Source of the DNA: a virus
Lineage: Duplodnaviria > Caudoviricetes
Direction: 5' to 3' (one strand)
Virus record (IMG/VR): IMGVR_UViG_3300045999_011354
Span: 1,340 to 65,339 of that record
DNA length: 64,000 bases
In this document: positions 1 through 64,000 of the stretch, one piece after another
How positions within the stretch are numbered: the first letter of the stretch is position 1
How the letters are laid out: each line of letters opens with the position of its first letter
Program-made: the position numbers and the translations under genes
The notes under the pieces: model-generated
What the model saw: only the letters and a program-made list of their open reading frames with translations
Databases searched by the model: none
Told to the model about the DNA's origin: nothing

Positions 1-1
1 T

Positions 2-3000
2 GCGACTAGCAAGGGGTTTGAATTTACCGAGCGTCCATCGCGCGGATTCCGTCCATTCCGTGAAGCTCAAGGCTTTGGTCGTGGTACGGAAGGTGCAACG
101 CAAGAATTCAACAACATGATGTTGGATTTCAGAAAGCAAATAGCCGAGCTAACGACTCAGCCAGAGATCTTCAGCAATCTTCTTAAGGCGCTTCCAAATT
201 CTCGGATTACGACTGATCTGGTTGGCGCCGCAAATCGTCGTGCGCTTGCATCAGAACTTCCGTCCTTCATGCCCACGCAAAGGATGATGGGGTCTGGTGA
301 GCTAGAAAAAGTAATCACAAGTGCTTTTGCAGATTATTTCCGTACCTTGCGTACTCCAAATCCTTGGGTTGGCGCTGTTGGTGATTATCGTGAATTTATT
401 AATAAAGTTATCGCTGAAACCAAAAAACTTGATACTCAGCAAAAGCTGCTGACTGGTGCAAGAGTCGCTGGTGCTCTTCCGCCATCAAGCAGAGAAGGTC
501 GAATTGCGGAGGCGTATCGCAGGTCCGAAGAGCGTGGCCGTGTCGTGATGGCAGAAGGTGCTTTTGGCGCTGGACAGGCCTCTCTTCCTTCGGCTGGACC
601 TAGAAGCCTCAGCAATTCAATCAGTGATCTGCTTAACAGGATTTCTTCTGCTGTTCGCAGTTCTTTTGGTGGATTTGGCAGCGGCGGGCGCCCTCCTGGC
701 GGCATCGGTGGCGGTGCTGCCGCTGGTGGCACTCCAAATCAAGCTGCACAGCTTCTTGGCCTTGATGCAATTGCTGATATTTCTCGCGTTTCCACCCGTG
801 AACTTGAAGCGTTATCTGCTGCAGCCTCCGAACTTCGCGCTGTTCTTGATCCAACGATTGAAGGATTTGATCGCCTTGACAACCAACTTCGTGAAACGAT
901 TGGGCAGATTGGTCGGCAAATTGAGCGTCGCGCCCCTGAGGCAGGCTTCCTGACTCGCCAATTTGGCCCCAGGACCGCCCGAGGGCTTAGTGAGGGATTA
1001 ATTGGTGGCGCCTTCCCACTTCTGTTTGGGCAGGGCATTGGGGCTGCTGTTGGTGGTGGCGCTGGCGGCTTTGCTGGTGGATTCGCTGGTGGCGGCCTTG
1101 GCTTTGGTTTGTCATTGGTTGGTACTGCGCTGGGCGCAGCGTTTGATACCGCAGTTCAGAGCGCAACTGAACTCGGCGCCGCCCTTCAAAAACCAGTTGA
1201 AAATTTTGATAAATTAACAGAAAAATCATTTTTCTCATCTAAAGCACTTGAAAATACAATCAAAAAAACAATTGAATACGGAGATACTGCTACAGCTTCT
1301 GCTTTGATTCAAGAAGAGTCAATCAAAAAGCTTGGAGTTAACGGAGTTCAAAACTTAAAAATACTTGGCACTGAAAGTGATCGCCTAAATAGGGCATTCG
1401 CTGAGCTTGGGCAGCAAATGCAAGCCGTTGCAGCGGGGCCGCTCTCCGCTGTAACAGGATTTTTTGCAAATATTTTCGGGCAGGCCGCCGCCGCTGGCAG
1501 GGTTCGCATTCTTCGCTCAAACTTAAATGAACAGCAGGCTGGCCAATTCAACCAAGAAATCCTAGGGCGCTTGCAGCAAAGAGGTATTCAGCGTGGATTC
1601 TTTGCGCCAAGCGCGCCTACCGAAGCGGAAATTGGAATGCTTCAGCAGCAGGGCGCCTTGCAGGACATTGTAGATAAATGGCAGGCGATTCAAATCAAGG
1701 GTCAAATTAAGATTGATCCAAAGCAGCGAATTGAGTCTGAAATCAATGCGCTTCAAAAACAGCTTGAAGCAATTGATATTGGTAGGTCGCTCAAGGATCA
1801 GGTAAGAAGTACGGCGAAAGAACAGCAAGATCTGGACAAGCAGCGCTTTGATCTTGTTCGCTCGTATGAAGACAGCATTGCTGGCCTTCGCAGGCAAGTT
1901 GAAGATGAAATCAGAAGCAAGCGCTTCGCAACTCTTGAAAAAGAAAACCAGCTGTTGGATGCACAGGGTCAAATTCGCATCAAGCAGCTTCAAATCGAAA
2001 ATCAAGCTGCAATCGCCAAGGCTGGTGTTGGCGAGCGCCCGGAAATCGAGCAAGCAGCGAAAGAAGTTGCTCAAATTGTTGCGCAGTTCTCCGAGCAGCA
2101 GCTAAGCGCAGAGGAGGAGGCCGCAAGGATCAAGCGGGATGCCGCACTTGAGGCGCAAAAGATTGATTCAGATGCAGCCCAGTTAAAAGTAAATATTGAG
2201 AAAGAAGTTTCTCGATTGAATATTGAGACTGCTCGCAGAGTTGCAGAAATCAACGATCAGGTAAGGCGCAGGAATGAAGAGGTCGATACTCGTCGCTTTA
2301 CAATTGAGCGAGACATCGCCGCCCTTAAACTCAGGCTTTTCCAAGACGAGCTTGCGCTTGCTACAAAAAATGCTGCCCTTCCTCTTGAGGCTCGCCAGCA
2401 AGCATTTGACTTATATGAAGCTGTAGCAAAAGAGCGGTCTGATGTTGAAAAGCTGAAGGCGCCAGCGCCTCTTCGCGGAGTTGGAGCTGTCGGTGGCGGC
2501 GGAGTCTCTACCGCCGGTCTCGATAAAGCTGCATCTGATTACAGAGCTGCTGTTGAAAATTACGTTGCAGCCCAACTAAGACTTAACGAGCTAGATGTAG
2601 TCAAGAGCGCCCAAGAGTTTTCTCTTGGCATTTTATCTCTTGCAAATAAAACAGACGCTGCGTTGACTGCTATTCAGACACGGGAGGCGGATGCAGAAAT
2701 TGAAAGATTGCGCTACATAGAGTTGATTAATGCGGGGCTAACGGATACCGTTGCGCAAAAAATCATAGAGCTTGAAACAACGAAGCAAGTTGCACTTGCT
2801 GTCTACGATACGGCGATTGCTCAGCTTGAAAATAAAATACAAGCCGGTGAGGTCACTGCCCAAGTTGACGCTCAAAACAGAGCGTATTTAGAGCAGATTA
2901 AAATCTTAAAAGATAGAAAAGACGCCATTGAAGGCAAGTTTGGAGCTTTTGATACAAGAACGGGTAAGGGAACCGGGGCAATTGGTGGCGCAGTGCAGTC

Positions 3001-3832
3001 GGAGCCAGGTAAAAAGATTCAAGATTTTATTGCACAGTCAAAAGCTGAGCTAAATGATTTAGAGGCCGTCGCCGTCCGCGTCTCTCAAGGCATTGGTGAC
3101 GCAATTGCAAGTTCAATGGCAAATGGTATCACCGGCTTGATTGAAGGCACGACAACAGCAAAAGAGGTATTTGCTGGGTTCTTGAAAGATGTTGGCAACA
3201 TTTTGATCAAAGAAGGTACGCGCATGATTGGAATGTACGTCGCAATTGGCATCGCAAAGATGTTTGCTGGACTATTCAGTGGTGCGGCTGGTGCAAGCAA
3301 GCCAGCTTTACCTGGATCAATGGGGCAGGCAACAAACACCGGGCTTAACACTGGCGCCGGAAACATTTCGGATATGCTTAGCGGACTCGCTGCAGATGGA
3401 GCCTATTTTGCAAATGGAGTCGCAGCTTTTGCGAAAGGCGGCATGTTTACGAATTCTGTTGTTTCTTCGCCGACTCTCTTTAAGTTTGCAGATGGTGGCG
3501 TTCAGCGCACTGGCCTGATGGGTGAGGCCGGTCCAGAGGCGATCATGCCTCTGCGCCGCTCAGCTAGTGGTCGCCTTGGAGTCGAAGCCAGCGGCCTGCG
3601 CGAGGCAATGAACTCGGGCGCTGGTGGCGGCATGGGCACTCCCTCACTCAACATGACCTTCGAGACCACCAACATTGGAGGCGTGGAGTACGTCAGCCGC
3701 GATCAACTCGAAGCCGCAATGGCCGCTACTCGCCGTGACGCCGCTCGTGACGGCGCAAAACGTGGAATGTCGATGACGCTCGATAAGCTGCAACAAAGCC
3801 CTGGCACTCGTAGCCGAGTGGGACTCCGCTGA
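2..3832 (+). CDS. Tail tape measure protein, 5' end truncated by the window
   Basis: Frame is open from position 2. Long Ala/Gly-rich and coiled-coil protein with a lambda-TMP-like C-terminal motif (FAKGG...GLMGEAGPEAIMPL), upstream of minor tail genes. Confidence 0.9.
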   Translation, partial: ATSKGFEFTERPSRGFRPFREAQGFGRGTEGATQEFNNMMLDFRKQIAELTTQPEIFSNLLKALPNSRITTDLVGAANRRALASELPSFMPTQRMMGSGELEKVITSAFADYFRTLRTPNPWVGAVGDYREFINKVIAETKKLDTQQKLLTGARVAGALPPSSREGRIAEAYRRSEERGRVVMAEGAFGAGQASLPSAGPRSLSNSISDLLNRISSAVRSSFGGFGSGGRPPGGIGGGAAAGGTPNQAAQLLGLDAIADISRVSTRELEALSAAASELRAVLDPTIEGFDRLDNQLRETIGQIGRQIERRAPEAGFLTRQFGPRTARGLSEGLIGGAFPLLFGQGIGAAVGGGAGGFAGGFAGGGLGFGLSLVGTALGAAFDTAVQSATELGAALQKPVENFDKLTEKSFFSSKALENTIKKTIEYGDTATASALIQEESIKKLGVNGVQNLKILGTESDRLNRAFAELGQQMQAVAAGPLSAVTGFFANIFGQAAAAGRVRILRSNLNEQQAGQFNQEILGRLQQRGIQRGFFAPSAPTEAEIGMLQQQGALQDIVDKWQAIQIKGQIKIDPKQRIESEINALQKQLEAIDIGRSLKDQVRSTAKEQQDLDKQRFDLVRSYEDSIAGLRRQVEDEIRSKRFATLEKENQLLDAQGQIRIKQLQIENQAAIAKAGVGERPEIEQAAKEVAQIVAQFSEQQLSAEEEAARIKRDAALEAQKIDSDAAQLKVNIEKEVSRLNIETARRVAEINDQVRRRNEEVDTRRFTIERDIAALKLRLFQDELALATKNAALPLEARQQAFDLYEAVAKERSDVEKLKAPAPLRGVGAVGGGGVSTAGLDKAASDYRAAVENYVAAQLRLNELDVVKSAQEFSLGILSLANKTDAALTAIQTREADAEIERLRYIELINAGLTDTVAQKIIELETTKQVALAVYDTAIAQLENKIQAGEVTAQVDAQNRAYLEQIKILKDRKDAIEGKFGAFDTRTGKGTGAIGGAVQSEPGKKIQDFIAQSKAELNDLEAVAVRVSQGIGDAIASSMANGITGLIEGTTTAKEVFAGFLKDVGNILIKEGTRMIGMYVAIGIAKMFAGLFSGAAGASKPALPGSMGQATNTGLNTGAGNISDMLSGLAADGAYFANGVAAFAKGGMFTNSVVSSPTLFKFADGGVQRTGLMGEAGPEAIMPLRRSASGRLGVEASGLREAMNSGAGGGMGTPSLNMTFETTNIGGVEYVSRDQLEAAMAATRRDAARDGAKRGMSMTLDKLQQSPGTRSRVGLR

Positions 3833-4221
3833 TGACTGCACAATTTCCTAGCGTCAGACCCGCAGAGCGAAGCTTTCGTCCGGGCCAGTACCCGACAAAA
3901 AGTTACCGAGCGCTATCAGGAGCAATTGTCAAACGCGCATTTGGCAACCGAGCGTATGGATACGAGCTGCAGTTAAGCTTCAACAATATCACTGATTCCG
4001 TTACTGCCCAATTTGTTGATCATTACAACAATACAAGAGGTGGATTTGAAAGATTTACTCTTCCCGCTGAACTATTTGTTGGTATGGATGCAAATCTAAC
4101 AAGCAAAATTCAAGCGCCTACGCAAATCAAATGGGAATACTCAGGCCCACCAGACATTAAATCCGTGTTTAACGGAAGAAGCACGGTGACAATTACTTTA
4201 ACAGGGGAGCTTGAGTACTAA
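3832..4221 (+). CDS. Minor tail protein (distal-tail or gpM-like)
   Basis: Translationally coupled to the tape measure gene; size and position typical. Confidence 0.6.
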   Translation: MTAQFPSVRPAERSFRPGQYPTKSYRALSGAIVKRAFGNRAYGYELQLSFNNITDSVTAQFVDHYNNTRGGFERFTLPAELFVGMDANLTSKIQAPTQIKWEYSGPPDIKSVFNGRSTVTITLTGELEY

Positions 4222-4682
4222 TGTCAGAAATTCGCATCGCTCAGTATTTCAAGCTCGTTACCGCAACGCAAACACTGCGCTACCAAAATTACTTTGTTGG
4301 GCAATCGAGTAGCTATCTAAGCGAATCTTACGATTTTGCTCCATTTCGAGCAGAGGGTGCACTTGCATCATTGAATGGTGACAATGAAAATCTGCGCATT
4401 CTTTTCCCGAACATTGAAGTTGCGTTGCGCCTTGTAGAACAAGCAAATGGAAATCGCTTAAGTGAGCTAACATTTGTTACTGCATGGCTGAATGCAAGCG
4501 AGCAAATTATAAATCCAATGACTGATTACTATATTGGAATTGGTGCAAGTTATAGCGAAACAACAATTGAGCTTCGTTTTCGCTCTGCCGTTGACAGCGT
4601 TGGAAGTGGTTTTCCTGCTCGCACGTTAACTCGTGATCTTGTCGGGCCGCTCCCATTGAACAGCGAGCTTTACCTGAGGTGA
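4221..4682 (+). CDS. Minor tail protein (gpL-like position)
   Basis: Coupled ORF in the tail-tip operon. Confidence 0.55.
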   Translation: MSEIRIAQYFKLVTATQTLRYQNYFVGQSSSYLSESYDFAPFRAEGALASLNGDNENLRILFPNIEVALRLVEQANGNRLSELTFVTAWLNASEQIINPMTDYYIGIGASYSETTIELRFRSAVDSVGSGFPARTLTRDLVGPLPLNSELYLR

Positions 4683-5059
4683 ACGATCTAATCGGCCTCA
4701 AGCGAGCCTGGGGCGCCTATCCAGGCGATGGATCTGGAACGGTGGACTGCTGCCTACTGTTTGCCGAAGTTCGCCGTCGATTGGGCTATTACGATCACAC
4801 CCCAGATTTTGCTTGGTACTTTGAGCATTACACCGACGAAACTTTTCCGCGTCGGATAATGGTTAAATGGCTTTTGCAAAATGGAACGCGACTGGACGGC
4901 CCTGAGCCTCATGCTGTTGTTCTGCTGCCTGGCTCAATGGGTGGCGCCATGGGTACAGTATTGAGTGATGGCAACGTGTTGTTCATCACAGAAAAGCTAG
5001 GCGTTGTAATCGCCCCAATCCCCTCAGGCATCGGTCACTACTTTCGCTTGCACAAATGA
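4679..5059 (+). CDS. NlpC/P60-like tail assembly protein (gpK-like)
   Basis: G..VDC motif near the N-terminus; lies just before the tail-tip gene. Confidence 0.6.
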   Translation: MNDLIGLKRAWGAYPGDGSGTVDCCLLFAEVRRRLGYYDHTPDFAWYFEHYTDETFPRRIMVKWLLQNGTRLDGPEPHAVVLLPGSMGGAMGTVLSDGNVLFITEKLGVVIAPIPSGIGHYFRLHK

Positions 5060-8000
5060 TGCGTCGTCTGCTGCCCTATGAACATCAGCTCATCAAAGAG
5101 TTGGGCATCAGCGAAGCTGAGTATTTGGAATTTGCGCAGGCGCAATTTGATCACACTCGCCTGCCTGCGGATAAGCTTGCGACTCCGCAGAACTGGGAAA
5201 CAGTTGCCATCGTCATGACGATTATTGGCGTTCTGTTTCAGGTTGGCGCAGCTTTGCTGGCTCCAAAGCCAGAGCTACCTTCACAGCAGAATCAGCGTCG
5301 TCGCAGGGATCAGGCATTTGCGCCAAGATTTGGGTTTAATTCAGCGCAAGAGCTTGCAAAGTATGGTGATCCAGTCAATCTTGTTTATTGCAATGTAGAT
5401 CAAAATACAACTGGCGGGGTTCGTGTTGCAACATCGCTTGTCTGGTCTGCTGTTCAAAGTCTTGGCTCCAGCCAATTCATGCAAATGATGGCAGTTGTCG
5501 GCGCGAGCAACATTGCGCCGCAGGGAATTGCCTTTGAGCGCACGGCTTTTGGGCAAACACCAGTACGACAATTTAGCAACCATAGCTATTCGCTATATTT
5601 TCGCCAAAATGGCATTTTGCAATTCAGTGATCTTAAGCTAGGGGCAATTACAGATCCGACACGCATAGGAGAAAATAGCAATTCTTACGTTTATCGTGCC
5701 AGCTTGGCCGGTTCACAAAGGAGTGATGGCTTTAGTCAAGCTTTTTCGCCATCGTCTTTGACAAAGTTTGGAATAACTGCGCCGATTCCAATCAATGTAG
5801 ATTACTGCGATAGGTCTTCGACTGGGCAAGAGAGGACTGCACCGTTTGGTATCGAAATTGCAGATCAATATAGAGGTGGATACTGGCCTACGAACAAACT
5901 GGACAATTCTCGTGACGTTGTACCCTTGGGGCATCGCATGGTCATTCGTTTCAGCGTTTTACCGCCGAGAGACGGTCAGGGACAGGTTCGACAGGCCGCT
6001 GGTGAACTTCGTCGAGCCCTTATAAATAATTTTGACCTTGCCAGTACCTACAAGTTGGGTAGCGCGCACTTTCGCGTTGTTGGTCCGCTCGACGATTTAG
6101 AGCTAGAGCAAGATGGAGCAGGCATAACAATTGAATGCGTGCAAGCGGGTATTTGTCCAGAAGAAGACTACGGAACTGTTAATTTTAATCAAAATAGACA
6201 AGAAGCCATCAATGAGGTTGTACGTCTTAATGGTGAAATCGCAGAGCTAGACAGGCTACTTACTTTAAACGAACCTATATTCAAGCCTGGCTTTGCGGAT
6301 GCCGCCAATGCACAGCTAGAAGAATTGCGAGCACGAAAGCAGCAGCTTGCTGATCTAACCGATAGGCAATGGACTGACGATGAATTGGAAGGTATCTTGG
6401 ATGGCAGCATTGCCGTCGACGGACCTGTTAGGCGGGCTGCTGAAATTCTCGATGATATAAGACAGCAGCGTAGAGATGTGCAGTACAAAGTTGACGATGG
6501 ACTGGCTGAGCTGGCAGATCTAGCTCCAGGCAATGCCAGACAAAGAAAAAGAGAAGCCGTCAATGCACTCAAGGCGCAATTAGTTGACTGGAATAATAAA
6601 GTCAAAAAAGCGCAGGCGCGTTTGGATCGGCGAATGGAGCGCTATGGACTAGCAGACAAGTTATATGACTGGGATTACAACAGACAAGAACAGCGATCTG
6701 CTAAACAAGAGCGTGCATACATTATTGATAGAGAAAAAGATATTCTGAACGGGCTCTATCAGCGAGCTGCAGAATCTGGCAACTTAGACCAAGCCGCAAT
6801 GGACACAAGAAATGCTGGCTGGCGAAATCAAAAAAATGAAAAAATCAGCGAGAGAGCTTACTACCAAAGCGTTATCGACAATCCCGAAAAACAAAACGAT
6901 TTCTTTAATACGAAGTGTTTAGTAAAAATTGAAGAAGCTAGCTACGAAACAATTACTTCGTGTCGTATTGTTGACTTTGCTATAAAGGCTCGCGTATTTA
7001 AGCGCATTCAAGGGCGTCAAAAGCAATACGGCGAGGTCACAATAGATAACTACAAAGACAGTGACAACGGAAATAGAATGCGTTCTGCATTTTTTTGGCT
7101 TTTATATCGACGTACCGGTGGCGAGTGGTCGCGTGTGCCGCGCATTTTTGTTGTGCGCAGAGGGCAAGATCTGGATAATTTTATTTCACTCAAATTTATT
7201 GCTGATGATAACAGAGGGAATTGGCAGTTTAAATTTGAGCCGATTGCCGATACGGCCGCAGAAATGCGCCGTCATGGCTTTGCTGATTACGCCTATCTGG
7301 AAGGTGTTGGCGCCGATCAAGAGATTATTGGCTTGGCTGGAGGGAAATTTACCTTTAAAGGAAAGCTGCGCTCGCGCGATGGCTATCTTTCTCGCGTTAA
7401 TCGCAATCCATCCGAGGTAGATGAATGGGGATTGTTCTCCATGCGCTCTGACACGCAGCTATCTTTTAGCTTTGACAATGGACCGGAATTTGAAATCAAA
7501 GCGGTAACAGAGCAAAGCATAGAACCATTTACAAATTATCCATTGCTTTACAATAATTTGACAATGCTTGGATTTAATATTTATAGTGGTCAAGGCGTAC
7601 AAGACCTGCGCTCAATGTCTGTTTTTGTTGAAAGGGGAAAACTCGTCCGCGAACTTTATAGCGATGGAACGTATAGTAGCGTTGAAAACGTTGCAACTAG
7701 CTATGCGCCAGAAGTTTTTCTAGATACAATCTTAGATAAAACTAATGGTATTGGTAAGTATGCTCAAATCGCTGGAATTGATTTAGTTGCGCTTGCAAAA
7801 GCAAAACTTTTCTGTCAGCGCAATGGCCTGTTCTTTGATGGCGTGATTGCCGAAATCACTTCTTGGCGTCAATTCTGGGCGGAGGTGGCACCCTACAGCC
7901 TTTTGGAGTTCGGTCGAATTGGCGGCAAGGAGACTCTTGTTCCGGCCGTCCCTTGCGACGATGCAGGAAATATGATTCGCACGATCCCAATCACGGCAAT

Positions 8001-8703
8001 GTTTACAAGTGGAAATATTCTTGAGGACTCGTATAAAGAAGAGTTTGTTGATTATGGCAGCAGTGTTCAAGATCTTATTGCAACAATTATTTATCGCAGC
8101 ACGGAACAAGAAGGTGTTTTCCCCCGCAATGCAAGCGTTGACGTTTCGTTGCGAGATGTAAACGAAGCAAACGCAATTCGTCAAACATTTGACCTCTCTC
8201 AGTATGTAACGAATCGCGCTCAAGCGATTATGTATGGCAAACTACTTTGCCAACAGCGTCGTCATATCAAAAAGAATATTGAATTTCAGACCTTTCCCAC
8301 GGATAGCGTGCTTAGCCCAGGTGCGTATATTTACGTTGACATCGGGCAAAGAGAATGGCAAAATATTTATAGTGGGCGAATTGAAAGCGGTGGAGCGTTA
8401 AATGTTCCGCTTACGCAAACTGTCCCAAATGGCAACTACAGTGTTCTTTTACACAAAAGCGGTCAGAGTGTAATTAGCACCAGCGCTTCAATTTCAAGTA
8501 ATACTGCAAGCTCTCTTGCCGGGTACGAAGGCTGGTTGTTTGTCTTGGGAACCGCTGTCAAAGCAAAGCGCGTGTTTCGCATCGTTGAAGTTCAAATGGA
8601 GGAAGAAGGCGAAGTTAGCGTCCGGGCCACTGAGCATCCATGCGATGAAAGTGGACAAAGCTTGATTGCTGATTTCAGCGACGGACTTTTCTCGATCCGC
8701 TAA
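5056..8703 (+). CDS. Tail tip / host-specificity protein (gpJ-like)
   Basis: 1215 aa; position after the L/K-like genes; J-like C-terminal region (FFDGVI, F..GNILEDS, EGEVSVRATEHP). Confidence 0.75.
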   Translation: MMRRLLPYEHQLIKELGISEAEYLEFAQAQFDHTRLPADKLATPQNWETVAIVMTIIGVLFQVGAALLAPKPELPSQQNQRRRRDQAFAPRFGFNSAQELAKYGDPVNLVYCNVDQNTTGGVRVATSLVWSAVQSLGSSQFMQMMAVVGASNIAPQGIAFERTAFGQTPVRQFSNHSYSLYFRQNGILQFSDLKLGAITDPTRIGENSNSYVYRASLAGSQRSDGFSQAFSPSSLTKFGITAPIPINVDYCDRSSTGQERTAPFGIEIADQYRGGYWPTNKLDNSRDVVPLGHRMVIRFSVLPPRDGQGQVRQAAGELRRALINNFDLASTYKLGSAHFRVVGPLDDLELEQDGAGITIECVQAGICPEEDYGTVNFNQNRQEAINEVVRLNGEIAELDRLLTLNEPIFKPGFADAANAQLEELRARKQQLADLTDRQWTDDELEGILDGSIAVDGPVRRAAEILDDIRQQRRDVQYKVDDGLAELADLAPGNARQRKREAVNALKAQLVDWNNKVKKAQARLDRRMERYGLADKLYDWDYNRQEQRSAKQERAYIIDREKDILNGLYQRAAESGNLDQAAMDTRNAGWRNQKNEKISERAYYQSVIDNPEKQNDFFNTKCLVKIEEASYETITSCRIVDFAIKARVFKRIQGRQKQYGEVTIDNYKDSDNGNRMRSAFFWLLYRRTGGEWSRVPRIFVVRRGQDLDNFISLKFIADDNRGNWQFKFEPIADTAAEMRRHGFADYAYLEGVGADQEIIGLAGGKFTFKGKLRSRDGYLSRVNRNPSEVDEWGLFSMRSDTQLSFSFDNGPEFEIKAVTEQSIEPFTNYPLLYNNLTMLGFNIYSGQGVQDLRSMSVFVERGKLVRELYSDGTYSSVENVATSYAPEVFLDTILDKTNGIGKYAQIAGIDLVALAKAKLFCQRNGLFFDGVIAEITSWRQFWAEVAPYSLLEFGRIGGKETLVPAVPCDDAGNMIRTIPITAMFTSGNILEDSYKEEFVDYGSSVQDLIATIIYRSTEQEGVFPRNASVDVSLRDVNEANAIRQTFDLSQYVTNRAQAIMYGKLLCQQRRHIKKNIEFQTFPTDSVLSPGAYIYVDIGQREWQNIYSGRIESGGALNVPLTQTVPNGNYSVLLHKSGQSVISTSASISSNTASSLAGYEGWLFVLGTAVKAKRVFRIVEVQMEEEGEVSVRATEHPCDESGQSLIADFSDGLFSIR

Positions 8704-8726
8704 TCTGAGCAGAGACTCTTCTGGTC

Positions 8727-9158
8727 ATGGCTTTTTTCACTGGTCGTACTGGCTCTTTGGTATTTGGGGGCAAGCCCGTTGCAAAGATTCGAGACTGGTC
8801 CCTTGAGACGACAGTAGAACTTCTTTCTACTAATAGCATTAACAGTACCGTAAATACTTTTACTCCTGGTATCAAGGGTGCAACCGGTAGCGCCACTCTG
8901 ATGTACTATCGCCTTGAGGGAGGTGAAAGCGTAAGTCTTACTGAATTTACGGCGCTGCTGTCTAAAATCATGAAAACTGGCGCTGCATCCGAAAGCGATC
9001 GTGTGTTTCTTGAGTTAAATGTTGGCGGAAATGCCGCCGACGACATTAGCTTTTATGCTTACATTACTAGCGCTCAAGTTTCAGCAACAACCGGCGAACT
9101 TAGCGTTGTGCCAATTCAGTTCACAATGGACGGCGATTTTGTTGAGGTAATTGCATAA
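8727..9158 (+). CDS. Tail-tube-fold-like structural protein
   Basis: G.L.FGG..VAKIRDWSLE...GATGSAT pattern resembles tail tube proteins. Confidence 0.5.
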   Translation: MAFFTGRTGSLVFGGKPVAKIRDWSLETTVELLSTNSINSTVNTFTPGIKGATGSATLMYYRLEGGESVSLTEFTALLSKIMKTGAASESDRVFLELNVGGNAADDISFYAYITSAQVSATTGELSVVPIQFTMDGDFVEVIA

Positions 9159-10033
9159 TGACAGTTTTTCTTGGCGGCAATGGCGCTGTTCGATTGCGGC
9201 GTGGATTGCGTTCGCCGCTAATTTCTATTACCGATGAAATAAGTCCAAATGATATTAATACAAGCCTTAATAGGCTTAGTTTTGATTCGTCGGTAGATAA
9301 TTTACTTACTGGCGATAGAGTAGAAATTACTACAACAGACGCACGAGGACTCATCTGTTTTTCACCATCCTCTTGGTCTTCCGGTGCAGTTGAGAGCAGT
9401 ATTTCTGCGTATGTCAATGTCAATGCGGTTGGCGGCTTAAGATTTTTCTCTTCATTTGAGCCAGCAGTAAACAATGATCGCTCTCAGGAATACACTCTTG
9501 CTAGCTTTTCCGACCCAGCGCTTGCTATTGCGTTTTCCGTAAAAGACGCCAAAGACAATTCAGTTGGGGACATTACTAGCTACACTCTGAATACAGAAAG
9601 AGAGGCAATTGATGTAACAGCGCTTAGCGACAAATTTAAACGTCAATACTCTGCTGGAATCATTAGTGGAAGTGGTACCATTGATTGTGTTTTTAATTAT
9701 ACAAACGTAGGTGATAGAGAAAATTCATTGCTACTGATTCAGCTTATTCAACGAGTTGACATTGGTAGCGAGGTAGAGCTTTTTCTTTATTTAACAGACA
9801 AAGATCTTGACATTAATTTAACAACTGTTTTTTATCGCATGGAGGCGATGATTACGCGCTCTGGCGTAACAGTCGGAACAGATGATGTCATTCGATGCAC
9901 GGTTGATTTTGTTACAGTTGGCGAGATTCAGCTTTTGGTTGGCGCGCCCGCTTCTTATATTCTTACGGAAGACGATGATCGCGTTATTATAGAACAATCT
10001 CTTGATTATCTCCTTCAGGAGACTGACGATTAA
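9158..10033 (+). CDS. Structural tail protein with a C-terminal tail-tube-like domain
   Basis: YTLNTEREAIDVTALSD...GIISGSGTIDC resembles the preceding ORF. Confidence 0.5.
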   Translation: MTVFLGGNGAVRLRRGLRSPLISITDEISPNDINTSLNRLSFDSSVDNLLTGDRVEITTTDARGLICFSPSSWSSGAVESSISAYVNVNAVGGLRFFSSFEPAVNNDRSQEYTLASFSDPALAIAFSVKDAKDNSVGDITSYTLNTEREAIDVTALSDKFKRQYSAGIISGSGTIDCVFNYTNVGDRENSLLLIQLIQRVDIGSEVELFLYLTDKDLDINLTTVFYRMEAMITRSGVTVGTDDVIRCTVDFVTVGEIQLLVGAPASYILTEDDDRVIIEQSLDYLLQETDD

Positions 10034-10152
10034 ATTAACGTAGTAATAAATGTTCTCACGATAAAATATCTAGAAGTTTTCATAGCGACCTGCAAAGTTT
10101 TTTCTCGATACACTTGACCTAGACATCCCGCCGACCCTCTGCGCCTGAAGCC

Positions 10153-13100
10153 ATGGCAGATCAGCGTATTACTCAGCTAACAGCACTGCCCAAAGCTGGG
10201 GTTTCGGCGACAGATGTGCTACCCATTGCGGATATTTCTGCAACAGAAACTAAAAAAGTTACAGCAAAAGATCTTGTTGCCGCCGGCATTGATCTTGTAG
10301 ATGCTGGTGAAATTGACCTATCAAAGCTCGATCAAAATAGTGTCACAAAGATTGGGACAGTTGCGATTGAGTCGCGTGCAATCGTAGCTGACAAACTGGC
10401 ACACAACAGCAGTGTCATTCTTTCTGTTATCACGCCCGCCTCTAACAATTTTGAGGGCAGAGGATACTTCAATACGTCGACTGGCAATATTCAGTTTTTC
10501 AATGGAACCGCTTATCAGCAGGTCGTCATGCCCACGGCGGGCATTGGAGATCTGCAGATAACAACGGGCAAGCTCGCGGACGGTGCTGTCACGACCGCAA
10601 AAGTAACGGCGCTTGGCACGGCGGCTTACGCAGATAACAGCGTCACCACCTTAAAGATCGCAGACGGTGCGATCACTGCCGTCAAGATTGCTGCGGACAG
10701 CATTACGGCGTCGCAGATTGCGCCCAGTGCGATTGGCGCATCAGAGCTAGCGGATAATGCTGTTGATACTGGATCTATTCAGGCGCTTGCTGTCACCGAA
10801 GCCAAGCTAGCGGATGGCGCTGTCACCACAAACAAGTTAGGCGACTTGGCCGTAACAAATGCCAAGATCGCTGCGTCCACAATTACGTACAGCAAGCTTA
10901 ATCTTGCTGACGGTTCGGTTCCTGGCGCAAAAATTACGTCAGACTCTATTACCAACGCACAGATCGGCACTGGAGCAGTTCAAACCAGCGAACTAGGGGA
11001 TTCTGCGGTTACAACAGCAAAAATTGCTGACGGCGCCGTCACTGCAGTCAAGATTGCGTCTGATTCGATTACTGCATCGCAAATTGCCGCAAACGCTGTT
11101 GGGTCTTCTGAGCTGGCAGATGATGCAGTTGACACCGGAAGCATTGTAAATCTTGCTGTTACAGAAGGAAAGATTGCCGCCGGGGCAGTTACAAATGCAA
11201 AACTTGGAGATCTTTCTGTTACCGATGGCAAGATCGCTAATGCAACAATCACATACGCAAAGCTAAACCTTTCTGACAACTCTGTTCCGGGCGCAAAAAT
11301 CACAAATGGGTCGATTACCTCGACTCAGCTCGCATCCGCTGCTGTTGAAACAGCAGAAATCGCCAATGATGCCGTCACCACGGCAAAGATTGCAGACGAT
11401 GCTGTAACTGCCGCAAAGCTTGGCCCTGAAGCTGTTGATTCAAGTGCTCTTGGCGCTGGTGCAGTTACAAATGCAAAAATTGGTTCTGCTGCTGTCACTT
11501 ACGACAAAATTCAGAATGTCAGCGCTACTGATCGACTGTTGGGGCGCTCCTCTGCTGGAGCTGGGTCGATTGAGGAGATCCCGCTGACCCCTGCAGGCCG
11601 CGCCCTGCTTGATGACGCCGACGCTACTGCTCAACGCGCCACGCTGGGCCTGGGCTCCCTTGCCACGCAGTCAGGCACCTTCTCTGGTACGCATAGCGGC
11701 ACCACGTCTGGGACGAACACGGGTGATCAGACAATCACGCTCACAGGCGACGTAACGGGCTCGGGAACGGGCTCATTCGCTGCCAGTATCAGCACTGCTG
11801 CTGTCACAGAAACAAAGATTGCCAGCAACGCTGTTACAACAACAAAGATTGCCGATGACAATGTTACTTCTGCAAAGCTTGCGGATAACTCTGCTGCAAT
11901 CGTTGCCGCATCGGTTCCCGCTGGCTCAGGTGCATTTGTAGGTCAGCAATGGATCAATACTGCTACTGCAATCGAATACACATGGGATGGCTCTCAGTGG
12001 CTGAGGCAGGCGTCTCTTGGGACGATTTCATTTACGGATTCGACGCCGCTTACATTTGCTGTTAGCTACCCAGATGCGTACAGCGCAACAGTTACGGCAA
12101 CTCTTGACATTCAGTCCGCCAATCGCATTTTTGCTGGCCCAACAACAGGATCTGACGCTGCGCCCACCTTCCGCGCAATTGTCCCCGCAGATCTACCAGA
12201 TGCAACCAGTGTCGCCAAGGGAATCATTTTGCCCGGTAGTGGATTAAGTATCAGCAGCGGCACGCTTAATCATAGCAACAGTACGACCGCTGGAACATAT
12301 ACAAAAGTTACCGTTGACGCGCAGGGTCATGTTTCGGCGGGTACGACTTTAATCGCTAGCGACGTTCCTGCGCTTGATACCAGCAAAATTACGACTGGAA
12401 CGTTTGCAACAGCAATGCTTGCAAATGATAGTGTAACTGCGGCCAAGCTCGCTGATTACTCAACCGCGCAAATTGGGTCATCTCTTCCAACTCCCGATTT
12501 CATTGGCCAGTTACATCTGAACCCGCTAGAGCGAACCGTCTACATGTGGGACGGCAACGTTTGGCAGCCTGTTGGTATTACCGCTGGTACCGTTATTTTT
12601 GCTGGTACGTATGACGCAAATACCAATCAAATTGCTTCTGTGACGAATGAGGGAAGCTCGCTTGGGTTGAGCGTTGGCAATCCACTACCAGCCGCAAGCA
12701 CAAACAACCAAAACTACTTTGTGATTGTTAGCAACGCTGGAACTGGTACAAGTCCAGCCCCGACCGTTGGACTGCTTCCGCCGGACCTTGTGCTTTCAAC
12801 TGGAACAGCTTGGGTGCGAATTGAGTCGTCTGACGCTTACATTGCACAGGTTGCGACTCAGGTTTCCTTCACGCCCGCCGGTCAAATTTCCAGCACCAAC
12901 GTGCAGGCGGCAATTGAAGAAGTAAGTAGTGAATGCCGCAATGCGACAAATATCACTAGCGGAACTCTTGCTGCAACCGTTGGTGGGACCGGAATTACCA
13001 CATACGTAAAAGGTGATTTAATTGCTGGCTCGGGGACGAATACTCTTGCAAAGCTGGCGGTTGGCACAAATGGTTACGTACTAAAAGCAAACAGCAGCAC

Positions 13101-13332
13101 GGCTACCGGATTGCAATGGGCCGCCTACGACGCGCTTGTGACTGGTGGTGGCACGATGACGGGAAATCTCGGAATCGGGAGCGCTGCAACAATTGTTTTC
13201 GAGGGGGCGACAGATGATACATATGAAACTGTTCTTACGGTTATTGATCCGACCGCTGACAATACAATTTCTCTTCCGAACAGTAGCGGGACAATTGCGC
13301 TGACAAGTGATCTTGATGACGGAACTTTTTGA
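10153..13332 (+). CDS. Long tail fibre with decapeptide repeats
   Basis: Many IADGAVTTAK-type repeats; N-terminal ADQRITQLT motif. Confidence 0.8.
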   Translation: MADQRITQLTALPKAGVSATDVLPIADISATETKKVTAKDLVAAGIDLVDAGEIDLSKLDQNSVTKIGTVAIESRAIVADKLAHNSSVILSVITPASNNFEGRGYFNTSTGNIQFFNGTAYQQVVMPTAGIGDLQITTGKLADGAVTTAKVTALGTAAYADNSVTTLKIADGAITAVKIAADSITASQIAPSAIGASELADNAVDTGSIQALAVTEAKLADGAVTTNKLGDLAVTNAKIAASTITYSKLNLADGSVPGAKITSDSITNAQIGTGAVQTSELGDSAVTTAKIADGAVTAVKIASDSITASQIAANAVGSSELADDAVDTGSIVNLAVTEGKIAAGAVTNAKLGDLSVTDGKIANATITYAKLNLSDNSVPGAKITNGSITSTQLASAAVETAEIANDAVTTAKIADDAVTAAKLGPEAVDSSALGAGAVTNAKIGSAAVTYDKIQNVSATDRLLGRSSAGAGSIEEIPLTPAGRALLDDADATAQRATLGLGSLATQSGTFSGTHSGTTSGTNTGDQTITLTGDVTGSGTGSFAASISTAAVTETKIASNAVTTTKIADDNVTSAKLADNSAAIVAASVPAGSGAFVGQQWINTATAIEYTWDGSQWLRQASLGTISFTDSTPLTFAVSYPDAYSATVTATLDIQSANRIFAGPTTGSDAAPTFRAIVPADLPDATSVAKGIILPGSGLSISSGTLNHSNSTTAGTYTKVTVDAQGHVSAGTTLIASDVPALDTSKITTGTFATAMLANDSVTAAKLADYSTAQIGSSLPTPDFIGQLHLNPLERTVYMWDGNVWQPVGITAGTVIFAGTYDANTNQIASVTNEGSSLGLSVGNPLPAASTNNQNYFVIVSNAGTGTSPAPTVGLLPPDLVLSTGTAWVRIESSDAYIAQVATQVSFTPAGQISSTNVQAAIEEVSSECRNATNITSGTLAATVGGTGITTYVKGDLIAGSGTNTLAKLAVGTNGYVLKANSSTATGLQWAAYDALVTGGGTMTGNLGIGSAATIVFEGATDDTYETVLTVIDPTADNTISLPNSSGTIALTSDLDDGTF

Positions 13333-13386
13333 ACTTTCTTGATCATTAATATGCGGGGGTAACTTCCGGCCTTCTGGCGTTAAGGA

Positions 13387-15918
13387 ATGTCCAACGCGAA
13401 TCCCCTGCAGCTTCTTCGTAGCAATACAGCAAACAAGCGCCCCGACCCGACTGCGCTCGCCGATGGTCGCCCGGCCGTCAACACTAACGCCGTGAGCCCT
13501 GGCCTGTTCTTCAAGGACAGCGCAGGGAATCTCGTCAAGGTTGGCCCGGTCCATGTGGGTACGACTGCTCCGAATGCCTCCCCGGCCAGCGGCGGCGCTA
13601 CCGGGAACAGCTTGGGTGAGCAGTGGCTTGACACCACCGGCGGCGTTTATGTGCTGAAGATCTGGGATGGTTCTGCGTGGCGCAGTGAAACAGGAACATT
13701 CGTGGACGCAAGTGGCGACACGATGACTGGGGCGCTCGTGATGGACAATCAACAGCAAGTGCGCTTCCGTGAAGTTACAGCAAATGGCACGAACTATATT
13801 GCACTTCAGGCGCCCGCATCTGTTGCCTCGGATAAGACAATCACGCTGCCTGACGTAAATGGTACTGTTGTTACGACTGGCGACACAGGAACTGTTACCT
13901 CAACGATGATCGCCGATGCGACAATTGTTGATGCAGATATTAGCGCTAGCGCTGAAATTGCAGTTAGCAAGCTCGCCGATGGAACCGCACGTCAACTGCT
14001 GCAGACTGACGCCGCTGGCACTGGCGTTGAATGGACAAGCAATGTTGATGTCCCAGGAACACTAGACGTAACTGGTGCAGCAACCTTCGATAGCACCGTT
14101 GCCGTTACGGGGGCACTTACAAAAAGCGGTAGCAATGTCGTAACTGTTGGTGATACTGGTACAGTTACATCGACGATGATCCTTGACGGAACTATCGTTA
14201 ATGCTGATGTGAATGCCAGTGCCGCAATCGCGGGCACCAAGATCAGCCCGGACTTCGGCAGTCAGAACGTCACCACAACAGGCACCAGCACGTCTGCCAG
14301 CTTCATCCCCACTAGCAGCGCCGTCCCAACCAACGGGGTCTATCTACCTGCGGCAAACAGCGTAGCCATCTCGACTAATGGCACTCAGCGTCTTCTCATC
14401 GAGGATGATGGTGATATCAATATCAATAGCGGATCATTCTTTTTTGATAACGGATTCAATCGTTTAGGCGTCGGCACGGTTACACCCGCCTATGAGCTAG
14501 AAGTTACATCTACAGGTGAAGCAGACATTCAAATTGACTCTGCCAGCACTTATGACGCAGCGTTGCGTTTTGCGGAAAACGGCACCAATGCCTTTACTAT
14601 TTATCACGACGCATCAGATTCTGCCCTGGTAATTTACGACAACACAAATACAACCGAACGCCTCCGCATCACATCGGACGGGAAATTAGGTCTGGGGACT
14701 AGTAGCCCTGGTTTTAAGTTAACTATTGAGGATGCTACGACACCCAGAATCCGCATCGGCGATGGTACCCGCCATTTGAATGTTGATGGCGGCTCCGCCA
14801 CTCAAAACGCAGCTATAGGAACAGATTACGCGGGATCTTTTGGTATTTACACGAATGGGGCCGCAAATACACGATTACATGTTACCTCGGCAGGTAACGT
14901 AGGGATTGGCACTACCAGCCCTGGTTCGCCTCTCACAATCGAGAGCAATGCTGGCAACCAAGTCAAAATCACATATCCATCGATTGCTTCATACTTTCTA
15001 AATGCAACATCTGGCGGTGACTTTGCAATCAATAAAGATGGCACAGAACGCGCCCGCATCGACAGCTCCGGCAGGCTCTTAATTGGCACGTCTACTGCCA
15101 AGAGCGGCACTAGATCACAGTACTCAAAATTTACCGTTCAAGGTAACAACCAGAGCACTGGCGATGGTGCTCAAATAAATCTTGCCAATAACACAAACGC
15201 GCCTAGCCTTAACACCGGCGATACTCTTGGTCAGATTATCTTTACAGATAATGGTCCTGGTGAGTACGGCAAGATTGCCTGCCAAATGGATGGAGCTGGC
15301 GCTGGAACGAATGACTATCCAGGCAGGCTAGTGTTCTCCACTACCGCCGACGGGGCGAGTTCTCCGACGGAGCGGATGAGGATTGGGAGCAACGGTGCCA
15401 TTTCACTTTCACCAAGCGGCACAACAAGAGGAGTTATTATCGGCAATGCTTTTTACGATCCTGTTAACGCAGCCGGAATACAGATTGCTAATTCAACTGG
15501 AACAGGACGTTCTCTGTCGGCAGTAAATGGTTCCGGCGCTCTGCAGGATAACTACATGAATCTTGGTGACCCTGCCACAAGGTGGGGCACTGTCTATGCA
15601 GCTACTGGCACCATCAACACTTCTGACGCAAACTTAAAGCAGGACGTTGAAGATCTTGATACGGCAGAGCTTAATGTGGCTAATGCTATTAAAGGATTGA
15701 TCAAAAAGTTCCGCTTTGTTGATGCTGTTGCTGAAAAAGGAAGCGATGCTCGCATCCATGTTGGCGTGATTGCCCAGGAAGTTGAACAAGCGTTTGTGGA
15801 CGAGGGCCTTGATCCGCGCCGCTACGGCTTGTTCTGCGAGGACACGCTGAAGGATGGCAGCAAGCGACTTGGCATCCGATACGACGAGCTACTGGCTTTT
15901 GTTGTCGCTGCTCTGTAG
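13387..15918 (+). CDS. Tail fibre / receptor-binding protein with C-terminal intramolecular chaperone (peptidase S74-like)
   Basis: Repeated ERLRI.S.G.VGIGT modules; C-terminal TSDANLKQD...GVIAQEV...GIRYDEL. Confidence 0.85.
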   Translation: MSNANPLQLLRSNTANKRPDPTALADGRPAVNTNAVSPGLFFKDSAGNLVKVGPVHVGTTAPNASPASGGATGNSLGEQWLDTTGGVYVLKIWDGSAWRSETGTFVDASGDTMTGALVMDNQQQVRFREVTANGTNYIALQAPASVASDKTITLPDVNGTVVTTGDTGTVTSTMIADATIVDADISASAEIAVSKLADGTARQLLQTDAAGTGVEWTSNVDVPGTLDVTGAATFDSTVAVTGALTKSGSNVVTVGDTGTVTSTMILDGTIVNADVNASAAIAGTKISPDFGSQNVTTTGTSTSASFIPTSSAVPTNGVYLPAANSVAISTNGTQRLLIEDDGDININSGSFFFDNGFNRLGVGTVTPAYELEVTSTGEADIQIDSASTYDAALRFAENGTNAFTIYHDASDSALVIYDNTNTTERLRITSDGKLGLGTSSPGFKLTIEDATTPRIRIGDGTRHLNVDGGSATQNAAIGTDYAGSFGIYTNGAANTRLHVTSAGNVGIGTTSPGSPLTIESNAGNQVKITYPSIASYFLNATSGGDFAINKDGTERARIDSSGRLLIGTSTAKSGTRSQYSKFTVQGNNQSTGDGAQINLANNTNAPSLNTGDTLGQIIFTDNGPGEYGKIACQMDGAGAGTNDYPGRLVFSTTADGASSPTERMRIGSNGAISLSPSGTTRGVIIGNAFYDPVNAAGIQIANSTGTGRSLSAVNGSGALQDNYMNLGDPATRWGTVYAATGTINTSDANLKQDVEDLDTAELNVANAIKGLIKKFRFVDAVAEKGSDARIHVGVIAQEVEQAFVDEGLDPRRYGLFCEDTLKDGSKRLGIRYDELLAFVVAAL

Positions 15919-15963
15919 TAGCCCCCTTCTATTCTCGCCCTGACTTAAATGTAGTAATGTGGT

Positions 15964-15997
15964 GGAGCGGCGAGTTTTCATCTCCCGCTCCTGACCA
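15964..15997 (+). promoter_or_regulatory. Bulged-C leader hairpin plus TGACCA, copy 1
   Basis: GGAGCGG-C-GAG-TTTTCAT-CTC-CCGCTCC-TGACCA, 16 nt before ATG 16014. Confidence 0.6.
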
Positions 15998-16013
15998 CAG
16001 TTTTACAGAAACC

Positions 16014-16304
16014 ATGACCCAACAAGATTACGACAACGATCTCGTCTTTCGCACAAATGGAGAAGAGCGCTTTCGTTTCGACGGAAATGGACCATGGAAA
16101 AGTGCAACTCCTTCTCAAAAGCTTGAGATCAAAAACAAGTGGGAGCCTAACTCCATCATCTTTAATACAAAAGACGTCAATGAAATCGCTAAGTTCACCA
16201 ACGAAGGCTTCTACTACAAAGGTGAATTTATTGAAGATGCCGGAGAGGTGTATCGCCTGCTGAAGGAAGTGCTGGGCCAGATGAAGAGTGAGCAAAGTCA
16301 GTAG
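16014..16304 (+). CDS. Small protein containing tail-fibre-like repeats
   Basis: LVFRTNGEERFRFDGNG resembles the fibre modules; probable start is ATG 16014. Confidence 0.6.
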   Translation: MTQQDYDNDLVFRTNGEERFRFDGNGPWKSATPSQKLEIKNKWEPNSIIFNTKDVNEIAKFTNEGFYYKGEFIEDAGEVYRLLKEVLGQMKSEQSQ

Positions 16305-16313
16305 TCATTCGCA

Positions 16314-16511
16314 ATGCAAACACTCGATCAACACAATCAGCAGGCGCTAAGCGCGTTTCAATTAAGCACTCAGCCTCGCCACAACGGGATTTCCTGCCCT
16401 GAATGCCAACACGAGTTGATGGATTCCAACCCATCAGTTTGTCTTGCAAGTTGGCCGCCGCAGTACAGCGTGCATTGCCCAAGCTGCGGTTACACCGGCA
16501 GTCGCTATTGA
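16314..16511 (+). CDS. Small zinc-ribbon protein
   Basis: CPEC and CPSC pairs. Confidence 0.65.
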   Translation: MQTLDQHNQQALSAFQLSTQPRHNGISCPECQHELMDSNPSVCLASWPPQYSVHCPSCGYTGSRY

Positions 16512-16632
16512 TTCAAGCCTGCTCTCACCTTGGCCGATTAAAGCTTGGCATTGCGCACAGACGGAGACCCGATGGCACTATGCAGGAATACAAAAGTCCT
16601 GTACTATGACAGATGAAAGCTTTTTCTCTTTC

Positions 16633-16953
16633 ATGACTGACACAACTTACACCTGGCGCGTTGCAAACATGGAGCGCGAAACAGACGATGGATACGTTTT
16701 CACGGTTCATTATACCGTTGAAGGCAAAAGCGCTGATGGCGTTTATGCTGCTGGCGCATATGGAAGTCTTGGACTTGAGCGTCCAGAAGGGGAACTCATT
16801 CCCTATTCGGAACTCAAGGAAGATGTTGTTGTCGCCTGGGTATTGCAAAAACTTGGCGATGAAAAAGTTCTCGAAATTCACGCTGCATTAACTGCTCAAA
16901 TTGAAGAACAGCGTCATCCATCAAAAGCTGCAGGACTTCCTTGGAATTCCTGA
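16633..16953 (+). CDS. Conserved phage hypothetical protein next to the tail fibres
   Basis: TYTWRVANMER...AYGSLGL...KAAGLPW; start reassigned to ATG 16633. Confidence 0.65.
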   Translation: MTDTTYTWRVANMERETDDGYVFTVHYTVEGKSADGVYAAGAYGSLGLERPEGELIPYSELKEDVVVAWVLQKLGDEKVLEIHAALTAQIEEQRHPSKAAGLPWNS

Positions 16954-17026
16954 TCGCTGTCTAAGCTGCAGTCGGGGTGTGCTCAGTGCGCAGCGCACCC
17001 TTTGTACGCAAAACACGTCTGTAGAA

Positions 17027-17182
17027 ATGAAAAAATCAAAAAAGCTGACAACGGCACAAAAGTATGCAGCCCTTAAGCGCCAGACAGAAAATGCTGGCAT
17101 GAGCGTGCGAGAAGAAAAAGGGGAGCTAGTTGTTCGTCGTAAGTCCCAAAAGCGCAAAAGCAAGAAAAATGACTATCGTTAG
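17027..17182 (+). CDS. Small basic hypothetical protein
   Basis: Lys/Arg-rich ORF starting at ATG 17027. Confidence 0.5.
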   Translation: MKKSKKLTTAQKYAALKRQTENAGMSVREEKGELVVRRKSQKRKSKKNDYR

Positions 17183-17207
17183 TCCTGTCACCCAATGGTA
17201 GCTAGCG

Positions 17208-17345
17208 ATGGCCGTAAAAGCAAAAACTGGCACTGCCGGTGTCAGCCATCAGTCTGGTCGCCCAAAAACAACAAGTCAGGGTTACGGTCAGCACTCACGC
17301 CCACGCCGACGTGGCAAGAAAAAACTGGTTGGGCAAGGGCGCTAA
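17208..17345 (+). CDS. Small basic peptide (45 aa), below the ORF-track cutoff
   Basis: Hand translation MAVKAKTG...PKTTSQGYGQHSRPRRRGKKKLVGQGR; a degenerate copy lies at about 19695-19802. Confidence 0.65.
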   Translation: MAVKAKTGTAGVSHQSGRPKTTSQGYGQHSRPRRRGKKKLVGQGR

Positions 17346-17354
17346 AGTAATTCC

Positions 17355-17693
17355 ATGGCTATCTCACCTGGTACCTACAACATCAGCCTGCAGCGCCGGG
17401 CGGACTACAGCATCACGCTGCAATTCAAAGACAGCAATGATGCTGCCATCAACCTAACCGGCTGGACCGTCGCAGCGCAGGTGTGGAATCAAGGGCGTAC
17501 CACTAAATACGCTGATTTCGCCATTACCTACACCAACCGCAGCACCGGAACAGTCGCTATTGCTTTAACCGACGATCAAACTGCAACATTTCCAAATGAA
17601 GTGTACTACGACGTACTACTCACCAACCCAAGTGGGTTAAAAGAGTATTACTTAGAGGGCACTATTTACGTTAGTGAGGGCTATACCGGATGA
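17355..17693 (+). CDS. Virion accessory protein (baseplate or fibre adaptor-like)
   Basis: INLTGWTVAAQV...YYDVLLTNPSG..YYLEG motif. Confidence 0.55.
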   Translation: MAISPGTYNISLQRRADYSITLQFKDSNDAAINLTGWTVAAQVWNQGRTTKYADFAITYTNRSTGTVAIALTDDQTATFPNEVYYDVLLTNPSGLKEYYLEGTIYVSEGYTG

Positions 17694-18016
17694 CAAGTGT
17701 AAATGTTACTTCTGTATTCAATACAGTCACAGTAGTTGAAAACGGTAGCAGCACTGTTGTGACCGTACCTGTTGCTAGCACGGTTACCGCAATCACACAA
17801 GGTCCGCAGGGGCCTGCAGGCGCTGGTGCGTACATTCACGAACAAACAAGCGCATCGACAACTTGGGTAATTAACCACAATCTGGGTTTTAAGCCGTCTG
17901 TCGAAGTGTTAGATAGCGGAAGTCAAGAAATTGATGGTGAAGTGTCTCATCCAAGCGTCAACCAAACCGTTGTTATACTGAATCCAGCATCCGCAGGCTT
18001 TGCTCGCCTGACCTGA
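17690..18016 (+). CDS. Virion accessory protein with a short collagen-like segment
   Basis: QGPQGPAG; WVINHNLG.KPSV. Confidence 0.55.
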   Translation: MTSVNVTSVFNTVTVVENGSSTVVTVPVASTVTAITQGPQGPAGAGAYIHEQTSASTTWVINHNLGFKPSVEVLDSGSQEIDGEVSHPSVNQTVVILNPASAGFARLT

Positions 18017-18017
18017 C

Positions 18018-18809
18018 ATGGCTCGCAAGTTTTTTGCTGACATCGACCTGCAGAGCGCATCGAAGGTCGTCAATGTTCCGTCACCTAGTGCTGCTGGCGA
18101 TGCAGTGCCCAAGTCTTACGTTGACTCGTTGGTTGAGGGGCTGGCATGGAAAGATAGCTGCCGTGTGGCAACACAGGCAAACCTGAACCTTTCGAGCCCT
18201 GGCTCGACAATCAACGGCATCACGATGTCGTCACAGGATCGCGTGTTGGTGCAAGCGCAGAGCACAGCATCCGAAAACGGCATCTACGTCTGGAACGGAT
18301 CTGCCGTTGCCATGACACGATCGCTGGACGCCAGTACCTTTGCAGAACTGGAGCAAGCCGTTACCACCGTAGAGGAAGGCACCAGCGCTGGCGCCACCTA
18401 CCGACAGGATCAAGTCAACGGCACTATTGACAGCAGCACGGTCAACTGGACGACCTTTGGCACGTCTGCACCTGCTGCCAGTGAGACCACTGCAGGTATT
18501 GCCGAACTTGCCACACAAGCCGAGGTTGACGCTGGTGCTGATGATCTTCGTATCGTCACACCTCTAAAGCTGGCTACATGGTCTGGCCGCATTAGGAAGT
18601 ACAGCACCAATATTGGTGACGGCAGCGCCACTAGCTATACGATTACGCATAGCCTTAATACCCGTGATGTGATCATCCGCGTGTTCCCAAACTCCGGCAA
18701 CTATGACGACGTTGAAGTAGACGTGCACCGCCCTAGCACGACCACAGCGACGCTGGTGTTTGCAACTGCTCCGGCTAGCAATGCTTACCGCGTAGTGGTA
18801 ATTGGCTGA
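18018..18809 (+). CDS. Fibre-like structural protein
   Basis: ENGIYVW and ASETTAGIAELATQAEV fibre motifs. Confidence 0.6.
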   Translation: MARKFFADIDLQSASKVVNVPSPSAAGDAVPKSYVDSLVEGLAWKDSCRVATQANLNLSSPGSTINGITMSSQDRVLVQAQSTASENGIYVWNGSAVAMTRSLDASTFAELEQAVTTVEEGTSAGATYRQDQVNGTIDSSTVNWTTFGTSAPAASETTAGIAELATQAEVDAGADDLRIVTPLKLATWSGRIRKYSTNIGDGSATSYTITHSLNTRDVIIRVFPNSGNYDDVEVDVHRPSTTTATLVFATAPASNAYRVVVIG

Positions 18810-19492
18810 TGAGTCGCAACTTTTTAACGCCGGTAGCTCTCCCCGCTGGGACTGCTAGCGCTGCGCCATTAACATTCCAATCGGGCACTAATCTAAGTTC
18901 GCCTTTAGGGGGCTCTTTAGAATTTGACGGCACAGTCTTTTACAGCACTCCTGCGGCCAGAGGTATAGCGCCATCTGTAATGGTGTATCGCCTTAACGCT
19001 GATCTTGCCGGTGCCAATGGTACGGCGTCACAAAGTTTGTTTGGCGTGGGAGTATCTTTGCAAGCCAATACAGTTTATGCCATGCAAATGGTATTTACAT
19101 TAGCTAAAACTGCAGGGACCACTTCTCATTCAGTTGGATTTAGTTTTGATGGTGGTACAGCCACGTTTAATAACATGCACGTACACGGTACATATCAAAA
19201 CCTTCAAGGCGCTCCACCTACTACAAATAATTTGGTCACTGGTACTCTTAGTTATGGCATACATACAACCACTGCTCTAATAAATTACACAAGTGGAGTT
19301 GCCGGCGCAGTTCGCACTCAAACGGGGATATTTAATGGCACATTTAGCGTGAATGCTGCAGGCACTTTTAATCCTCAGTACAAGCTATCTGCTGCGCCAG
19401 GCGGCGCATATAGCACTCTTGCTGGATCCCATATAAGTATCTGGCCAATAGGGACTGCCGGCTCCAATACCTCAGTGGGACCGTGGACATAA
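18809..19492 (+). CDS. Fibre-tip-like structural protein
   Basis: Gly/Thr/Ser-rich beta-type sequence coupled to the previous gene. Confidence 0.5.
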   Translation: MSRNFLTPVALPAGTASAAPLTFQSGTNLSSPLGGSLEFDGTVFYSTPAARGIAPSVMVYRLNADLAGANGTASQSLFGVGVSLQANTVYAMQMVFTLAKTAGTTSHSVGFSFDGGTATFNNMHVHGTYQNLQGAPPTTNNLVTGTLSYGIHTTTALINYTSGVAGAVRTQTGIFNGTFSVNAAGTFNPQYKLSAAPGGAYSTLAGSHISIWPIGTAGSNTSVGPWT

Positions 19493-19610
19493 ATCGCAAC
19501 CATCACAACAAGAAAAAATTAATCGGTCAAGGTACTAACCTATAAAAAGGTTGGCATTGCGCCTTGCAACGATCCATTGTAATTGAGATTAAATCGCCTT
19601 GGTCTGATCA

Positions 19611-19802
19611 ATGAGCACGATTCAACTGCGTGATGTTGCTAAGCATTTCAAGTAGCTACCGCATTAGCTAGCAGCGTGGGGCTGGCTGCAGAAGCGTGTT
19701 GATCACAAAGCTGGCTGCCCTAAGACGACTTCCCAAGGTTATGGTCAACACTTGCGACCACGCCGTCACGGCGAAAAGAAACTGAGAGGCCAGAGTCGCT
19801 AA
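19611..19802 (+). pseudogene. Chimeric pseudogene: lysin N-terminal fragment fused to a basic-peptide fragment
   Basis: MSTIQLRDVAKHFK*LPH*LAAWGWLQ followed by PKTTSQGYGQHLRPRRHGEKKLRGQSR; two in-frame TAG codons at 19653 and 19665. Confidence 0.7.
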
Positions 19803-19826
19803 CCTTCAAAAAAATGCCCTAGAGCC

Positions 19827-20084
19827 GTGGCAGAGGACGACCCGAACGAGTCACGAACCCCGTTTAGCTGGAAGGGCGTAGAAGAACAAGTAGCAGCCGG
19901 GCTGATCCTGATGGCAACATGCGGGATTGGGTTTATTGCATTTACGGTTCCACAGCGGCTTGATCTCATTCTTGAAAGATTGACAGCGGTTTCACAAAGA
20001 GTTGCAGTATTAGAAGAACGTGTTGATCGCGTTGAAGATAACGTTGAAGACCTAAGACTAAAGACTCGTCACATGTGGAAATAA
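19827..20084 (+). CDS. Membrane protein with coiled coil (holin-like or lysis accessory)
   Basis: One hydrophobic segment then a heptad-rich tail; upstream of the endolysin. Confidence 0.5.
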   Translation: MAEDDPNESRTPFSWKGVEEQVAAGLILMATCGIGFIAFTVPQRLDLILERLTAVSQRVAVLEERVDRVEDNVEDLRLKTRHMWK

Positions 20085-20338
20085 TGCCAAGTTGGTTGCA
20101 GCGATCAATAATGACAATTTCTGCTGTTATCGCCGTAACAGCACTTGTTCAGTGGGGCGCCTGTCGTTTTTATACGCTTCCGACAGCTTGGCCTTGGTAT
20201 GCGAAATATGTAGGCACAGAGCAAGGGGCGCGAATTGATATAACTCCTTTGGGTTGCAACGATGCAGACAACAGAACGATTACAGTTTTGATGACAGTGC
20301 TAACTACTCTTATCTCGCTAAGTCGCAATGCTGAGTAA
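20075..20338 (+). CDS. Two-TM membrane protein, possible holin
   Basis: Two hydrophobic segments; lysis cassette. Confidence 0.45.
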   Translation: MEIMPSWLQRSIMTISAVIAVTALVQWGACRFYTLPTAWPWYAKYVGTEQGARIDITPLGCNDADNRTITVLMTVLTTLISLSRNAE

Positions 20339-20364
20339 GCTGAAGCGAGGTATTTTTTAAGACA

Positions 20365-20640
20365 ATGAAAGGCCTTCTCGTACAACTCGCAAAGATTCTG
20401 CTAAAGCTCGCACTTGACAAAGCAGTTAGAGAGGCATTGCCGGTCATTTACGAAAAACTTGATATTTCAGTACCTGTTGCAATCGTCAATGGCGCACCGC
20501 CCGCTGTTATCGAATCTGAAATCACGTATCTTGCGAAAAAATTCACAAGAGATACGGTTCCCGATAGCACGATTGAAGCACTAGCATTGCTTTACAACCC
20601 CATCAAAAACGCTGTTCGCACACAGCGCAGGCAACGATGA
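20365..20640 (+). CDS. Hypothetical protein in the lysis cassette
   Basis: Coupled to the endolysin by an ATGA overlap. Confidence 0.5.
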   Translation: MKGLLVQLAKILLKLALDKAVREALPVIYEKLDISVPVAIVNGAPPAVIESEITYLAKKFTRDTVPDSTIEALALLYNPIKNAVRTQRRQR

Positions 20641-21716
20641 GTGATTTTCTTAACGCCGCACGTTTCACTGACAAGAGCAACAGACTGCCGCATCAAGACG
20701 CTGCTTGGCGATGGGCCTGGGAGCGTCTGAGCGAGGATGAGCGCAAGCAATTCTTTGAGATGTTTCGAGCTGCGCCCGAACCTAAGGAGCCGCTCCCTGC
20801 GCCCTGGCTAGCTCCTGCGCTGCAGATCATCAAGACCTGGGAGGGTTGCCGCCTGGAGGCTTACCGATGCCCAGCGGGCGTCCCCACGATCGGGTACGGG
20901 GCTACTCGCATGATCGACGGCCCAGTGCGAATGGGCGACAAGATCACACAGGAAATGGCAGAAGAGCTGCTAGAAAATCAAGTTGTTAATTTATTCGCAC
21001 CTGGACTTTTTTCACTTCTCCCAATGATGAAGAAGTGGAAGCCGAATCAACAGGCGGCACTGATAAGCTGGGCTTTCAATATAGGACTTGGTGCAGCAGA
21101 AGAATCTACACTTTGCAAACGAATCCTTGCCTCAGAAGATCCGACAAAAGTAGTCATCGAAGAACTGCCTCGCTGGAATAAAGCCGACGGCAAAGTTCTT
21201 GAAGGACTTGTTAGAAGAAGAAGGGCGGAAGTTGATCTATTCACTGGGTCAACGCAGGCGGCAATCAAAGATGAAACAACCGTCAGTCCAGTTAAAGTTA
21301 CTCCCTCTAGCCCATTCGCAACTCGCCTAACAGCGCACGTACAACTTGGTGAATTTGCGCTCTGGCAAGAAGAGCGTCGTTTTGCGCATCAATATCAAGT
21401 TGATACAGCAGCAGAGCTTGCAGCGTTTCTAGAGCGTGTTCGTGTTGCTTTTGGAAATAAAGCGATCATCATCACAAGCGGTTATAGATCTCCCGCAATT
21501 AATAAATCAGTTGGCGGAGCAAGTTCGTCTGAGCATTTGTTTGATGCGCCCGGCGTTGGAGCCGTTGATTTTTACGTCAAAGACGCAGACATTAAAGCCA
21601 TCGAGAATTGGTGCGATAAAAATTGGCCTTTTTCAGTTGGGTACGGAGCTGTAAAAGGATTCGTACACATCGGAACTAGAAAAGGGCGCCCTCGCGTACG
21701 CTGGGATTATAATTAA
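20637..21716 (+). CDS. Endolysin: GH24 lysozyme plus peptidase M15-like domain
   Basis: WEGCRLEAYRCPAGVPTIGYG...GLVRRRRAE (GH24); ITSGYRSPAINKSVGGASSSEHL...AVDF...FVHIG (M15). Confidence 0.9.
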   Translation: MSDFLNAARFTDKSNRLPHQDAAWRWAWERLSEDERKQFFEMFRAAPEPKEPLPAPWLAPALQIIKTWEGCRLEAYRCPAGVPTIGYGATRMIDGPVRMGDKITQEMAEELLENQVVNLFAPGLFSLLPMMKKWKPNQQAALISWAFNIGLGAAEESTLCKRILASEDPTKVVIEELPRWNKADGKVLEGLVRRRRAEVDLFTGSTQAAIKDETTVSPVKVTPSSPFATRLTAHVQLGEFALWQEERRFAHQYQVDTAAELAAFLERVRVAFGNKAIIITSGYRSPAINKSVGGASSSEHLFDAPGVGAVDFYVKDADIKAIENWCDKNWPFSVGYGAVKGFVHIGTRKGRPRVRWDYN

Positions 21717-22210
21717 AGCCAAGTCCAAGTTCTTTGAGATTTAATATTTGATATTGTAGTTCTACTTACACCATAGTCAATTGCTATTTCTTTTTGTGAC
21801 CTTACGTCTTTGCGTATGGCAATAACGTCTTGTTCTGTGAGCTTTGCTTGGCCATGCTTGGAGCCTCTTGAGTTTGTGCCATGACGTCTAGCGTCTTCGT
21901 AGTTTTCTTTGCAAGTATCCCATCGTAAGTTTATTAATCGGTTGTCAGCTCTGTTGCCATTAATGTGACAGGCTTGATAGTCTTTGCTTGGGCGAAATCC
22001 AGCAAAAGCTTCTAGAACCAAAGCATGACCATAAAACATTTTTTTATCACCACGTCTAGAAAGCAGATACAAAACATAGCCAATACACTTGTTCGGCTTG
22101 CTGCTTAATTCTTTGTATCTTATCAAACTAAAAACTCTTCCTTGATCCGAAACCTCATACAGCCCTTCGTAGCCGACAACAGGCTTCCATTGCTCTAAAA
22201 TACTGGTCAT
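21713..22210 (-). CDS. NUMOD4-HNH homing endonuclease
   Basis: EQWKPVVGYEGLYEVSDQGRV (NUMOD4); CHINGNRADNRLINLRW (HNH); C-terminal HTH. Confidence 0.9.
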   Translation of the reverse strand: MTSILEQWKPVVGYEGLYEVSDQGRVFSLIRYKELSSKPNKCIGYVLYLLSRRGDKKMFYGHALVLEAFAGFRPSKDYQACHINGNRADNRLINLRWDTCKENYEDARRHGTNSRGSKHGQAKLTEQDVIAIRKDVRSQKEIAIDYGVSRTTISNIKSQRTWTWL

Positions 22211-22229
22211 CAGCTCAGTCCTTGTGAGT

Positions 22230-22263
22230 TGGTCACGCTTCAGGGGTTGCAGCCCGCTGAAGC
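22230..22263 (-). promoter_or_regulatory. Bulged-C leader hairpin plus TGACCA, copy 2
   Basis: Minus strand reads GCTTCAG-C-GGG-CTGCAA-CCC-CTGAAGC-GTGACCA, upstream of the HNH start. Confidence 0.6.
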
Positions 22264-22284
22264 ACACCCATGCTATCACCAAAA

Positions 22285-23175
22285 TCAGCAGGTTCTAAGC
22301 TCTTTTCTTACTTTTAGCAAAAGCGCACATCTGTTAAGCCCATTCTGTTCTATCTTCTGCAATCTTCCACGCGACAACCCAGTCGCCTCGCATATATCCT
22401 TCCAGGGCGTTGGTGGATCTTTTGCGCGTTCAAGTACAACCATTTTTGTCATCTCATCTAAATAGCTTTCTATCGCCGCGTACGCATCTTCAATATTTGC
22501 GCGATTTTCTGCGTCTTCAATTGTATTTGAGTTTTTCTCATCCGCAATAATTTCAATCAAAAACGAACTATCCTCTGATTCATTCGCCTTTCTGTCGAGA
22601 CTTGTTAGTGCGCGTGGCGCGTTGGTTGCAATTTGTATTTCATCTGGTGTTAGATTTGAGTGCTCAGACAACTCTTCAAGTGTCGGCTCGCGTCCAAATT
22701 GCTTGCTAAATTCTTCAACTGTTTTCCTTATTTTGAATGTTGAATCATGTATTCCGATCGGGAGGCGAATTGTTAGATCAATGCACTGCATGGATCTTTG
22801 TATCGCCTGCCTGATCCACCAGTAAGCATAAGTGCTCATCGCGTATCCACGAGTCGGATCAAATTTTTCAACAGCTCGCGCTAGTCCGACATTACCTTCT
22901 TGCACGAGATCCATAAGATCAAGCGTCGTGCAACGATTTGTGTATTTTCTAGCAATATTAACGACTAATCTTAAGTTGCACTTAATAAATTTTTCTCTCG
23001 CCCTTTTTCCGATTCTTGCAATTTTTTTCTCTTCTTCTGTGTATGTTGATTCGTCTTTGTCGCGTATCAGCATCCATGCCTGCACCTGCGTGCCAAGCAT
23101 CACCTCCTGCGCTTTCGTGAGCAGGGGATAGCGTCCTATCTCATTGAGGTAGGTCTGTGTTGCATCACGTGTCAT
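22285..23175 (-). CDS. RpoD/sigma70-family RNA polymerase sigma factor
   Basis: YLNEIGRYPLLT, NLRLVVNIA, DLVQEGNVGL.RAVEKFDPTRGY..STYAYWWIRQAI. Confidence 0.95.
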   Translation of the reverse strand: MTRDATQTYLNEIGRYPLLTKAQEVMLGTQVQAWMLIRDKDESTYTEEEKKIARIGKRAREKFIKCNLRLVVNIARKYTNRCTTLDLMDLVQEGNVGLARAVEKFDPTRGYAMSTYAYWWIRQAIQRSMQCIDLTIRLPIGIHDSTFKIRKTVEEFSKQFGREPTLEELSEHSNLTPDEIQIATNAPRALTSLDRKANESEDSSFLIEIIADEKNSNTIEDAENRANIEDAYAAIESYLDEMTKMVVLERAKDPPTPWKDICEATGLSRGRLQKIEQNGLNRCALLLKVRKELRTC

Positions 23176-23335
23176 CGTCGTTTGAAGTGCCCTGTGAGAC
23201 TTGCAGGCAGTGCAGTTTCCATTGCGCTTGCCATTCCTGTGCATGATCCCACACCATCCCGATTCCGTAAACACGCCATTTCCAATTGTTTTCTTTGGAT
23301 GGCGCTTCGAGATAAGGCTTGTTACCGTCAGTCAT
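23165..23335 (-). CDS. Small Trp-rich hypothetical protein (56 aa)
   Basis: Hand translation MTDGNKPYLEAP...WRVYGIGMVWDHAQEWQAQWK; overlaps the sigma start. Confidence 0.55.
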   Translation of the reverse strand: MTDGNKPYLEAPSKENNWKWRVYGIGMVWDHAQEWQAQWKLHCLQVSQGTSNDDDT

Positions 23336-23350
23336 AACTACTCTTTGAAA

Positions 23351-23593
23351 ATGATGTCATCACCAAGCTACCGTCCTGAGGATCAGTTTCAAGAGCGACT
23401 AAATTCTGAACGTCTTAAGGAATTGTTTAGCCACAGGGACTACCAAGGACTACTCGACTTCGCATTACTTCTCAATCATCAGGCGTCGTTCAACAACAGT
23501 CGAGCCGTTTGGGCGATAGGGGAGGCGATGAAAAACATGAGCGCAGAGTTCTCGCTTGATAAATATCAAAAAATGATTGACGATCTCGCCTAA
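23351..23593 (+). CDS. Hypothetical protein, divergent from the sigma operon
   Basis: ORF fills the gap exactly up to the dcd stop codon. Confidence 0.55.
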   Translation: MMSSPSYRPEDQFQERLNSERLKELFSHRDYQGLLDFALLLNHQASFNNSRAVWAIGEAMKNMSAEFSLDKYQKMIDDLA

Positions 23594-24115
23594 TTACACC
23601 CAGATGCTCTGACGCACTGTTTCGCTGTTGTTATAGTTTCCCTTGACGGCGTAACTAACGAGCGGTGCGTCTGACATGCGCTGAAAAACAACTTGTCCAA
23701 TCAAAAGGCCTGGATATAGAGGAATTGGATGAATTTGCCTGATGTTATGAAGCTCAAGCGTTAGGCGACTTCCGTGAAAGCCAGGGTCAATGTAAGCACT
23801 AAGCGCATGAGAATATCCTTCACGCCCACGGCTTGACTTAAGTGCAAACTGCCCAGCAATATCTTCAGGCATGTTGAAGATCTCTTCTGTGCAGGCGAGG
23901 CAAAATTGCCCTGCTCGCAACAACCAAGGGTTTTCTTTCGTAAAGCCAGAGAGTGGTGTGGCAATGAATGAATCTGTCGCAACGGATTCAATCATGATCT
24001 GATTCCCAAGTCGCACGTCATAGCTTGCTGGGTTGAGCTGCTCTGATCTATATGGCAGCATCATGGCCCGCTCTTTACACAGGCGCTCGATTTCGTGATC
24101 GCAGAGAATGCTCAT
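23594..24115 (-). CDS. dcd: dCTP deaminase
   Basis: QLNPASYDVRLG, KSSRGREG, YIDPGFHG.RLTLEL, IGQVVF. Confidence 0.92.
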   Translation of the reverse strand: MSILCDHEIERLCKERAMMLPYRSEQLNPASYDVRLGNQIMIESVATDSFIATPLSGFTKENPWLLRAGQFCLACTEEIFNMPEDIAGQFALKSSRGREGYSHALSAYIDPGFHGSRLTLELHNIRQIHPIPLYPGLLIGQVVFQRMSDAPLVSYAVKGNYNNSETVRQSIWV

Positions 24116-24118
24116 CTG

Positions 24119-24853
24119 TCAGGGCGCAAGTTTTGCTTTGTGAAGGCGTGTCTCTTTGTACCAATTTGCAATTTCTGGTGCCCAACTCTCAAAATGAGGC
24201 AGCATCATATCGCAGAGGGCTCTGATCTCATCTTGTGCATCAGCTTTGGCGCGCAGATCAAGAAAGTGCATCAATGCCCGTAGTGAAAAGCTCACCACAA
24301 AGTGCTGGCGGAAATCAAATGGAATCAGTCCCCTTGCGTGCTCCTCCGCGCGACCACTATCGACAGCAAGCTTGTAGCGAACCGCTGAGTCGATACAAAT
24401 GATTCGATCAACTTTACGTTGATCTTCTGTATATTCGTAAGACTTGCCCTGACGATCGCGATAAGTGCCAACGGGGCGCAAGTAAAAAACTTCTTCAATA
24501 TCCCGCTTGCTTGTTACTGCGTCAATGATTCGCTGCCCTGTATAACGCCCGGACTGCACATCAAAACTCAAGCCAACACGATGCGTGCGGGCTTGTTGCA
24601 TAACACTATGCGGAAACCAGCCGACATTGAACGTGATCGCCGGGTGCTCCAGTGGGCCATAGTGCCCGCGCTCACCTTTTAGTAAGTGGCGCACGACAAT
24701 CTCTCCCGCTTCTTTTTCTTCTGGCGAAGTTTCATGAAAGACAAACTCTTCGCTGTAGTCTTGGTGCATCGCGTACCAACACAGCGACTGAGGATTGGGC
24801 GTGCAGCTTAATACCTTGACCGTGAAGTACTCATCTTTGATGGCTTCTTTCAT
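24119..24853 (-). CDS. thyX: FAD-dependent thymidylate synthase
   Basis: GHYGPLEH, QARTHRVGLSFDVQSGRY, HFLDLRA...AQDEIR. Confidence 0.95.
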   Translation of the reverse strand: MKEAIKDEYFTVKVLSCTPNPQSLCWYAMHQDYSEEFVFHETSPEEKEAGEIVVRHLLKGERGHYGPLEHPAITFNVGWFPHSVMQQARTHRVGLSFDVQSGRYTGQRIIDAVTSKRDIEEVFYLRPVGTYRDRQGKSYEYTEDQRKVDRIICIDSAVRYKLAVDSGRAEEHARGLIPFDFRQHFVVSFSLRALMHFLDLRAKADAQDEIRALCDMMLPHFESWAPEIANWYKETRLHKAKLAP

Positions 24854-25295
24854 TTGTTGCTCTCATTTATCTTTGATAGCACAAACGCCGCAAAAGCAAC
24901 ATGCGAAGCAGCTGATTGCTTATTTGCGGGCGCATTGGGATAAGAACCCTCCCAGTATTCGCGGAAAAGCTGTTCAAGATTGTCAAGATCAAGCATCGTT
25001 TTGCTCCTTGTTCATGTACTTTTCGGCCAGCCCAGTGTACAAAGCGTGCATCGGATGACGCTTGCTGCCGCGCCCATCCTTTTTGTACCAACTATCTAAG
25101 CGCTCCTGTTTCTGCTGCTCCTCAACGTGATTGATCATTGTGTTGTGAACGATGTTTGTTGATCCAGTGAGCAGCTTGTGCGCATCGCCACCCATAGCAG
25201 GCGGCAGCACGTACAAGAGCTCTCAGGTTGGCTCTCAGGGTTGCCTCTGAGTTCCAGACGGCATCAATGATGGCATCTGTTTCAGCGTCTGTCAT
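24850..25295 (-). CDS. Three short overlapping hypothetical ORFs (25122-25295, 24989-25138, 24850-24996)
   Basis: Hand-translated 57, 49 and 48 aa ORFs with overlapping starts and stops. Confidence 0.55.
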
Positions 25296-25430
25296 CCGGG
25301 CTTAGCAGAACTGCCTGACCGTAATAAGGCGCCAGCCAAGATTTCATCAAAAGATCGTTGGCCTCATACTTTGAACGCGCCCAGCAAACATGATAAATGT
25401 TTAAAACTGGGAAATGAAAAAAATAGCGTC

Positions 25431-25814
25431 TCATTGCACAAGGTCAAGCAGGTTTGGCTTTTGATAGCTCGGCCCTTTCATTACTTTTCCCGCCTCGTTT
25501 CTAATTGGTTTGCCAGAGTCATCCAGCTTGCTCATGTTGCTATCAAAAACGCGTTGCATCGCCTCGTCAAGATCCCAGCCCATATTCTCTGCTGCTTGAT
25601 AGCAGACAAAAACCAAATCGCTCAACTCTTTCAATAAGTCGGCGTGAGTGGAAATATCGCTTCCCTTGAAGCCTTCAAAAGCTTCAATGACTTCAGTGTA
25701 TTCTTCAATGATCAATTTAATTTGAAGATTGTACTGAAGACTTCCTCGTTGATTGTCGCTTTTGACTTCAAATGCTTTTCGCCACTGACGAGCCTGTTCT
25801 TGCAGTTGTCCCAT
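25431..25814 (-). CDS. MazG-like / PRA-PH-like nucleotide pyrophosphohydrolase
   Basis: LIIEEYTE...LLKELSDLVFVCY...RVFDSNMSKL...GKVMKGP. Confidence 0.85.
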   Translation of the reverse strand: MGQLQEQARQWRKAFEVKSDNQRGSLQYNLQIKLIIEEYTEVIEAFEGFKGSDISTHADLLKELSDLVFVCYQAAENMGWDLDEAMQRVFDSNMSKLDDSGKPIRNEAGKVMKGPSYQKPNLLDLVQ

Positions 25815-25825
25815 GTTGATAGAGA

Positions 25826-25851
25826 AAGAAAAAGCCCTGCCGAAGCAGGGC
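25826..25851 (-). terminator. Intrinsic terminator after the AbrB-like gene
   Basis: Minus strand GCCCTGC-TTCG-GCAGGGC-TTTTT. Confidence 0.8.
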
Positions 25852-25870
25852 GTGAACAGTGATGCGTTGA

Positions 25871-26413
25871 TCAGAGATCGAGATCGTCTTCTTCGACTTC
25901 AGCAGCAGCGTCAGCGTCAGTACAAGGGGTCAGGATGATCTTGCCTTCCTCTGCGCTCACCTGAACCTTGCTGCCAGGGGCAAAGCCGGCGATGGCGCTG
26001 TGGCGAGCACCCACGACGCAGTTGCCGGTCTTGCCCACGGTGACGATGGGAGCGCGGCCCTTGCGGGAGCTGTAAGCGCGACGAGCAGAGGGAATCACGA
26101 TGCCAGTAGAGGCTTCGGTGATGGCCTTGAAGAACTCGTTCTTGTGAATGCGGGTCTGGGTTTCCCCAGTCTCCGCATCAGTGATCTTGGTGTAGTAACC
26201 GGCGCCAAAGGCCAGTTCATCACCAGCAACGCCTTGATTGGCTTGTACGTAGTCAAGCAGTTCTTGGCCTACCTTACGCTCGCCGCCAACTTTGACTTTG
26301 GTGGACTTGGTGGCTTGAGCAGCTTCGGGGGCGGCGGCTTCAACAGACATTTCAGAATCAGTTTCGATGGGATCAAGGACAGCAGTATCTGCGTCCCGTT
26401 TTTTGCGTGCCAT
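25871..26413 (-). CDS. Cyanobacterial AbrB-like transcriptional regulator
   Basis: GQELLDYV...LAFGAGYY...FFKAITEA...VTVGKTGNCVVGARH...GFAPG...GKIIL. Confidence 0.7.
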   Translation of the reverse strand: MARKKRDADTAVLDPIETDSEMSVEAAAPEAAQATKSTKVKVGGERKVGQELLDYVQANQGVAGDELAFGAGYYTKITDAETGETQTRIHKNEFFKAITEASTGIVIPSARRAYSSRKGRAPIVTVGKTGNCVVGARHSAIAGFAPGSKVQVSAEEGKIILTPCTDADAAAEVEEDDLDL

Positions 26414-26474
26414 GACGGCGTGGGTGGTTGACTTATGCAAGTTACCACGTTGCGCGGCTTCTTGCAAGAGTGCG

Positions 26475-27017
26475 TTACGGCTTGAGTGCAAGCATCATTG
26501 CCGTAGCGGCTTCTTGATCAAGGCGTGACACCTTGACGTGAACCCCAGGGCCGTCAGACGGATCGCAAAACAGCTTCATGGAAGAAGCTGCAACGATCAA
26601 AGCGTCGTCATCATAACAGATTTTTGTCAACGCATCACCACACGCCCTGAGCAGCTTGTCTGCATCGCCCTTATTTGAATGAAACAAAGGGGCGCTGCGC
26701 TTAAGTGCGCCCTTACTGTCAAAATGAATCTTTGGGCGAGGCATGTAAAATAACAGTGACAATACAAATAACCCTTTCGTCTCCCAATTTGCAGGGCGCA
26801 TCAGTGTTGCCACGCGCCCCACGGAAGCCCTCCAGGCGTAGAGCCCCTTGGATTGCTCAGTCATGGCTACAGCAACGCGCTGACGGCCCTCTCTGTCGGT
26901 GTAGACGCGCCCAAAAGCATTCTTCGAGCCCTGTGTCTCGGGCTTGCCAGCGACAAAAAACGAATAGGACTGAATTGAATACTGCTCAAGTGTTGTCAAC
27001 AAGTTTGCCGTCATCAA
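26475..27017 (-). CDS. rusA: RusA-like Holliday junction resolvase
   Basis: GKPETQGSK, FYMPRPK, DADKLLRACGDALT...DDDALIV. Confidence 0.85.
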   Translation of the reverse strand: MMTANLLTTLEQYSIQSYSFFVAGKPETQGSKNAFGRVYTDREGRQRVAVAMTEQSKGLYAWRASVGRVATLMRPANWETKGLFVLSLLFYMPRPKIHFDSKGALKRSAPLFHSNKGDADKLLRACGDALTKICYDDDALIVAASSMKLFCDPSDGPGVHVKVSRLDQEAATAMMLALKP

Positions 27018-27723
27018 TCCCTTTGTCGCGCTTGTAGATTTCTATGAGCTTAGCGATCAAAATACGTCGATTCAACCTGCTTAGCTTCACACTTAGCTTT
27101 TCCGCCAGCTCTTCTGTCTGCTTTGCTGTTGGGTTGTTGTAAAGCGAAAGAGGGCGAACTGTGCGTTTTCGCTCCCAAATCGTCAGATCCTCTGCGCAAT
27201 CAAAAATGTCTTTGTATTTTTTCCCTGCGCCCACCTCCTGCAAGAGCTGTGGATATTGATTGTAAATTCTTTCGAGAATTTGCAATCTTCTGTATCTGTC
27301 TGGATTCTTTTTTCTGTATCGCTTTTGAATGTAATACTTGATGCGCATATATTCAAAGAATTCTTGAGGGAAATCAAAACCCTCGTGTTGCTCGCCCAAC
27401 CACTTTGCAAATCTCGATGCGCACTGTGACTGAGTTTTATCTTTGATTGCAGCTTTTGCGCAATTAGCAAGAAACGTTGCAAGTGTCGCTTTCTTGATTC
27501 CCAGTCCATGATGAAAGTTAAATATAAAATCTTTCACCCCGCCCATCTTTATTTCTCTGTTATCAAACGTTCTATATCCAAGATAGAATTTATTATCAAT
27601 AATCTTCCACATCGTAGTGAAAAATAATTCTCCGTCGCCCCCATTGATTACCGCGCCCAAATGAAGACGCGCATCGGCAACAAGGCGTGCGCCGTAAAAA
27701 ATATCACTGCGATCTTTTAACAT
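26986..27723 (-). CDS. Hypothetical protein
   Basis: 245 aa ORF within the operon; no recognisable motif. Confidence 0.6.
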   Translation of the reverse strand: MLKDRSDIFYGARLVADARLHLGAVINGGDGELFFTTMWKIIDNKFYLGYRTFDNREIKMGGVKDFIFNFHHGLGIKKATLATFLANCAKAAIKDKTQSQCASRFAKWLGEQHEGFDFPQEFFEYMRIKYYIQKRYRKKNPDRYRRLQILERIYNQYPQLLQEVGAGKKYKDIFDCAEDLTIWERKRTVRPLSLYNNPTAKQTEELAEKLSVKLSRLNRRILIAKLIEIYKRDKGIDDGKLVDNT

Positions 27724-27727
27724 CGTG

Positions 27728-28282
27728 TTATTGAGCGATCAGCGTATTAAGCGTTGCGCGGAAATCATGAATTGTTCCACTGTTCTCAACGACTTGATCA
27801 AATCCATCCCAATCGTCAAGCCCACCTTCTGACTGATGCGACCCTGCATTGATCACAGAAGGTCGAACAATTTTCCACATTTCGCCCCCAATCTTTTTGA
27901 TCATTTCTGCTTCGTTTTGAAAACGAACATCATCAACAACAATTCTGCAGTCTTTATCACGAAAGCATGAAGACACGCGGTGCATCATGCAGTCGATCCA
28001 AATGCTCCGAGAAATGCACTCGCGCCCCCACTCTGTTCCAAGAGTTTGCAGTACATGACGAGGAGTTGTATTGATTTCCTGAACGAGCTTTTCCTTTTGC
28101 CCCCAAACCAGTGACATCGCCTGTTCTCTTGTGTAGCCAAGCGAAATAAAAAATTCTGTTCCCATGCGCTTGATGGGTTCTGCAAAGCTCATTGTGCGAT
28201 AGCCCTGCTGCGCCAGCACGTTCGCCGCAAGTGATTTTCCTGACTGAGCGGCGGGACTGTAAAACCCAATGAGTCTGTTCAC
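27728..28282 (-). CDS. Deoxynucleoside monophosphate kinase
   Basis: P-loop AQSGKS, SFAEPIK, PRHVLQTLGTEWGR, DDVRFQNE. Confidence 0.9.
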   Translation of the reverse strand: MNRLIGFYSPAAQSGKSLAANVLAQQGYRTMSFAEPIKRMGTEFFISLGYTREQAMSLVWGQKEKLVQEINTTPRHVLQTLGTEWGRECISRSIWIDCMMHRVSSCFRDKDCRIVVDDVRFQNEAEMIKKIGGEMWKIVRPSVINAGSHQSEGGLDDWDGFDQVVENSGTIHDFRATLNTLIAQ

Positions 28283-28310
28283 TGTAATTTGCTGTCGCTA
28301 TCGAATGATA

Positions 28311-28337
28311 CAAGAAAACCCCCTTTCGGAGGCTTTC
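28311..28337 (-). terminator. Intrinsic terminator
   Basis: Minus strand GAAAGCCTCC-GAAA-GGGGGTTTTCTT. Confidence 0.7.
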
Positions 28338-28545
28338 AAGTCTTGGGCTTACAAGCTATTCACCTTGACAAGGCCCAGAACCCACATGCGGGGGCGGTAC
28401 CGCCTTGTTCCCTGATGAGACCCCTTGACGTTGCGTGCGCTGGTGCTTTACAGGCCTACCGCTTGGCCCGAGCAGTAGAAGCGTTGGCGCGGGGGAGGTG
28501 AATCAGTCCGGTTTCAGTGGGATCAGACCGTGCTCCGCCAAGCGA

Positions 28546-28902
28546 TCAGAACGGCATTTCGTCTTCTGCAGGGGCTTGAGAGCGAGATGGCATCTCTTGA
28601 CCTTGACGCTCAGGGATCGTGAAGTCAGTTGCATCCATGTAGATAGCAACGTAGTCAGTGCCGTCTTTTTTCTTTTTGGGTGAGACGGTTTTCACGCTTC
28701 CAACAAGAGTCACCTGGCGCCCGTCTTCCATGAACTTAGTGACGGTTTCAATCTTTTTGCCGTAGAAAGTGGCGTTGACGAAGTGAGTCTGTTTTCCGTT
28801 GGTAGTTTTAGAGCGGATACTGACAACGGCAGTTTTGCCGTAGTCGCCATCTTTTACTTGAACTTCGCCGGTCACATAACCGCTAGCAACAAGAGTGAGC
28901 AT
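28546..28902 (-). CDS. ssb: Single-stranded DNA-binding protein
   Basis: OB-fold pattern and acidic C-terminal EDEMPF. Confidence 0.85.
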   Translation of the reverse strand: MLTLVASGYVTGEVQVKDGDYGKTAVVSIRSKTTNGKQTHFVNATFYGKKIETVTKFMEDGRQVTLVGSVKTVSPKKKKDGTDYVAIYMDATDFTIPERQGQEMPSRSQAPAEDEMPF

Positions 28903-29663
28903 CAGAGTTCAGGCTCAATGAGCCTTGGAAATTGGGTGTTTTCGAGTGAGCAGTAAGCTTTGTAACGCTCGATAAATTCTTGCGCACAAGCTTTCAGCTC
29001 TTGCTTGTTCAGGACGTGAACGTGAGGTTCGCGCCAGTCGTAGCAAACACAGATTACACCCTGAGTTATCTCATTGTCAAGTTCGCCTCGCTTTACAGCA
29101 AGATTGTGAGCAAGCGCATATGCGGCGATCTGCACTTCAGCACTTTTGTAGTGCGACATTGATTTTGCTTTTTTCTTGACGCCTTCTTCTTTGTAGGAGC
29201 GCACTGTTTTCCAGTCCCAGATGCTGTACTGACCGTCCCAATGCAAGCGCAAGTCGGCAGTGCCTGCATAGCCAAGATGACAGTAAAGAGCTTCTTCCAT
29301 CAAAAAAGATGGAGCGCTGACTTCATTCTTGAAGTTTTCCTTTTTGATTAAATCAAGAACTGGCGACAGATGGGTGATGTATTCGTGAATGTTGTAATCC
29401 ATAATTTCATCCATCGTCGCGTGATCCATTTTATGTTTTTCTGCATCTTTCATGAACGACATTTCTACTTCAGCGTGAATGATCGTTCCCCTGCGCTGCG
29501 CCCGTTGCATAATGTCTTCCCAGTTGGGCTCCATCTGTCGCCAGATTTCAAGACCCTTTATTTTGTTTGGATCGAACAGTTCTGATGTCCTACCCAGAAC
29601 AGAGCTGACAGAAACGTATTCGTGATCGTCCTTGACGTAGAAGCCCGATTTAGGATGCGCCAT
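28902..29663 (-). CDS. PD-(D/E)XK exonuclease
   Basis: YVSVSSVL, RGTIIH, YAGTADL, DWKT, QIAAYA. Confidence 0.85.
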   Translation of the reverse strand: MAHPKSGFYVKDDHEYVSVSSVLGRTSELFDPNKIKGLEIWRQMEPNWEDIMQRAQRRGTIIHAEVEMSFMKDAEKHKMDHATMDEIMDYNIHEYITHLSPVLDLIKKENFKNEVSAPSFLMEEALYCHLGYAGTADLRLHWDGQYSIWDWKTVRSYKEEGVKKKAKSMSHYKSAEVQIAAYALAHNLAVKRGELDNEITQGVICVCYDWREPHVHVLNKQELKACAQEFIERYKAYCSLENTQFPRLIEPEL

Positions 29664-29672
29664 GTTTTCTGA

Positions 29673-29846
29673 TTAAAGAGAGGAGTTTGAGAGCAGGAAG
29701 TCAGCCGCCTGCCAATGCCCATTATCTCGCAAGTAAACGATAATTGCAAGCAGTGCGCGTTTTGATTCCGCCTCCCACTCCTCAGGCGCTCGATCGTTGA
29801 TGATCGGGGAAATAGCGAGACAGAGTTCGTGCTCAAGCTTTGTCAT
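29673..29846 (-). CDS. Hypothetical protein
   Basis: ORF within the operon. Confidence 0.5.
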   Translation of the reverse strand: MTKLEHELCLAISPIINDRAPEEWEAESKRALLAIIVYLRDNGHWQAADFLLSNSSL

Positions 29847-30105
29847 GTTTCTGTAAAAGAGATGGAAGCACTCGATCAAATACTTTTTTCCAGTTTATGA
29901 TTGCTGCGTGACCTTCGTGAATTGTTCTCACTTCGCCTGGTTCTGCAAGAATTTCTGCAAGCTGCACCGTTTTGTATCTGTGTCCGCAAAACTCACACTG
30001 CCTGTATCTATAAAAATCTCCACTTGCAGTTCTGAGCGAACTTGTAACCTTTGTGATCAATGCGTTGCATTTTGGGCAGGGCAGAGAGGCTTTGTTGAGT
30101 GGCAC
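29833..30105 (-). CDS. NrdR-like zinc-ribbon protein
   Basis: CPKC...YRYRQCEFCGHRYKT. Confidence 0.65.
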   Translation of the reverse strand: MPLNKASLPCPKCNALITKVTSSLRTASGDFYRYRQCEFCGHRYKTVQLAEILAEPGEVRTIHEGHAAIINWKKVFDRVLPSLLQKHDKA

Positions 30106-30174
30106 GAGGTAGGTGAGTTGGTTGAAGTTCTAATTTGAGGGAAATTAGAAGTTGACTTGGATTTGAGGGGGTGA

Positions 30175-30285
30175 TTAAGGGGCTGAGCTGCAGCGGATGA
30201 TGTGAATCAGGATCGCAACACCACCTGAAAGCCAAACAAACCATATGGCTGCCCAATAAGGAGGCCGAGAATAATGCTTGTTCAT
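30175..30285 (-). CDS. Small membrane peptide (36 aa)
   Basis: MNKHYSRPPYWAAIWFVWLSGGVAILIHIIRCSSAP; starts 10 nt downstream of a TAG-N9-CTT site. Confidence 0.4.
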   Translation of the reverse strand: MNKHYSRPPYWAAIWFVWLSGGVAILIHIIRCSSAP

Positions 30286-30315
30286 GAAACAACGAAGTGG
30301 GTCTGACTACTGGAT

Positions 30316-30645
30316 TTAAGAGCGCAACCTGGCTAGCAGGTCTGCCGTTTTCTCAGCCAGCTTGCAGTAGCTGGTGCCCTCATCACTGGAAACGATGTGT
30401 GGGCAAATGGAGTCGGGTTGCTCAATCCAGTTGCCGAGAGCCTGTTGCAGAGCTGTGAATTCTTTCCAGGTCATGGAAAGGGACTGGTGGCCTCGGCTTA
30501 GATGAATGTCAAAACCTTCAGCATTTGTCCATTCTGTGACTTCGAGGAAATCATCACCCTTTCTATCAATGTTGTAGTTCTTGAGTTCGACAAAGCGGCA
30601 TGTGCGCTGGGATTCTTTCATGGCGTTAGTGGGCTTCAAGTTCAT
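30316..30645 (-). CDS. Hypothetical accessory protein
   Basis: DFLEVTEWTNAEGFDI motif; C-terminal CPHIVSSDEGTSYC. Confidence 0.65.
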   Translation of the reverse strand: MNLKPTNAMKESQRTCRFVELKNYNIDRKGDDFLEVTEWTNAEGFDIHLSRGHQSLSMTWKEFTALQQALGNWIEQPDSICPHIVSSDEGTSYCKLAEKTADLLARLRS

Positions 30646-30871
30646 CAGCGATGGCGAGAAATTCTTGCCTTATGTCATTTGCTTTACTGAACAAAGCCCA
30701 GGCGTAGCCGTAGTCAATTGTTGGCCCTACAGAGTCTTCTGTTGGTTCTGGTTGCCAAGGCACCACCTGATCCGCAGCAGCGCGAAGGGCGGCGGCAAGA
30801 CAACCTTGTCCGGTATGGCTGGAGCGAAAGGCATCCAGCACTGCTCGTGTGACGGGTGAAAGTTCAGACAT
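30626..30871 (-). CDS. Hypothetical accessory protein
   Basis: LSP...AVLDAF...LAAALRAAADQVVP...FLAIADELE. Confidence 0.65.
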   Translation of the reverse strand: MSELSPVTRAVLDAFRSSHTGQGCLAAALRAAADQVVPWQPEPTEDSVGPTIDYGYAWALFSKANDIRQEFLAIADELEAH

Positions 30872-30971
30872 AGAAGTTGATCGGACTACTGGTGTTGCTT
30901 AAAAACAAGCACGGCTGACAAAGAATGTACTCACCAAGCTCATGATGCACAAAAAACAGTAGTGATGTTGA

Positions 30972-31334
30972 CTAATCGGGCAGGGAATCAAGAGCGCGGC
31001 GGATGGCAGATGAGTCAAAACCAAGACCGTGAGTAGAGGCATCCACTTTCAAAAGGTCCAACGCTTGTAGCGCCTGCTCCTTCAAGCTCGGCGGCTTGGG
31101 GCGGCGGGCGGCGCGGAGATAATCCGCGTAGTGTTTGTCGTAACCAGGCAGGCTGCTGTGGAGCCACTCACAACACGCCTCCAGCTCCTGATCAGCGCCC
31201 CAGCGGGCGGCTTGGGTGCAGATGAGCTGCTCGTAGTTCGCCGGATAAGCTCCGATGCAGTCTTGCGAGCGGGTGTTCTCCAGCCACTGCTCCACCAGCT
31301 CAGGCGGCGGAGTGATCGGGTGTTCTTGACTCAT
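30972..31334 (-). CDS. Hypothetical accessory protein, paralog A
   Basis: ITPPPELVEQW...ARWGADQELEACCEWL. Confidence 0.7.
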   Translation of the reverse strand: MSQEHPITPPPELVEQWLENTRSQDCIGAYPANYEQLICTQAARWGADQELEACCEWLHSSLPGYDKHYADYLRAARRPKPPSLKEQALQALDLLKVDASTHGLGFDSSAIRRALDSLPD

Positions 31335-31358
31335 TGTTGAACCTCGTAGTGTGTAGAT

Positions 31359-31823
31359 CTAATTAGAAAAAGATTCAAGAGTCGAAATTCGCTCTTCAAG
31401 GCTGGCGATGAGCTTGCTGGCGATCCAAGAGGAAGCGCATGTGTCGGGCTCATGCGGCCCGTAGACATTTACGCCCATCATCTCATCAATTTGACGAGCA
31501 CGATTTAACACCGCTTTGGAACAGTTATTCAAATAAGGATCGTCTGCTGGCAATACTTTTGGCTCGGGTCTAGTGCGGCGGGCGGCGAGAAGATCGTTCG
31601 CAAGATTATCCAAATTATGAACTCGTAGCCACGTTAGTAGCGCCTCCAACTCTTGATCAGCGCCGTACCTGGCGCTCCTTTCCATCAATTCCACGAATCT
31701 GTCGTACGCCATGGAAACCATTTGTAGGTAGCGACCAGCCTGTTCGGCAGTGACGTACTGTGGCTCGCAGCGCCATTGCTCTATCAACTCAAGCGAGGGA
31801 GTAATCGAATTGATGTCAGTCAT
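31359..31823 (-). CDS. Hypothetical accessory protein, paralog B
   Basis: ITPSLELIEQW...ARYGADQELEALLTWL. Confidence 0.7.
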   Translation of the reverse strand: MTDINSITPSLELIEQWRCEPQYVTAEQAGRYLQMVSMAYDRFVELMERSARYGADQELEALLTWLRVHNLDNLANDLLAARRTRPEPKVLPADDPYLNNCSKAVLNRARQIDEMMGVNVYGPHEPDTCASSWIASKLIASLEERISTLESFSN

Positions 31824-32016
31824 CGGTTGTAAGCAGTGAAGGGCCGAGTTGCTCTAGAGCGCACAACATGCACCAAGTACCCTCATGACCAGTGATGTTG
31901 CTGCTAATCGTGTGTGGATGAGTGCCGTGCTTAGGGCAGATGACCTTCGGAGGTTGATAGACAACTTGGGTTTGATTGGCAATTCGAAGGTCTTGAGCTT
32001 GAAATTCTTTAGTCAT
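31816..32016 (-). CDS. Small Cys/His zinc-binding protein
   Basis: CPKHG and CMLC. Confidence 0.55.
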   Translation of the reverse strand: MTKEFQAQDLRIANQTQVVYQPPKVICPKHGTHPHTISSNITGHEGTWCMLCALEQLGPSLLTTDD

Positions 32017-32218
32017 TTTCTCTGTGGTCGCTAACTGTTTTGCATTCTTTTAAGTCGATAACGGTGACATAGCCTTCCCCGTGCTCTGTTTCCCAAGTAC
32101 TCGGATGCGCCTTCGCTATAACTAGAGCGTCTTCAACCGTTTTACAGGTCTTGATTGGGTAAGAAGATACACCGCACTCGATGCAGCCAACCTGATAAAC
32201 CAGAAAGCGTGCGGTCAT
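32009..32218 (-). CDS. Hypothetical protein
   Basis: GCIECGVSS motif; coupled ORF. Confidence 0.55.
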   Translation of the reverse strand: MTARFLVYQVGCIECGVSSYPIKTCKTVEDALVIAKAHPSTWETEHGEGYVTVIDLKECKTVSDHREND

Positions 32219-32610
32219 TTTTCAATACCAAGTGTCGGGACAGGAAGACCGCCTTCGGTTGGAACGTAGATTGTGCGATTTCCTTTTTCGCTACCTTCTT
32301 GCAAACCTACAATATAAAGATATTGCAAATATCGCGGATTATCTTTCAGTGAATCCCCAATAATGCGATTAGCTTCTGCAACGCCTTTAGCGCGTTCAAT
32401 TTCAGCATCTGCCTCAAGCGAGGCTGCATCTTTTTTCGCCTTTGCTTCAAGTACTCTTACCTGACGAGTGCTTTCTGCCTCCATCAATGAGGCCTTGCCA
32501 GCAAGGGTGCGGTTGTAAACACCTAATTGCGGAATGCCCCAAAGAAGAAGGGCAAGCACTGCAACGACTGGGGTGGCAAGAATAAATACAACGAGTGCGT
32601 CTTGTTTCAT
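32215..32610 (-). CDS. Membrane protein resembling an SPFH/band-7 C-terminal region
   Basis: N-terminal TM; AEIERAKGVAEANRIIGDSL...YLQYLYI. Confidence 0.65.
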   Translation of the reverse strand: MKQDALVVFILATPVVAVLALLLWGIPQLGVYNRTLAGKASLMEAESTRQVRVLEAKAKKDAASLEADAEIERAKGVAEANRIIGDSLKDNPRYLQYLYIVGLQEGSEKGNRTIYVPTEGGLPVPTLGIEK

Positions 32611-32647
32611 GATAATTGATTAGATTGACTGTTGCTTTGATTGATTG

Positions 32648-32893
32648 TTATTTCCAGCGCTCTTGTGTCGCTGGCTTTTCTTTTGCGTAGAACGCAAGAA
32701 TTTCTTTGTAATTCTGCTCTACCCATTCACGAACTGCTCTGTTGGCAATTCCAGAAATACTCATGTCAGTCGCCTGAGACAACTGAACAATTTTGTCAAA
32801 TACTGCCTGCGGGACAGTGAAAGTAATGCGATGAGCTGTCATTTGATCAGTCGTCTCCGAATGCGTCTTCAGCAGCTTTTGCAAGATCATCAA
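32648..32893 (-). CDS. Ribbon-helix-helix (CopG-like) DNA-binding protein
   Basis: RITFTVPQAVFDKI...SISGIANRAVREW; real start is probably later (MTAHR). Confidence 0.6.
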   Translation of the reverse strand: MMILQKLLKTHSETTDQMTAHRITFTVPQAVFDKIVQLSQATDMSISGIANRAVREWVEQNYKEILAFYAKEKPATQERWK

Positions 32894-33653
32894 TCGACTT
32901 GCTATTGATCTTGTCGCTGACGGGCTCAGGAATGATCTGTGCGCCCTTGCTGTTCTTGCCTTGATTGAACATCTTGATATGATCCTTGCCCACCGCTTTC
33001 AGTAGCGCCGTCGCTTTGTTTTCAGGGATTTCGGCGAGACTCAACGATTCAGTGATCGTGAGCACGGTTTTGATCCCGTATTGCGTGATGCCCAGATCCA
33101 TCAGCTTGGTTTCAAGCTTTTCGTTGACAGAGGTGGGCGCAAAGGCAGCGCTGGCAGGAAGGCCGCCCGGTGTCTCATCGACGGGCTTGCGAGCTGCAGG
33201 AGCTGACTTGGGCGCAGAGGTGCCAGCATCGCTTCCCAGGACGGCATCCAGGGCGTCGTGCTCGACGATCTCCATGGCCGTCACCCAGAGGTAGCGACGG
33301 AGGTAGGTCTGCACAGCGCCCAAGTTTTGAATCTCGTGCGCCCCCTTGAGAGCGGCACTGGACATGGGGCTAGAGATCTCGATGCAGTCGTCAGGGTTGC
33401 TGCAGTCGGTGACGGTCAGCGTGGCTTCTTCTTTGCCGTAGCTGACAACACCTGACAGCTCGAGAGACAAAAAGATTTCTTGAACAGTAGGAAGGAAGTC
33501 CCCAAGTTCAAAGTAATTGTACCCAGCGAATTTGTTTTTACCGCTTTTTGAAAGCTTTTTGCCCTGAAGCGCGATACGCGCCTGCATGAGTTTCTGATGA
33601 ACGGACATGCCGCCTTGTGTGTTGAACAGATGCAAGGTAGCATCAGATTGCAT
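32847..33653 (-). CDS. erf: ERF-family single-strand annealing recombinase
   Basis: KSGKNKFAGYNYFELGDFLP...IQNLGAVQTYLRRYLW. Confidence 0.85.
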   Translation of the reverse strand: MQSDATLHLFNTQGGMSVHQKLMQARIALQGKKLSKSGKNKFAGYNYFELGDFLPTVQEIFLSLELSGVVSYGKEEATLTVTDCSNPDDCIEISSPMSSAALKGAHEIQNLGAVQTYLRRYLWVTAMEIVEHDALDAVLGSDAGTSAPKSAPAARKPVDETPGGLPASAAFAPTSVNEKLETKLMDLGITQYGIKTVLTITESLSLAEIPENKATALLKAVGKDHIKMFNQGKNSKGAQIIPEPVSDKINSKSIDDLAKAAEDAFGDD

Positions 33654-33974
33654 GAGCTGTCAACCCCCTTTAGCTGCAAAATGCCGACACGCGCCTCCAC
33701 CTCCCTCAATCGCATCCTGCGAGTGACGGTGAATTTGCTTTTTGAGAAGGGCGAAAGCGTACAGGCAATTGCAAATTTGATGCAGGGATTTGTTGATAGA
33801 AGAATGATTCAAGAATGGTATGAAAAGTATTGCGAGATCAACGGAATTAGTACGGAAGAGAATTCATCTCACAAACATCTGACAAGAAAGATTCCTGTTG
33901 CGCCTATTGATTTTGAAAAAGTAACGCTTGATGAGTTTGAGAAAAGAAAAGAATCGAACTGGGATGACTTTTAG
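33597..33974 (+). CDS. Hypothetical protein (isolated plus-strand gene)
   Basis: Divergent from erf; probable start MPTRAS. Confidence 0.5.
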   Translation: MNGHAALCVEQMQGSIRLHELSTPFSCKMPTRASTSLNRILRVTVNLLFEKGESVQAIANLMQGFVDRRMIQEWYEKYCEINGISTEENSSHKHLTRKIPVAPIDFEKVTLDEFEKRKESNWDDF

Positions 33975-33976
33975 TT

Positions 33977-34294
33977 TTACACAGGTTTCTGTTCCGATAA
34001 TTTTTTATAGTGCTTTTTCGCTGTCTCTTTTGCAAGCTCAAGCGTGCTTTCAACTGACGCAGGCTGTCTTGGGTGCGTATTCAACCATTGAAATGGCTGT
34101 GTTTTTTTAGCTTCTTCCCAGTCTGTGACTTTGATCACAGCAATCCCTCGCGTTGTCATCACCGCCCAGCCGTAGTGATGTGAAGTGTCATGTGCTTCCA
34201 AAAAAGCTTCGACGTATCCTGGCGCATTTAATTCGTCACGCAGCGTGAAGATTGATACCCAGTTCGGCGCCGGTGAGATCTTTGCGTTTGTCAT
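33977..34294 (-). CDS. Hypothetical protein
   Basis: N-terminal PNWVSIFTLRDELNAPGY. Confidence 0.55.
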   Translation of the reverse strand: MTNAKISPAPNWVSIFTLRDELNAPGYVEAFLEAHDTSHHYGWAVMTTRGIAVIKVTDWEEAKKTQPFQWLNTHPRQPASVESTLELAKETAKKHYKKLSEQKPV

Positions 34295-35753
34295 AGCTAT
34301 AAATAATTGAAGGCGCTAGAGCTTTTGCGATCATATCATTTAATTTGTTTTGAATCTTTGTTTTAATCTCCTCGTTACACACCGCTACAGCTTGGTCAAG
34401 TTTTGCGCACAGGCAGTTCACGTCTTTTCTGTAGTAGAGATGCACTCCAAACATGTACACTATTCTTTCGTTTTCTTTGACGCAAAAAATTGCATAATTT
34501 TCTTGCTTGATTCTGCTGTGATAATAGAATGCACAGTTGTGCATTATTTGCGCGTGCCTGTAAAGTTCTTCTGTTCCACTTGCGTAGCAAATTGAATAAC
34601 GATCATCAATAAAATTATCTTGCAACTTTTTGCAAAATAGCATTGATGAATTGTTTTCTTTGAAGTAAAAATGAGTAAATGAATTCTTTCTTCGCTTTGG
34701 GGTTAGCTCAATTAGTGCATCATGTAACTCTCTGATTGAGTTGTATTGAATTTGCGAAAAATCAAATCCTTCATTCGCATTAAGTCTGTGCATCATTGAA
34801 AATGTATCATTGAGAATCATATTACTATAAAGCGCTGAAATGATTGCATCAATAGATAAGCGATCAAAAACTTTCATTTGCTTCGCTTTCAAATACTTTG
34901 CCCCGTACTCGTAATAAAGACCGTCCGAAAATATACGCTCTTGCCCAAAACGATCTAAATGCGCTTGCGACATTTTTTCAAGAAATTCTTGCGCATGATC
35001 TAGTGAGCGATTAATTCTTATGTACTTTGCAATTCGCAGCAATCCTTGCGCCATCAGTGGATTTTTCTTAATCGCACTGAATAGAACGCGCCTGCTCTTC
35101 TTTCCGTTTGTGCGCAAAATTGTTTTTACGGGATCGTCAAGCAGGAATTCACCAACAGAAATTTTACGCAGTGTTTCATCTGTAAATTCACGAGTGCCTG
35201 GGTAGCAGAGCTGCGTCATCAAAGAGAACGGGTCGTTACTCAGATAACGAGTCGAGATCCCATGACGCTTCAGAAAGCTGCGCAGAAAAGCAAGTAGGCG
35301 ACGCTCCTGAGCCAAGTAGAGCCCACGATCAGGGTCTTTGTGCATGGGTTTTTTGCGATTACCCTCTTGCGCCCTGCAAAGCATTGCCAACTTGCTACGC
35401 ATGTGATTTGGAGACGAAGTGCGAACTCCGACTTGGCGCCCAGCCAAGTTGTAAAAAATAAATCTTTTTTCACCAGATTTTAACGTTCTGATCTTGAGTT
35501 GATATTTGAAGTGATCATTAAAAACTGACCCACCCTCGTAGTCTTTCGATCTGTAGCGCGACGAAAAAGTAATTGAATTTTCATGTTCAAATGCAAAAAA
35601 CGTATAACTTGAAGACGACATTTTTCCTTTTTCTGTCGCTTTCATGCCCTTGCGAAAAGATGCGATCTTCTTGCAGGAGATGTAGTTTTTCTTTTTCTGA
35701 GCAGGAATTTGATCAAGCATTGTCTGTTCTGCGTTGAGAGAGTGAGTGCGCAT
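34236..35753 (-). CDS. PcfJ-like domain protein
   Basis: C-terminal ELHDAL...EELYRHAQIMHNCAFYY. Confidence 0.65.
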   Translation of the reverse strand: MRTHSLNAEQTMLDQIPAQKKKNYISCKKIASFRKGMKATEKGKMSSSSYTFFAFEHENSITFSSRYRSKDYEGGSVFNDHFKYQLKIRTLKSGEKRFIFYNLAGRQVGVRTSSPNHMRSKLAMLCRAQEGNRKKPMHKDPDRGLYLAQERRLLAFLRSFLKRHGISTRYLSNDPFSLMTQLCYPGTREFTDETLRKISVGEFLLDDPVKTILRTNGKKSRRVLFSAIKKNPLMAQGLLRIAKYIRINRSLDHAQEFLEKMSQAHLDRFGQERIFSDGLYYEYGAKYLKAKQMKVFDRLSIDAIISALYSNMILNDTFSMMHRLNANEGFDFSQIQYNSIRELHDALIELTPKRRKNSFTHFYFKENNSSMLFCKKLQDNFIDDRYSICYASGTEELYRHAQIMHNCAFYYHSRIKQENYAIFCVKENERIVYMFGVHLYYRKDVNCLCAKLDQAVAVCNEEIKTKIQNKLNDMIAKALAPSIIYSYDKRKDLTGAELGINLHAA

Positions 35754-35777
35754 TCCGCAAAGTCTTGCGCACTATTG

Positions 35778-36371
35778 CTATTTTGTCAATACTTGGGCGC
35801 ATCCTAGACAGACCTCTTCAAAGCTAGAAATCTCAGCAAGCGCATCGACTGCTGTTTTTTCTGCCTCAAAAATCGCATTCACGTGCGAGAGATAGTCAAC
35901 GACATATCTTTTGTTTGCCGAGGCGTAAGCTAAAAGCTGTTCTGCTTGGGACTTGCATTTCTGAGCAATCAGCTTAAGATCTAACAGTTCATCGACTCTA
36001 TACGCTTGCAAATTATCATTCAACTCGATAAATTTAATGGAAAGATCAATCGACTTTTTTCTTTGCAGGAATTCTTTCATGATGCGCACGCACTGAGCTC
36101 TGTACGCACGCTTGTCTTCATATTTCAAGAAGCGATAATTAAAATCATCGACAAGCGCAAAGCAGTGAGAGCTTCCCGCAAATCCAGACAGTGTTGAGCA
36201 CAATGCAAATGTTTCTGCATTGACTTTTATTTTGTCGCCGACACGTAAATGCTGAGGGGGCGCAAAAGAATCTCCATCGTAGCAAAGTATAAATTCATCG
36301 TTCCACCTGCATTTGTCATCCGTGTTTCTATGACAGATTGGGCAGGGCGTGTTGCGAGAGGAATGATTCAC
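35778..36371 (-). CDS. Primase-type zinc-binding domain protein
   Basis: SSRNTPCPICHRNTDDKCRW...ILCY; coupled to the helicase. Confidence 0.55.
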   Translation of the reverse strand: MNHSSRNTPCPICHRNTDDKCRWNDEFILCYDGDSFAPPQHLRVGDKIKVNAETFALCSTLSGFAGSSHCFALVDDFNYRFLKYEDKRAYRAQCVRIMKEFLQRKKSIDLSIKFIELNDNLQAYRVDELLDLKLIAQKCKSQAEQLLAYASANKRYVVDYLSHVNAIFEAEKTAVDALAEISSFEEVCLGCAQVLTK

Positions 36372-37822
36372 TCTGCACGCTCCGTCATTGCATAAAATTC
36401 TTTGGCGAAGGAGATCTCACATGTTCCCGTCGCACCTTTTCTATTTTTGACAACGGCATACTCATAACGCATTGTGTCTTCGTTTTTGTCGTAATACCAA
36501 GGCCAGTAATTCATGATCACCATGTCGGCATCTTCTTCGATGCGCCCTGATTCACGAAGATCAGAAAGCATTGGTTTTTTGTCATTTCTCGATTCAACAC
36601 CTCTGTTCAATTGGCAAACGGCAAGAATATCAACACCTGTTTGCAGTGCAACAGTTTTTAGTTTTCGTGTTGCTGCGCCGATTGCAAGTGCTCGTGTTTC
36701 AGCTTTTGTTGAATCAGAATCAAGATCCATCAATGTTAGGTAGTCAATGATCACAAGTGAAAGATCTTTATTTTTGCGCTTTTCTGTTTTGATTTTTGTT
36801 GCAACTTGAGTTGGCGACACGTTGTATGTATTTGTAAAGATAAAGTTCTCTGCAATGCGTTCGATTGGAATTGATCGAATCCGCTCCTCTTGCTCCTCAT
36901 CTTTAATTTGCCTGATGATGTGCCCATAGCTAAGAGGTGTGCCACCTTTTTCTAAGCACATTAAATAATCAAGACATGACAACATGCGCTGACAGACTTC
37001 TTTGTCAGACATTTCAAGCGTGTAAAAAAGCACCTTGGAACCCTTTGTGGCGACATCGAGAGCCAAGTTCATGGCCCAGGTCGATTTGCCGCTGCCTGGG
37101 CGTCCTGCAACAACGATCAGGCGTCCGTCCGTCCCAAGTGTGGGATGGTTCAGGCCACCGCCAAGAGCACTGTTCAGGAAGCCAAAACGGGTGCGTAGGA
37201 CACGATTTTCCTGCTTCGGACCAAGCAGCATTTCCTTGGCAGCGATGAAGGGATGAACCTCATCTTTTTGTGTTTCTACGCCCTCAATAAGCTGCGCGGC
37301 ATTTAGCACATAAGAAAGCGCGACCTGAGATTCTTGTATGTTGCAGCTTCTTTCTACAATATCTAGCGAATTTTTTAAGTAGTCTTTAACGAGAGAGCGG
37401 GCGTGATGAAAATGCCAAATAGGGATAATTTTATTTTTCCAGACATCAAGATCTTTTTCTACAGGGCGTGAAACAATCTCATCAATGTAATTGTCAATTG
37501 TTGCTGCATCGCATTCGACTATTTTTCTAAGGCGAGTCGAAACAGTAATTTCATTCGTCGGCGCGTCCTGGAAAGTTAGTAGTTCTTCTTGCAAGCAATC
37601 GAACATGCTTTTGTTAAGTGCGTCAGAAAATATCTCGCGCCCTTTAGGAAGATCCATGAATTTATCAATCCAATCCTGTTCGCCGAACCCAAAACAAAGA
37701 TGGTTGTAGGCGGCGGCAAGAAAATGTTTTTCTATTTCAACTGAGTCCTGCTGAGTTTCAAAGTCTTCGATGCCGAGTGTTGTCACGTTGTTCTGAGTGC
37801 GAGAGTTTGCAGATTGTAGCAC
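36368..37822 (-). CDS. dnaB: Replicative DNA helicase
   Basis: VAGRPGSGKST, IIDYLTLM, QLNRGVESR.DKKPMLSDLRESGRIEEDAD, KNRKG.TG. Confidence 0.95.
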   Translation of the reverse strand: MLQSANSRTQNNVTTLGIEDFETQQDSVEIEKHFLAAAYNHLCFGFGEQDWIDKFMDLPKGREIFSDALNKSMFDCLQEELLTFQDAPTNEITVSTRLRKIVECDAATIDNYIDEIVSRPVEKDLDVWKNKIIPIWHFHHARSLVKDYLKNSLDIVERSCNIQESQVALSYVLNAAQLIEGVETQKDEVHPFIAAKEMLLGPKQENRVLRTRFGFLNSALGGGLNHPTLGTDGRLIVVAGRPGSGKSTWAMNLALDVATKGSKVLFYTLEMSDKEVCQRMLSCLDYLMCLEKGGTPLSYGHIIRQIKDEEQEERIRSIPIERIAENFIFTNTYNVSPTQVATKIKTEKRKNKDLSLVIIDYLTLMDLDSDSTKAETRALAIGAATRKLKTVALQTGVDILAVCQLNRGVESRNDKKPMLSDLRESGRIEEDADMVIMNYWPWYYDKNEDTMRYEYAVVKNRKGATGTCEISFAKEFYAMTERAE

Positions 37823-37827
37823 GTATT

Positions 37828-38727
37828 TCAGAATTGCAAGTCGCTTGCTGCGTCTTCTTCAAAAATTGTTGTGACAGCTTGCGTGCTGGGTCTGTTGTTG
37901 ATTTGCCATGCAGGAGTTTTTTGTTTTCCAAAGCGCTCCCAGTTTTCGTAAGTAATCGAACTCCATTTTTTCTCGCCCATTTGTGATTTCTCGATAGCAG
38001 TTTGCAATTGTTTTTTTACATGCTGCATACCACCGCTTTTATCTTGCAAGATTTTTCTTAGCTGCAAAATTAAGCCTGCGAAAGCTCGTTGCGTCTTTGC
38101 CCCTGCCTTGTGCTCGTTGAAGAAGCTGCAGATCAGCTCTGAGAGGGGTCTGAGATCGTCAGGAACGCTGCTCTGAGTCGCCTTGACTCTCTTCGTACCC
38201 GAAGCGGGTGAAGGCGTGTGTGTGGCGGGTGTGGGCGGAGCAGGGATCTGTCGGGGGGATACAGGGGGGTTTTCTTCTAATTGGTCTTCTGGATTTATTG
38301 GTCTTCTTAATACGACTGGTTTCCCGTAGGACGGGTTTCCAGTCGCCTGGTTTTCCGTAAGACGGGTTTCCAGTCGCACGGTGGGTCGATCCCGGAAGGC
38401 CAGCTCTCGGCTGATGACCTTCCCTGTTTTTTCACATCGCACAACTTTATCTTCCAAATATCCAAATTCACGCAACTCTGCAAGAGCTGCTGTGACTGCA
38501 TCTCTTCCTTCTGTGCCATGACTCATGATCCAAGCCTTATTAAACTTGAAGCCACTGTTATGACTTAGGCATCCCGCAAGAATTCCTTTTGCACGCCAAC
38601 TTAATCTTGAATCTCTAATCGCTTCATTAAGTATCATTGTAAATTTTGCCGACTCCGCTTTGCTTTCAAAAACGTTGTCGTTGTCAGATAGCATTTTCAA
38701 CCTCCTCAATAATTTGCAGTGCAGCAA
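37828..38727 (-). CDS. Replication initiator (HTH, lambda-O-like arrangement)
   Basis: FTMILNEAIRDSRLSWRAKGIL...GRDAV...LAELREFGYL; upstream of dnaB; carries internal DNA repeats. Confidence 0.75.
   Translation of the reverse strand: MLHCKLLRRLKMLSDNDNVFESKAESAKFTMILNEAIRDSRLSWRAKGILAGCLSHNSGFKFNKAWIMSHGTEGRDAVTAALAELREFGYLEDKVVRCEKTGKVISRELAFRDRPTVRLETRLTENQATGNPSYGKPVVLRRPINPEDQLEENPPVSPRQIPAPPTPATHTPSPASGTKRVKATQSSVPDDLRPLSELICSFFNEHKAGAKTQRAFAGLILQLRKILQDKSGGMQHVKKQLQTAIEKSQMGEKKWSSITYENWERFGKQKTPAWQINNRPSTQAVTTIFEEDAASDLQF
38316..38377. repeat. 31-bp tandem repeat inside the initiator gene (iteron-like origin)
   Basis: ctggtttcccgtaggacgggtttccagtcgc / ctggttttccgtaagacgggtttccagtcgc. 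Confidence 0.7.
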
Positions 38728-40382
38728 GTGCAGCTTGAATTTGCTGTTTTTCTAGTATGTCGTATTTGTTTCTATCATTTTTGTCTGCTGCGCGCAATTT
38801 GCTGATTGCAAGCTGTGAAATCAAAGCCTGAAGCTCCATTGTTTTTTGCGCCTGTCGTAAATTCATTACGGGCGCAAGTTCAGATAGCTGAATTGAAATC
38901 CCAATCGGGTCCAAACTTTTCTCGCACAATTTCTCCGATTGCGATTGTGAGATCGTCGTCAGTTTTTCTGAGAAACTTTTTGAACTCGTCATGAAGCTCA
39001 AACTCCTGTTTGTCTAGCAAATCAAGTTGTCTGTGAAATTCACTCATCGCCGGTGAATCTTCTAGGTAATCAGTTGCTTTAATGTAAAGCGCTGATCTTT
39101 TTTGCGTTAGTTCTTGGACACGCTTTTTGTGTTCATCCCGTCGCGTGACAATGCTGTTTCTGAGATGCACTGCACGCGCTAGGGACTTTACAAGTGCCTC
39201 TGTCATGTGCATTTTGTACTTAAGGTGTACTTGTGCCAGTAGTACAAAGCGTCATGCCTTCACCAGTTTCTTGCTTTTTTGCTTCGCCTCTGTACTTTCT
39301 TTTTCTGCGTGCAGCGCTAAATGCTTCTCTAAAGCGTTCATGTGCGGACATTTGCTTCCAACTGCATGACGCTTAAAAAAATCACGCAATTCTGAAAGAA
39401 CTCCAAATTCATATTCCGCTTGTTCTGGCCCCCATTGCCCAAATGTGCGATCGAGAACAAATAATTCATACCATTCGTTATCGTCAAGATAGCGACGCTT
39501 GGCTGCCCACATCAAATCTTTATGACGTAGTTTGTTTTGCCGACGCTGTTCTTTTTCTTGACGCGCGCGTTCCTGAGCTTCCCTGCGAGAAAGAAAAGTT
39601 GCCATTTTTCTGATCAGATGAGTTTGAGTTGTTTGCGATTTGCTTCTTTTGTTATCAATTGAATTGATGTAGAAGCGAGATGAATTTGAGGAAACACCCA
39701 GTAGTCATACCTTTGTCCGCCCCAAGTTTTACATTTGAAATGCGGAAGAAAAGAATCACAAATTACTTCTTCAACAATTTCAAACTCCTCCTCCCCATGG
39801 AAGCGAGCATATACAACGTCTCCGGGCTTGAAGCGAAGTCTGTTGCGTCTGAACATGGCTGGGTTTTGCATGGAACTCCTTAAGAGTAAGGTATTGAGCT
39901 TCACCTGTCAATACAAGTCAGCGGATCAACGTCATTTGCGATTTACTCAGCTTCGTTTTCGCTTGCAATGATTCTTTCCTTCTGCGTCAGTGTTCTAAAA
40001 AAGCGAATGTTTAATTGCCATAGCGCATTGCTGATTTTGTCCATGCTCGGAAAAAGCTCTTTTCTGTATTCAGCAGTGATGGCTAAAAAGTTATCGTCAA
40101 GCAAATAAATTAAGCGCTCAGCGAGTTGTGCTGATTTTGCAAGAGATTGTTTCAGCTCGCGCATGGCTTGATGCACGAGCATTTTTTCTTCGTCGCTGGC
40201 GGGGAATTTCAAAGTGGCTGCAGTGCTTTTTGTTTGTAGACCCTGATTTCTAGCGCACTCGGATAAAGCTTCTCCACCGCCCTGATCGCTTCTGAGATGG
40301 TTCGTTGCATGAGACGGCCAGAAATGATTTGCTCATCGCCCGTCTCGTTGAGCAGAATCACGCAGAAGAAGAAGGAAGACAC
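38684..40382 (-). CDS. Cluster of six hypothetical ORFs (38684-39001, 38880-39212, 39252-39605, 39614-39904, 39943-40212, 40209-40382)
   Basis: Co-oriented, closely packed ORFs heading the replication operon. Confidence 0.55.
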
Positions 40383-40425
40383 GACATGAAGCCCCTAAAG
40401 CTTGCGACGATCCTAACGTACAATC

Positions 40426-41440
40426 TTGCGTGAAAGCAAGAAATTTGTGTCTAAGGCTACGAAGTCAGCATTCAAGCATGGGATTTTGCTTCGCCCTCAG
40501 GGGCATTCATTTCAGCGAGAGAAAATAAAAAACTGTGTTTCGATTCAATGGAGGCAAAAAGCTTTGTATGTTATGCGTCGTAGATTTTACTTTCAAGTCT
40601 TGAAGGCGCACGTGAAACTTAAATATCGTTGGTGGAATTATTACTATATAACTCGTGTTGGGGCGCCAACAGAAAAAGAGTTTCTATGTCAAGAGACTTT
40701 TTATGTCGCACGCATGTCCAAAAAAGAAGACGCTGAAAAGTTTCGCAGCTATTGGTATTGGTGCAGAAGAAGATCATTTGAGATACTTGAGTGGTTGTGG
40801 AATTTGCAAGCAGAAGATTACTGCTGGAAGTTGCATCAATATCTGAAAGGCTTTATTGTGACCAAGCGCCCAATCATGAGTGAAGTCGAAAGGTATGACA
40901 CAAAAAGTAGCGAAGAGATTTTGTGCGAAATACTCAGAACGCGGCGAGCTTTTAATAACGGCGAGTCAGGTGAAAAAGAGATTGCATCTATGCAGAGAAG
41001 CATTATCGAACAATAAAAGCTATACAACAAGATTCAAAGATATTTACGAGTCGCTTGAAGAAATTGAAAACAATGCGATGAAAAAATTTGAGATTGCAGG
41101 GTTATTTACTGACAGATACTTTCAACTTCAGATGCGTGGGTGGGGCGGAGTTTATGCAAGTTATGATCAGAGCGCTTTGCCTGAGGGCGCATTTCTTCCT
41201 TTTGTGCGCACGAGATTCAATTCGCAGACCCCGATAGACGAGGGCTGCATCTGGATTGGGAGCTTTGGTGAATTTCCAAGAATTTATGTTGCAAACAATG
41301 TTGCCAAATGGGTGTCGCCTTATTCAAAGTCTGGATACGTCATAACAGAAGTTTTCCTGCCTTACGCAGAGGCCAAGAAAATTCTTCCAAGGCTTTCAAA
41401 CAAAAGAATTTACCCGGATCTTGATGTGACCGTGCTTTAA
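40426..41440 (+). CDS. Two hypothetical ORFs (40426-41016 and 40880-41440; true starts uncertain)
   Basis: From the ORF track; first genes of the plus-strand block. Confidence 0.5.
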
Positions 41441-41446
41441 TGGGGT

Positions 41447-41480
41447 GAGCCAGCGAGTTCCCGCTCCTGGCTCGTGACCA
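41447..41480 (+). promoter_or_regulatory. Bulged-C leader hairpin plus TGACCA, copy 3
   Basis: GAGCCAG-C-GAG-TTCCCG-CTC-CTGGCTC-GTGACCA, 21 nt before the HNH ATG. Confidence 0.6.
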
Positions 41481-41501
41481 TCCCAACTTGCATTTGGAAC
41501 G

Positions 41502-42362
41502 ATGCCCAAAAGAATACCACTTTCCATTGGTCAAAAATTTGGCGAATGGATTGTGATTGGTGACGAGTTTAAGAAAAGTTCATTAAACAGCGTATTTCAT
41601 GTTCCCGTCAAATGTTCATGCGGAAATGAATCACTCATCTCAAAGGCTGCGTTAAAAAACAAAACGTCAACATGTTGCAAAGAATGCAGTTCCAAAAAAC
41701 GCAGGCGTATTAATATTTTTCCTGGTAAAAAATTTGGTAGTTGGACTGTTGTTTGCGAGTTAGAAGCAGATACCCGCTCCGGCAAGCCGGTCAGGCGGGT
41801 GCTCGCTCGTTGTTCTTGTGGTATAGAAAAAAATCTTGAACTGGTTGGATTGGTTCATGGCAAGTCTGTTTGCTGTTTGGATTGCTCAAATAAATTAAAA
41901 ACAGATCATGGAATGTCAAAATCGAGGGAGTATCAGGCGTGGAGGCATATGCTTAACAGATGTTTTGATCCGACAAATGCACGTTATGCGTATTATGGAG
42001 CCAGAGGTGTAACTGTTTGTGATAGATGGAATCCAGATAGAGGGGGGTCATTTCAAAATTTTTACCTTGACCTTGGCCCTCGTCCTTCTGCCGATCATCA
42101 ACTTGACAAAGAAATTTTTCATAAAGACAACATGATTTACGGTCCTGGTCTTTGTGGCTGGGCAACTAGGAGAGAAAATATAATGAGAAGAAGAAATACA
42201 ATTTATATTAAATTTTACGATAAAAGTACAACTCTTGCTGATCTCGCCAAAGAATACAAGCTGGACTACCATTTTCTTTATTACAAGATCGTTCTTTGCG
42301 GAAATAGCGCAGAGGAAGTTATTTCTAGTTTATCGACAAATCATCGCAAACGTACAAGTTAG
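41502..42362 (+). CDS. HNH-type homing endonuclease
   Basis: Duplicated GQKFG.W.V...CSCG domains; HGMSKSREYQAWRHMLNRC...YGARGVTVCDRW. Confidence 0.85.
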   Translation: MPKRIPLSIGQKFGEWIVIGDEFKKSSLNSVFHVPVKCSCGNESLISKAALKNKTSTCCKECSSKKRRRINIFPGKKFGSWTVVCELEADTRSGKPVRRVLARCSCGIEKNLELVGLVHGKSVCCLDCSNKLKTDHGMSKSREYQAWRHMLNRCFDPTNARYAYYGARGVTVCDRWNPDRGGSFQNFYLDLGPRPSADHQLDKEIFHKDNMIYGPGLCGWATRRENIMRRRNTIYIKFYDKSTTLADLAKEYKLDYHFLYYKIVLCGNSAEEVISSLSTNHRKRTS

Positions 42363-42366
42363 ATGC

Positions 42367-42395
42367 TTGACACCTTTTCTGTAAAATGCTATACT
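42367..42395 (+). promoter_or_regulatory. Early sigma70 promoter cassette 1
   Basis: ATGC-TTGACA-17-TATACT; no clear downstream hairpin. Confidence 0.8.
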
Positions 42396-43194
42396 ACCCT
42401 TGTCCTGTAAAACAAACAGAAATGCAAATCCTCACGAGACAACAAGCCGTTAAGCGCAACTTGCGCAATTTAACACTGTGCGAGTGGATGTGTTATGAAG
42501 CAGAGAATGTTGTTAAACATAATAGCACGGACGTTTCTGTGTGGGATAGAAAACTGGTAAATCGTTCACGACCTGGTGATGTTCGTCTTTGGTGGATTCA
42601 CGAGTTTGGGTCTCAATTTCTACCAATGTATTGCAAACTTTATGAAAAAGAAAGAATGGAGGAAGGGGAATATGAGCTTACCGCAGTAGAGGTCAATTTA
42701 ATGCGAATGTTCAAGCACGATAGACTTGGCGAGATTCAACGCAAAATTATCCTTGGAAGTTCTAAGTTTTTCTTTATCATAAAGGGTGATGGAGATTTTG
42801 ATTACTGTGTAATACCGATCACCTTTGAGGAGGTCGTCGATTTGGTTTTCAATGGAAAAGCTAATCAATTTCTGAACTAATTATGAAACTGCAGTCTGAA
42901 TTGTATTTGCACGAGCTTAATGCTTTGATGCAGGGTTTATTTATGCAAATGGAGGATTGCGTCAAAGCACTAAAAAAAGAAAAAAGAAGGGCGCAGATTT
43001 CTGCATTTTTTGCGCCGTGGGTTAGTCGAGAGATTTACTCAGCACTTGCCTTCAAGGCTGATGTAATCATGAAACACGTCGAGCTTCTTTCTGAGCTGCG
43101 AGAGAAAATTCTTGAAGCAGAGGGATTTGACGACGACATGCGTGCTGTCACATACAAAGAGATTTGTGATAAAGCTCAAGAAATAAATACTTGA
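42386..43194 (+). CDS. Two early hypothetical ORFs (42386/42422-42880, 42883-43194)
   Basis: Follow promoter 1; the second ends within promoter 2. Confidence 0.6.
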
Positions 43195-43249
43195 CAAGTA
43201 ACGAGTAACGCGCTACAATACAAAGACCGCTCAACACAGAGTGGTCTTT
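43181..43249 (+). promoter_or_regulatory. Early promoter-hairpin cassette 2
   Basis: AAATAAATAC-TTGACA(43191)-17-TACAAT; hairpin 43222-43249. Confidence 0.85.
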
Positions 43250-43996
43250 TTCTTTTTCAGTGGATTCATGAAACTCAGACACATGCAAGACATTCAGCAT
43301 TTATTGCTGTTTGTTGAGAATCACGATGGGCGCACGTTTAATCAGCTTTTGAAAGATTTGTGCGTGATTTATGCAGAATCTCAAGAGGGCGATTTTGATT
43401 ACATGCCCAGCGCTGTTTCTCGCGCAACTACTTTCATTCATCTCTGGTACCCGTTGTTTTGGGCCAAATACTCAGAAGACAAGCATTTCGTTTTTGAGAA
43501 AAAGAATGAGATTATTTCATTTGTTGCCGTCGAGCTTGCTCAGTCTGCGCTCAATGAATTCAAGCTGGGTAATGTTTACTGAGAATCAATCATGGAAATG
43601 AACCCAACTCTAATTGCGCTCGCTGAAGTTGTTTTATACACCAATTCCGACGAATATGGTGATCCACTTGACGAGAATTATTTAATCGCAAACTTTGAAG
43701 AAGAATCGCTCAAAAAGCTCTACACCGAGTATCAGCAGTTTATTTCAATCGTTGAAGAAAAGATCACTGCAGCAATTGGAGACAAGTGGAATTGCATTGA
43801 TGATTTTTATGATGTTCAACAGCCCGCATTAAATCAAACTGAATATGACTATGTGCTAACTCGTAACAGACATGGCGCGGGATTTTGGGATGGTGATTGG
43901 AGTTCTGAGGTTTCACAAATTCTTACTGACGCCGCACAGTCTCAGCCTGAATTTACTGCTCTCATTGATGATGATGGGAAGATTTATTTAGCATGA
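43241..43996 (+). CDS. Two early hypothetical ORFs (43241/43268-43582, 43592-43996)
   Basis: The second carries the phage motif LTRNRHGAGFWDGDW. Confidence 0.65.
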
Positions 43997-44286
43997 AACA
44001 AGATGAAGTTTCTTTTTTGGGCATACCTTGCCCGCAGTGTGGCAGTACGAAAAGAAGGGTTGTTGAGTCGCGACCGCAAATTAATTTTGTTGCTCGCAGA
44101 TGCGTGTGTCAAACTTGCTCGCATCGTTTTACAACGCATGAAAAACTAAAAGACCAAGATGTTCTGAGCCCTGACTTTTTATTTGCTGTGCTAAGAAGAA
44201 TTTCTGCAGTTGAAAATGCAATTTCTACTTTGCGCCGATCCATTGAGACAGGGCTTCAGAATTACAAATTTGATGACGACAAATAA
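43993..44286 (+). CDS. NrdR-like zinc-ribbon protein
   Basis: CPQC...VVESR...RRCVCQTCSHRFTTHE. Confidence 0.7.
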   Translation: MKQDEVSFLGIPCPQCGSTKRRVVESRPQINFVARRCVCQTCSHRFTTHEKLKDQDVLSPDFLFAVLRRISAVENAISTLRRSIETGLQNYKFDDDK

Positions 44287-44345
44287 ATGCTTGACAATGC
44301 GTCGAGCATGTAGTACGATGTAATCGTACAGCGCAAGAGCTGTAC
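44275..44345 (+). promoter_or_regulatory. Early promoter-hairpin cassette 3
   Basis: GACGACAAATAAATGC-TTGACA(44291)-17-TACGAT; hairpin GTACAGC/GCTGTAC 44326-44345. Confidence 0.85.
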
Positions 44346-44365
44346 TCTCTTTATCTTTCAGAAAC

Positions 44366-45596
44366 ATGACTCCAGATGATCATTTTATTTTTGCAGAAAC
44401 CATGCGTCATTACGGTGGGTCTTTTTGCAAAAAGCTTGCAGATGCTTACTGCGCCGCTGATCTTACAAACAAAGCAAAGATTTTGAATGCTTGGCCGGAA
44501 CTTTACGAACAGTACGGCCCCGGTTCTCGATTTGCACAAGCTCGCATTGCTGAACTTCAAAATGTCTGATTTTATTTACGATCCTCGCCCGCTTGATCCA
44601 CCAGATTACTACGATAAAGAAATGTCAAACACTGCTACTTGGATTGTTCAGCGCACTAAAGTTCGTTACAGCCAAGAAGAAAAAATCTTCAAGAAAAATG
44701 TTTCTCAAGAGCGAGGCGAAGGTGGCATGAAAGATGTTTTGCAGGTGATCGCACAAATTCATGGGGGCGATTCCCCTGATGAATGTGAAATCTTTATTGA
44801 TGCGACGCAGATTGTTTCAAAATCTGACGCTGCTCAACCTGTTTATTATCAGGTCAATTTTAGTCATGCGCACGATGTTCATTGGGTTCTGAAAGAAAAG
44901 ACCGGCGCAACAGAAGAAGATACTGATCCAGAAGAATTGTTTGCACTCGCCGAATACATGATTAACGAGGGCAGGGAGTTTTCTGTTGAGTTCGGAACTG
45001 TTGATCCAACACCGCAGTATCTTTATGACAATTCTGGTGGGGAAGCCCCTGTCACAATGCGAGAGATTTGGGATTCAGCTTTCAAACAAAAGCAAGAGTT
45101 GACAAAATGAACGCAATTACTTTTGAGCAACTGCTGGACAATTACTGCTCATGGAAAAATAGTGAGCGTGATGCGTCAAAGCTCGATCCTCTAGAATTGC
45201 TGTATTCATATTTATTTGAATCGGAATTCTTGATGGCAGCAATTCATTTGTTTCGCCTATGCCTGCAAGAGGAGGATTACGGAAAAGCGACCCCATTCGC
45301 TGACATGCAATCAAATTTCTTAAAATTTCTAACAGTTGAAGATCTTCTTGTTACTTGTGAGATTGTTTCTCAACACAAAACTAAAGAATGCGAAATGCTC
45401 ATTGAACAATTAAGAAATGAGTCTAAGTAAAAAAGAAAAACTTGCGTTACTCAGCGCAATTTCTTTCATGCACAATTTTGGGGAGAACTTTGTTCCTCTT
45501 GTAAAAGACGGCGACAAAGAAGAAAATCAACGTGCTTGGAAAGAAGCTAAAGTGATCTACAAAGATTTGCACGCTCGCATCAAGAAAACATTATGA
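44366..45596 (+). CDS. Four early hypothetical ORFs (44366-44569, 44562-45110, 45107-45430, 45417-45596)
   Basis: Coupled ORFs; the first has YGGSF..KLADA...AD..N. Confidence 0.6.
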
Positions 45597-46216
45597 AAGT
45601 TCTTGTCGCCTGTGAATTTTCAGGAAGAGTGCGTGAAGCATTTGCAAAGCGAGGGCATTATGCCGTTTCTTGCGATCTTCTCGAAACAGAACTTCCTACA
45701 ACAGAAAATAGCAAACACTATCAAGGAGATGTACTAGAAATTCTTTCAGAGAACTGGGATCTTATTGTTGCTCACCCGCCATGTACTTATTTGGCGCAAT
45801 CAGGCGTTCAGTGGCTGAAGAAAGTTCCTGGGCGATGGGATCAAATGCTTAACGCGATTGATTTCTTTAATTTGTTTCTCGCGCACCCATGCCCAAGGAT
45901 TTGCATTGAAAACCCAATCATGCACTCACATGCAAAACAGCGATTGATTAATCCAAATTACTCACAAAAGATTCAACCGTATTTCTTTGGACACCCAGAG
46001 CGCAAGCAAACTTGTTTTTGGTTGAAGAATCTTCCCAAGCTTAAGGTGACAAATAATGTTGAAGAGCAGATTTTATTTCTGCATCCCTCGGAAACTGATC
46101 GGGTTCATTATGAACCGCCCGGCCCGGAAAGACAAAAAAATCGCAGCAGAACTTATTTGGGGGTGGCTGAGGCGATGGGTGAACAGTGGGGTGCTTTACT
46201 GCCGCTGAGCCTTTGA
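45593..46216 (+). CDS. Putative DNA cytosine methyltransferase (short phage type)
   Basis: VLVACEFSG, SCDL, WDLIVAHPPCTYL (catalytic PC), CIENP. Confidence 0.75.
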   Translation: MKVLVACEFSGRVREAFAKRGHYAVSCDLLETELPTTENSKHYQGDVLEILSENWDLIVAHPPCTYLAQSGVQWLKKVPGRWDQMLNAIDFFNLFLAHPCPRICIENPIMHSHAKQRLINPNYSQKIQPYFFGHPERKQTCFWLKNLPKLKVTNNVEEQILFLHPSETDRVHYEPPGPERQKNRSRTYLGVAEAMGEQWGALLPLSL

Positions 46217-46332
46217 TTCCTGCGCCCGTAGCGGGATCATTTCCCCTCGGACGATTCATCCCACCCGAGGGGATTTCTGAGGCTCACAAAGGATTCTGAG
46301 CGGGCTGAGAGACTATTCATTTTCTGCATAGT

Positions 46333-47267
46333 TTGATGAGTTCAAAGAGTTTTTCATTGCGCACAGCAGACATTCTTGCGTCGCAGTATTTAACACAAAA
46401 GAAACATGCGAGAACAAGATATGTTTTGACGCAAGGAAATTTTGTTGCCTGCAGTCATTGTTGTCATATTTTTAGAGAAAGATTTGCATTACTTGCGCCC
46501 TGGATTATTAAAACAGACTGCGTGAATCAAAATGATAGATTTTTGAAGTGCGATGTTTGTGAAAGTAAAATTTTCACTAAAAACGTAGCTAGATAAATGC
46601 TTGACACGTAACGTCATACGTGCTATAATCTAGTCATACAGCAAAAGCAAAGTCTCTTGCTGTTGTCAATTTATTTATTTCAGAACATGTCAAAGTTTCG
46701 TGACTGGCAGAACTCTCGCAAAGAGGTTTCTATTGAAGAATTCAAAAAGATTGATTTTGATGCTGTAGAGCTTTTTCAGCTTGAGCAGTCTCCGCCCGAA
46801 AAGATTTTTGTTTATCGTGGCGGGCATTGGATTATGCAAAACAATGACGGCGCAGGAAGTTATTTCTGGTTGTTTATTGAGCGTGATGAGTATTGTGATC
46901 TCGATTTAGAAGTTTCAGAGATGCGCTTGTATCTTTGGGCGATTGATGAAAACTGCGAACTCTGATTTTTATTGCAATGCTTAACAACGACAAACTTGCT
47001 TTCTTTCGTAGAGAGCTTACTTGCAAGCAAATCATTCTTGACTACGCCTTGCAAATTAACAAACGGCGCATCGAAAACATTGACAATTCAGTGATTGATT
47101 TGCCGTTGGAGGAGGATGCTATGGATCTGCACATGTATTTGTTTGGGAATGTCCCCGCAAATACATTTCGTGAATATGTTAATTATGTTCACGAAAAAAC
47201 TCAGCGACCAAATTGGCTGGCCGGGCTGCCCGGCGTTACTTATCAAGATGTTCAGATAAATGCTTGA
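46333..47267 (+). CDS. Three early hypothetical ORFs (46333-46596, 46687-46965, 46977-47267)
   Basis: The first and last ORFs end inside promoter cassettes 4 and 5. Confidence 0.55.
46591..46663 (+). promoter_or_regulatory. Early promoter-hairpin cassette 4
   Basis: AGATAAATGC-TTGACA(46601)-17-TATAAT; hairpin ACAGCAA/TTGCTGT. Confidence 0.85.
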
Positions 47268-47344
47268 CAAATAAGCCATTATCTGCTACAATAGCAACAT
47301 GCGAGACGAAAAAAGAGATTAAAGATCTCAATTTTTTCTCGCAT
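47254..47344 (+). promoter_or_regulatory. Early promoter-hairpin cassette 5
   Basis: AGATAAATGC-TTGACA(47264)-17-TACAAT; hairpin ATGCGAGA...TCTCGCAT 47299-47344. Confidence 0.88.
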
Positions 47345-47370
47345 TTCTGTTTCATTTCTTTTTCAAAAAC

Positions 47371-48049
47371 ATGACAAAAAAAGAAGCGATTGCAATTTTC
47401 AAGGATGAATGGAATTACTTTATTAAATTCCAGTCTCCAAACTATGCTGACGACATTTGCGCAAAGCGTCAAGCATTTGTGCAATTCATAGATCAGTTGC
47501 ATCGTGATGGCGAGATTACTGATCGTCAGGCAAATTCCTGGGATAATCCATTTTGATTTTTTAATTCAACACATACTTACATTTCAGAATCATGCACGAT
47601 CTTTTCAAAAGCAACCCAGTTGAATATGCCTGCGAATTAATTGACGAAGGGCGTACAAATTACAATGAACTATTGATGGCTTGTCTTAAATGGATGAGTC
47701 ATGATCAAATTCGCGACATGTTACATGATAATGAATTAGATCCTGATTCTTGTGATGCGTTCGATGAGGGTTATTGTACAGAAGAGATAAGCAATGAAGA
47801 AAAGTATGCGTGTGAGATGTACAACGATCGCTATGCTTATTACGATTGATTATGAATGCACAACAAATTCGCGATTTAGTTGATTCAGGCAAGATTGTTT
47901 ATTGCGACTCTGAATCATATATTGTAATCAAAGATTCTATAGGACAGTATTTAATTAAATGTTTGGACAATCATTATTACATTGGACTAACGCATCGAGA
48001 TAATGTAACACTGAACGGAACTCATTTCTTTGTAAAAGACGACAAATAA
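47371..48049 (+). CDS. Three early hypothetical ORFs (47371-47556, 47592-47849, 47846-48049)
   Basis: Packed small ORFs; the last ends in KDDK. Confidence 0.65.
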
Positions 48050-48123
48050 ATGCTTGACACGTAGCATGTAACGTGCTATAATACACACATGCGACGAGAG
48101 AAGTAATCATTCTTTCGTCGCAT
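48038..48123 (+). promoter_or_regulatory. Early promoter-hairpin cassette 6
   Basis: GACGACAAATAAATGC-TTGACA(48054)-17-TATAAT; hairpin ATGCGACGA...TCGTCGCAT 48089-48123. Confidence 0.9.
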
Positions 48124-48150
48124 TTGTTTCTTTCATTCTCAGGAAATCTC

Positions 48151-49184
48151 ATGTCCAGCAAAAATTTAGATCCGATTCTTGTTATTTCTGACACGAACGG
48201 TATTTACATCCCTCAGATGTATTGCAATCACATTGATGAAAAGATTGCTGAAGAAATGCACATCTCTTTTGAGGATGTGAAAATTTGTCAATCCGGCCCA
48301 GATCATGAATGGTACTGGGAGTCTTGGGACATTATTTGTCAGAACGCTGAATGGATTTCTGACGGCGTTAAGTGGTATTTGCATCAAGACGGCGACTTGT
48401 GGGAAGTGCCCGAAGGCTTTTCATTTGATGAGGATTGATTCATGAACATCAAACAGATTTACGAATTTAAACTTTTTGATCGTCGCAGCGAACAACTTGT
48501 CATTGTTCATTTTCGTCGCATTGATGATTATTTTCTCATTGAGAAAAGAACGCAAGACGGGAAAGTTATCGACTCGGAAAAAATTGAAGAGCAATTTGCA
48601 AAAATTGTTCTTGAGCAAGCGTTGATTTCTTTGCCCAAGTCTGACTTGGAAATCACAAAATTCTCTGAGGTTAAATCATGACAGCACAGCCTAGCTATTT
48701 TTGCATTGCAAATCTTGGTGACAGTGATCCTTTTTTGTACGGGGGCGCATTTGTTTGCATTGATCGCCGAGGGATTTATGATCCCATACTTTTGATTTAT
48801 GATGAAGATTTTCGTGGACGTGGTGAAGTTGCATTAGAACGCTGTCACAAGATTCTGTCGGACTCGGGCGATTTCCTGGGTGTCGGGACAAATAGATTTC
48901 ACCCTAAATACAAAGAATGGTTTAGCGATGATCTGGAGACTGTCACTAATTTTACTGGATGGGAGTTTGATGAATTTGTAAATTTACTGACATCGCAAGA
49001 TGCTGTTAAATGCGCAAGTGCCTATTTGACGCTTATTAGTTACTACGGTGTTCGTGAATTTGATCACGATCCATTTATTTACGAAACAGAAGAAGATGCT
49101 GCAAAGTTTTGCGAAAAAATGCTTGCACAGATAGAGGAATCAAAACTCTGGCATGACGGTTATTTTGCAAAAGACGATAAATAA
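48151..49184 (+). CDS. Three early hypothetical ORFs (48151-48438, 48442-48681, 48678-49184)
   Basis: Acidic small proteins; the last ends in KDDK. Confidence 0.65.
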
Positions 49185-49258
49185 ATGCTTGACACGTAGT
49201 GCGTTACATGCTATAATGTAGTCATACGGGCGAGAGAGTAATTCTTTTTCGCCTGTAT
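49173..49258 (+). promoter_or_regulatory. Early promoter-hairpin cassette 7
   Basis: GACGATAAATAAATGC-TTGACA(49189)-17-TATAAT; hairpin ATACGGGCGA...TCGCCTGTAT 49224-49258. Confidence 0.9.
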
Positions 49259-49283
49259 TTGTTTTTCTCATCAAAAAAATCTC

Positions 49284-50532
49284 ATGCTAAAAACTGTTTT
49301 CTTTGCAGGAGAAAAATTCTCTTGCACGCTTGAAATTTCAATCAAAGAGAAAAAGTCTTTCAAGGCTCTGAGCATTGTTGGCACTTATTTCACGGGTAAA
49401 AAACTTCTCAAATCAGAGAAGAATTTGCTTGGCTGGGGGCAGATTCATGATGAAGTCAAGGAAATTATTCCCACGCGACTTTATGAAATTTGGAAGCGTT
49501 GGCACCTGAATGACATGCGTGCTGGAACATTTGTGCAAGAAGAAATCTTGCGACAAGCAAAAGCTTCAGGCGTTGAGTTTGATAATTTCTACATCGACGC
49601 ATGTGAGTATTTGCAGCGCTTTGATGCGTTAGTCGATGAAGGATATAAATATGGAAGCAAGTGGCTGAAAGAAGAATTGCCTCAGGAAGTTATTGATTAC
49701 GTTTGCGCTCTTTGATTTCATTTGCTCACTCGCTTAATTTCAAAATGACTGAACTTTGTAAATCCGCGCCATTTGAGTGCTACCTCTACATTTACGAATG
49801 CAGTTCAGGGGAAGAGTTTTTCAAAGAAATCAAGGATGATGACATTCTTGATTTAGAAACTCAAGTGATTCACTGGGTGAAAGATTATTTCGATGGCGAG
49901 GTGGAAGTTGATCTCCCTTTAATTCATGGATTAGAGGGAGAGTATTTTGCAAGTATTAAAACTGATTTTAATCCGCCCGGCTCAGTTATTTCCTGGGAAT
50001 CTGCAGGATTTTACATCAAACACATTGATTGAATCATGAAAGACTTGTTTTCTGATCACAAAGAGTTCATTCACGCAGTACTTGTTATTACTGCGGGCAC
50101 AGCGATTGGATTTATTGGTGCTAGATTTATTAACGAAAAGCTGAGCGATCACGCTTTTCATAATTGTCCCGCTGAGCGTCTTGTTTTTATGCGAGACGCA
50201 TTTGTTGGGGGTAAGTACATTTGCTTGAAAAAATGACTGACAGCTTAAACAAATTTGTTGACGACGAGGTAATTCGTATTGTCAAAACATCAACAACTTA
50301 CAAGCACATTTGTAAATCAAGGGATCATGATCAATTTATGGATGTAACTATTAAGCAGTGGGATTCTGTCACAGGTAACATTTTATGTTATCTGAAAAGC
50401 AAATACAGAAAGCAGTTTGTTTTCACGCAGGCTAAGTTATTTGTAATTGCGAAACTCGCAGCAGTTGAGTTACTGAAGCGAGAAGATAAATTCAAAGATA
50501 CGACAGATAAATGCTTGACAAGTAACGTGTAA
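49284..50532 (+). CDS. Four early hypothetical ORFs (49284-49715, 49745-50032, 50036-50236, 50233-50532)
   Basis: The first has WKRWHLNDMRAG...GYKYGSKWL; the third has a TM segment. Confidence 0.65.
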
Positions 50533-50586
50533 CCTGCTATAATAGCAACATGCGAGAGACGAGAAGTAGCTTTCTTTCTCTCGCAT
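50500..50586 (+). promoter_or_regulatory. Early promoter-hairpin cassette 8
   Basis: ACGACAGATAAATGC-TTGACA(50515)-17-TATAAT; hairpin ATGCGAGAGA...TCTCTCGCAT 50550-50586. Confidence 0.9.
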
Positions 50587-50618
50587 TTATTTCTTGTTCA
50601 TTTCTTTTTCACGGACAA

Positions 50619-51706
50619 ATGCAAATTTCCAGCGGCGACAAAATTAATTACGAAATGATTCGTGAAACACTCGGAACAGTTGTTTATGATGGCTGTTACG
50701 AATATGTTGTGAGTGACTATTCGTTTAAATACAACACAATGGAATTATGGTGCAAGACTCGTCAAATGTTTATTAAGGTTACACCTAAAACATTTGATTC
50801 GATGATGTGCATTTCTGGCGCAATCTGATTGCTCACTCGCATTTTTGTTCATTCTTTTTTCTTTTTCAGTCAAATGCAAATCACAGAACAGCAACAAATC
50901 GTGTGGGAAGATTTCTCACGAGGTTTTCACGGCGGCAGGATTGATTCTGAAGAGATCTGCACATTTGATGAAGACGGAGAAAGGCAATTTATTTCTTTTT
51001 CTGTTCGTGAATACACAAGTGATCACGAAGATTTCTTTGGGGTTTGCTGTCCGATGTGGGAGATTTATTTGTGGATCAGAGAGGTTAGAAGCATTGAGGG
51101 CGAACAAGAATACGAGACAGAAGTTCAATACATGACAGGAAATGATTTCTGTCGTGCAGAATACGCACAAGAGTTTTGTGAATACATTTTGTATTCGATT
51201 AAAAAGCACGGGAATCTTTCTCGTCTGCCCGTTTCTGAACGTGTAGAAGATTGAATTTACTTTTAATCACTTCGCCAATTCATTTTCAATTCTCACTAGA
51301 AAATTCATTCGCTTAATTCAATCATGAGCATTCTTTCTTCAACGACAATTCGCACTGCGCTTGTTGATTATCGCGCAGAATTGATTCGTATGCAAATTAA
51401 ATTTCCGAGCAGTTTCAACAATGAAGAGCATGACAAACTGATTAAATCTATTGATGATGCACTTTATGAAATTGAGGGAAATGTTCAACATGTTATGATT
51501 TCTGCGCACTCATGCAAAAACTAATGCGCAGTTACGAAACAATTAAATACAGAAAGTTTCGTGTTTTATTTGAAGATACAAAAGCTAGAGGATTTATTGG
51601 GTGGACAGTTATTAGCGAATGTAAAACAAAACAAGATGCGATTGATTATTTCAAAAAGTATTTTACGACGAAGGAAGTGATTTCTGTCAGCGAGATCCTT
51701 GATTGA
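50619..51706 (+). CDS. Four early hypothetical ORFs (50619-50828, 50874-51254, 51324-51524, 51512-51706)
   Basis: Packed small ORFs. Confidence 0.55.
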
Positions 51707-51742
51707 TGCGCCCTTGGGCTGATCTCTGCGTCCGAAAGATTC

Positions 51743-51783
51743 ATGAGCCCCCTCCAGAATCGTCTGGAAGGGGCTTTTTATTT
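51743..51783 (+). terminator. Intrinsic terminator
   Basis: AGCCCCCTCCAGA-ATCG-TCTGGAAGGGGCT-TTTTA. Confidence 0.75.
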
Positions 51784-51871
51784 GCTTCAGGGGGGATTCA
51801 TGCCAGCGCCCGATTCTCGCGCCCTGCAAGGGCGATTTCTCGGGGCGATTTCTGAGCGCATGTAGATTTCT

Positions 51872-52360
51872 GTGATGGCAAAAATCTCTGCAACAGATCA
51901 TTTCACGTCTGCTGAAGTTAAAAGAAGACTCAGCGAAGCAAAACGTTATTTGCAAAGATACAAAACACAGAGACTTTTATTTCTCGCCCCCGAAGATCAC
52001 TTATCGCTCCCGTGCATTTCTTTGCAAGACTATGATTGTTTGAATGAATATAATTTTGTTAACACGCAAGATTTATCTGAAGAGTTGATCAAGCAATGCG
52101 TGAAAGATAATCGTAAAATGTTTGTTGATGAAAGCATGTTCAGGATTTATAACTTGCATGAATACGTTGATGAGTATTTAGATGCGTTGAGAAGATTGTT
52201 TTGTGTTACGTCGTTTTGTTTGTTAGATAGAAAAAAGCAGATGATGATGAAAGTTATTATTTGCTTGGGGAGTTTACATCATGCGCCGAGACTCTTTTAT
52301 AAAGATGCAAAGAATAGATTTTACTATGATAAATTAGCTGCGTACAATGATTTATTTTGA
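51872..52360 (+). CDS. Hypothetical protein
   Basis: 162 aa ORF. Confidence 0.5.
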   Translation: MMAKISATDHFTSAEVKRRLSEAKRYLQRYKTQRLLFLAPEDHLSLPCISLQDYDCLNEYNFVNTQDLSEELIKQCVKDNRKMFVDESMFRIYNLHEYVDEYLDALRRLFCVTSFCLLDRKKQMMMKVIICLGSLHHAPRLFYKDAKNRFYYDKLAAYNDLF

Positions 52361-52375
52361 AATTCGCATTGATTG

Positions 52376-52441
52376 ATGCTTGACATGTAATGTGATGCGT
52401 GTTATAATAGCATTGTGAGCGAAAGAGAAAAACTTTCGTTT
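52376..52441 (+). promoter_or_regulatory. Early promoter-hairpin cassette 9
   Basis: ATGC-TTGACA(52380)-17-TATAAT; hairpin GAGCGAAAG/CTTTCGTTT. Confidence 0.85.
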
Positions 52442-52468
52442 GCGCTTGTTTTTTATTTACAACAGAAA

Positions 52469-53226
52469 ATGTTTGTTTGTTTTCAAGTCGTTCATCACAA
52501 CGACGGAAAGATTCCTTCACGCACTGCTTATGTTCAATTCAGCAAATTGATTGAAGCAATTAGCTTTTGTAAACAAATGAATGAGAAAAATTATGATGAT
52601 AATTTGAGCAACGAAAAGATTGCTGTTACTTATCACTTTGAGTACGTCGCATGACTTATTTTATTAACAGACAAGCTGGTCGTTATCACGAAACGATTGA
52701 TGAATTTGAAACGAGAGAAGAAGCTGGGAAAATGAAAAACGAGTATCAGTTTAGTGAGCATGGAAGAGCTTATTTCTATGTCTCAAAAGTTGCACGTCCT
52801 AACTATCGTTAATTTATCATGAAAATTATTTGCACGCGACAAAATGAGAATGGCTCGTTTGATAATGTTGGCACAAACAATCAATTCTTGACTTCTCATT
52901 ATAAGACGCTTCGGGGTTTTATTCGTTACGGCATTCCTGAAACTTATCGCAATAAAAAACTGAGGATCGAGCTCTATCACGATCACAATTTTTACGTTGC
53001 GCCCGCTTACAAAACTGTTTATCACATCGCTTGATTTCTCATGAACAACATTGTTTCTGCATTTGCAAAAGCTTGTGCTTGCACATCAATTTTTATCGGT
53101 GCGCCGTTAATTGCTGCATCAACAGTTGAATTTACAACATCTCAAATAAATAGAGATTTAGAATACAGGGCATGTTTAGTAACTGCAAAATTAGATAATG
53201 CGAGTACAGATAGATGTATTCGTTAG
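52469..53226 (+). CDS. Four early hypothetical ORFs (52469-52654, 52651-52812, 52819-53034, 53041-53226)
   Basis: Packed small ORFs; the last is a single-TM protein with a Cys pair. Confidence 0.6.
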
Positions 53227-53256
53227 TTTCAAAGTAAAGTAATTTATTACGACTCG

Positions 53257-53290
53257 CCCTTGCTGTTAATCACAGCAGGGGTTTTTTATT
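53257..53290 (+). terminator. Intrinsic terminator ending the early block
   Basis: CCCTTGCTGT...ACAGCAGGGG-TTTTTT. Confidence 0.75.
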
Positions 53291-53511
53291 GTCTGCTAAT
53301 AGTTGAGCGCAGTTTATTTATTTGTGCTACGCACGATTTGCAATGATGCGCCGATCAACGAGATTTATTTCACGCGCCCGTGCTATTTCTTTGTTTTTTT
53401 ATTTATGTGTGAGCGAGCCTGCGAGCGTGCAAATGCGAGTCATTACGACGAGCATTTGATTATTGCTGTTCTCAATGCTATTATTTAGTCGCCCGCATAT
53501 TTCTGCTGTTC

Positions 53512-54147
53512 ATGTCTGATTTACTTGACACAGATAATTTTGATCAAGATGACGAATCTCTAAACAGTAATCACGAACGTGAACAGTTCGCGTTTAATGA
53601 CGCAGATGCAATTTTGAATTCTCGCGTCTTAGCAAATAAAAGTTATATGAAATGTTCAGGAGGTGCTACTTCTGAAACAGAAAGAGAGTTTGAGATTTTT
53701 AAGTTTTATTTGAGCTGTGGGTCGGGAAGATCAACAACATACATTGCAAATACATTTAACTTACAAGATAACAAAGTGCTAGCAATTAGCAAAAAGAATT
53801 ATTGGGCAGAACGTGCAAGTGATTACGACATAGATATGTTGCAGCAAAAGCTTAAATTAGAACAAGATTCACGGGCGATTGAACATAAAAAGCGTTTAGA
53901 AGCTTATAGATTACAGCAAGAATTTTTGGGCAGAAACTTATCTGCTAACGCTGCAAAATTAGCTGCGTTATCTCAACGTACATTAGATGAATACTTAGAA
54001 AATGATCGCAGCATAGATATTCGTGATATTCCGTCGATACTTAACAGCGCCGCAAAAATTGCTGAAGTGGGCAAGAATTTACAAAGCGGCGCATTAGGTG
54101 TTGAACAGTTACTTGTTGCATTAGAGGAAGCTGATTTTGATGAGTAG
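53512..54147 (+). CDS. Putative terminase small subunit (HTH plus coiled coil)
   Basis: ET..EFEIFKFYL..G.GRS...IA...W.ERASDYD pattern; lies upstream of terL. Confidence 0.55.
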   Translation: MSDLLDTDNFDQDDESLNSNHEREQFAFNDADAILNSRVLANKSYMKCSGGATSETEREFEIFKFYLSCGSGRSTTYIANTFNLQDNKVLAISKKNYWAERASDYDIDMLQQKLKLEQDSRAIEHKKRLEAYRLQQEFLGRNLSANAAKLAALSQRTLDEYLENDRSIDIRDIPSILNSAAKIAEVGKNLQSGALGVEQLLVALEEADFDE

Positions 54148-54251
54148 CAAATTTATTTATTCGCCGCTGTGAAAAATTCCTGGGCGGCTTGCCCTTGGTC
54201 GCCCTCTTCCTAATAGATAATAGAAGGAGTTGATTTTGGCCCTGTCAGGGA

Positions 54252-54713
54252 TTGACTTCCTTGACCCGTTTCTTAAAGTCGGTTATATTTGAGATGCCCA
54301 GATCCATTGGTATGACTAGAGTTGAAAATGAAAACCGTTCTCACATGCCTGACCCGGAGGGATTTCATTCGTTCGCCATGTTTCATATGTTGGAGGCGAG
54401 AAATTATTTTTCATACATAAAAGAAAGAAAATTGCAACCTAGAGATTTTACAGTTTTATTTTCATTGATGTCATTGTGTGATGCAAAAACAGGAAAGATT
54501 CGTTTTACAGCTAAAGTATTATCAGAGGAAATTGGCTTTAATCCCACTGCATTTTCTGCAAGCTTGAAAAGATTAAAAACTAATTTTGTTATCGCCAGTA
54601 TTTGCGAATCAAGTGGCGACAAGTATTATTTAATCAATCCGTATTTATTTTCTGTTGGGCGCAAGCAAAAATGGGGACATCTTGTAAAAACATTCACCGA
54701 CGCCTTTAATTAA
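54252..54713 (+). CDS. RepL-like winged-HTH protein
   Basis: TAKVLSEEIG...FSASLKRLK...YYLINPYLF; probable start MPDPEG. Confidence 0.55.
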   Translation: MTSLTRFLKSVIFEMPRSIGMTRVENENRSHMPDPEGFHSFAMFHMLEARNYFSYIKERKLQPRDFTVLFSLMSLCDAKTGKIRFTAKVLSEEIGFNPTAFSASLKRLKTNFVIASICESSGDKYYLINPYLFSVGRKQKWGHLVKTFTDAFN

Positions 54714-54714
54714 A

Positions 54715-54996
54715 ATGTATAGGAAATTTATTCCCGCCGATAGAAGTTTTGATAGTGATAGAATTTTTCTTTATCGCGAATTTGATGAAGAAGGGCGAGA
54801 GTATCCAGTTTACTTTTATTTCAAGAAAGTAGATAATTATTTATTTGATGAGAGACGTGAAATACTTTGGACCAAGGAAAAGATCATTCAACATTCATTA
54901 AGTAAATTGCATTCAGATTCATTCATGCAAGAACAAAAAGACATTCAAGATAAAGAGTATTTTGATAAATACTTTGAGACGCATTCATTTGATTAA
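54715..54996 (+). CDS. Hypothetical protein
   Basis: 93 aa ORF immediately after the RepL-like gene. Confidence 0.5.
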   Translation: MYRKFIPADRSFDSDRIFLYREFDEEGREYPVYFYFKKVDNYLFDERREILWTKEKIIQHSLSKLHSDSFMQEQKDIQDKEYFDKYFETHSFD

Positions 54997-54999
54997 ACG

Positions 55000-55632
55000 C
55001 ATTCATTTATTCATTCACGCATACATTTATTCATCGCAGAAATAAATGCAATGCTTGTTGCGTTGCATTTATGTGCAATTAGATTTATTTGCTACATTTA
55101 TTTATTCGCATGTTTATTTATTAACTATTGCAATTTATTTATTAACTGAAAAAGATTTATTATTTGCAATTATTTATTATTTGCAATTATTTGTTAATAG
55201 TATTTATTTGTAATGTCCAGGTATTTGTTAATTACAGTTATTTGTTAAATGCAATTATTTATTTGCAATCGCTATTTGTTAATTAGCAAATGCTGTTTAT
55301 TTGTAATAGATAGTATTTGTTAAATGTAACTATTATTTTGTAAATGCTAGTTATTTGTAATTACAGCTATTTGTTAAATGCAATTATTTGTCAACGATTG
55401 CTAAATGTTAAATAACAAATGCTAGCTATTTGTATTCTCTAGGTATTTGTAAACTATAAAGTTAATTAGCAAATGCTGTTTGTTTGCAATAGATAGTATT
55501 TGCAAAGTAATAGTATTATTTGCTACTTGTTAAGTATTTGTATTTGCATTGAATCGTTACTTTATACTTTATGTTTTGTTGAATGTAACTTAGTTGCAAA
55601 CTAAGATCACGCAAGCGTTGTATAAAATAAAC
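55000..55632. repeat. AT-rich non-coding tract with about 20 same-strand TATTTG repeats
   Basis: Counted by eye between 55086 and 55546, often 16-17 bp apart; a 43-bp near-duplicate occurs at 55278 and 55461. Confidence 0.85.
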
Positions 55633-55668
55633 TGATGACAGAATCTGCGGATTCCCTCGCTCGGCTAC

Positions 55669-55752
55669 TTGCAAAGTCCCGCACCCATGCCTTACCTTTA
55701 GGAAGTGCTCAGCCCGGGCAAGGCGATCCGGCCGCGAGCGAACCTCGACAAC
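55669..55752 (+). promoter_or_regulatory. Putative promoter, hairpin and boxA-like element
   Basis: TTGCAA-18-TACCTT, then a GC hairpin, then GAACCTCGACAAC (55740-55752). Confidence 0.45.
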
Positions 55753-55814
55753 CTGCTCCCCCCCGCAGCGCCCACAAGCGCCGCACCCGTCCAACAACCT
55801 CAAATCACAGCCCC

Positions 55815-55979
55815 ATGCGCCCAGTTCTCTTGACCGTTCTCGTCGGTGCCCTTGCCGGCTCAGCTTGTGCACTAACGATCGTTTGGTGTTCAGCCATCAA
55901 CCGAGCCCTTGCCCTTGACCTTTGCCGTCAGGAAGCCAAGGCCGCACACCTAAGCGCAGACCATTGCTACCAACGCTGA
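55815..55979 (+). CDS. Small single-TM protein with a Cys pair
   Basis: MRPVLLTVLVG...INRALALDLCRQEAK...SADHC; similar to 53041-53226. Confidence 0.6.
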   Translation: MRPVLLTVLVGALAGSACALTIVWCSAINRALALDLCRQEAKAAHLSADHCYQR

Positions 55980-56053
55980 TCCCTTCTCAGAGCCCGCCAA
56001 GGGCTCCCTGAAGGGTTCCGACCCTTCCCCCTACAACCACAGATCACAGACTC

Positions 56054-56671
56054 ATGACCACCAACACCCGCACCAAGACCGCAGCATCAGGCGACGGCCC
56101 CAGCCGTAAAGAGATCCGCAACGCCGCCGAACTGCTGATGGCAGCGCTTCAGGCAAGCGCAGCGCTAAACACCGGGACTGCACGCCGCACCGCGCAAGCC
56201 CGCGCTGAAGAACTGGCGCAGCCCCTGACAGATCGCGACCGCGCGGCACTTGAGCAGCTTGGCTGGACAGGCTCCCGCCTCTCATCTCCCAGACCGACAG
56301 AACCCAAACCCACCGCAAAGGTCAAAGCCGGCCCAGTGATCAACCCCGCCACCTATGGCGACCTCTCACCCGAACGCCAAGCATCCTCCCAGTTTTGGGC
56401 TGGACTCTGCTCAGTGCTGGCCCGCAGCAACGGCCGTATCTGGCTCCCGGAAGCCGCAGCAGTAGCCGCCCATCTCGGAGTGGAGATCACCTCACCCGCT
56501 CAGCTTGCCGCCCGCCTCTCAGCCCTCACCGGCCTGCCAGTCTCACGCCCTACCACAGAAGCCGGCTGGTTGATCTGTGACATCCAAGAGCCCATGTCAG
56601 CCGCTGATCTATGGGCCCAGCTTTGGAACACTCACGCGGCAGCCTATGGCGTAGCCATCGCAGCCCGGTAG
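56054..56671 (+). CDS. Hypothetical GC-rich, Ala-rich protein
   Basis: 207-codon-scale ORF (205 aa) in the GC-rich island, flanked by hairpins. Confidence 0.6.
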   Translation: MTTNTRTKTAASGDGPSRKEIRNAAELLMAALQASAALNTGTARRTAQARAEELAQPLTDRDRAALEQLGWTGSRLSSPRPTEPKPTAKVKAGPVINPATYGDLSPERQASSQFWAGLCSVLARSNGRIWLPEAAAVAAHLGVEITSPAQLAARLSALTGLPVSRPTTEAGWLICDIQEPMSAADLWAQLWNTHAAAYGVAIAAR

Positions 56672-56883
56672 GCCCGGCAACCGGTAGGGTCGGTCACCAC
56701 GCCGACCCACACCCGGGGTAGCCTCTCGCGCCAGGGGGGCTTACTTTACCCGTCACCCCAAATTTTTTTTCCCTATTCCAGGACGGCTTTTTAAAAATAC
56801 AGCAACAACTCACTATTTACAAAGCATTAACACTTGACAAATCGCGCACAACGCGCTAAATTTGCTTCGTTGTCACGCATGTC

Positions 56884-57359
56884 ATGTCACAAAACGATCG
56901 TATCGAGCAGCTAGAGCAAAAAGTGCAAGAATTGCAAGAAAAATTGAGCGAACAATTAGACGCAATCAATATGCTGCTACGCGATATTAAAGATTTACAA
57001 CAATTCAAACGCTTTGTTGAATTATCGAGCGCATCACGCAAATCACAATACGATGCCGTCAATGCAACACGTGAAATGACATGAAAAATACACTAGATCG
57101 ACAAGCTTTCATTGAATTATTACGTATTTATCTACGCCCTCAAGACTTCAAACGCTTTGCAATAGCTAGCAATTTGAATGAAAAATCACGTTTTTTGTTT
57201 CGCATGACTCAAAAATTGAATAAATTTGAATATGTTTTGATTACTTGTCAAAATCAACAATCTTTTGTTAATTTTATCCCTGATGATGTTGCTAAAAAAT
57301 CGTTTTCCGAACTACGCGATAGCGACTTTATCCCTGATGTTTTATTCTTCGCTGAGTAG
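56884..57359 (+). CDS. Two hypothetical ORFs (56884-57084, 57081-57359)
   Basis: Preceded by TTGACA(56834)-17-TAAATT; coupled by an ATGA overlap. Confidence 0.55.
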
Positions 57360-57397
57360 CTCTCGAATAGACTTTTCCTAGTCGCCCGCTAGCTCTC

Positions 57398-57814
57398 GTG
57401 TCACGCAACGTCCCCGTTGACAAAGCTCTCTACGCTCGCGTAAAAGCTGCTGCAAAACGTAAATTCAAAGTTTATCCTAGCGCATACGCAAATGCTTGGT
57501 TAGTGCGTGAATATAAAAAGCGGGGTGGGCGTTATCGTGTAGAAAAGTGAGTCGTCGTCATGCCTAGAAAAGCCAAGTCGGGGCTCACTCGCTGGTTCGA
57601 TGAAGAGTGGGTGGACGTGAAGACGGGCAAACCCTGTGGGCGCTCGAAGGGCGAGAAGCGTGAGAGCTATCCAGCTTGCCGCCCATCCAAAAGAGTTTCT
57701 GCTGACACGCCGAAGACCTCTAAGGAGATGACCTCTGCAGAAAAGCGTCGCTTCAAGCGTGAAAAAACAAGCTTGAAGAAGATAAGCTATCAACACCGTC
57801 GCAAGAAGAAATAA
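57398..57814 (+). CDS. Two small basic phage proteins (57398-57550, 57560-57814)
   Basis: KFKVYPSAYANAWLVREYKKRGG; GLTRWFDEEWVDVKTGKPCGR...YPACRP. Confidence 0.7.
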
Positions 57815-57882
57815 TGCAACGAAGCGATCAGCGAAGCTGTATTGCGTAATGCTGTAGAGTAAAAACAAGTCGAGAAGTTCTC

Positions 57883-59280
57883 ATGCCCGCGAAAGCGCGT
57901 AGTAGTCGTTATGCAGATCGAGCTGCGCTGCAGTCGCTTGGGCTGTTTGAAGACACTTCAAAGCTGCGTGCAATTGCACGACGTGGCAACAATACATTCG
58001 ATCACTCCGCCTGTGAGATCAAGATAATCTCCGACCTGCTTCCGCATCAAAAAGATTTCGTCACAGACTTTGATCATCGCATGGTGGCGTTATGCGGGGG
58101 ATTTGGTAGCGGCAAAAGCTTTGCAGCAGTAACGAAATCAATACTTTTATGCTTTCGCAGTCCAGGTTTTACGCATCTATTCCTTGAGCCCACAATCCCA
58201 CTTTTACGCGACGTCGCAATTCCTGCATGGCAAAGTGTACTTGATAGATATGGGATTCCGCATGAGTTTCGCACGAGTCCACTACCCGTCTTCACGTTAA
58301 AACTGTCAAGGGGCGACACCCCTATTCTTTTGCGTTCATTTGAAAATTACAACAGAATTATTGGTGTCAATGCCGCAAGTATGGTTGTTGACGAAATTGA
58401 TACAGTTTCGACACACACAGCAGAGGCGGCAATTGTAAAACTTCAAGGGCGCGTTCGCGTAGGGAAATGCCCTCAACTTGGCTTTGCATCTACGCCCGAG
58501 GGTCACAAAGCTCTCTACAACATGTTCGTGCGAGAAGCATCAGATGAAAAAGCGCTATATAAAGCAAAAACAGCAGACAACCCATATCTTGATCCAGGCT
58601 TTATTGAAAACCTGAGAGCTACTTATCCCGCCAATCTGATTGAAGCTTATTTGAACGGCGAATTTGTTAATCTCGCACAAGCAACTGTCTTTCACGAGTT
58701 TGATCGTCAAAAGCACTGCACAAGTGTATTTTATCCAGAAGCAAACGAACTTATTGTTTTCGGCGCCGACTTCAACGTGGGCAAGAGTCAATCTTGCTAC
58801 GCCGTTGTTCGCCCATCGCCCACGGGGCAGGCGGTTCATATCTTTGATGAGCACACCTGCCGCACAACATTTGATTTGATCGAGCACGTCAAACGCAAAT
58901 TCCCCAGGCAGCTTGCAAATGGCATGGTGACTTGCTACCCGGACGCCAGCGGCAGTCATGCCAGCACAAGCGCAACGGAAAGTGATCACGACATTCTTCG
59001 GGGCGCCGGCATCAAAGTTGTTGCAGAACGCCGCAACCCACCAGTCGCAGAAACGATCTCACACGCAAACATGTATATCCATTCTGGAAATGTTCTTGTT
59101 AATCCGACAACATGTCCAGAAACGCTACAAAGTCTTGAAAATTGGGGCTACGATGAAAATTACCGTCCTCAAAAAGGCGGTAAACACGATCTTTCTCACG
59201 CTGGTGACGCCTTGCGCTATTTGGTTTGGCAAACAATGCCACGTGCAACAGCTCACTTCTCTCGCCCGCGTTGGCGTTGA
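57883..59280 (+). CDS. terL: Terminase large subunit
   Basis: Walker A GGFGSGKS, Walker B VVDEID, STPEG, nuclease motifs GADFNVG and HAGDALRY. Confidence 0.95.
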   Translation: MPAKARSSRYADRAALQSLGLFEDTSKLRAIARRGNNTFDHSACEIKIISDLLPHQKDFVTDFDHRMVALCGGFGSGKSFAAVTKSILLCFRSPGFTHLFLEPTIPLLRDVAIPAWQSVLDRYGIPHEFRTSPLPVFTLKLSRGDTPILLRSFENYNRIIGVNAASMVVDEIDTVSTHTAEAAIVKLQGRVRVGKCPQLGFASTPEGHKALYNMFVREASDEKALYKAKTADNPYLDPGFIENLRATYPANLIEAYLNGEFVNLAQATVFHEFDRQKHCTSVFYPEANELIVFGADFNVGKSQSCYAVVRPSPTGQAVHIFDEHTCRTTFDLIEHVKRKFPRQLANGMVTCYPDASGSHASTSATESDHDILRGAGIKVVAERRNPPVAETISHANMYIHSGNVLVNPTTCPETLQSLENWGYDENYRPQKGGKHDLSHAGDALRYLVWQTMPRATAHFSRPRWR

Positions 59281-59321
59281 GCTTTTAAGAGCTACACTGC
59301 ATGAAAAGACTCTAAAGAGCG

Positions 59322-61049
59322 GTGACGATCATTCCCAACTCGCTGGTCCCAACAGCCGATAACTTGATCGCCGAGCCTTTTGAGCGGCGTTTTCCTGAAT
59401 ATGAGGAAGCATTTGAAGAAGTATCCGGCGTAGATGCGTACTCGATTGAGCAAGCAGAACAGTTTTCGCGTCTTGCCCCTATTCGTTTTTGCACGCTTCC
59501 TGAGTTCTATCTCTTTGAGGCATCTGATGAGTATCTACCTCAGGATTACCTAGAAGAGCAAAAGAGCTATGAAGTGCGCAAAACACGCGCACAGAGCAGC
59601 TTTCAGAACTATTACTCACACCTGAGAGACCTTGTTGTTGGTACGGCGCTTCGCAAGGGTGTGTCTATCCCTGAAGTCGTGCCCTCAGAGTGGAGCAATT
59701 TCTTTGATGACGTTGATCTTGAGGGGCATTCGCTCGCATCTTTTACAAAAGAAATCTTTACAGATGCCCTTGACGGGGGCGTTTCTGCAATTTGGGTTGA
59801 ATATCCAAAGCTGCCCGAGGGGTTGAGCGCCGCTGAGGAGCGTCGTATCAACCCACGCCCGTATTTCGTGCTGATGCGCATGGATCAGGTGCTTGAGTGT
59901 CGCTATGACGTGTTCAATGCACAGATCGGGGCGCAGAATATTTTTGGGGCATTTCCTACTTACTTGCGCGTTAAGACTGAAGTGCGTCGTCAAAGCGAAG
60001 AAAACGAGTTTTTTGAAGAAGTTATCCCTGCAGTGCGCGTTTATGACATCGTAAATCTTGCAAATAACGATGTTTCAGAGCTTTCCGATGAAATTGAGCC
60101 CGCTGTTGACAGTCAGCGCGTGCGTTGCCGTCTTTATACAAAGCGCAATACTCCGGGAACCATAGATAAATATGTTCTTGAGGAAACCACTTATCTTTCA
60201 ATTCCCTTCATTCCATTCGTCCCTGTGCTTGGAGGCAAAAAAGAGGCATTTTTCCGCGCCCGCCCACTTCTTTTTGACATCGCACGTCTTAATTTGCATC
60301 ATTGGAGTGTGTCTGCTGATCTTGCAGAAACAATTCACTTGACTTCCTCGCCGATCCTTACAGGCACAGGCGTGCGTCCTGATGATGAAATTAAAGCTGG
60401 TGCTGGTCGTGCCTTGTTTTCACAAAATCCCGATGCGAAATTTAGTTTGATGAGCGCCTCGATGGAGGGCGCATCGGTGACGCTTGAGAACCTGCGTCGC
60501 GTTGAGAGCGCCATGGAGCGCCTTGCCGCCGTCGCCATGACTACCAGCAAGACCCAGGCCGAATCGGGCTTTGCGAAGCTGCTGGACCGCTCTCAGAGCG
60601 ATTCTCAGCTCGCCGTGCTTGTCCAGGGGCTTGAAGATGCACTGAATCGTGCACTGCTTTATGCGTCCGCCTATCGTTCAATTCCTGAAGTGCGCGTGAC
60701 AATTAGCAAAAACTTTATTCCCGTCAAACTGCACTCTCAGCAGGTGATGGCGTTGAGTTCTTTGTTTAAAGATAGCAACGCAATCACGATTGAAATGTTC
60801 TTGCGTATGCTTGAGGCGGGCGAAATGTTTGAAGGGCTGCCTGATTTTAGTGTTAAGAATCTGTTGAGCGACATGAAACTTGATGGAACTGAGACTGCTC
60901 AGCAGCTTGGCGTAGGCACAGGCGGCAGGCAGATTGCAAATCGTGGGCAGATCCCTGTGGATAACACGACGAGCATGAGCGAAGGCCGTGACCTTGAATC
61001 CATTGAGGCTTCTCTTGAGATGAACGAAGCCAATAGTGCTACTATTTAG
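59322..61049 (+). CDS. Portal protein (DUF4055-like)
   Basis: Follows terL; YLPQ..E....YE.R, DVDLEG, IPFVP, PLLFDIARLNLHHW. Confidence 0.85.
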   Translation: MTIIPNSLVPTADNLIAEPFERRFPEYEEAFEEVSGVDAYSIEQAEQFSRLAPIRFCTLPEFYLFEASDEYLPQDYLEEQKSYEVRKTRAQSSFQNYYSHLRDLVVGTALRKGVSIPEVVPSEWSNFFDDVDLEGHSLASFTKEIFTDALDGGVSAIWVEYPKLPEGLSAAEERRINPRPYFVLMRMDQVLECRYDVFNAQIGAQNIFGAFPTYLRVKTEVRRQSEENEFFEEVIPAVRVYDIVNLANNDVSELSDEIEPAVDSQRVRCRLYTKRNTPGTIDKYVLEETTYLSIPFIPFVPVLGGKKEAFFRARPLLFDIARLNLHHWSVSADLAETIHLTSSPILTGTGVRPDDEIKAGAGRALFSQNPDAKFSLMSASMEGASVTLENLRRVESAMERLAAVAMTTSKTQAESGFAKLLDRSQSDSQLAVLVQGLEDALNRALLYASAYRSIPEVRVTISKNFIPVKLHSQQVMALSSLFKDSNAITIEMFLRMLEAGEMFEGLPDFSVKNLLSDMKLDGTETAQQLGVGTGGRQIANRGQIPVDNTTSMSEGRDLESIEASLEMNEANSATI

Positions 61050-61070
61050 TGAGTCAACCGACGACTTTAC

Positions 61071-61913
61071 GTGACCGAGCACACCCCAGAAACTCTTGAA
61101 GACGCTCTTGCGTTGATTCAGGCGCTTCAGAAGAAGGCTGGCGAACTGGAAAACGAAAGCACAAAGCTTAAGGCAACAAAAGAAGGGCTGCTGAAAGATC
61201 TAAAGAAAAAGAAAACGATTGACAGCTTTTTGAAAGTTGCCGGTATTGAGTTGAGCGACGACCTTGATGAAGAAGCGATTGCGGATCGCATTGCAGGGTT
61301 GGCCAAAAAGACCGATAGCGGCGCTCAGGACGGGCAGCAGCAGTCTCAGGGCAAGCCTCAGGGGCAGACACCTTCTGACGCAATGGACGAAGCCCTGAAG
61401 GCTCAGTTCGCCTCTCTTCGCAAAGAGCTAACTGATCTTCGCAAGGTGAATGAATCACTTGAGCAAGAGCGTAATCAAGAGCGTGAGAAGCGCCGCGAAA
61501 ATAAGCTTGAGCGCTTTGTGACCGATGAGCTTGCAAAAGTTGAATGCCGTCGCCCGTCGCATCTTTACAAGCTCCTGAAAGAAAAGTTTCGTCTTTTAGA
61601 CGACGAGAATACCGTTGTATATGGATCCGAGGAGGATCCAACATCTCTTCGTGACGCCGTTTCTCGTCTTCGTGAAGACGAAGAATTTGCTGTTTACTTT
61701 GCAGGTAGCGGCGCAACCGGGTCGGGCATGACGACAAATCGCTCTGCCACGCCTTCTTATTCAAACAATCCTTTCAGCAAGGATTCTTCGAACGCAACTA
61801 AAGCAGCAGAGATTCTGCAGAAAGACCCTGATAAAGCAAAACGCTTGATCTCGGAAGCGCGTCTTGCCGGTAAGCTTGATCCTGTGTTGGGACGCGCTCT
61901 TCAGGGCATGTAA
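61071..61913 (+). CDS. Capsid scaffolding protein
   Basis: Coiled coil; C-terminal GSGATGSG...NPF; follows the portal. Confidence 0.7.
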   Translation: MTEHTPETLEDALALIQALQKKAGELENESTKLKATKEGLLKDLKKKKTIDSFLKVAGIELSDDLDEEAIADRIAGLAKKTDSGAQDGQQQSQGKPQGQTPSDAMDEALKAQFASLRKELTDLRKVNESLEQERNQEREKRRENKLERFVTDELAKVECRRPSHLYKLLKEKFRLLDDENTVVYGSEEDPTSLRDAVSRLREDEEFAVYFAGSGATGSGMTTNRSATPSYSNNPFSKDSSNATKAAEILQKDPDKAKRLISEARLAGKLDPVLGRALQGM

Positions 61914-61933
61914 CCTGCGGGTGGTTGACGAAT

Positions 61934-61960
61934 AGAGGCCCCTTCGGGGGTCTTTTTTAT
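61934..61960 (+). terminator. Intrinsic terminator
   Basis: GAGGCCCC-TTCG-GGGGTCTT-TTTT. Confidence 0.8.
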
Positions 61961-61993
61961 TGCTATAGTGTGGAGTGCGCCCCGGACTTAATT

Positions 61994-62671
61994 GTGGCAA
62001 AAATTCCCTCCAATCCAACTAGGCAGGTCGTTTTCAAAGGGGTTAAGTATGATTTTTGGTATGGTGGAATGATGCCTGAGGTTGAGAAGAAATACGGTAT
62101 CTTGAGTCCAATTATGCCAATTGGTCATTATGAATACGGTAAGAGTAAGCGGTTTTTCTTTTTATGGCAATGCGATTGTGGAAAAATTAAAAGCTATCCA
62201 GTAAAAGAAGTTCTTTGTGGAAAGGCCAAATCCTGTGGATGCCTTTCGTATAATCTCAACCCATCTGGCTGGACGAAATCCAGAAATCCACCAATGAGTA
62301 GCTGGAAAACGCTTTACAATAGATATAAGCAAAGCGCGACCCATAGAGAGCTTGATTTCAGTATATCATTGGAATTTTTTATTTCCACTGCTTCTTGCAG
62401 TTGCTCTTTTTGCGGTGATGGTTTAAGGGTTTTCAACAAGTGGAGCGAACCATCTGCCAGAGCAAAGGCTAAGCACATTACAACTGAAGAAATGAAAAAG
62501 TACGAAATACTCGCATCTGGCATTGATCGAATTGATAGCTCAGTTGGATACACTGAAAAAAACTGCCAGCCATGCTGCAAAAACTGCAACAGGGCCAAGA
62601 TGGATCTTTCTGAACAAGAGTTTTTGTGCTTAGTGAAAAAAATATACCTGAAAAGAATTAAGGACTCCTAG
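61994..62671 (+). CDS. HNH endonuclease
   Basis: WQCDCG...KSCGC; GIDRIDSSVGYTEKNCQPCCKNCNRAK. Confidence 0.85.
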   Translation: MAKIPSNPTRQVVFKGVKYDFWYGGMMPEVEKKYGILSPIMPIGHYEYGKSKRFFFLWQCDCGKIKSYPVKEVLCGKAKSCGCLSYNLNPSGWTKSRNPPMSSWKTLYNRYKQSATHRELDFSISLEFFISTASCSCSFCGDGLRVFNKWSEPSARAKAKHITTEEMKKYEILASGIDRIDSSVGYTEKNCQPCCKNCNRAKMDLSEQEFLCLVKKIYLKRIKDS

Positions 62672-62715
62672 CGGGACGACGCACACGCTAGCATATGCTC
62701 AAAGCTTTTACTGAA

Positions 62716-63012
62716 ATGGCAAAATCTCAAAAAGAAAAAGAAAGCGACGCGCTTAAAAGATATGGTTTTTCTTCTTTTAATAAGCCAAAAAGAACACCCA
62801 ATCATCCCACTAAGTCGCACGCTGTTCTTGCAAAAAGTGGCGACGAGGTTAAATTAATTCGCTTTGGGCAGCAGGGCGTTTCGGGCGCAGGAAGCAAGCC
62901 CAAAACAGAAAAAGAAAAAGCTCGTCAACGCTCTTTCAAGGCAAGACATGCAGAAAATATTGCTAAAGGAAAAATGAGTGCGGCCTATTGGGCGGATAAA
63001 GTTAAATGGTAG
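62716..63012 (+). CDS. Conserved basic phage protein
   Basis: NKPKRTPNHPTKSHAVLAK.G..VKLIRFGQQG...SAAYWADKVKW. Confidence 0.75.
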   Translation: MAKSQKEKESDALKRYGFSSFNKPKRTPNHPTKSHAVLAKSGDEVKLIRFGQQGVSGAGSKPKTEKEKARQRSFKARHAENIAKGKMSAAYWADKVKW

Positions 63013-63021
63013 ACAAGGAAT

Positions 63022-63213
63022 TTACTCCCGATTCTTAATCCAATCCTTGAGTTCGGTTACATACGCACGCATTTCTCTTGCTTTTTGCAAATGCCACTCA
63101 TCGCAGGTTTGAAAATATAAGCGATTGTGTGTGTCAACAGCCTTTAGCAGGTGATGAATAATTGGATTCCAAGGCTCGCGCACGGGCGAATCCCATGTGC
63201 GTCTTTCTGACAC
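63022..63213 (-). CDS. Hypothetical protein
   Basis: WDSPVREPWNPIIH...LKDWI. Confidence 0.6.
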   Translation of the reverse strand: MSERRTWDSPVREPWNPIIHHLLKAVDTHNRLYFQTCDEWHLQKAREMRAYVTELKDWIKNRE

Positions 63214-63289
63214 TGTTTTGTTGCGGCTTGCAAAAGGCTAGTCGTGGGCAGGGTTATTAGCATGTGTCAGAGCGCTCACCTCATTTGTC

Positions 63290-63580
63290 ATGCCTTTCAA
63301 GACTGATCGCAACGTCATTGGCCGCCAGATCACCACTGCGGTCGAAGAAGTCATCACCTCCCTTCGCATCTCCTACGACGCTGGCATGGCCAGTGGCAGT
63401 ATTTACGTGATTCCCGCTGCTTTCACCCGTACCAATCTGGTGGAGCTGTTTGCTGGTCTGCCCACCGTGACCGGCACTCAGACCCTGGACATCAGCGGTA
63501 CCACTGGCAACGCAACCGTGACTTCTGGCGAGAAGGCTGTTGCCACTGGCAAGGGCTGGACTCTTGACACCACTCCCTGA
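63290..63580 (+). CDS. Small structural protein (possible decoration protein)
   Basis: C-ending codon bias suggestive of high expression; has its own terminator. Confidence 0.55.
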   Translation: MPFKTDRNVIGRQITTAVEEVITSLRISYDAGMASGSIYVIPAAFTRTNLVELFAGLPTVTGTQTLDISGTTGNATVTSGEKAVATGKGWTLDTTP

Positions 63581-63602
63581 TCTCACGTTGACTTCATGCT
63601 TC

Positions 63603-63626
63603 GCCTCACTTCGGTGGGGCTTTTTT
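63603..63626 (+). terminator. Intrinsic terminator
   Basis: GCCTCAC-TTCG-GTGGGGC-TTTTT. Confidence 0.8.
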
Positions 63627-63645
63627 ATTAACTTGCATTTTGATC

Positions 63646-63840
63646 ATGAAAAAACCAAGTGAGCAGCAAGCCAAATTTGGCAAAGTAATGCGTGAATTTT
63701 ATGCTGGCACACTCAAGTCGTCTTCCGGCGCAAAAGTAACAAGTCGCGCTCAGGCCATGGCGATTGCCGCTAGCCAAAGTGGTATGCCACCTATCAAAGA
63801 CAAGAGAAAGCGCAAGCCTGCCGCCAAGAAGAAGCGCTAG
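63646..63840 (+). CDS. Small basic phage protein
   Basis: KFGKVMREFYAGTLKSSSG.KVTSRAQAMAIA. Confidence 0.7.
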   Translation: MKKPSEQQAKFGKVMREFYAGTLKSSSGAKVTSRAQAMAIAASQSGMPPIKDKRKRKPAAKKKR

Positions 63841-63985
63841 TATTTCAGTGTTAGAGGCCGTGCCTCGTGAAGTCGAGCGTGATGCTCGCACAGTGCGGTT
63901 GTACCGACACAAGCTTTTTCAAATTGCCTGACAGCAGTGCTGTGGGCGCTTCGTCCATTTTCTTCTCTTCTTTGAGGCAAAGACA

Positions 63986-64000
63986 ATGCTTCTCGCTGGT
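63986..64000 (+). CDS. Start of the probable major capsid protein (truncated)
   Basis: GAGG Shine-Dalgarno then ATG (MLLAG) after a structured leader; expected position of the capsid gene, but only 5 codons are visible. Confidence 0.4.

Follow-up and report, generated by a model that had tools for sequence, protein, structure and literature searches.

Why does a short inverted motif, TAG-N9-CTA, recur along a phage tail-fibre gene, and is it the protein or the DNA itself that keeps it there? The gene belongs to a 65-kb siphovirus-like cyanophage whose whole record spans 65,339 bp and is 94% complete according to CheckV. The stretch analysed here, referred to as the window, covers 64,000 nt of that record. 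A sequence-only reading had listed five sites in the gene at 14363, 14687, 14900, 15080 and 15329. Four of these positions are exact matches and the one at 15080 is confirmed as a TAA-N9-CTA variant. All five are in codon phase 1 of the open reading frame 13387-15918, whose translation also reproduces the reported peptides. We call these sites boxes. The fibre gene and the motif copies within it are the following:

13387..15918, plus strand: tail-fibre gene, 843 aa, from the ORF call, its translation and matches to PHROG tail-fibre families.
Residues 746-807 of the fibre: Peptidase_S74 intramolecular-chaperone domain at the C-terminus (Pfam PF13884, E = 4.1e-12, 46.6 bits against a cut-off of 22).
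14363..14377, plus strand: Box A, GTA GCC ATC TCG ACT followed by A, encoding VAISTN; joins the N-terminal part to the first module.
14465..14479, plus strand: half-decayed B-type copy, TTA GGC GTC GGC ACG GTT, encoding LGVGTV; left arm kept, right arm absent.
14498..14512, plus strand: a sixth exact TAG-N9-CTA, overlooked in the earlier reading, encoding LEVTST inside module A-B1.
14687..14701, plus strand: Box B1, TTA GGT CTG GGG ACT followed by A, encoding LGLGTS.
14900..14914, plus strand: Box B2, GTA GGG ATT GGC ACT followed by A, encoding VGIGTT.
15080..15094, plus strand: Box D, degenerate here, TTA ATT GGC ACG TCT followed by A, encoding LIGTST.
15329..15343, plus strand: Box E, CTA GTG TTC TCC ACT followed by A, encoding LVFSTT.

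At the protein level, each box corresponds to a short strand of a fibre repeat, with the pattern V/L-x-h-x-T/S, and this strand is the most conserved one of its repeat. A and E occupy paralogous repeat positions, as do B1 and B2. Within the protein repeat, Box D lies one codon away from the place of the B boxes, yet TAG-N9-CTA is kept. In homologs its codons are TTA GTT GGC ACG TCT followed by A, and the window copy reads TAA instead of TAG because of a Val-to-Ile change. The boxes sit on islands of nucleotide similarity, 20-100 nt long, amid otherwise unalignable DNA. In sequence searches, the PDB matches of the fibre (7y5s, 6eu4, 4uw8 and 3gw6) cover aa 604-840, that is, only the C-terminal chaperone region. 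An AlphaFold2 model built from alignment A1 is all-beta, but weak (mean pLDDT 61, pTM 0.33). Assuming receptor binding, the fibre modules most likely set host recognition.

The window contains 12 matches to TAG-N9-CTA against 6.04 expected (sd 2.41; at least 12 in 2 of 100 shuffles), five of which fall inside the fibre gene. Synonymous shuffling of the whole gene yields a mean of 0.62 sites (P(>=5) = 1.5e-4), and a local three-block shuffle yields 0.91 (P(>=5) = 9.5e-4). The central region of the gene has a GC content of 0.46-0.49, against 0.52-0.63 upstream, and is richer in NTA leucine codons (9/21), which softens the window-only signal without accounting for it. However, 18% of 400 shuffled window genes contain some equally extreme inverted-arm motif when all 64 trinucleotides and spacers of 0-15 are considered. 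This look-elsewhere correction removes the enrichment, so the window gene is unconvincing on its own. The homologs were decisive in the comparison with codon-shuffled sequences: the excess implied by the earlier reading is lost in the single gene but stands in its relatives. From the best 80 of 245 relatives, 21 near-duplicates were removed, leaving 59 non-redundant fibre frames, and these contain 155 motif sites against 33.1 expected (sd 5.4), a number attained in none of 300 shuffles. Nearly all of them (151/155) are in phase 1, and they recur at five fixed positions of the peptide. The homologs keep the box order A, B, D, E, duplications aside; 11 of the 59 genes are without any motif site.

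The boxes also emerge from a scan for synonymous constraint that made no use of the motif, in which 223 codon columns were evaluable and 38 passed. Runs of at least three codons with a modal third-base share of at least 0.8 occur only five times in the gene, and all five are boxes. Across the five box codons the share is 0.87-0.94, falling to 0.60 in the codon just before and to 0.66 in the codon just after; the background is 0.22-0.44. In a 33-sequence codon alignment, the modal codons of Box A are found in 29/30, 32/33, 31/31, 23/31 and 28/29 sequences. The corresponding values are NTA 23/25, CTG 23/23, GGG 30/32 and ACT 30/31 for Box B1; GTA 25/29, GGG 28/32, ATT 27/31, GGC 29/32 and ACT 21/26 for Box B2; NTA 33/33, GTT 29/32, GGC 29/33, ACG 33/33 and TCT 30/32 for Box D; and NTA 23/29, GTG 26/28, TTC 26/28, TCC 24/29 and ACT 22/25 for Box E. 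Unlike the box codons, flanking codons of equally conserved residues drift. Only 1 of 44 copies has NTA as the leucine codon preceding Box D, against 39 of 44 for the next codon. The exact match at 14498 was rejected as a sixth box: there is no synonymous constraint at aa 371-375, and it recurs only in locus L017, which shares the whole of module A-B1, so that it is probably a chance occurrence.

Each box class has its own conserved core, and only the ends are common to all classes. In all five, codon 1 has A and codon 5 has T as its third base (20/20 class pairs alike); for core third bases, agreement is limited to 9 of 30 class pairs. No chimeric cores between classes were found among 33 distinct 15-mers. 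The pattern is all-or-none: class B copies have both arms in 57 cases, one arm in seven and neither in nine (OR 43), and of the hexapeptides competent to carry the motif, 146/176 do so at class positions against 10/415 elsewhere. Because of this pattern, and because only 10 of those 415 outside positions are filled, we rejected a codon-only explanation in which ACT and NTA are favoured per se. The boxes are discrete DNA elements, not a codon habit. The DNA-level constraint proposed from the sequence is thus real, since synonymous box positions are not free to vary among homologs; the 'variable core' proposed with it applies between different sites but not within a site, where the core is as strongly conserved as the arms. 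Copies in which one arm base is lost retain the remaining 14 nt of the box: among 21 with a next base other than A, ACT persists in 12 and NTA in 14. A sixth allele, GTA GGC ATA GGG ACT AGT (n = 4), keeps the arms and the peptide with other core codons. L094, S-CBP2 and several IMG/VR loci spell these peptides with other codons.

The modules between the boxes, A-B1, B1-B2, B2-D and D-E, are each common to otherwise unrelated fibres. A cassette replacement is seen in the near-isogenic locus L002, which matches the window at 97.3% identity for 3984 nt, as far as position 14370 within Box A. Identity resumes (97.9%) at 15919, and the differing segment extends from inside Box A to the stop codon. 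L001 is 98.6% identical to the window up to 14386. Other shared tracts begin at the first base of Box A and end 9 nt past Box B1 (L017), run from 14899, at Box B2, to 15098, at Box D (L038), or begin at 15079, at Box D (L037). Modules bounded by consecutive boxes are found in the window and L017, the window and L038, L027 and L060 (100% over 119 nt), L043 and L051, L034 and L078, and L037; those from D to E are common to L034/L078, L002/L021, L004/L080 and L037/window. Some junctions share merely the box and about 10 further nt (window/L001/L017 and L027/L060). Internal tract ends lie no more than 30 nt from a box in 38 of 90 cases, against 20.3 in the null (sd 3.6, max 31), and for tracts at least 97% identical, 9 of 11 ends fall in the range from -1 to +26 nt relative to a box. 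Tract ends away from boxes number 44 of 90, several of them in other conserved patches without the motif, so exchange in the central region is joined mainly, but not exclusively, at boxes.

Metagenome contigs from four studies align to the window in pieces bounded by box edges. Pieces run from 14686 to 14915 or stop at 14370, X2 contig record 11 begins at 14686, and loose contig ends near Box B2 lie at 14898/14899 and 14915. Together with the mosaic breakpoints, these box-to-box matches support the earlier proposal of in-frame swap points. The contigs pile up on the boxes and islands and leave several module bins at zero depth, although uncovered parts of the fibre gene in this survey do not count as evidence of absence. 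Among the 15 of 70 contig joints listed, all are colinear 'skips' and none is inverted, in contigs that hide rare variants. Most loci come from short-read metagenome assemblies, which are prone to break or mis-join at shared repeats, a concern that isolates answer only in part. The same 15-mers are present in the clonal isolates S-CBP3 (five boxes), S-H1 (four), S-LBS1 (three), S-CBP4 and S-CBP42 (two each) and KBS-S-2A (one), and mosaic junctions of isolates are located at A and E. S-CBP3 and S-CBP4, which share a host, have boxes A and E in common. As clonal isolates carry boxes, the pattern is unlikely to be an assembly artefact. The box-bearing cultured Synechococcus phages are of podovirus (T7-like) and siphovirus types, and boxes are common to podoviruses and siphoviruses of estuarine, marine and freshwater samples. 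Bin labels of MAG loci (Clavibacter, Ignavibacteria, Burkholderiaceae and others) belong to short contigs and were not taken as host evidence.

What might recombine at the boxes was sought among the genes of the phage, where family matches predict the following:

26475..27017, minus strand: predicted RusA-like Holliday-junction resolvase (phrog_140, E = 7.3e-21).
28902..29663, minus strand: predicted exonuclease, the likely partner of the annealing protein (phrog_298, E = 1.2e-20).
32847..33653, minus strand: predicted Erf-like ssDNA-annealing protein, a candidate trans-acting function (phrog_155, E = 5.2e-20).
41502..42362, plus strand: HNH endonuclease, a candidate only (phrog_374, E = 1.7e-48).

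The HNH endonuclease is the only nuclease candidate in the window for sequence-specific reading of a site; a DNA methyltransferase is also encoded there. Across the whole 65,339-bp record no match to tyrosine recombinases (PF00589) was obtained (control genomes, 14/14), nor any to serine resolvases/invertases (PF00239) in the phage's own genome (controls, 12/14). The earlier observation that no recombinase is visible in the window holds, for the tyrosine and serine types, in the full 94%-complete record, although a host might supply such an enzyme. Tyrosine-recombinase sites consist of inverted arms of roughly 7-13 bp around an overlap region of 6-8 bp. Here, the arms are of 3 bp, the five consensus 15-mers have no extended dyad symmetry, and flanks differ between classes. 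These features, with no PF00589 or PF00239 match, cores fixed within a site and modules colinear in the arrangements listed, speak against the tyrosine-recombinase or shufflon-like system that had been proposed. Copies lacking one arm base that keep the rest of the box, and the presence of a predicted Erf/exonuclease/RusA set instead, weaken the idea further. An integrase adjoining the fibre gene of S-LBS1 was rejected as the missing recombinase; it is a single case, which its authors, in the accessible part of their report, assign to lysogeny, and its att motif is unrelated (PMC6157547).

We consider it somewhat better than an even bet (about 0.55) that the boxes are conserved in-frame short-homology linkers of a modular fibre family, used by annealing recombination. 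The fibre gene family is common to Synechococcus-type cyanophages of differing morphotypes and habitats. Two box-bearing phages, or a phage and a resident relative, would meet in one cell, where annealing-type recombination would pair a matching box and island of both fibre genes. In this phage, the machinery would be the putative Erf-like protein, exonuclease and RusA resolvase. The exchanged segment would lie between two boxes, or extend from one box to the end of the gene. Exchanges would be in frame and in register, owing to the single codon phase, the same place in the repeat and the position-specific core. The distal fibre would thereby become combinatorially diverse, most likely in the hosts that it recognises, and the boxes may be maintained by repeated exchange together with lineage-level selection. 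The data point to a built-in reshuffling of a fibre that most likely recognises the host. Against this reading, plain homology-driven exchange predicts neither the sharp 15-nt plateau nor the common box ends.

According to the accessible part of one study, phage Rad52-like recombinases (Red-beta, RecT and Erf) carry out relaxed homologous recombination and create phage mosaics, and Erf/Exo pairs efficiently recombine short and 78%-identical substrates (PMC3945230). Such systems supply the likely enzymology, as the window encodes a predicted Erf-like protein, exonuclease and RusA. The homologies in that part of the study span hundreds of bp and include uninterrupted perfect matches of 49-298 bp, whereas some cyanophage junctions are of about 15-25 nt, and dedicated conserved linkers are not described there (PMC3945230).

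The sharp plateau and common ends would be accounted for if a trans-acting sequence-specific enzyme, either a recombinase or a nicking or cutting endonuclease, of host or phage, recognised TAG-N9-CT(A). We view this generalised form of the original idea as possible but doubtful. Only same-class boxes would then recombine, as strand exchange or repair needs identical cores. A constraint plateau of exactly 15 nt, the coincidence of all five motif-blind runs with TAG-N9-CTA boxes, the agreement of arm third bases (20/20 class pairs) but not of core ones (9/30), and the retention of arms and spacing in the codon-shifted Box D are all consistent with it. So are the sixth allele (n = 4), with the same arms and different core codons, the junctions where just the box and about 10 nt are common, and the candidate HNH endonuclease and methyltransferase. 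Such an enzyme fits less well with a 94%-complete genome in which no tyrosine or serine recombinase was found, with 3-bp arms, far below known recombinase arm lengths, and with copies that lack one arm base and keep the other 14 nt. Nor is the motif enriched outside the fibre gene (seven sites in the remaining window against about six expected window-wide), and between-class chimeric cores are absent among the 33 distinct 15-mers. The fibre family spans phages as unrelated as T7-like podoviruses and siphoviruses, so that a phage enzyme common to them is not evident. A more specific version, in which TAG-N9-CT(A) is the site of an undescribed trans-acting enzyme of picocyanobacteria and their phages and supports natural heterospecific-site cassette exchange of host-range genes across phage families, seems to us rather unlikely. 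The enzyme would act inside the nine-base spacer, so that each box class would give its own compatible ends or overlap. If true, fibre modules of unrelated co-infecting phages could be joined anew, but not out of order or out of frame.

A role in the mRNA or in translation, such as ribosome pausing at conserved rare codons on a strand that nucleates folding or trimerisation, appears improbable. Junctions would then fall at boxes simply for want of nucleotide identity anywhere else. The boxes do encode the most conserved strand of each repeat, and their modal codons are often non-preferred (as fractions of all codons for the amino acid concerned, GTA 0.19-0.21, TTA and CTA 0.11 each, GGG 0.11, TCG 0.09 and ACG 0.18); however, one exact codon is kept, GTA and never the equally rare GTG or GTC. 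The all-or-none pattern, and the functioning of these peptides from wholly different codons in several IMG/VR loci as well as in L094 and S-CBP2, also disagree with this role, and a 3-bp stem with a 9-nt loop would be an unstable RNA structure. Chance combined with paralogy, by which the repeats would derive from one ancestral unit with NTA and ACT, the TAG/CTA pattern would be meaningless in itself and the islands would be slow-evolving DNA, is very improbable, being already contradicted by the counts in homologs (155 against 33). It is true that 18% of codon-shuffled window genes hold an equally extreme inverted-arm motif, that A/E and B1/B2 are paralogous positions, and that the amino-acid pattern [V/L][G/A/V]xx[T/S][T/S/N] leaves only two of the six arm bases free. 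Nevertheless, synonymous sites next to the boxes are randomised even where the residues are just as conserved, core third bases are at a random level (9/30) where those of the arms agree in 20/20, and junctions are enriched at boxes. The isolates argue against contamination or assembly chimeras as the source of the pattern.

As linkers, the boxes are DNA stretches conserved beyond the needs of the protein, and mosaic breakpoints coincide with them. Similar elements are the His-box motifs of T-even distal tail-fibre genes, which Tetart, Desplats and Krisch reportedly proposed in 1998 as sites of specificity-swapping homologous recombination. Both are short conserved motifs that flank variable segments in fibre or adhesin genes. 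His boxes are said to be defined by a Gly/His-rich peptide, whereas those of cyanophages are defined by nucleotide identity at synonymous sites. The latter are discrete 15-nt elements with TAG and CT(A) ends, five per gene, with their own cores and in two morphotypes. The R64 shufflon, with its tyrosine recombinase Rci and its sfx sites, and the invertible fibre segments of Mu and P1 (Gin/Cin/Hin) are site-specific systems that act by inversion inside a single genome, with a linked recombinase gene and sites of 19-26 bp. They too use short repeats in the coding region, which diversify the C-terminus of a pilus or fibre protein where the host is recognised. In contrast, the cyanophage system has no recombinase gene in the 94%-complete genome, common arms of 3 bp, modules that are colinear in the arrangements listed and probable exchange between genomes.

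In the accessible part of a study of coliphage tailspikes, DNA motifs of 44, 95 and 20 nt, with 63-81% mean identity, flank one domain, and one of them is a terminator (PMC10408124). Like the boxes, they are conserved across genera beyond their surroundings, and they are proposed there as hotspots for exchange of receptor-binding domains (PMC10408124). The cyanophage elements differ in being five in-frame 15-mers in one gene, with a modal codon share of about 90%, and their junctions are resolved to the box, including those of a near-isogenic pair. No prior description of the boxes was found in the literature searched, outside subscription journals and supplementary files, and the peptide strings GIGTTSP, LVFSTT and VAISTNG do not occur in it.

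Fibre mosaicism is usually described post hoc, with infrequent illegitimate or loosely homologous events taken as its cause; in this family, recognisable 15-nt elements under strong synonymous constraint form the junctions. The boxes are also a clear case of synonymous sites in a structural gene constrained for a non-protein reason. Whether there is selection for recombinable host-recognition genes, and by which mechanism they recombine, is now testable in culture, for example with S-CBP3 and S-CBP4 on Synechococcus CB0101. In metaviromic islands of marine phages, metagenome recruitment is poor over the fibre regions but not over the remaining genome; as far as seen in the accessible part of that work, it describes a pattern of variability, not conserved junction elements (PMC3909814). 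The zero-depth module bins of our contig survey resemble such islands, and the boxes are a practical marker with which to delimit exchangeable fibre modules in cyanophage metagenomes.

The whole finding is carried by a single gene of the window:

13387-15918, + strand, tail-fibre gene, single ORF, 843 aa

The protein matches PHROG tail-fibre families (top match phrog_9942, E 8.5e-52) and ends in a Peptidase_S74 intramolecular-chaperone domain (aa 746-807); PDB matches (7y5s, 6eu4, 4uw8 and 3gw6) are confined to its C-terminal part. The genes around it, in a siphovirus-like layout, encode a tape-measure protein, a J-like tail protein, a second fibre (10153-13332), an endolysin and a sigma factor. 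The source record is linear, 65,339 bp long and an estimated 94% complete, and the window covers nearly all of it. The order fibre, small ORFs, endolysin and opposite-strand sigma factor is common to the window (20637-23274) and phage KBS-S-2A (locus L082:4863-6092), which suggests that the window's phage belongs to the cyanosiphovirus group of KBS-S-2A. Among 50,697 phage records, nucleotide relatives of the fibre gene were retrieved only from 23 cyanophage records (20 Synechococcus phage, two 'Cyanophage' and one uncultured), the top match, S-CBP4, covering 22% of the gene at 82% identity. We take S-CBP4 and others among these relatives to be T7-like podoviruses, in part from their gene neighbours. 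Siphoviruses are also represented, for example by S-LBS1, so classed in the title of its description (PMC6157547).

The TAG-N9-CTA sites proposed from the sequence alone were recovered at 14363 (box A), 14687 (B1), 14900 (B2) and 15329 (E), together with TAA-N9-CTA at 15080 (D). A further exact copy, overlooked in that reading, lies at 14498. Every site is in codon phase 1; a common phase had been claimed for the other five. The window holds 12 copies (6.0 expected), five of them inside the fibre gene, where five of the 12 hexapeptides able to encode the motif realise it. Synonymous shuffling of the whole gene gave a mean of 0.62 sites (P(>=5)=1.5e-4). The central part of the gene has a lower GC content and more NTA leucine codons than the remainder, and a local three-block shuffle allowing for this composition gave a mean of 0.91 (P=9.5e-4). 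The window gene by itself would not justify a claim, because 18% of 400 shuffled genes hold a 3-nt inverted-arm motif (spacer 0-15) that is as extreme or more so. The second fibre gene upstream (1059 aa; phrog_892, seven matched stretches) contains no TAG-N9-CTA, and S-CBP4, S-CBP3 and KBS-S-2A likewise have none or one in theirs. The boxes belong to the distal fibre gene alone.

In homologs, the enrichment over a codon-shuffled null holds. The best 80 of 245 IMG/VR relatives, minus 21 near-duplicates, provided 59 stop-to-stop frames with 155 sites, where synonymous shuffling predicts 33.1 (sd 5.4; 0 of 300 shuffles reached 155). Phase 1 accounted for 151 of the 155, which fall repeatedly on the peptides VAISTN, LGLGTS, VGIGTT, LVGTSS and LVFSTT; 11 of the 59 genes were motif-free. 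The mismatched window site at 15080 corresponds to LVGTSS, a Val-to-Ile change (GTT to ATT) having turned TAG into TAA.

When the window gene is codon-aligned with 32 homologs (protein identity to it 29-67%), synonymous codons are almost invariant at all five boxes.

Table. Modal codons at the five boxes (modal codon / sequences having that residue)
Box A: GTA 29/30, GCC 32/33, ATC 31/31, TCG 23/31, ACT 28/29
Box B1: NTA 23/25, GGT 21/31, CTG 23/23, GGG 30/32, ACT 30/31
Box B2: GTA 25/29, GGG 28/32, ATT 27/31, GGC 29/32, ACT 21/26
Box D: NTA 33/33, GTT 29/32, GGC 29/33, ACG 33/33, TCT 30/32
Box E: NTA 23/29, GTG 26/28, TTC 26/28, TCC 24/29, ACT 22/25

Adjacent codons of equally conserved residues vary, unlike those of the boxes; the leucine preceding box D uses NTA in one of 44 copies, the following one in 39 of 44. 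As a mean of the five sites, codons 1-5 have modal third-base shares of 0.91, 0.87, 0.94, 0.88 and 0.91 (background 0.22-0.44). The share drops to 0.60 in the codon just upstream and to 0.66 in the one just downstream, and remains near 0.6-0.7 across the island of conserved nucleotides around each box. A motif-blind scan found a share of at least 0.8 in 38 of 223 evaluable columns and only five runs of at least three such codons, one within each box. The suspected DNA-level constraint is thereby supported. Common to all five sites are the arms, TAG on one side and CT(A) on the other; since each site has its own conserved core of nine bases, the earlier description of a variable core is true across sites and fails within a site.

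These codons are dispensable for the protein, since the same peptides are met with other codons and locus L094 encodes the box peptides without any box. Among 94 class-B copies ([LVI]G[LIVM]GT), the next codon begins with A in 73, of which 57 have both arms, seven one arm and nine neither (odds ratio 43), the last with the same peptide in other codons throughout. At class positions, 146 of 176 motif-capable hexapeptides carry the motif; at other positions of these genes, 10 of 415 do. The 173 in-phase boxes of 66 sequences comprise just 33 distinct 15-mers, and the five consensus forms account for 120 of the 173. The same 15-mers occur in cultured clonal phages (S-CBP3, 5; S-H1, 4; S-LBS1, 3; S-CBP4, 2; S-CBP42, 2; KBS-S-2A, 1), S-CBP2 and S-RIP1 having only recoded or partial copies, and boxes are present in nine of 13 MAG-derived fibre loci. 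Module sets are duplicated in some homologs (L008, L080), a module being the segment between consecutive boxes; the 1652-aa frame of L008 carries nine boxes, arranged A, B, B, D, B, B, D, E, D. The S-CBP42 set consists of box A, a D-like copy 13 codons on, and box E. Module number varies, probably because paralogous islands undergo unequal exchange.

When all fibre frames were compared with each other by blastn, tracts of high identity were seen to terminate at boxes, as the sequence-only reading had anticipated for mosaic breakpoints. In tracts with >=90% identity and >=120 nt, 11 of 30 right-hand ends lie no more than 15 nt past a box (null for ends up to 15 nt from a box in either direction, about 3 of 41). 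In non-redundant pairs (>=88%, >=100 nt), 38 of 90 internal ends have an exact in-phase box no more than 30 nt away, against 20.3 under the null (sd 3.6, max 31); eight are near a one-mismatch box and 44 near none. Many of these 44 lie 34-49 nt past box A, in the conserved patch downstream of it, and others in a motif-less conserved N-terminal patch. Where tracts are at least 97% identical, nine of 11 ends fall at -1 to +26 nt of a box, and the other two 46 and 52 nt past a site-A copy.

Table. Shared tracts resolved by base-by-base alignment
Window / L017: 349 nt, 89%, from the first base of box A to 9 nt past B1
Window / L038: 200 nt, 92.5%, from box B2 to 4 nt past D
L027 / L060: 119 nt, 100%, exactly box to box, similarity near-random outside

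Module-sized tracts were also found for B1-B2 (L043/L051) and D-E (L034/L078, L002/L021, L004/L080 and L037/window, 15079-15385). The clearest junction is that with L002, from the window's own phage lineage: identity is 97.3% over 3984 nt, ends at 14370 within box A and returns (97.9%) at 15919, the first base past the stop codon, the distal fibre between being unrelated. L001 is 98.6% identical over 3157 nt, until 14386. The box A serine codon (14371-14373) has two core alleles, TCG (23/31) and AGC (6/31); the window has TCG and the near-isogenic L001 and L002 have AGC, which places the window junction within 9 nt left of that codon. The right-hand cassette junction with L002 lies directly after the fibre stop codon (window 15919 onward; L002:5741-7166), and the gene end or the intergenic region may hold a linker of a second kind. 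Among isolates, S-CBP3 and S-CBP4 are 97% identical until 36 nt beyond box A, and S-CBP42 and S-RIP1 have 530 nt in common at 89%, beginning within box E; isolates are otherwise similar only in 20-100-nt islands at boxes.

Part of the fibre gene was present in 20 metagenome runs from 15 studies; by label, one is marine and the others are from inland waters or aquatic sites of unspecified type. Sampled-word shares group around 0.4, 0.6 and 0.8; the gene fraction up to box A is 0.39. In four runs from four studies whose contigs were placed on the gene, summed depth was highest in box/island bins (e.g. 5355 in 15002-15086 in run X9) and 0 in several module bins. Some contig pieces span 14686-14915, from B1 to B2 with one difference; others stop at 14370 or 14386, and loose ends lie at 14377, 14687, 14703, 14898/14899, 14915, 15098, 15319 and 15383/15385. 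De Bruijn contigs such as these break where repeats are shared; box-bounded variants are visible in them, but not the mode of origin of those variants.

The sites had been likened to shufflon or tyrosine-recombinase crossovers. This is unsupported, because no tyrosine or serine recombinase was found in the genome (the 65,339-bp record, an estimated 94% complete), the arms common to the boxes measure 3 bp, the modules keep a colinear order and the contig joints listed include no inverted arrangement. Three other genes are predicted in the window:

32847-33653, - strand, Erf-like annealing protein
28902-29663, - strand, exonuclease
26475-27017, - strand, RusA-like resolvase

With short and diverged homologies, Erf/Exo pairs and other Rad52-like recombinases work far better than RecA (PMC3945230). 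The most economical reading, to which we give a probability of roughly 0.55, is that boxes and islands act as conserved short-homology linkers, at which annealing recombination would swap fibre modules in frame and in register; class-specific cores may hinder repeat units from recombining out of register. In its general form the idea has reportedly been put forward for the T-even His boxes. It has also been proposed for coliphage tailspikes (PMC10408124).

Annealing at linkers does not explain why the constraint plateau is exactly 15 nt wide, why codons 1 and 5 end in A and T, respectively, in each of the five classes (20/20 class pairs agree, vs just 9/30 for core third bases), why box D keeps TAG-N9-CTA despite sitting one codon off the position of the B boxes within the protein repeat, or why a sixth allele keeps the arms and codes the core differently. 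These points leave room for a sequence-specific factor. However, copies missing one arm base retain the other 14 nt and the window shows no enrichment of the motif beyond the fibre gene, and we consider a sequence-specific enzyme rather unlikely; an HNH endonuclease and a methyltransferase are encoded in the window, and nothing ties either to the boxes. That a translational or RNA constraint keeps the codons seems improbable, and chance or paralogy very improbable.

In the literature searched (supplements and subscription journals lay outside its scope), we found the general concept only and no description of these elements. The principle of such motifs is already known; we judge their discreteness, synonymous constraint, shared ends and reach across phage families and habitats to be new. 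A cyanopodovirus comparison reports the fibre gene merely as divergent and phylogenetically incongruent (PMC4646655). The S-LBS1 fibre gene is low in GC (53.8% vs 60.2% for the genome), and a tyrosine integrase gene lies immediately downstream of it (L085:3855-4709), the sole such adjacency to a box-bearing fibre gene seen; its authors assign the enzyme to lysogeny, and its att motif is unrelated (PMC6157547). In the window, genes for dCTP deaminase, thymidylate synthase and deoxynucleoside monophosphate kinase (23594-24853 and 27728-28282, - strand) cluster with the recombination genes, which could reflect nucleotide-pool remodelling or a modified base in the phage DNA.

Follow-up and report, generated by a model that had tools for sequence, protein, structure and literature searches.

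What is the short motif that recurs at the ends of several small genes of a Caudoviricetes virus, and does it serve the movement of these genes, their expression, or both? The question is raised by the window analysed here, i.e. a stretch of 64,000 nt from record IMGVR_UViG_3300045999_011354, the genome of a freshwater, cyanophage-like virus that is 94% complete. A first-pass annotation had described four minus-strand copies of TAG-N9-CTW in this window, namely TAG-atctacaca-CTA (31361-31347), TAG-tcaacatca-CTA (30974-30960), TAG-tccgatcaa-CTT (30888-30874) and TAG-tcagaccca-CTT (30309-30295), and had likened them to the boundaries of integron cassettes, proposing that one site-specific system may shuffle both whole genes and fibre domains. 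All four sites are present as described; the interpretation placed upon them is partly supported.

The small-gene array and its four sites

All features of the array lie on the minus strand and are taken here in the order in which that strand reads. ORF1 (31359..31823, 154 aa) is a weak paralogue of the adjacent ORF2 (phrog_32006, E 3.1e-4) and is missing in the closest relatives, L001 and L002. Its stop codon is the TAG of linker site 1 (TAG-ATCTACAC-ACT-A, 31347..31361), behind which a 12-nt leader containing GAGG extends to the ATG of ORF2 at 31334, and both the core and the leader of this site recur in loci L011, L041, L063, L073, L092 and L100 after different upstream genes. ORF2 itself (30972..31334, 120 aa) belongs to phrog_32006 (E 2.3e-28) and has at least 582 confirmed relatives in IMG/VR; it has no Pfam match, its AlphaFold model is all-helical (pLDDT 78.7) and gave no Foldseek match against the PDB at E<=0.001, and its neighbours in the Atlas are viral hypothetical proteins.

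The stop codon of ORF2 is likewise the TAG of a linker, site 2 (TAG-TCAACATC-ACT-A, 30960..30974), so that the motif supplies the upstream stop in two cases, as had been claimed. Between sites 2 and 3 lies the nearly empty 71-nt segment to which the first-pass annotation had drawn attention (30889..30959), its sole content being a hydrophobic mini-ORF of 14 codons (30899..30943). This segment is absent wherever one linker joins ORF2-like to ORF3-like genes, and it is skipped in a contig of run X5, in which 30877 is joined to 30967. Site 3 (TAG-TCCGATCA-ACT-T, 30874..30888), whose TAG closes no sizeable ORF, is followed 2 nt downstream by the ATG of ORF3 at 30871. Neither ORF3 (30626..30871, 81 aa; 24 relatives in IMG/VR) nor ORF4 (30316..30645, 109 aa) has a family match, and the junction between them is without a linker because ORF4 overlaps the end of ORF3. 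At site 4 (TAG-TCAGACCC-ACT-T, 30295..30309) the upstream gene ends on a TAA located 9 nt ahead of the motif TAG, and the next ATG, at 30285, opens the short hydrophobic ORF5 (30175..30285, 36 aa) after a gap of 9 nt. ORF5 is absent from L092, where site 4 continues directly into sequence of the type AGTCAACTTCTAAT, a degenerate linker-like stretch that in the window (30144..30157) forms the right edge of the ORF5 indel. Three sites thus do lie shortly before an ATG, at distances of 12, 2 and 9 nt in place of the 3-13 nt originally given, and the cores of all four are exact variants that recur in other viral contigs.

Could protein coding account for such matches? Within the array it could not, just as had been supposed; the TAG is retained even where the upstream stop is elsewhere. 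The five matches in the fibre gene, which had been taken for the same motif, are explained by coding: they share a single codon phase of ORF 13387..15918, have G-rich cores and encode a repeated peptide of the type G-K-L-G-L-G-T-S-S-P-G / G-N-V-G-I-G-T-T-S-P-G. A fifth candidate in the window (35774-35760) was not counted as a member; its G-rich core was found nowhere else and it lies within an 8-bp inverted repeat.

Spacing, position and composition of the element

The sheer number of matches is not above chance. TAG-N9-CTW occurs 45 times on the two strands of the window compared with a shuffle mean of 36.19 (sd 6.57), nine of 100 shuffles containing at least as many, and TAG-N8-ACT occurs 24 times on both strands where about 18 are expected per strand. 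Position and spacing, by contrast, do exceed chance. In the stretches from -35 to the ATG of 93 heuristically called genes of the window, TAG-Nk-ACT is found four times at k=8 and at most once at each other k from 4 to 12. In related viral loci (L001-L104, selected by homology to ORF2 or ORF3, with genes called heuristically from ATG starts only and at a length of at least 40 aa), TAG-N8-ACT is present in 66 of 995 unique upstream stretches, with counts of 1-7 for the other spacings, as opposed to a single occurrence among 1036 mid-gene controls. An ATG falls within 14 nt of the motif in 97 of 147 unique instances on the gene strand versus 10 of 114 on the other strand, the distance from ACT to ATG ranging from 0 to 16 nt (89 unique sites). 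Furthermore, the TAG closes an open frame of at least 40 codons at 77 of these 89 sites, compared with 751 of 3552 for all TAGs, and TAG is the stop codon at 34 of 51 junctions with gaps of 13-20 nt but at only 5 of 297 overlapping junctions. An independent sample was provided by a search of IMG/VR for the sub-variant TAGTC-N5-CACTTCTATG, which returned at least 120 stretches versus 26 for the N6 control; among the matches listed, the frame was closed at 77 of 111 unique real sites (1 of 20 controls) and an ORF of at least 30 aa lay downstream of 99 of 111 (4 of 20 controls). TAG-N8-ACT is a real junction element.

The linker is also phage-specific. Three Synechococcus/Cyanobium MAGs contain it about ten times less often than its control (7, 17 and 11 matches versus 107-118), and in view of its depletion in these three picocyanobacterial MAGs a host expression signal was rejected. 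In the stretches examined of the cultured phages S-CBS2, S-RIP1 and S-H1 there is one junction-type site, found only in S-H1.

Written on the coding strand, the linker consists of TAG, an 8-nt G-poor core (mostly T-C-N5-C), ACT, A or T, and 0-16 G-poor bases that lead to the ATG; the element measures 15-18 nt and has only six to nine constant positions. Its outer bases are symmetric for three to four bases (TAGT...ACTA), position 11 being C where a palindrome would need G. The N8 core comes in a handful of exact recurring variants, which differ from site to site within one genome, reappear in unrelated phages and follow a conserved order along the arrays. Linkers are confined to the coding strand, where they separate small genes (the downstream ORF has a median length of 77 aa), and they cluster as one array of 1-2.5 kb per phage genome, on one strand and among non-structural genes. 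The G content of positions -12 to -1 is 6%, compared with 26% at other starts, and Shine-Dalgarno-like words occur at 10 of 66 linker-led starts. RNA structure was rejected as the basis of the motif, folding at five junctions being no stronger than that of shuffles (z -0.99 to +0.87), and so were a host sigma-70 promoter and an intrinsic terminator, no such site having been detected at the linkers, with counts at shuffle level (11 versus 13.8 and 15 versus 15.9). Rfam gave no match in 28000-37000, and a suppressor tRNA reading TAG can be dismissed with no tRNA genes in the window.

Changes of neighbour at the linker

Comparison of homologous loci confirmed that similarity begins or ends at the motif. 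Many HSPs with other loci stop at 30957-30961, i.e. at site 2, or start at 30888-30894 or 30871-30877, i.e. at site 3; at site 4 the HSP with L092 stops at 30296, where contigs of run X4 also have a loose end. What L092 has in common with the window is precisely the block that extends from site 1 to site 4, and linker copies flank the ORF5 indel as well as the 71-nt indel. The array is one of uniform orientation, as in integrons, whose content varies between genomes, and where related phages differ by an insertion, deletion or replacement, its ends lie at the element, as with the PeSLs considered below. The breakpoints fall at three places: TAG, ACT and ATG. Linker-to-linker exchange was considered and rejected for the ORF1 indel relative to L001/L002, seen as the joint 31325/31820 in contigs of runs X3 and X4, because its ends are two start codons and paralogous N-termini and not two linker copies.

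How often, then, does the neighbour change? Among junction pairs with like upstream ends, the downstream gene was also shared in 6 of 75 cases at linkers, whereas overlapping junctions kept it in 153 of 268 cases and the remaining short junctions in 24 of 51 (pair counts, here and in the next comparison, are not independent), so that neighbouring genes change far more often at the motif than at other junctions, which had been suspected from the start. It is this unusually frequent change that marks the linker as a cassette-like boundary. The 253 site pairs with an identical 14-mer comprise 146 with neither flank similar, 77 with only the right and 25 with only the left flank similar, and 5 with both. 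Part of this combination of same core and different flanks is due to syntenic arrays, in which the order is conserved, and to cores that accompany certain gene families.

Which enzymes do the carriers encode? A tyrosine recombinase (PF00589) was found at E<=1 neither in the window genome nor in any of five other motif-bearing records, four of which are 94-100% complete, with 14 of 14 control genomes positive; a serine recombinase (PF00239) is absent from the same six genomes. Dissimilar to one another and 38-87 kb in size, the carrier phages share none of the families searched. The window phage encodes Erf, an exonuclease, RusA and two HNH endonucleases, and its genome yielded no integrase or other sign of lysogeny. 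It also has a sigma-factor gene (22285..23274, phrog_351); the absence of Sigma70_r2 from all five other carriers rejects a promoter of a phage sigma factor. A promoter for a T7-type, single-subunit RNA polymerase, the layout of which the linker presumably resembles, was rejected as well: PF00940 has no match in the window genome, G001, G002, G003 or G005, the positive control S-RIP1 scoring 1.6e-70. Cyanobacterial NtcA-, LexA- and CRP-type boxes seem to differ from the linker in spacing or inner bases and were set aside.

Explanations and known counterparts

Position and composition of the linker suggest a translational role. On balance, we lean towards a stop-start linker that acts at the mRNA level and doubles as an exchange point of short homology, an explanation to which we give somewhat better than even chances. 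The four sites would be copies of a phage-specific intercistronic linker whose primary job is done on the mRNA, where the TAG would end one small cistron and the ribosome may pass to the next start over a spacer that is unstructured and free of Shine-Dalgarno sequences (stop-start coupling). Such a linker would be to cyanophages what the start-associated sequences (SAS) are to Cluster K mycobacteriophages. As it would be the only sequence that small genes of otherwise unrelated kinds have in common, exchanges between phages during co-infection would be expected to resolve in it or at its edges, via recombination at short homologies or microhomologies. In this way a single gene or a small block could act as a cassette without a dedicated integrase, much as proposed for PeSLs. 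Several observations fit this explanation poorly: a signal that positions ribosomes would hardly allow an ACT-to-ATG range as loose as 0-16 nt, homologous recombination has only a short homology of 14-25 nt to act on, and Pfam ERF has no match in the five other carriers.

The same evidence of strand, position and composition would also suit a site at which polycistronic early mRNA is cut by a host RNase or bound by a phage translational repressor, timing the small early genes in a manner analogous to RNA processing by RegB or translational repression by RegA in T4. Invariant TAG and ACT around a free core indeed agree better with recognition by a protein than with ribosome pairing. This alternative is nonetheless unlikely, as no candidate factor is common to the carriers and the frequent use of the TAG as a working stop (77/89) would be left unexplained. 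Cluster A mycobacteriophages possess stoperators, i.e. many asymmetric sites in short intergenic gaps that are bound by the repressor and block transcription. Could linkers similarly be DNA operators through which one phage repressor silences the early array? Their many same-orientation copies in intergenic gaps of non-structural genes and the partial symmetry of their outer bases would fit, but cores that vary within a genome and yet recur in unrelated phages are the reverse of an immunity-specific operator. With so few constant positions, no integrase or other sign of lysogeny and no regulator identified as common to the carriers, such a function must be considered quite improbable. There is also a small chance that the 8-nt core is a compatibility code, whereby same-core linkers exchange and single-gene cassettes move between unrelated freshwater phages with linker order kept, a process driven either by a nuclease or recombinase that has escaped recognition or by replication that switches template at the linker; if true, it would amount to an ‘integron without integrase’.

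We regard as very unlikely a dedicated site-specific system with TAG and ACT as recognition arms, the core as an overlap that matches between partners and an as yet unidentified recombinase or nuclease moving single-gene cassettes, even though it could draw on the spacing fixed at 8, the symmetric outer bases, the discrete exact cores with both flanks unrelated in 146 of 253 pairs, a core order that allele-matched double exchange would preserve, and the two HNH endonuclease genes. Not only are PF00589 and PF00239 missing from the window genome and 5/5 other carriers, dissimilar phages that share none of the searched families, but the symmetry ends after three to four bases, the breakpoints occupy three positions and not one crossover point, and a dsDNA site would not need to be confined to the coding strand, start-proximal or G-poor. 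The integron-style form of this idea, with which the first-pass annotation had started, is not supported, in view of the missing recombinases, the lack of an attC-like fold and the three breakpoints. Finally, chance, i.e. four matches of a 6-base degenerate pattern near gene ends, would agree with the lack of enrichment in total counts but is refuted by the spacing and control scans, the neighbour-retention contrast and the exact recurrence of the window cores in other contigs, and can practically be discarded.

Among known elements, the SAS of Cluster K mycobacteriophages are described as a near-invariant 13-bp repeat, 5'-GGGATAGGAGCCC, with an AGGAG Shine-Dalgarno core, whose function is unproven and whose translational role, like that proposed for the linker, is inferred from position (PMC3203893). 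Like the linker, the SAS is a short repeat that is asymmetric except in its outer bases, occurs in one orientation among non-structural genes only, lies a few bases from mostly ATG starts, often contains the upstream stop and is associated with genes of different families (PMC3203893). The linker differs by its variable 8-nt core in discrete variants and its G-poor composition without a Shine-Dalgarno sequence, and it does not match the SAS consensus as given there; whereas SAS are described from one phage cluster, the linker spans dissimilar freshwater-metagenome phages, and no extended inverted-repeat partner, such as the ESAS that accompanies SAS, was seen for it. PeSLs of T4-type phages combine a sigma-70-type early promoter with a terminator stem-loop (PMC2839356, PMC4122927). 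They resemble the linker in being small conserved regulatory sequences between small non-essential genes of hyperplastic regions, at which insertions, deletions and replacements between related phages end and between copies of which recombination has been proposed (PMC2839356, PMC4122927). Compared with PeSLs as presented there, the linker is several-fold shorter and has no promoter-like or terminator-like site or stable fold.

The attC site of an integron has conserved core sites and folds into a hairpin, its sequence being an imperfect inverted repeat. The linker array has in common with integrons its small same-strand genes, a recurring boundary site and neighbours that vary between genomes, but here there is neither an IntI-type tyrosine recombinase nor an attC-like imperfect hairpin, and the linker is a 5'-side translation-start leader in which the upstream gene has its stop codon. 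There is no sign of an enzyme of the integron type, and the linker is not an integron. In the modular theory of lambdoid phages, short conserved sequences between functional modules are the points of homologous crossover. The same idea of conserved crossover points applies to the linker, which, unlike lambdoid boundary sequences, has a defined sequence with fixed spacing, is coupled to stop and start codons and lies between individual small genes instead of modules.

Among the papers listed by literature searches on PeSLs, intergenic motifs of cyanophages, freshwater cyanosiphoviruses and recombination at phage gene boundaries, none describes the motif in its title or the opening of its abstract. 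Much of the gene content of phages that is still uncharted consists of small early genes without a known function, and the way in which they are exchanged is poorly understood. The linker provides a defined, readily searchable mark of fixed spacing for small-gene ends and neighbour change, and with it a means of delimiting cassettes in the genomes of freshwater cyanophage-like viruses. The linker is also a candidate for a Shine-Dalgarno-independent stop-start signal used in picocyanobacterial hosts and, beside T4 PeSLs and mycobacteriophage SAS, offers a second system in which regulatory linkers may be tested as drivers of modular shuffling.

A motif defined by position and spacing

Four sites of the form TAG-N9-CT(A/T), here also called linkers, occur on the minus strand of the window at 31361-31347, 30974-30960, 30888-30874 and 30309-30295 (sites 1 to 4), just where the first-pass annotation had placed them; it was also right that TAG is the stop codon at two of the four and that 71 nt separate the middle two. 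The proximity of a downstream ATG, put at 3-13 nt, stands as well, with exact gaps of 12, 2 and 9 nt. Sites 3 and 4 keep the motif TAG even though the gene before them has already ended, and the TAG belongs to the motif itself. Taken loosely, the pattern does not stand out in the window (45 matches versus 36.2 ± 6.6 in shuffles), and TAG-N8-ACT is not over-represented over the window as a whole; it occurs, however, in 4 of 93 stretches upstream of window genes, where every other spacing occurs 0-1 times. The signal is one of position and spacing rather than of overall abundance.

Relatives of two genes at the locus, ORF2 (at least 582 confirmed, 80 kept) and ORF3 (24), were taken from IMG/VR with 3-kb flanks. 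The common junction layout in these loci is TAG followed by a G-poor core of 8 nt (mostly T-C-N5-C), then ACT, A/T, 0-16 further G-poor bases and ATG. Among 1059 unique same-strand junctions, TAG is the stop at 34 of 51 with gaps of 13-20 nt versus 5 of 297 that overlap, and in 995 unique stretches from -35 to the ATG, TAG-Nk-ACT occurs 66 times with k=8 but 1-7 times with each other k (3-13); mid-gene controls contain the k=8 form once in 1036. An ATG follows within 14 nt for 97 of 147 unique instances on the gene strand against 10 of 114 on the opposite strand, 77 of 89 unique sites have a TAG that ends an open frame of at least 40 codons (compared with 21% of all TAGs), and the ORFs downstream are small (median 77 aa). 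An independent sample, selected by the motif alone, comprised at least 120 TAGTC-N5-CACTTCTATG stretches in IMG/VR; the N6 counterpart gave 26. Among the matches listed, 77 of 111 unique motif-selected sites close a frame and 99 of 111 are followed by an ORF of at least 30 aa, whereas the N6 controls do so at 1 of 20 and 4 of 20, respectively.

The core is not free, since most sites carry one of a few exact variants, the recurring ones being TCATTACC, TCCGATCA, TCAACATC, TCGCTTCC, (A/T)TCTACAC, TCAGACCC, TCACCTTC and TCCACCTC; those at the four window sites are ATCTACAC, TCAACATC, TCCGATCA and TCAGACCC. Of 79 genes ending at a linker TAG (loci chosen by homology to ORF2 or ORF3, L001-L104), 48 have D, Q or E as their last residue, so that the final sense codon may form part of the linker unit; the ending bias is due in part to the ORF2 and ORF3 families.

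The first-pass annotation had tied a tail-fibre gene to the same system, a claim that is not supported: all five matches there have G-rich cores and share codon phase 1 within ORF 13387..15918 (plus strand), where they coincide with a repeated peptide that ends in (S/G)-T. The repeat of this gene, (R/H)(I/V)(T/G)S.G(K/N)(L/V)G(L/I)GT(S/T)SPG with weaker copies, accounts for TAG-N8-ACTA there.

Gene neighbours at the linker

If genes are exchanged at the motif, similarity between homologous flanks should end there, and this is what was found. In blastn comparisons of the window with other loci, HSPs begin at site 1 (31360-31364) and site 3 (30888-30894 or 30871-30877), and terminate at site 2 (30955-30961) and site 4 (30296). 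The viral locus L092 and the window have a common block (84-87% identity) running exactly from site 1 to site 4, outside which they differ. ORF5 is absent from L092, in an indel whose left boundary falls within site 4 and whose right boundary falls at a degenerate linker, 30157-30144. Similarly, the 71-nt segment is missing where a single linker joins an ORF2-type to an ORF3-type gene, both in loci and in a contig of the metagenome run X5.

The proposal that neighbours change across the motif was borne out more generally, in counts that rest on heuristic gene calls, ungapped flank identity and non-independent pairs, from a first locus set selected by homology to ORF2 or ORF3. Junction pairs alike in their upstream ends also have like downstream genes in only 6 of 75 cases at linkers, as compared with 153 of 268 where genes overlap and 24 of 51 at short junctions of other kinds. 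An identical 14-mer is shared by 253 site pairs, of which 146 have neither flank alike and 5 have both, while 77 share the downstream gene only and 25 the upstream gene only. Breakpoints are concentrated at TAG, ACT and ATG. These comparisons support the reading that the motif would mark cassette boundaries. A counter-example is the presence or absence of ORF1 relative to the loci L001 and L002, whose ends are two start codons in paralogous N-termini; this looks like unequal exchange between paralogues rather than linker exchange.

In whole records the sites form one array of 1-2.5 kb on a single strand, with one site per small gene, and the order of core variants tends to match that of the window. 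Certain variants co-occur with particular gene families: TCATTACC with the leader aatcaccc is associated with ORF2-type starts, and TCAACATC and TCGCTTCC with two kinds of ORF2-type ends. Since variants travel with gene families and share an order, the pattern is partly synteny.

Genome setting and nearby features

The window takes in 64,000 bases of one viral record of 65,339 bases (completeness estimate 94%) from a siphovirus-type phage, with genes for a tape measure (116..3832), a further tail fibre (10153..13332), endolysin, large terminase, portal and scaffold. The sites lie within an early block on the minus strand (about 21.7-40.2 kb) encoding a DnaB-like helicase, a replication initiator, Erf, exonuclease, SSB, RusA, ThyX, dCTP deaminase, MazG, dNMP kinase, an HNH endonuclease and a sigma factor (22285..23274, minus; phrog_351, E 3.2e-56), an RNA polymerase sigma factor being likewise annotated in Synechococcus phage S-CBS2. 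Around them are six small minus-strand genes of unknown function: ORF1 (31359..31823), ORF2 (30972..31334), ORF3 (30626..30871), ORF4 (30316..30645), ORF5 (30175..30285) and a zinc-ribbon ORF (29833..30105). G+C is 0.35-0.45 over about 22 kb (34001-56000) against about 0.5 elsewhere, a stretch that extends from replication genes at its low end into a long series of small plus-strand ORFs starting at about 40.9 kb, most of those tested having no PHROG match.

The few cultured-phage DNA matches to the window are all Synechococcus phages (coverage at most 8%), and metagenome runs containing the stretch are from lake, freshwater, river, wetland and estuary. ORF2 relatives in 'genomes' (L108-L116) are on MAG contigs only, with assignments scattered over widely separated phyla (Fonsibacter, Gammaproteobacteria, an actinobacterium, Crocinitomicaceae, Luteolibacter, Methylacidiphilales and three Synechococcus/Cyanobium); being probably viral contigs binned with bacteria, they are weak host evidence.

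Two 40-50-nt minus-strand blocks within ORF2 (31069-31118) and ORF3 (30759-30798) recur in many loci at 86-100% nucleotide identity, several copies per locus. In four metagenome runs their depth is 10-25 times that of adjoining contig sequence, and loose ends lie at the block edges. Synonymous codons are almost invariant among ORF2 relatives whose proteins are 52-75% identical (for example TTG 16/19, AGC 16/19, GCG 19/19). This suggests nucleotide-level constraint or gene conversion. A perfect 7-bp inverted repeat, CTAATTT-N5-AAATTAG (30130-30148, minus), non-coding and ahead of the zinc-ribbon ORF, is retained with an altered loop in L092 and a further locus, L102, and may be an operator or small hairpin. 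A second inverted repeat, of 8 bp (AGTGCGCA...TGCGCACT, 35745-35773, minus), surrounds the ATG at 35753 of a 505-aa PcfJ-like gene, whose start the predicted hairpin would sequester; its left arm contains the fifth TAG-N8-ACT match of the window.

Identity and proposed working of the linker

What, then, is the linker? It is confined to the coding strand, where it adjoins start codons and provides stop codons; G content at -12 to -1 is 6% versus 26% elsewhere, SD-like words occur in just 10 of 66 linkers, and the linker RNA is predicted to be unstructured. Such features fit an mRNA-level stop-start linker that would serve small cistrons, the most likely reading; a weak point of it is the variable ACT-to-ATG distance. 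The linker is also the sole sequence common to unrelated small genes, and the window phage encodes Erf, exonuclease and RusA, so that exchange of small genes via short homology at the linker would be the simplest account of the cassette-like pattern. A Pfam ERF match was found in none of five further motif-bearing phage records, and the exchange machinery therefore need not be this set.

Other identities fared less well. The integron-style site-specific mechanism proposed at first is not supported, as neither a tyrosine or serine recombinase was found in the window genome or in those five carriers (four at 94-100% completeness) nor an attC-like fold at the linkers. A promoter of the phage sigma factor is rejected because that factor is absent from the five carriers, and a T7-type promoter because no polymerase gene was found in a search whose positive control worked. 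Neither a host sigma-70 promoter nor a terminator was found at linkers, a general host signal is contradicted by three Synechococcus/Cyanobium MAGs, in which the pattern is about one-tenth as frequent as its control, no known RNA family matched, and a suppressor-tRNA link finds no tRNA gene in the window.

No description of the linker was found in the titles and abstract openings of the literature searched. The closest described element in position and behaviour is the start-associated sequence (SAS) of Cluster K mycobacteriophages, which is asymmetric with symmetric ends, restricted to non-structural genes a few bases upstream of ATG starts, often contains the upstream stop and is of unknown function (PMC3203893); unlike the linker, it is near-invariant with an SD core, and its sequence is also different. 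The closest by evolutionary role is PeSL, a regulatory intergenic element of T4-type phages, which is a promoter-terminator unit. The linker is best filed as a regulatory junction sequence, distinct from both SAS and PeSL, that doubles as a shuffling point.
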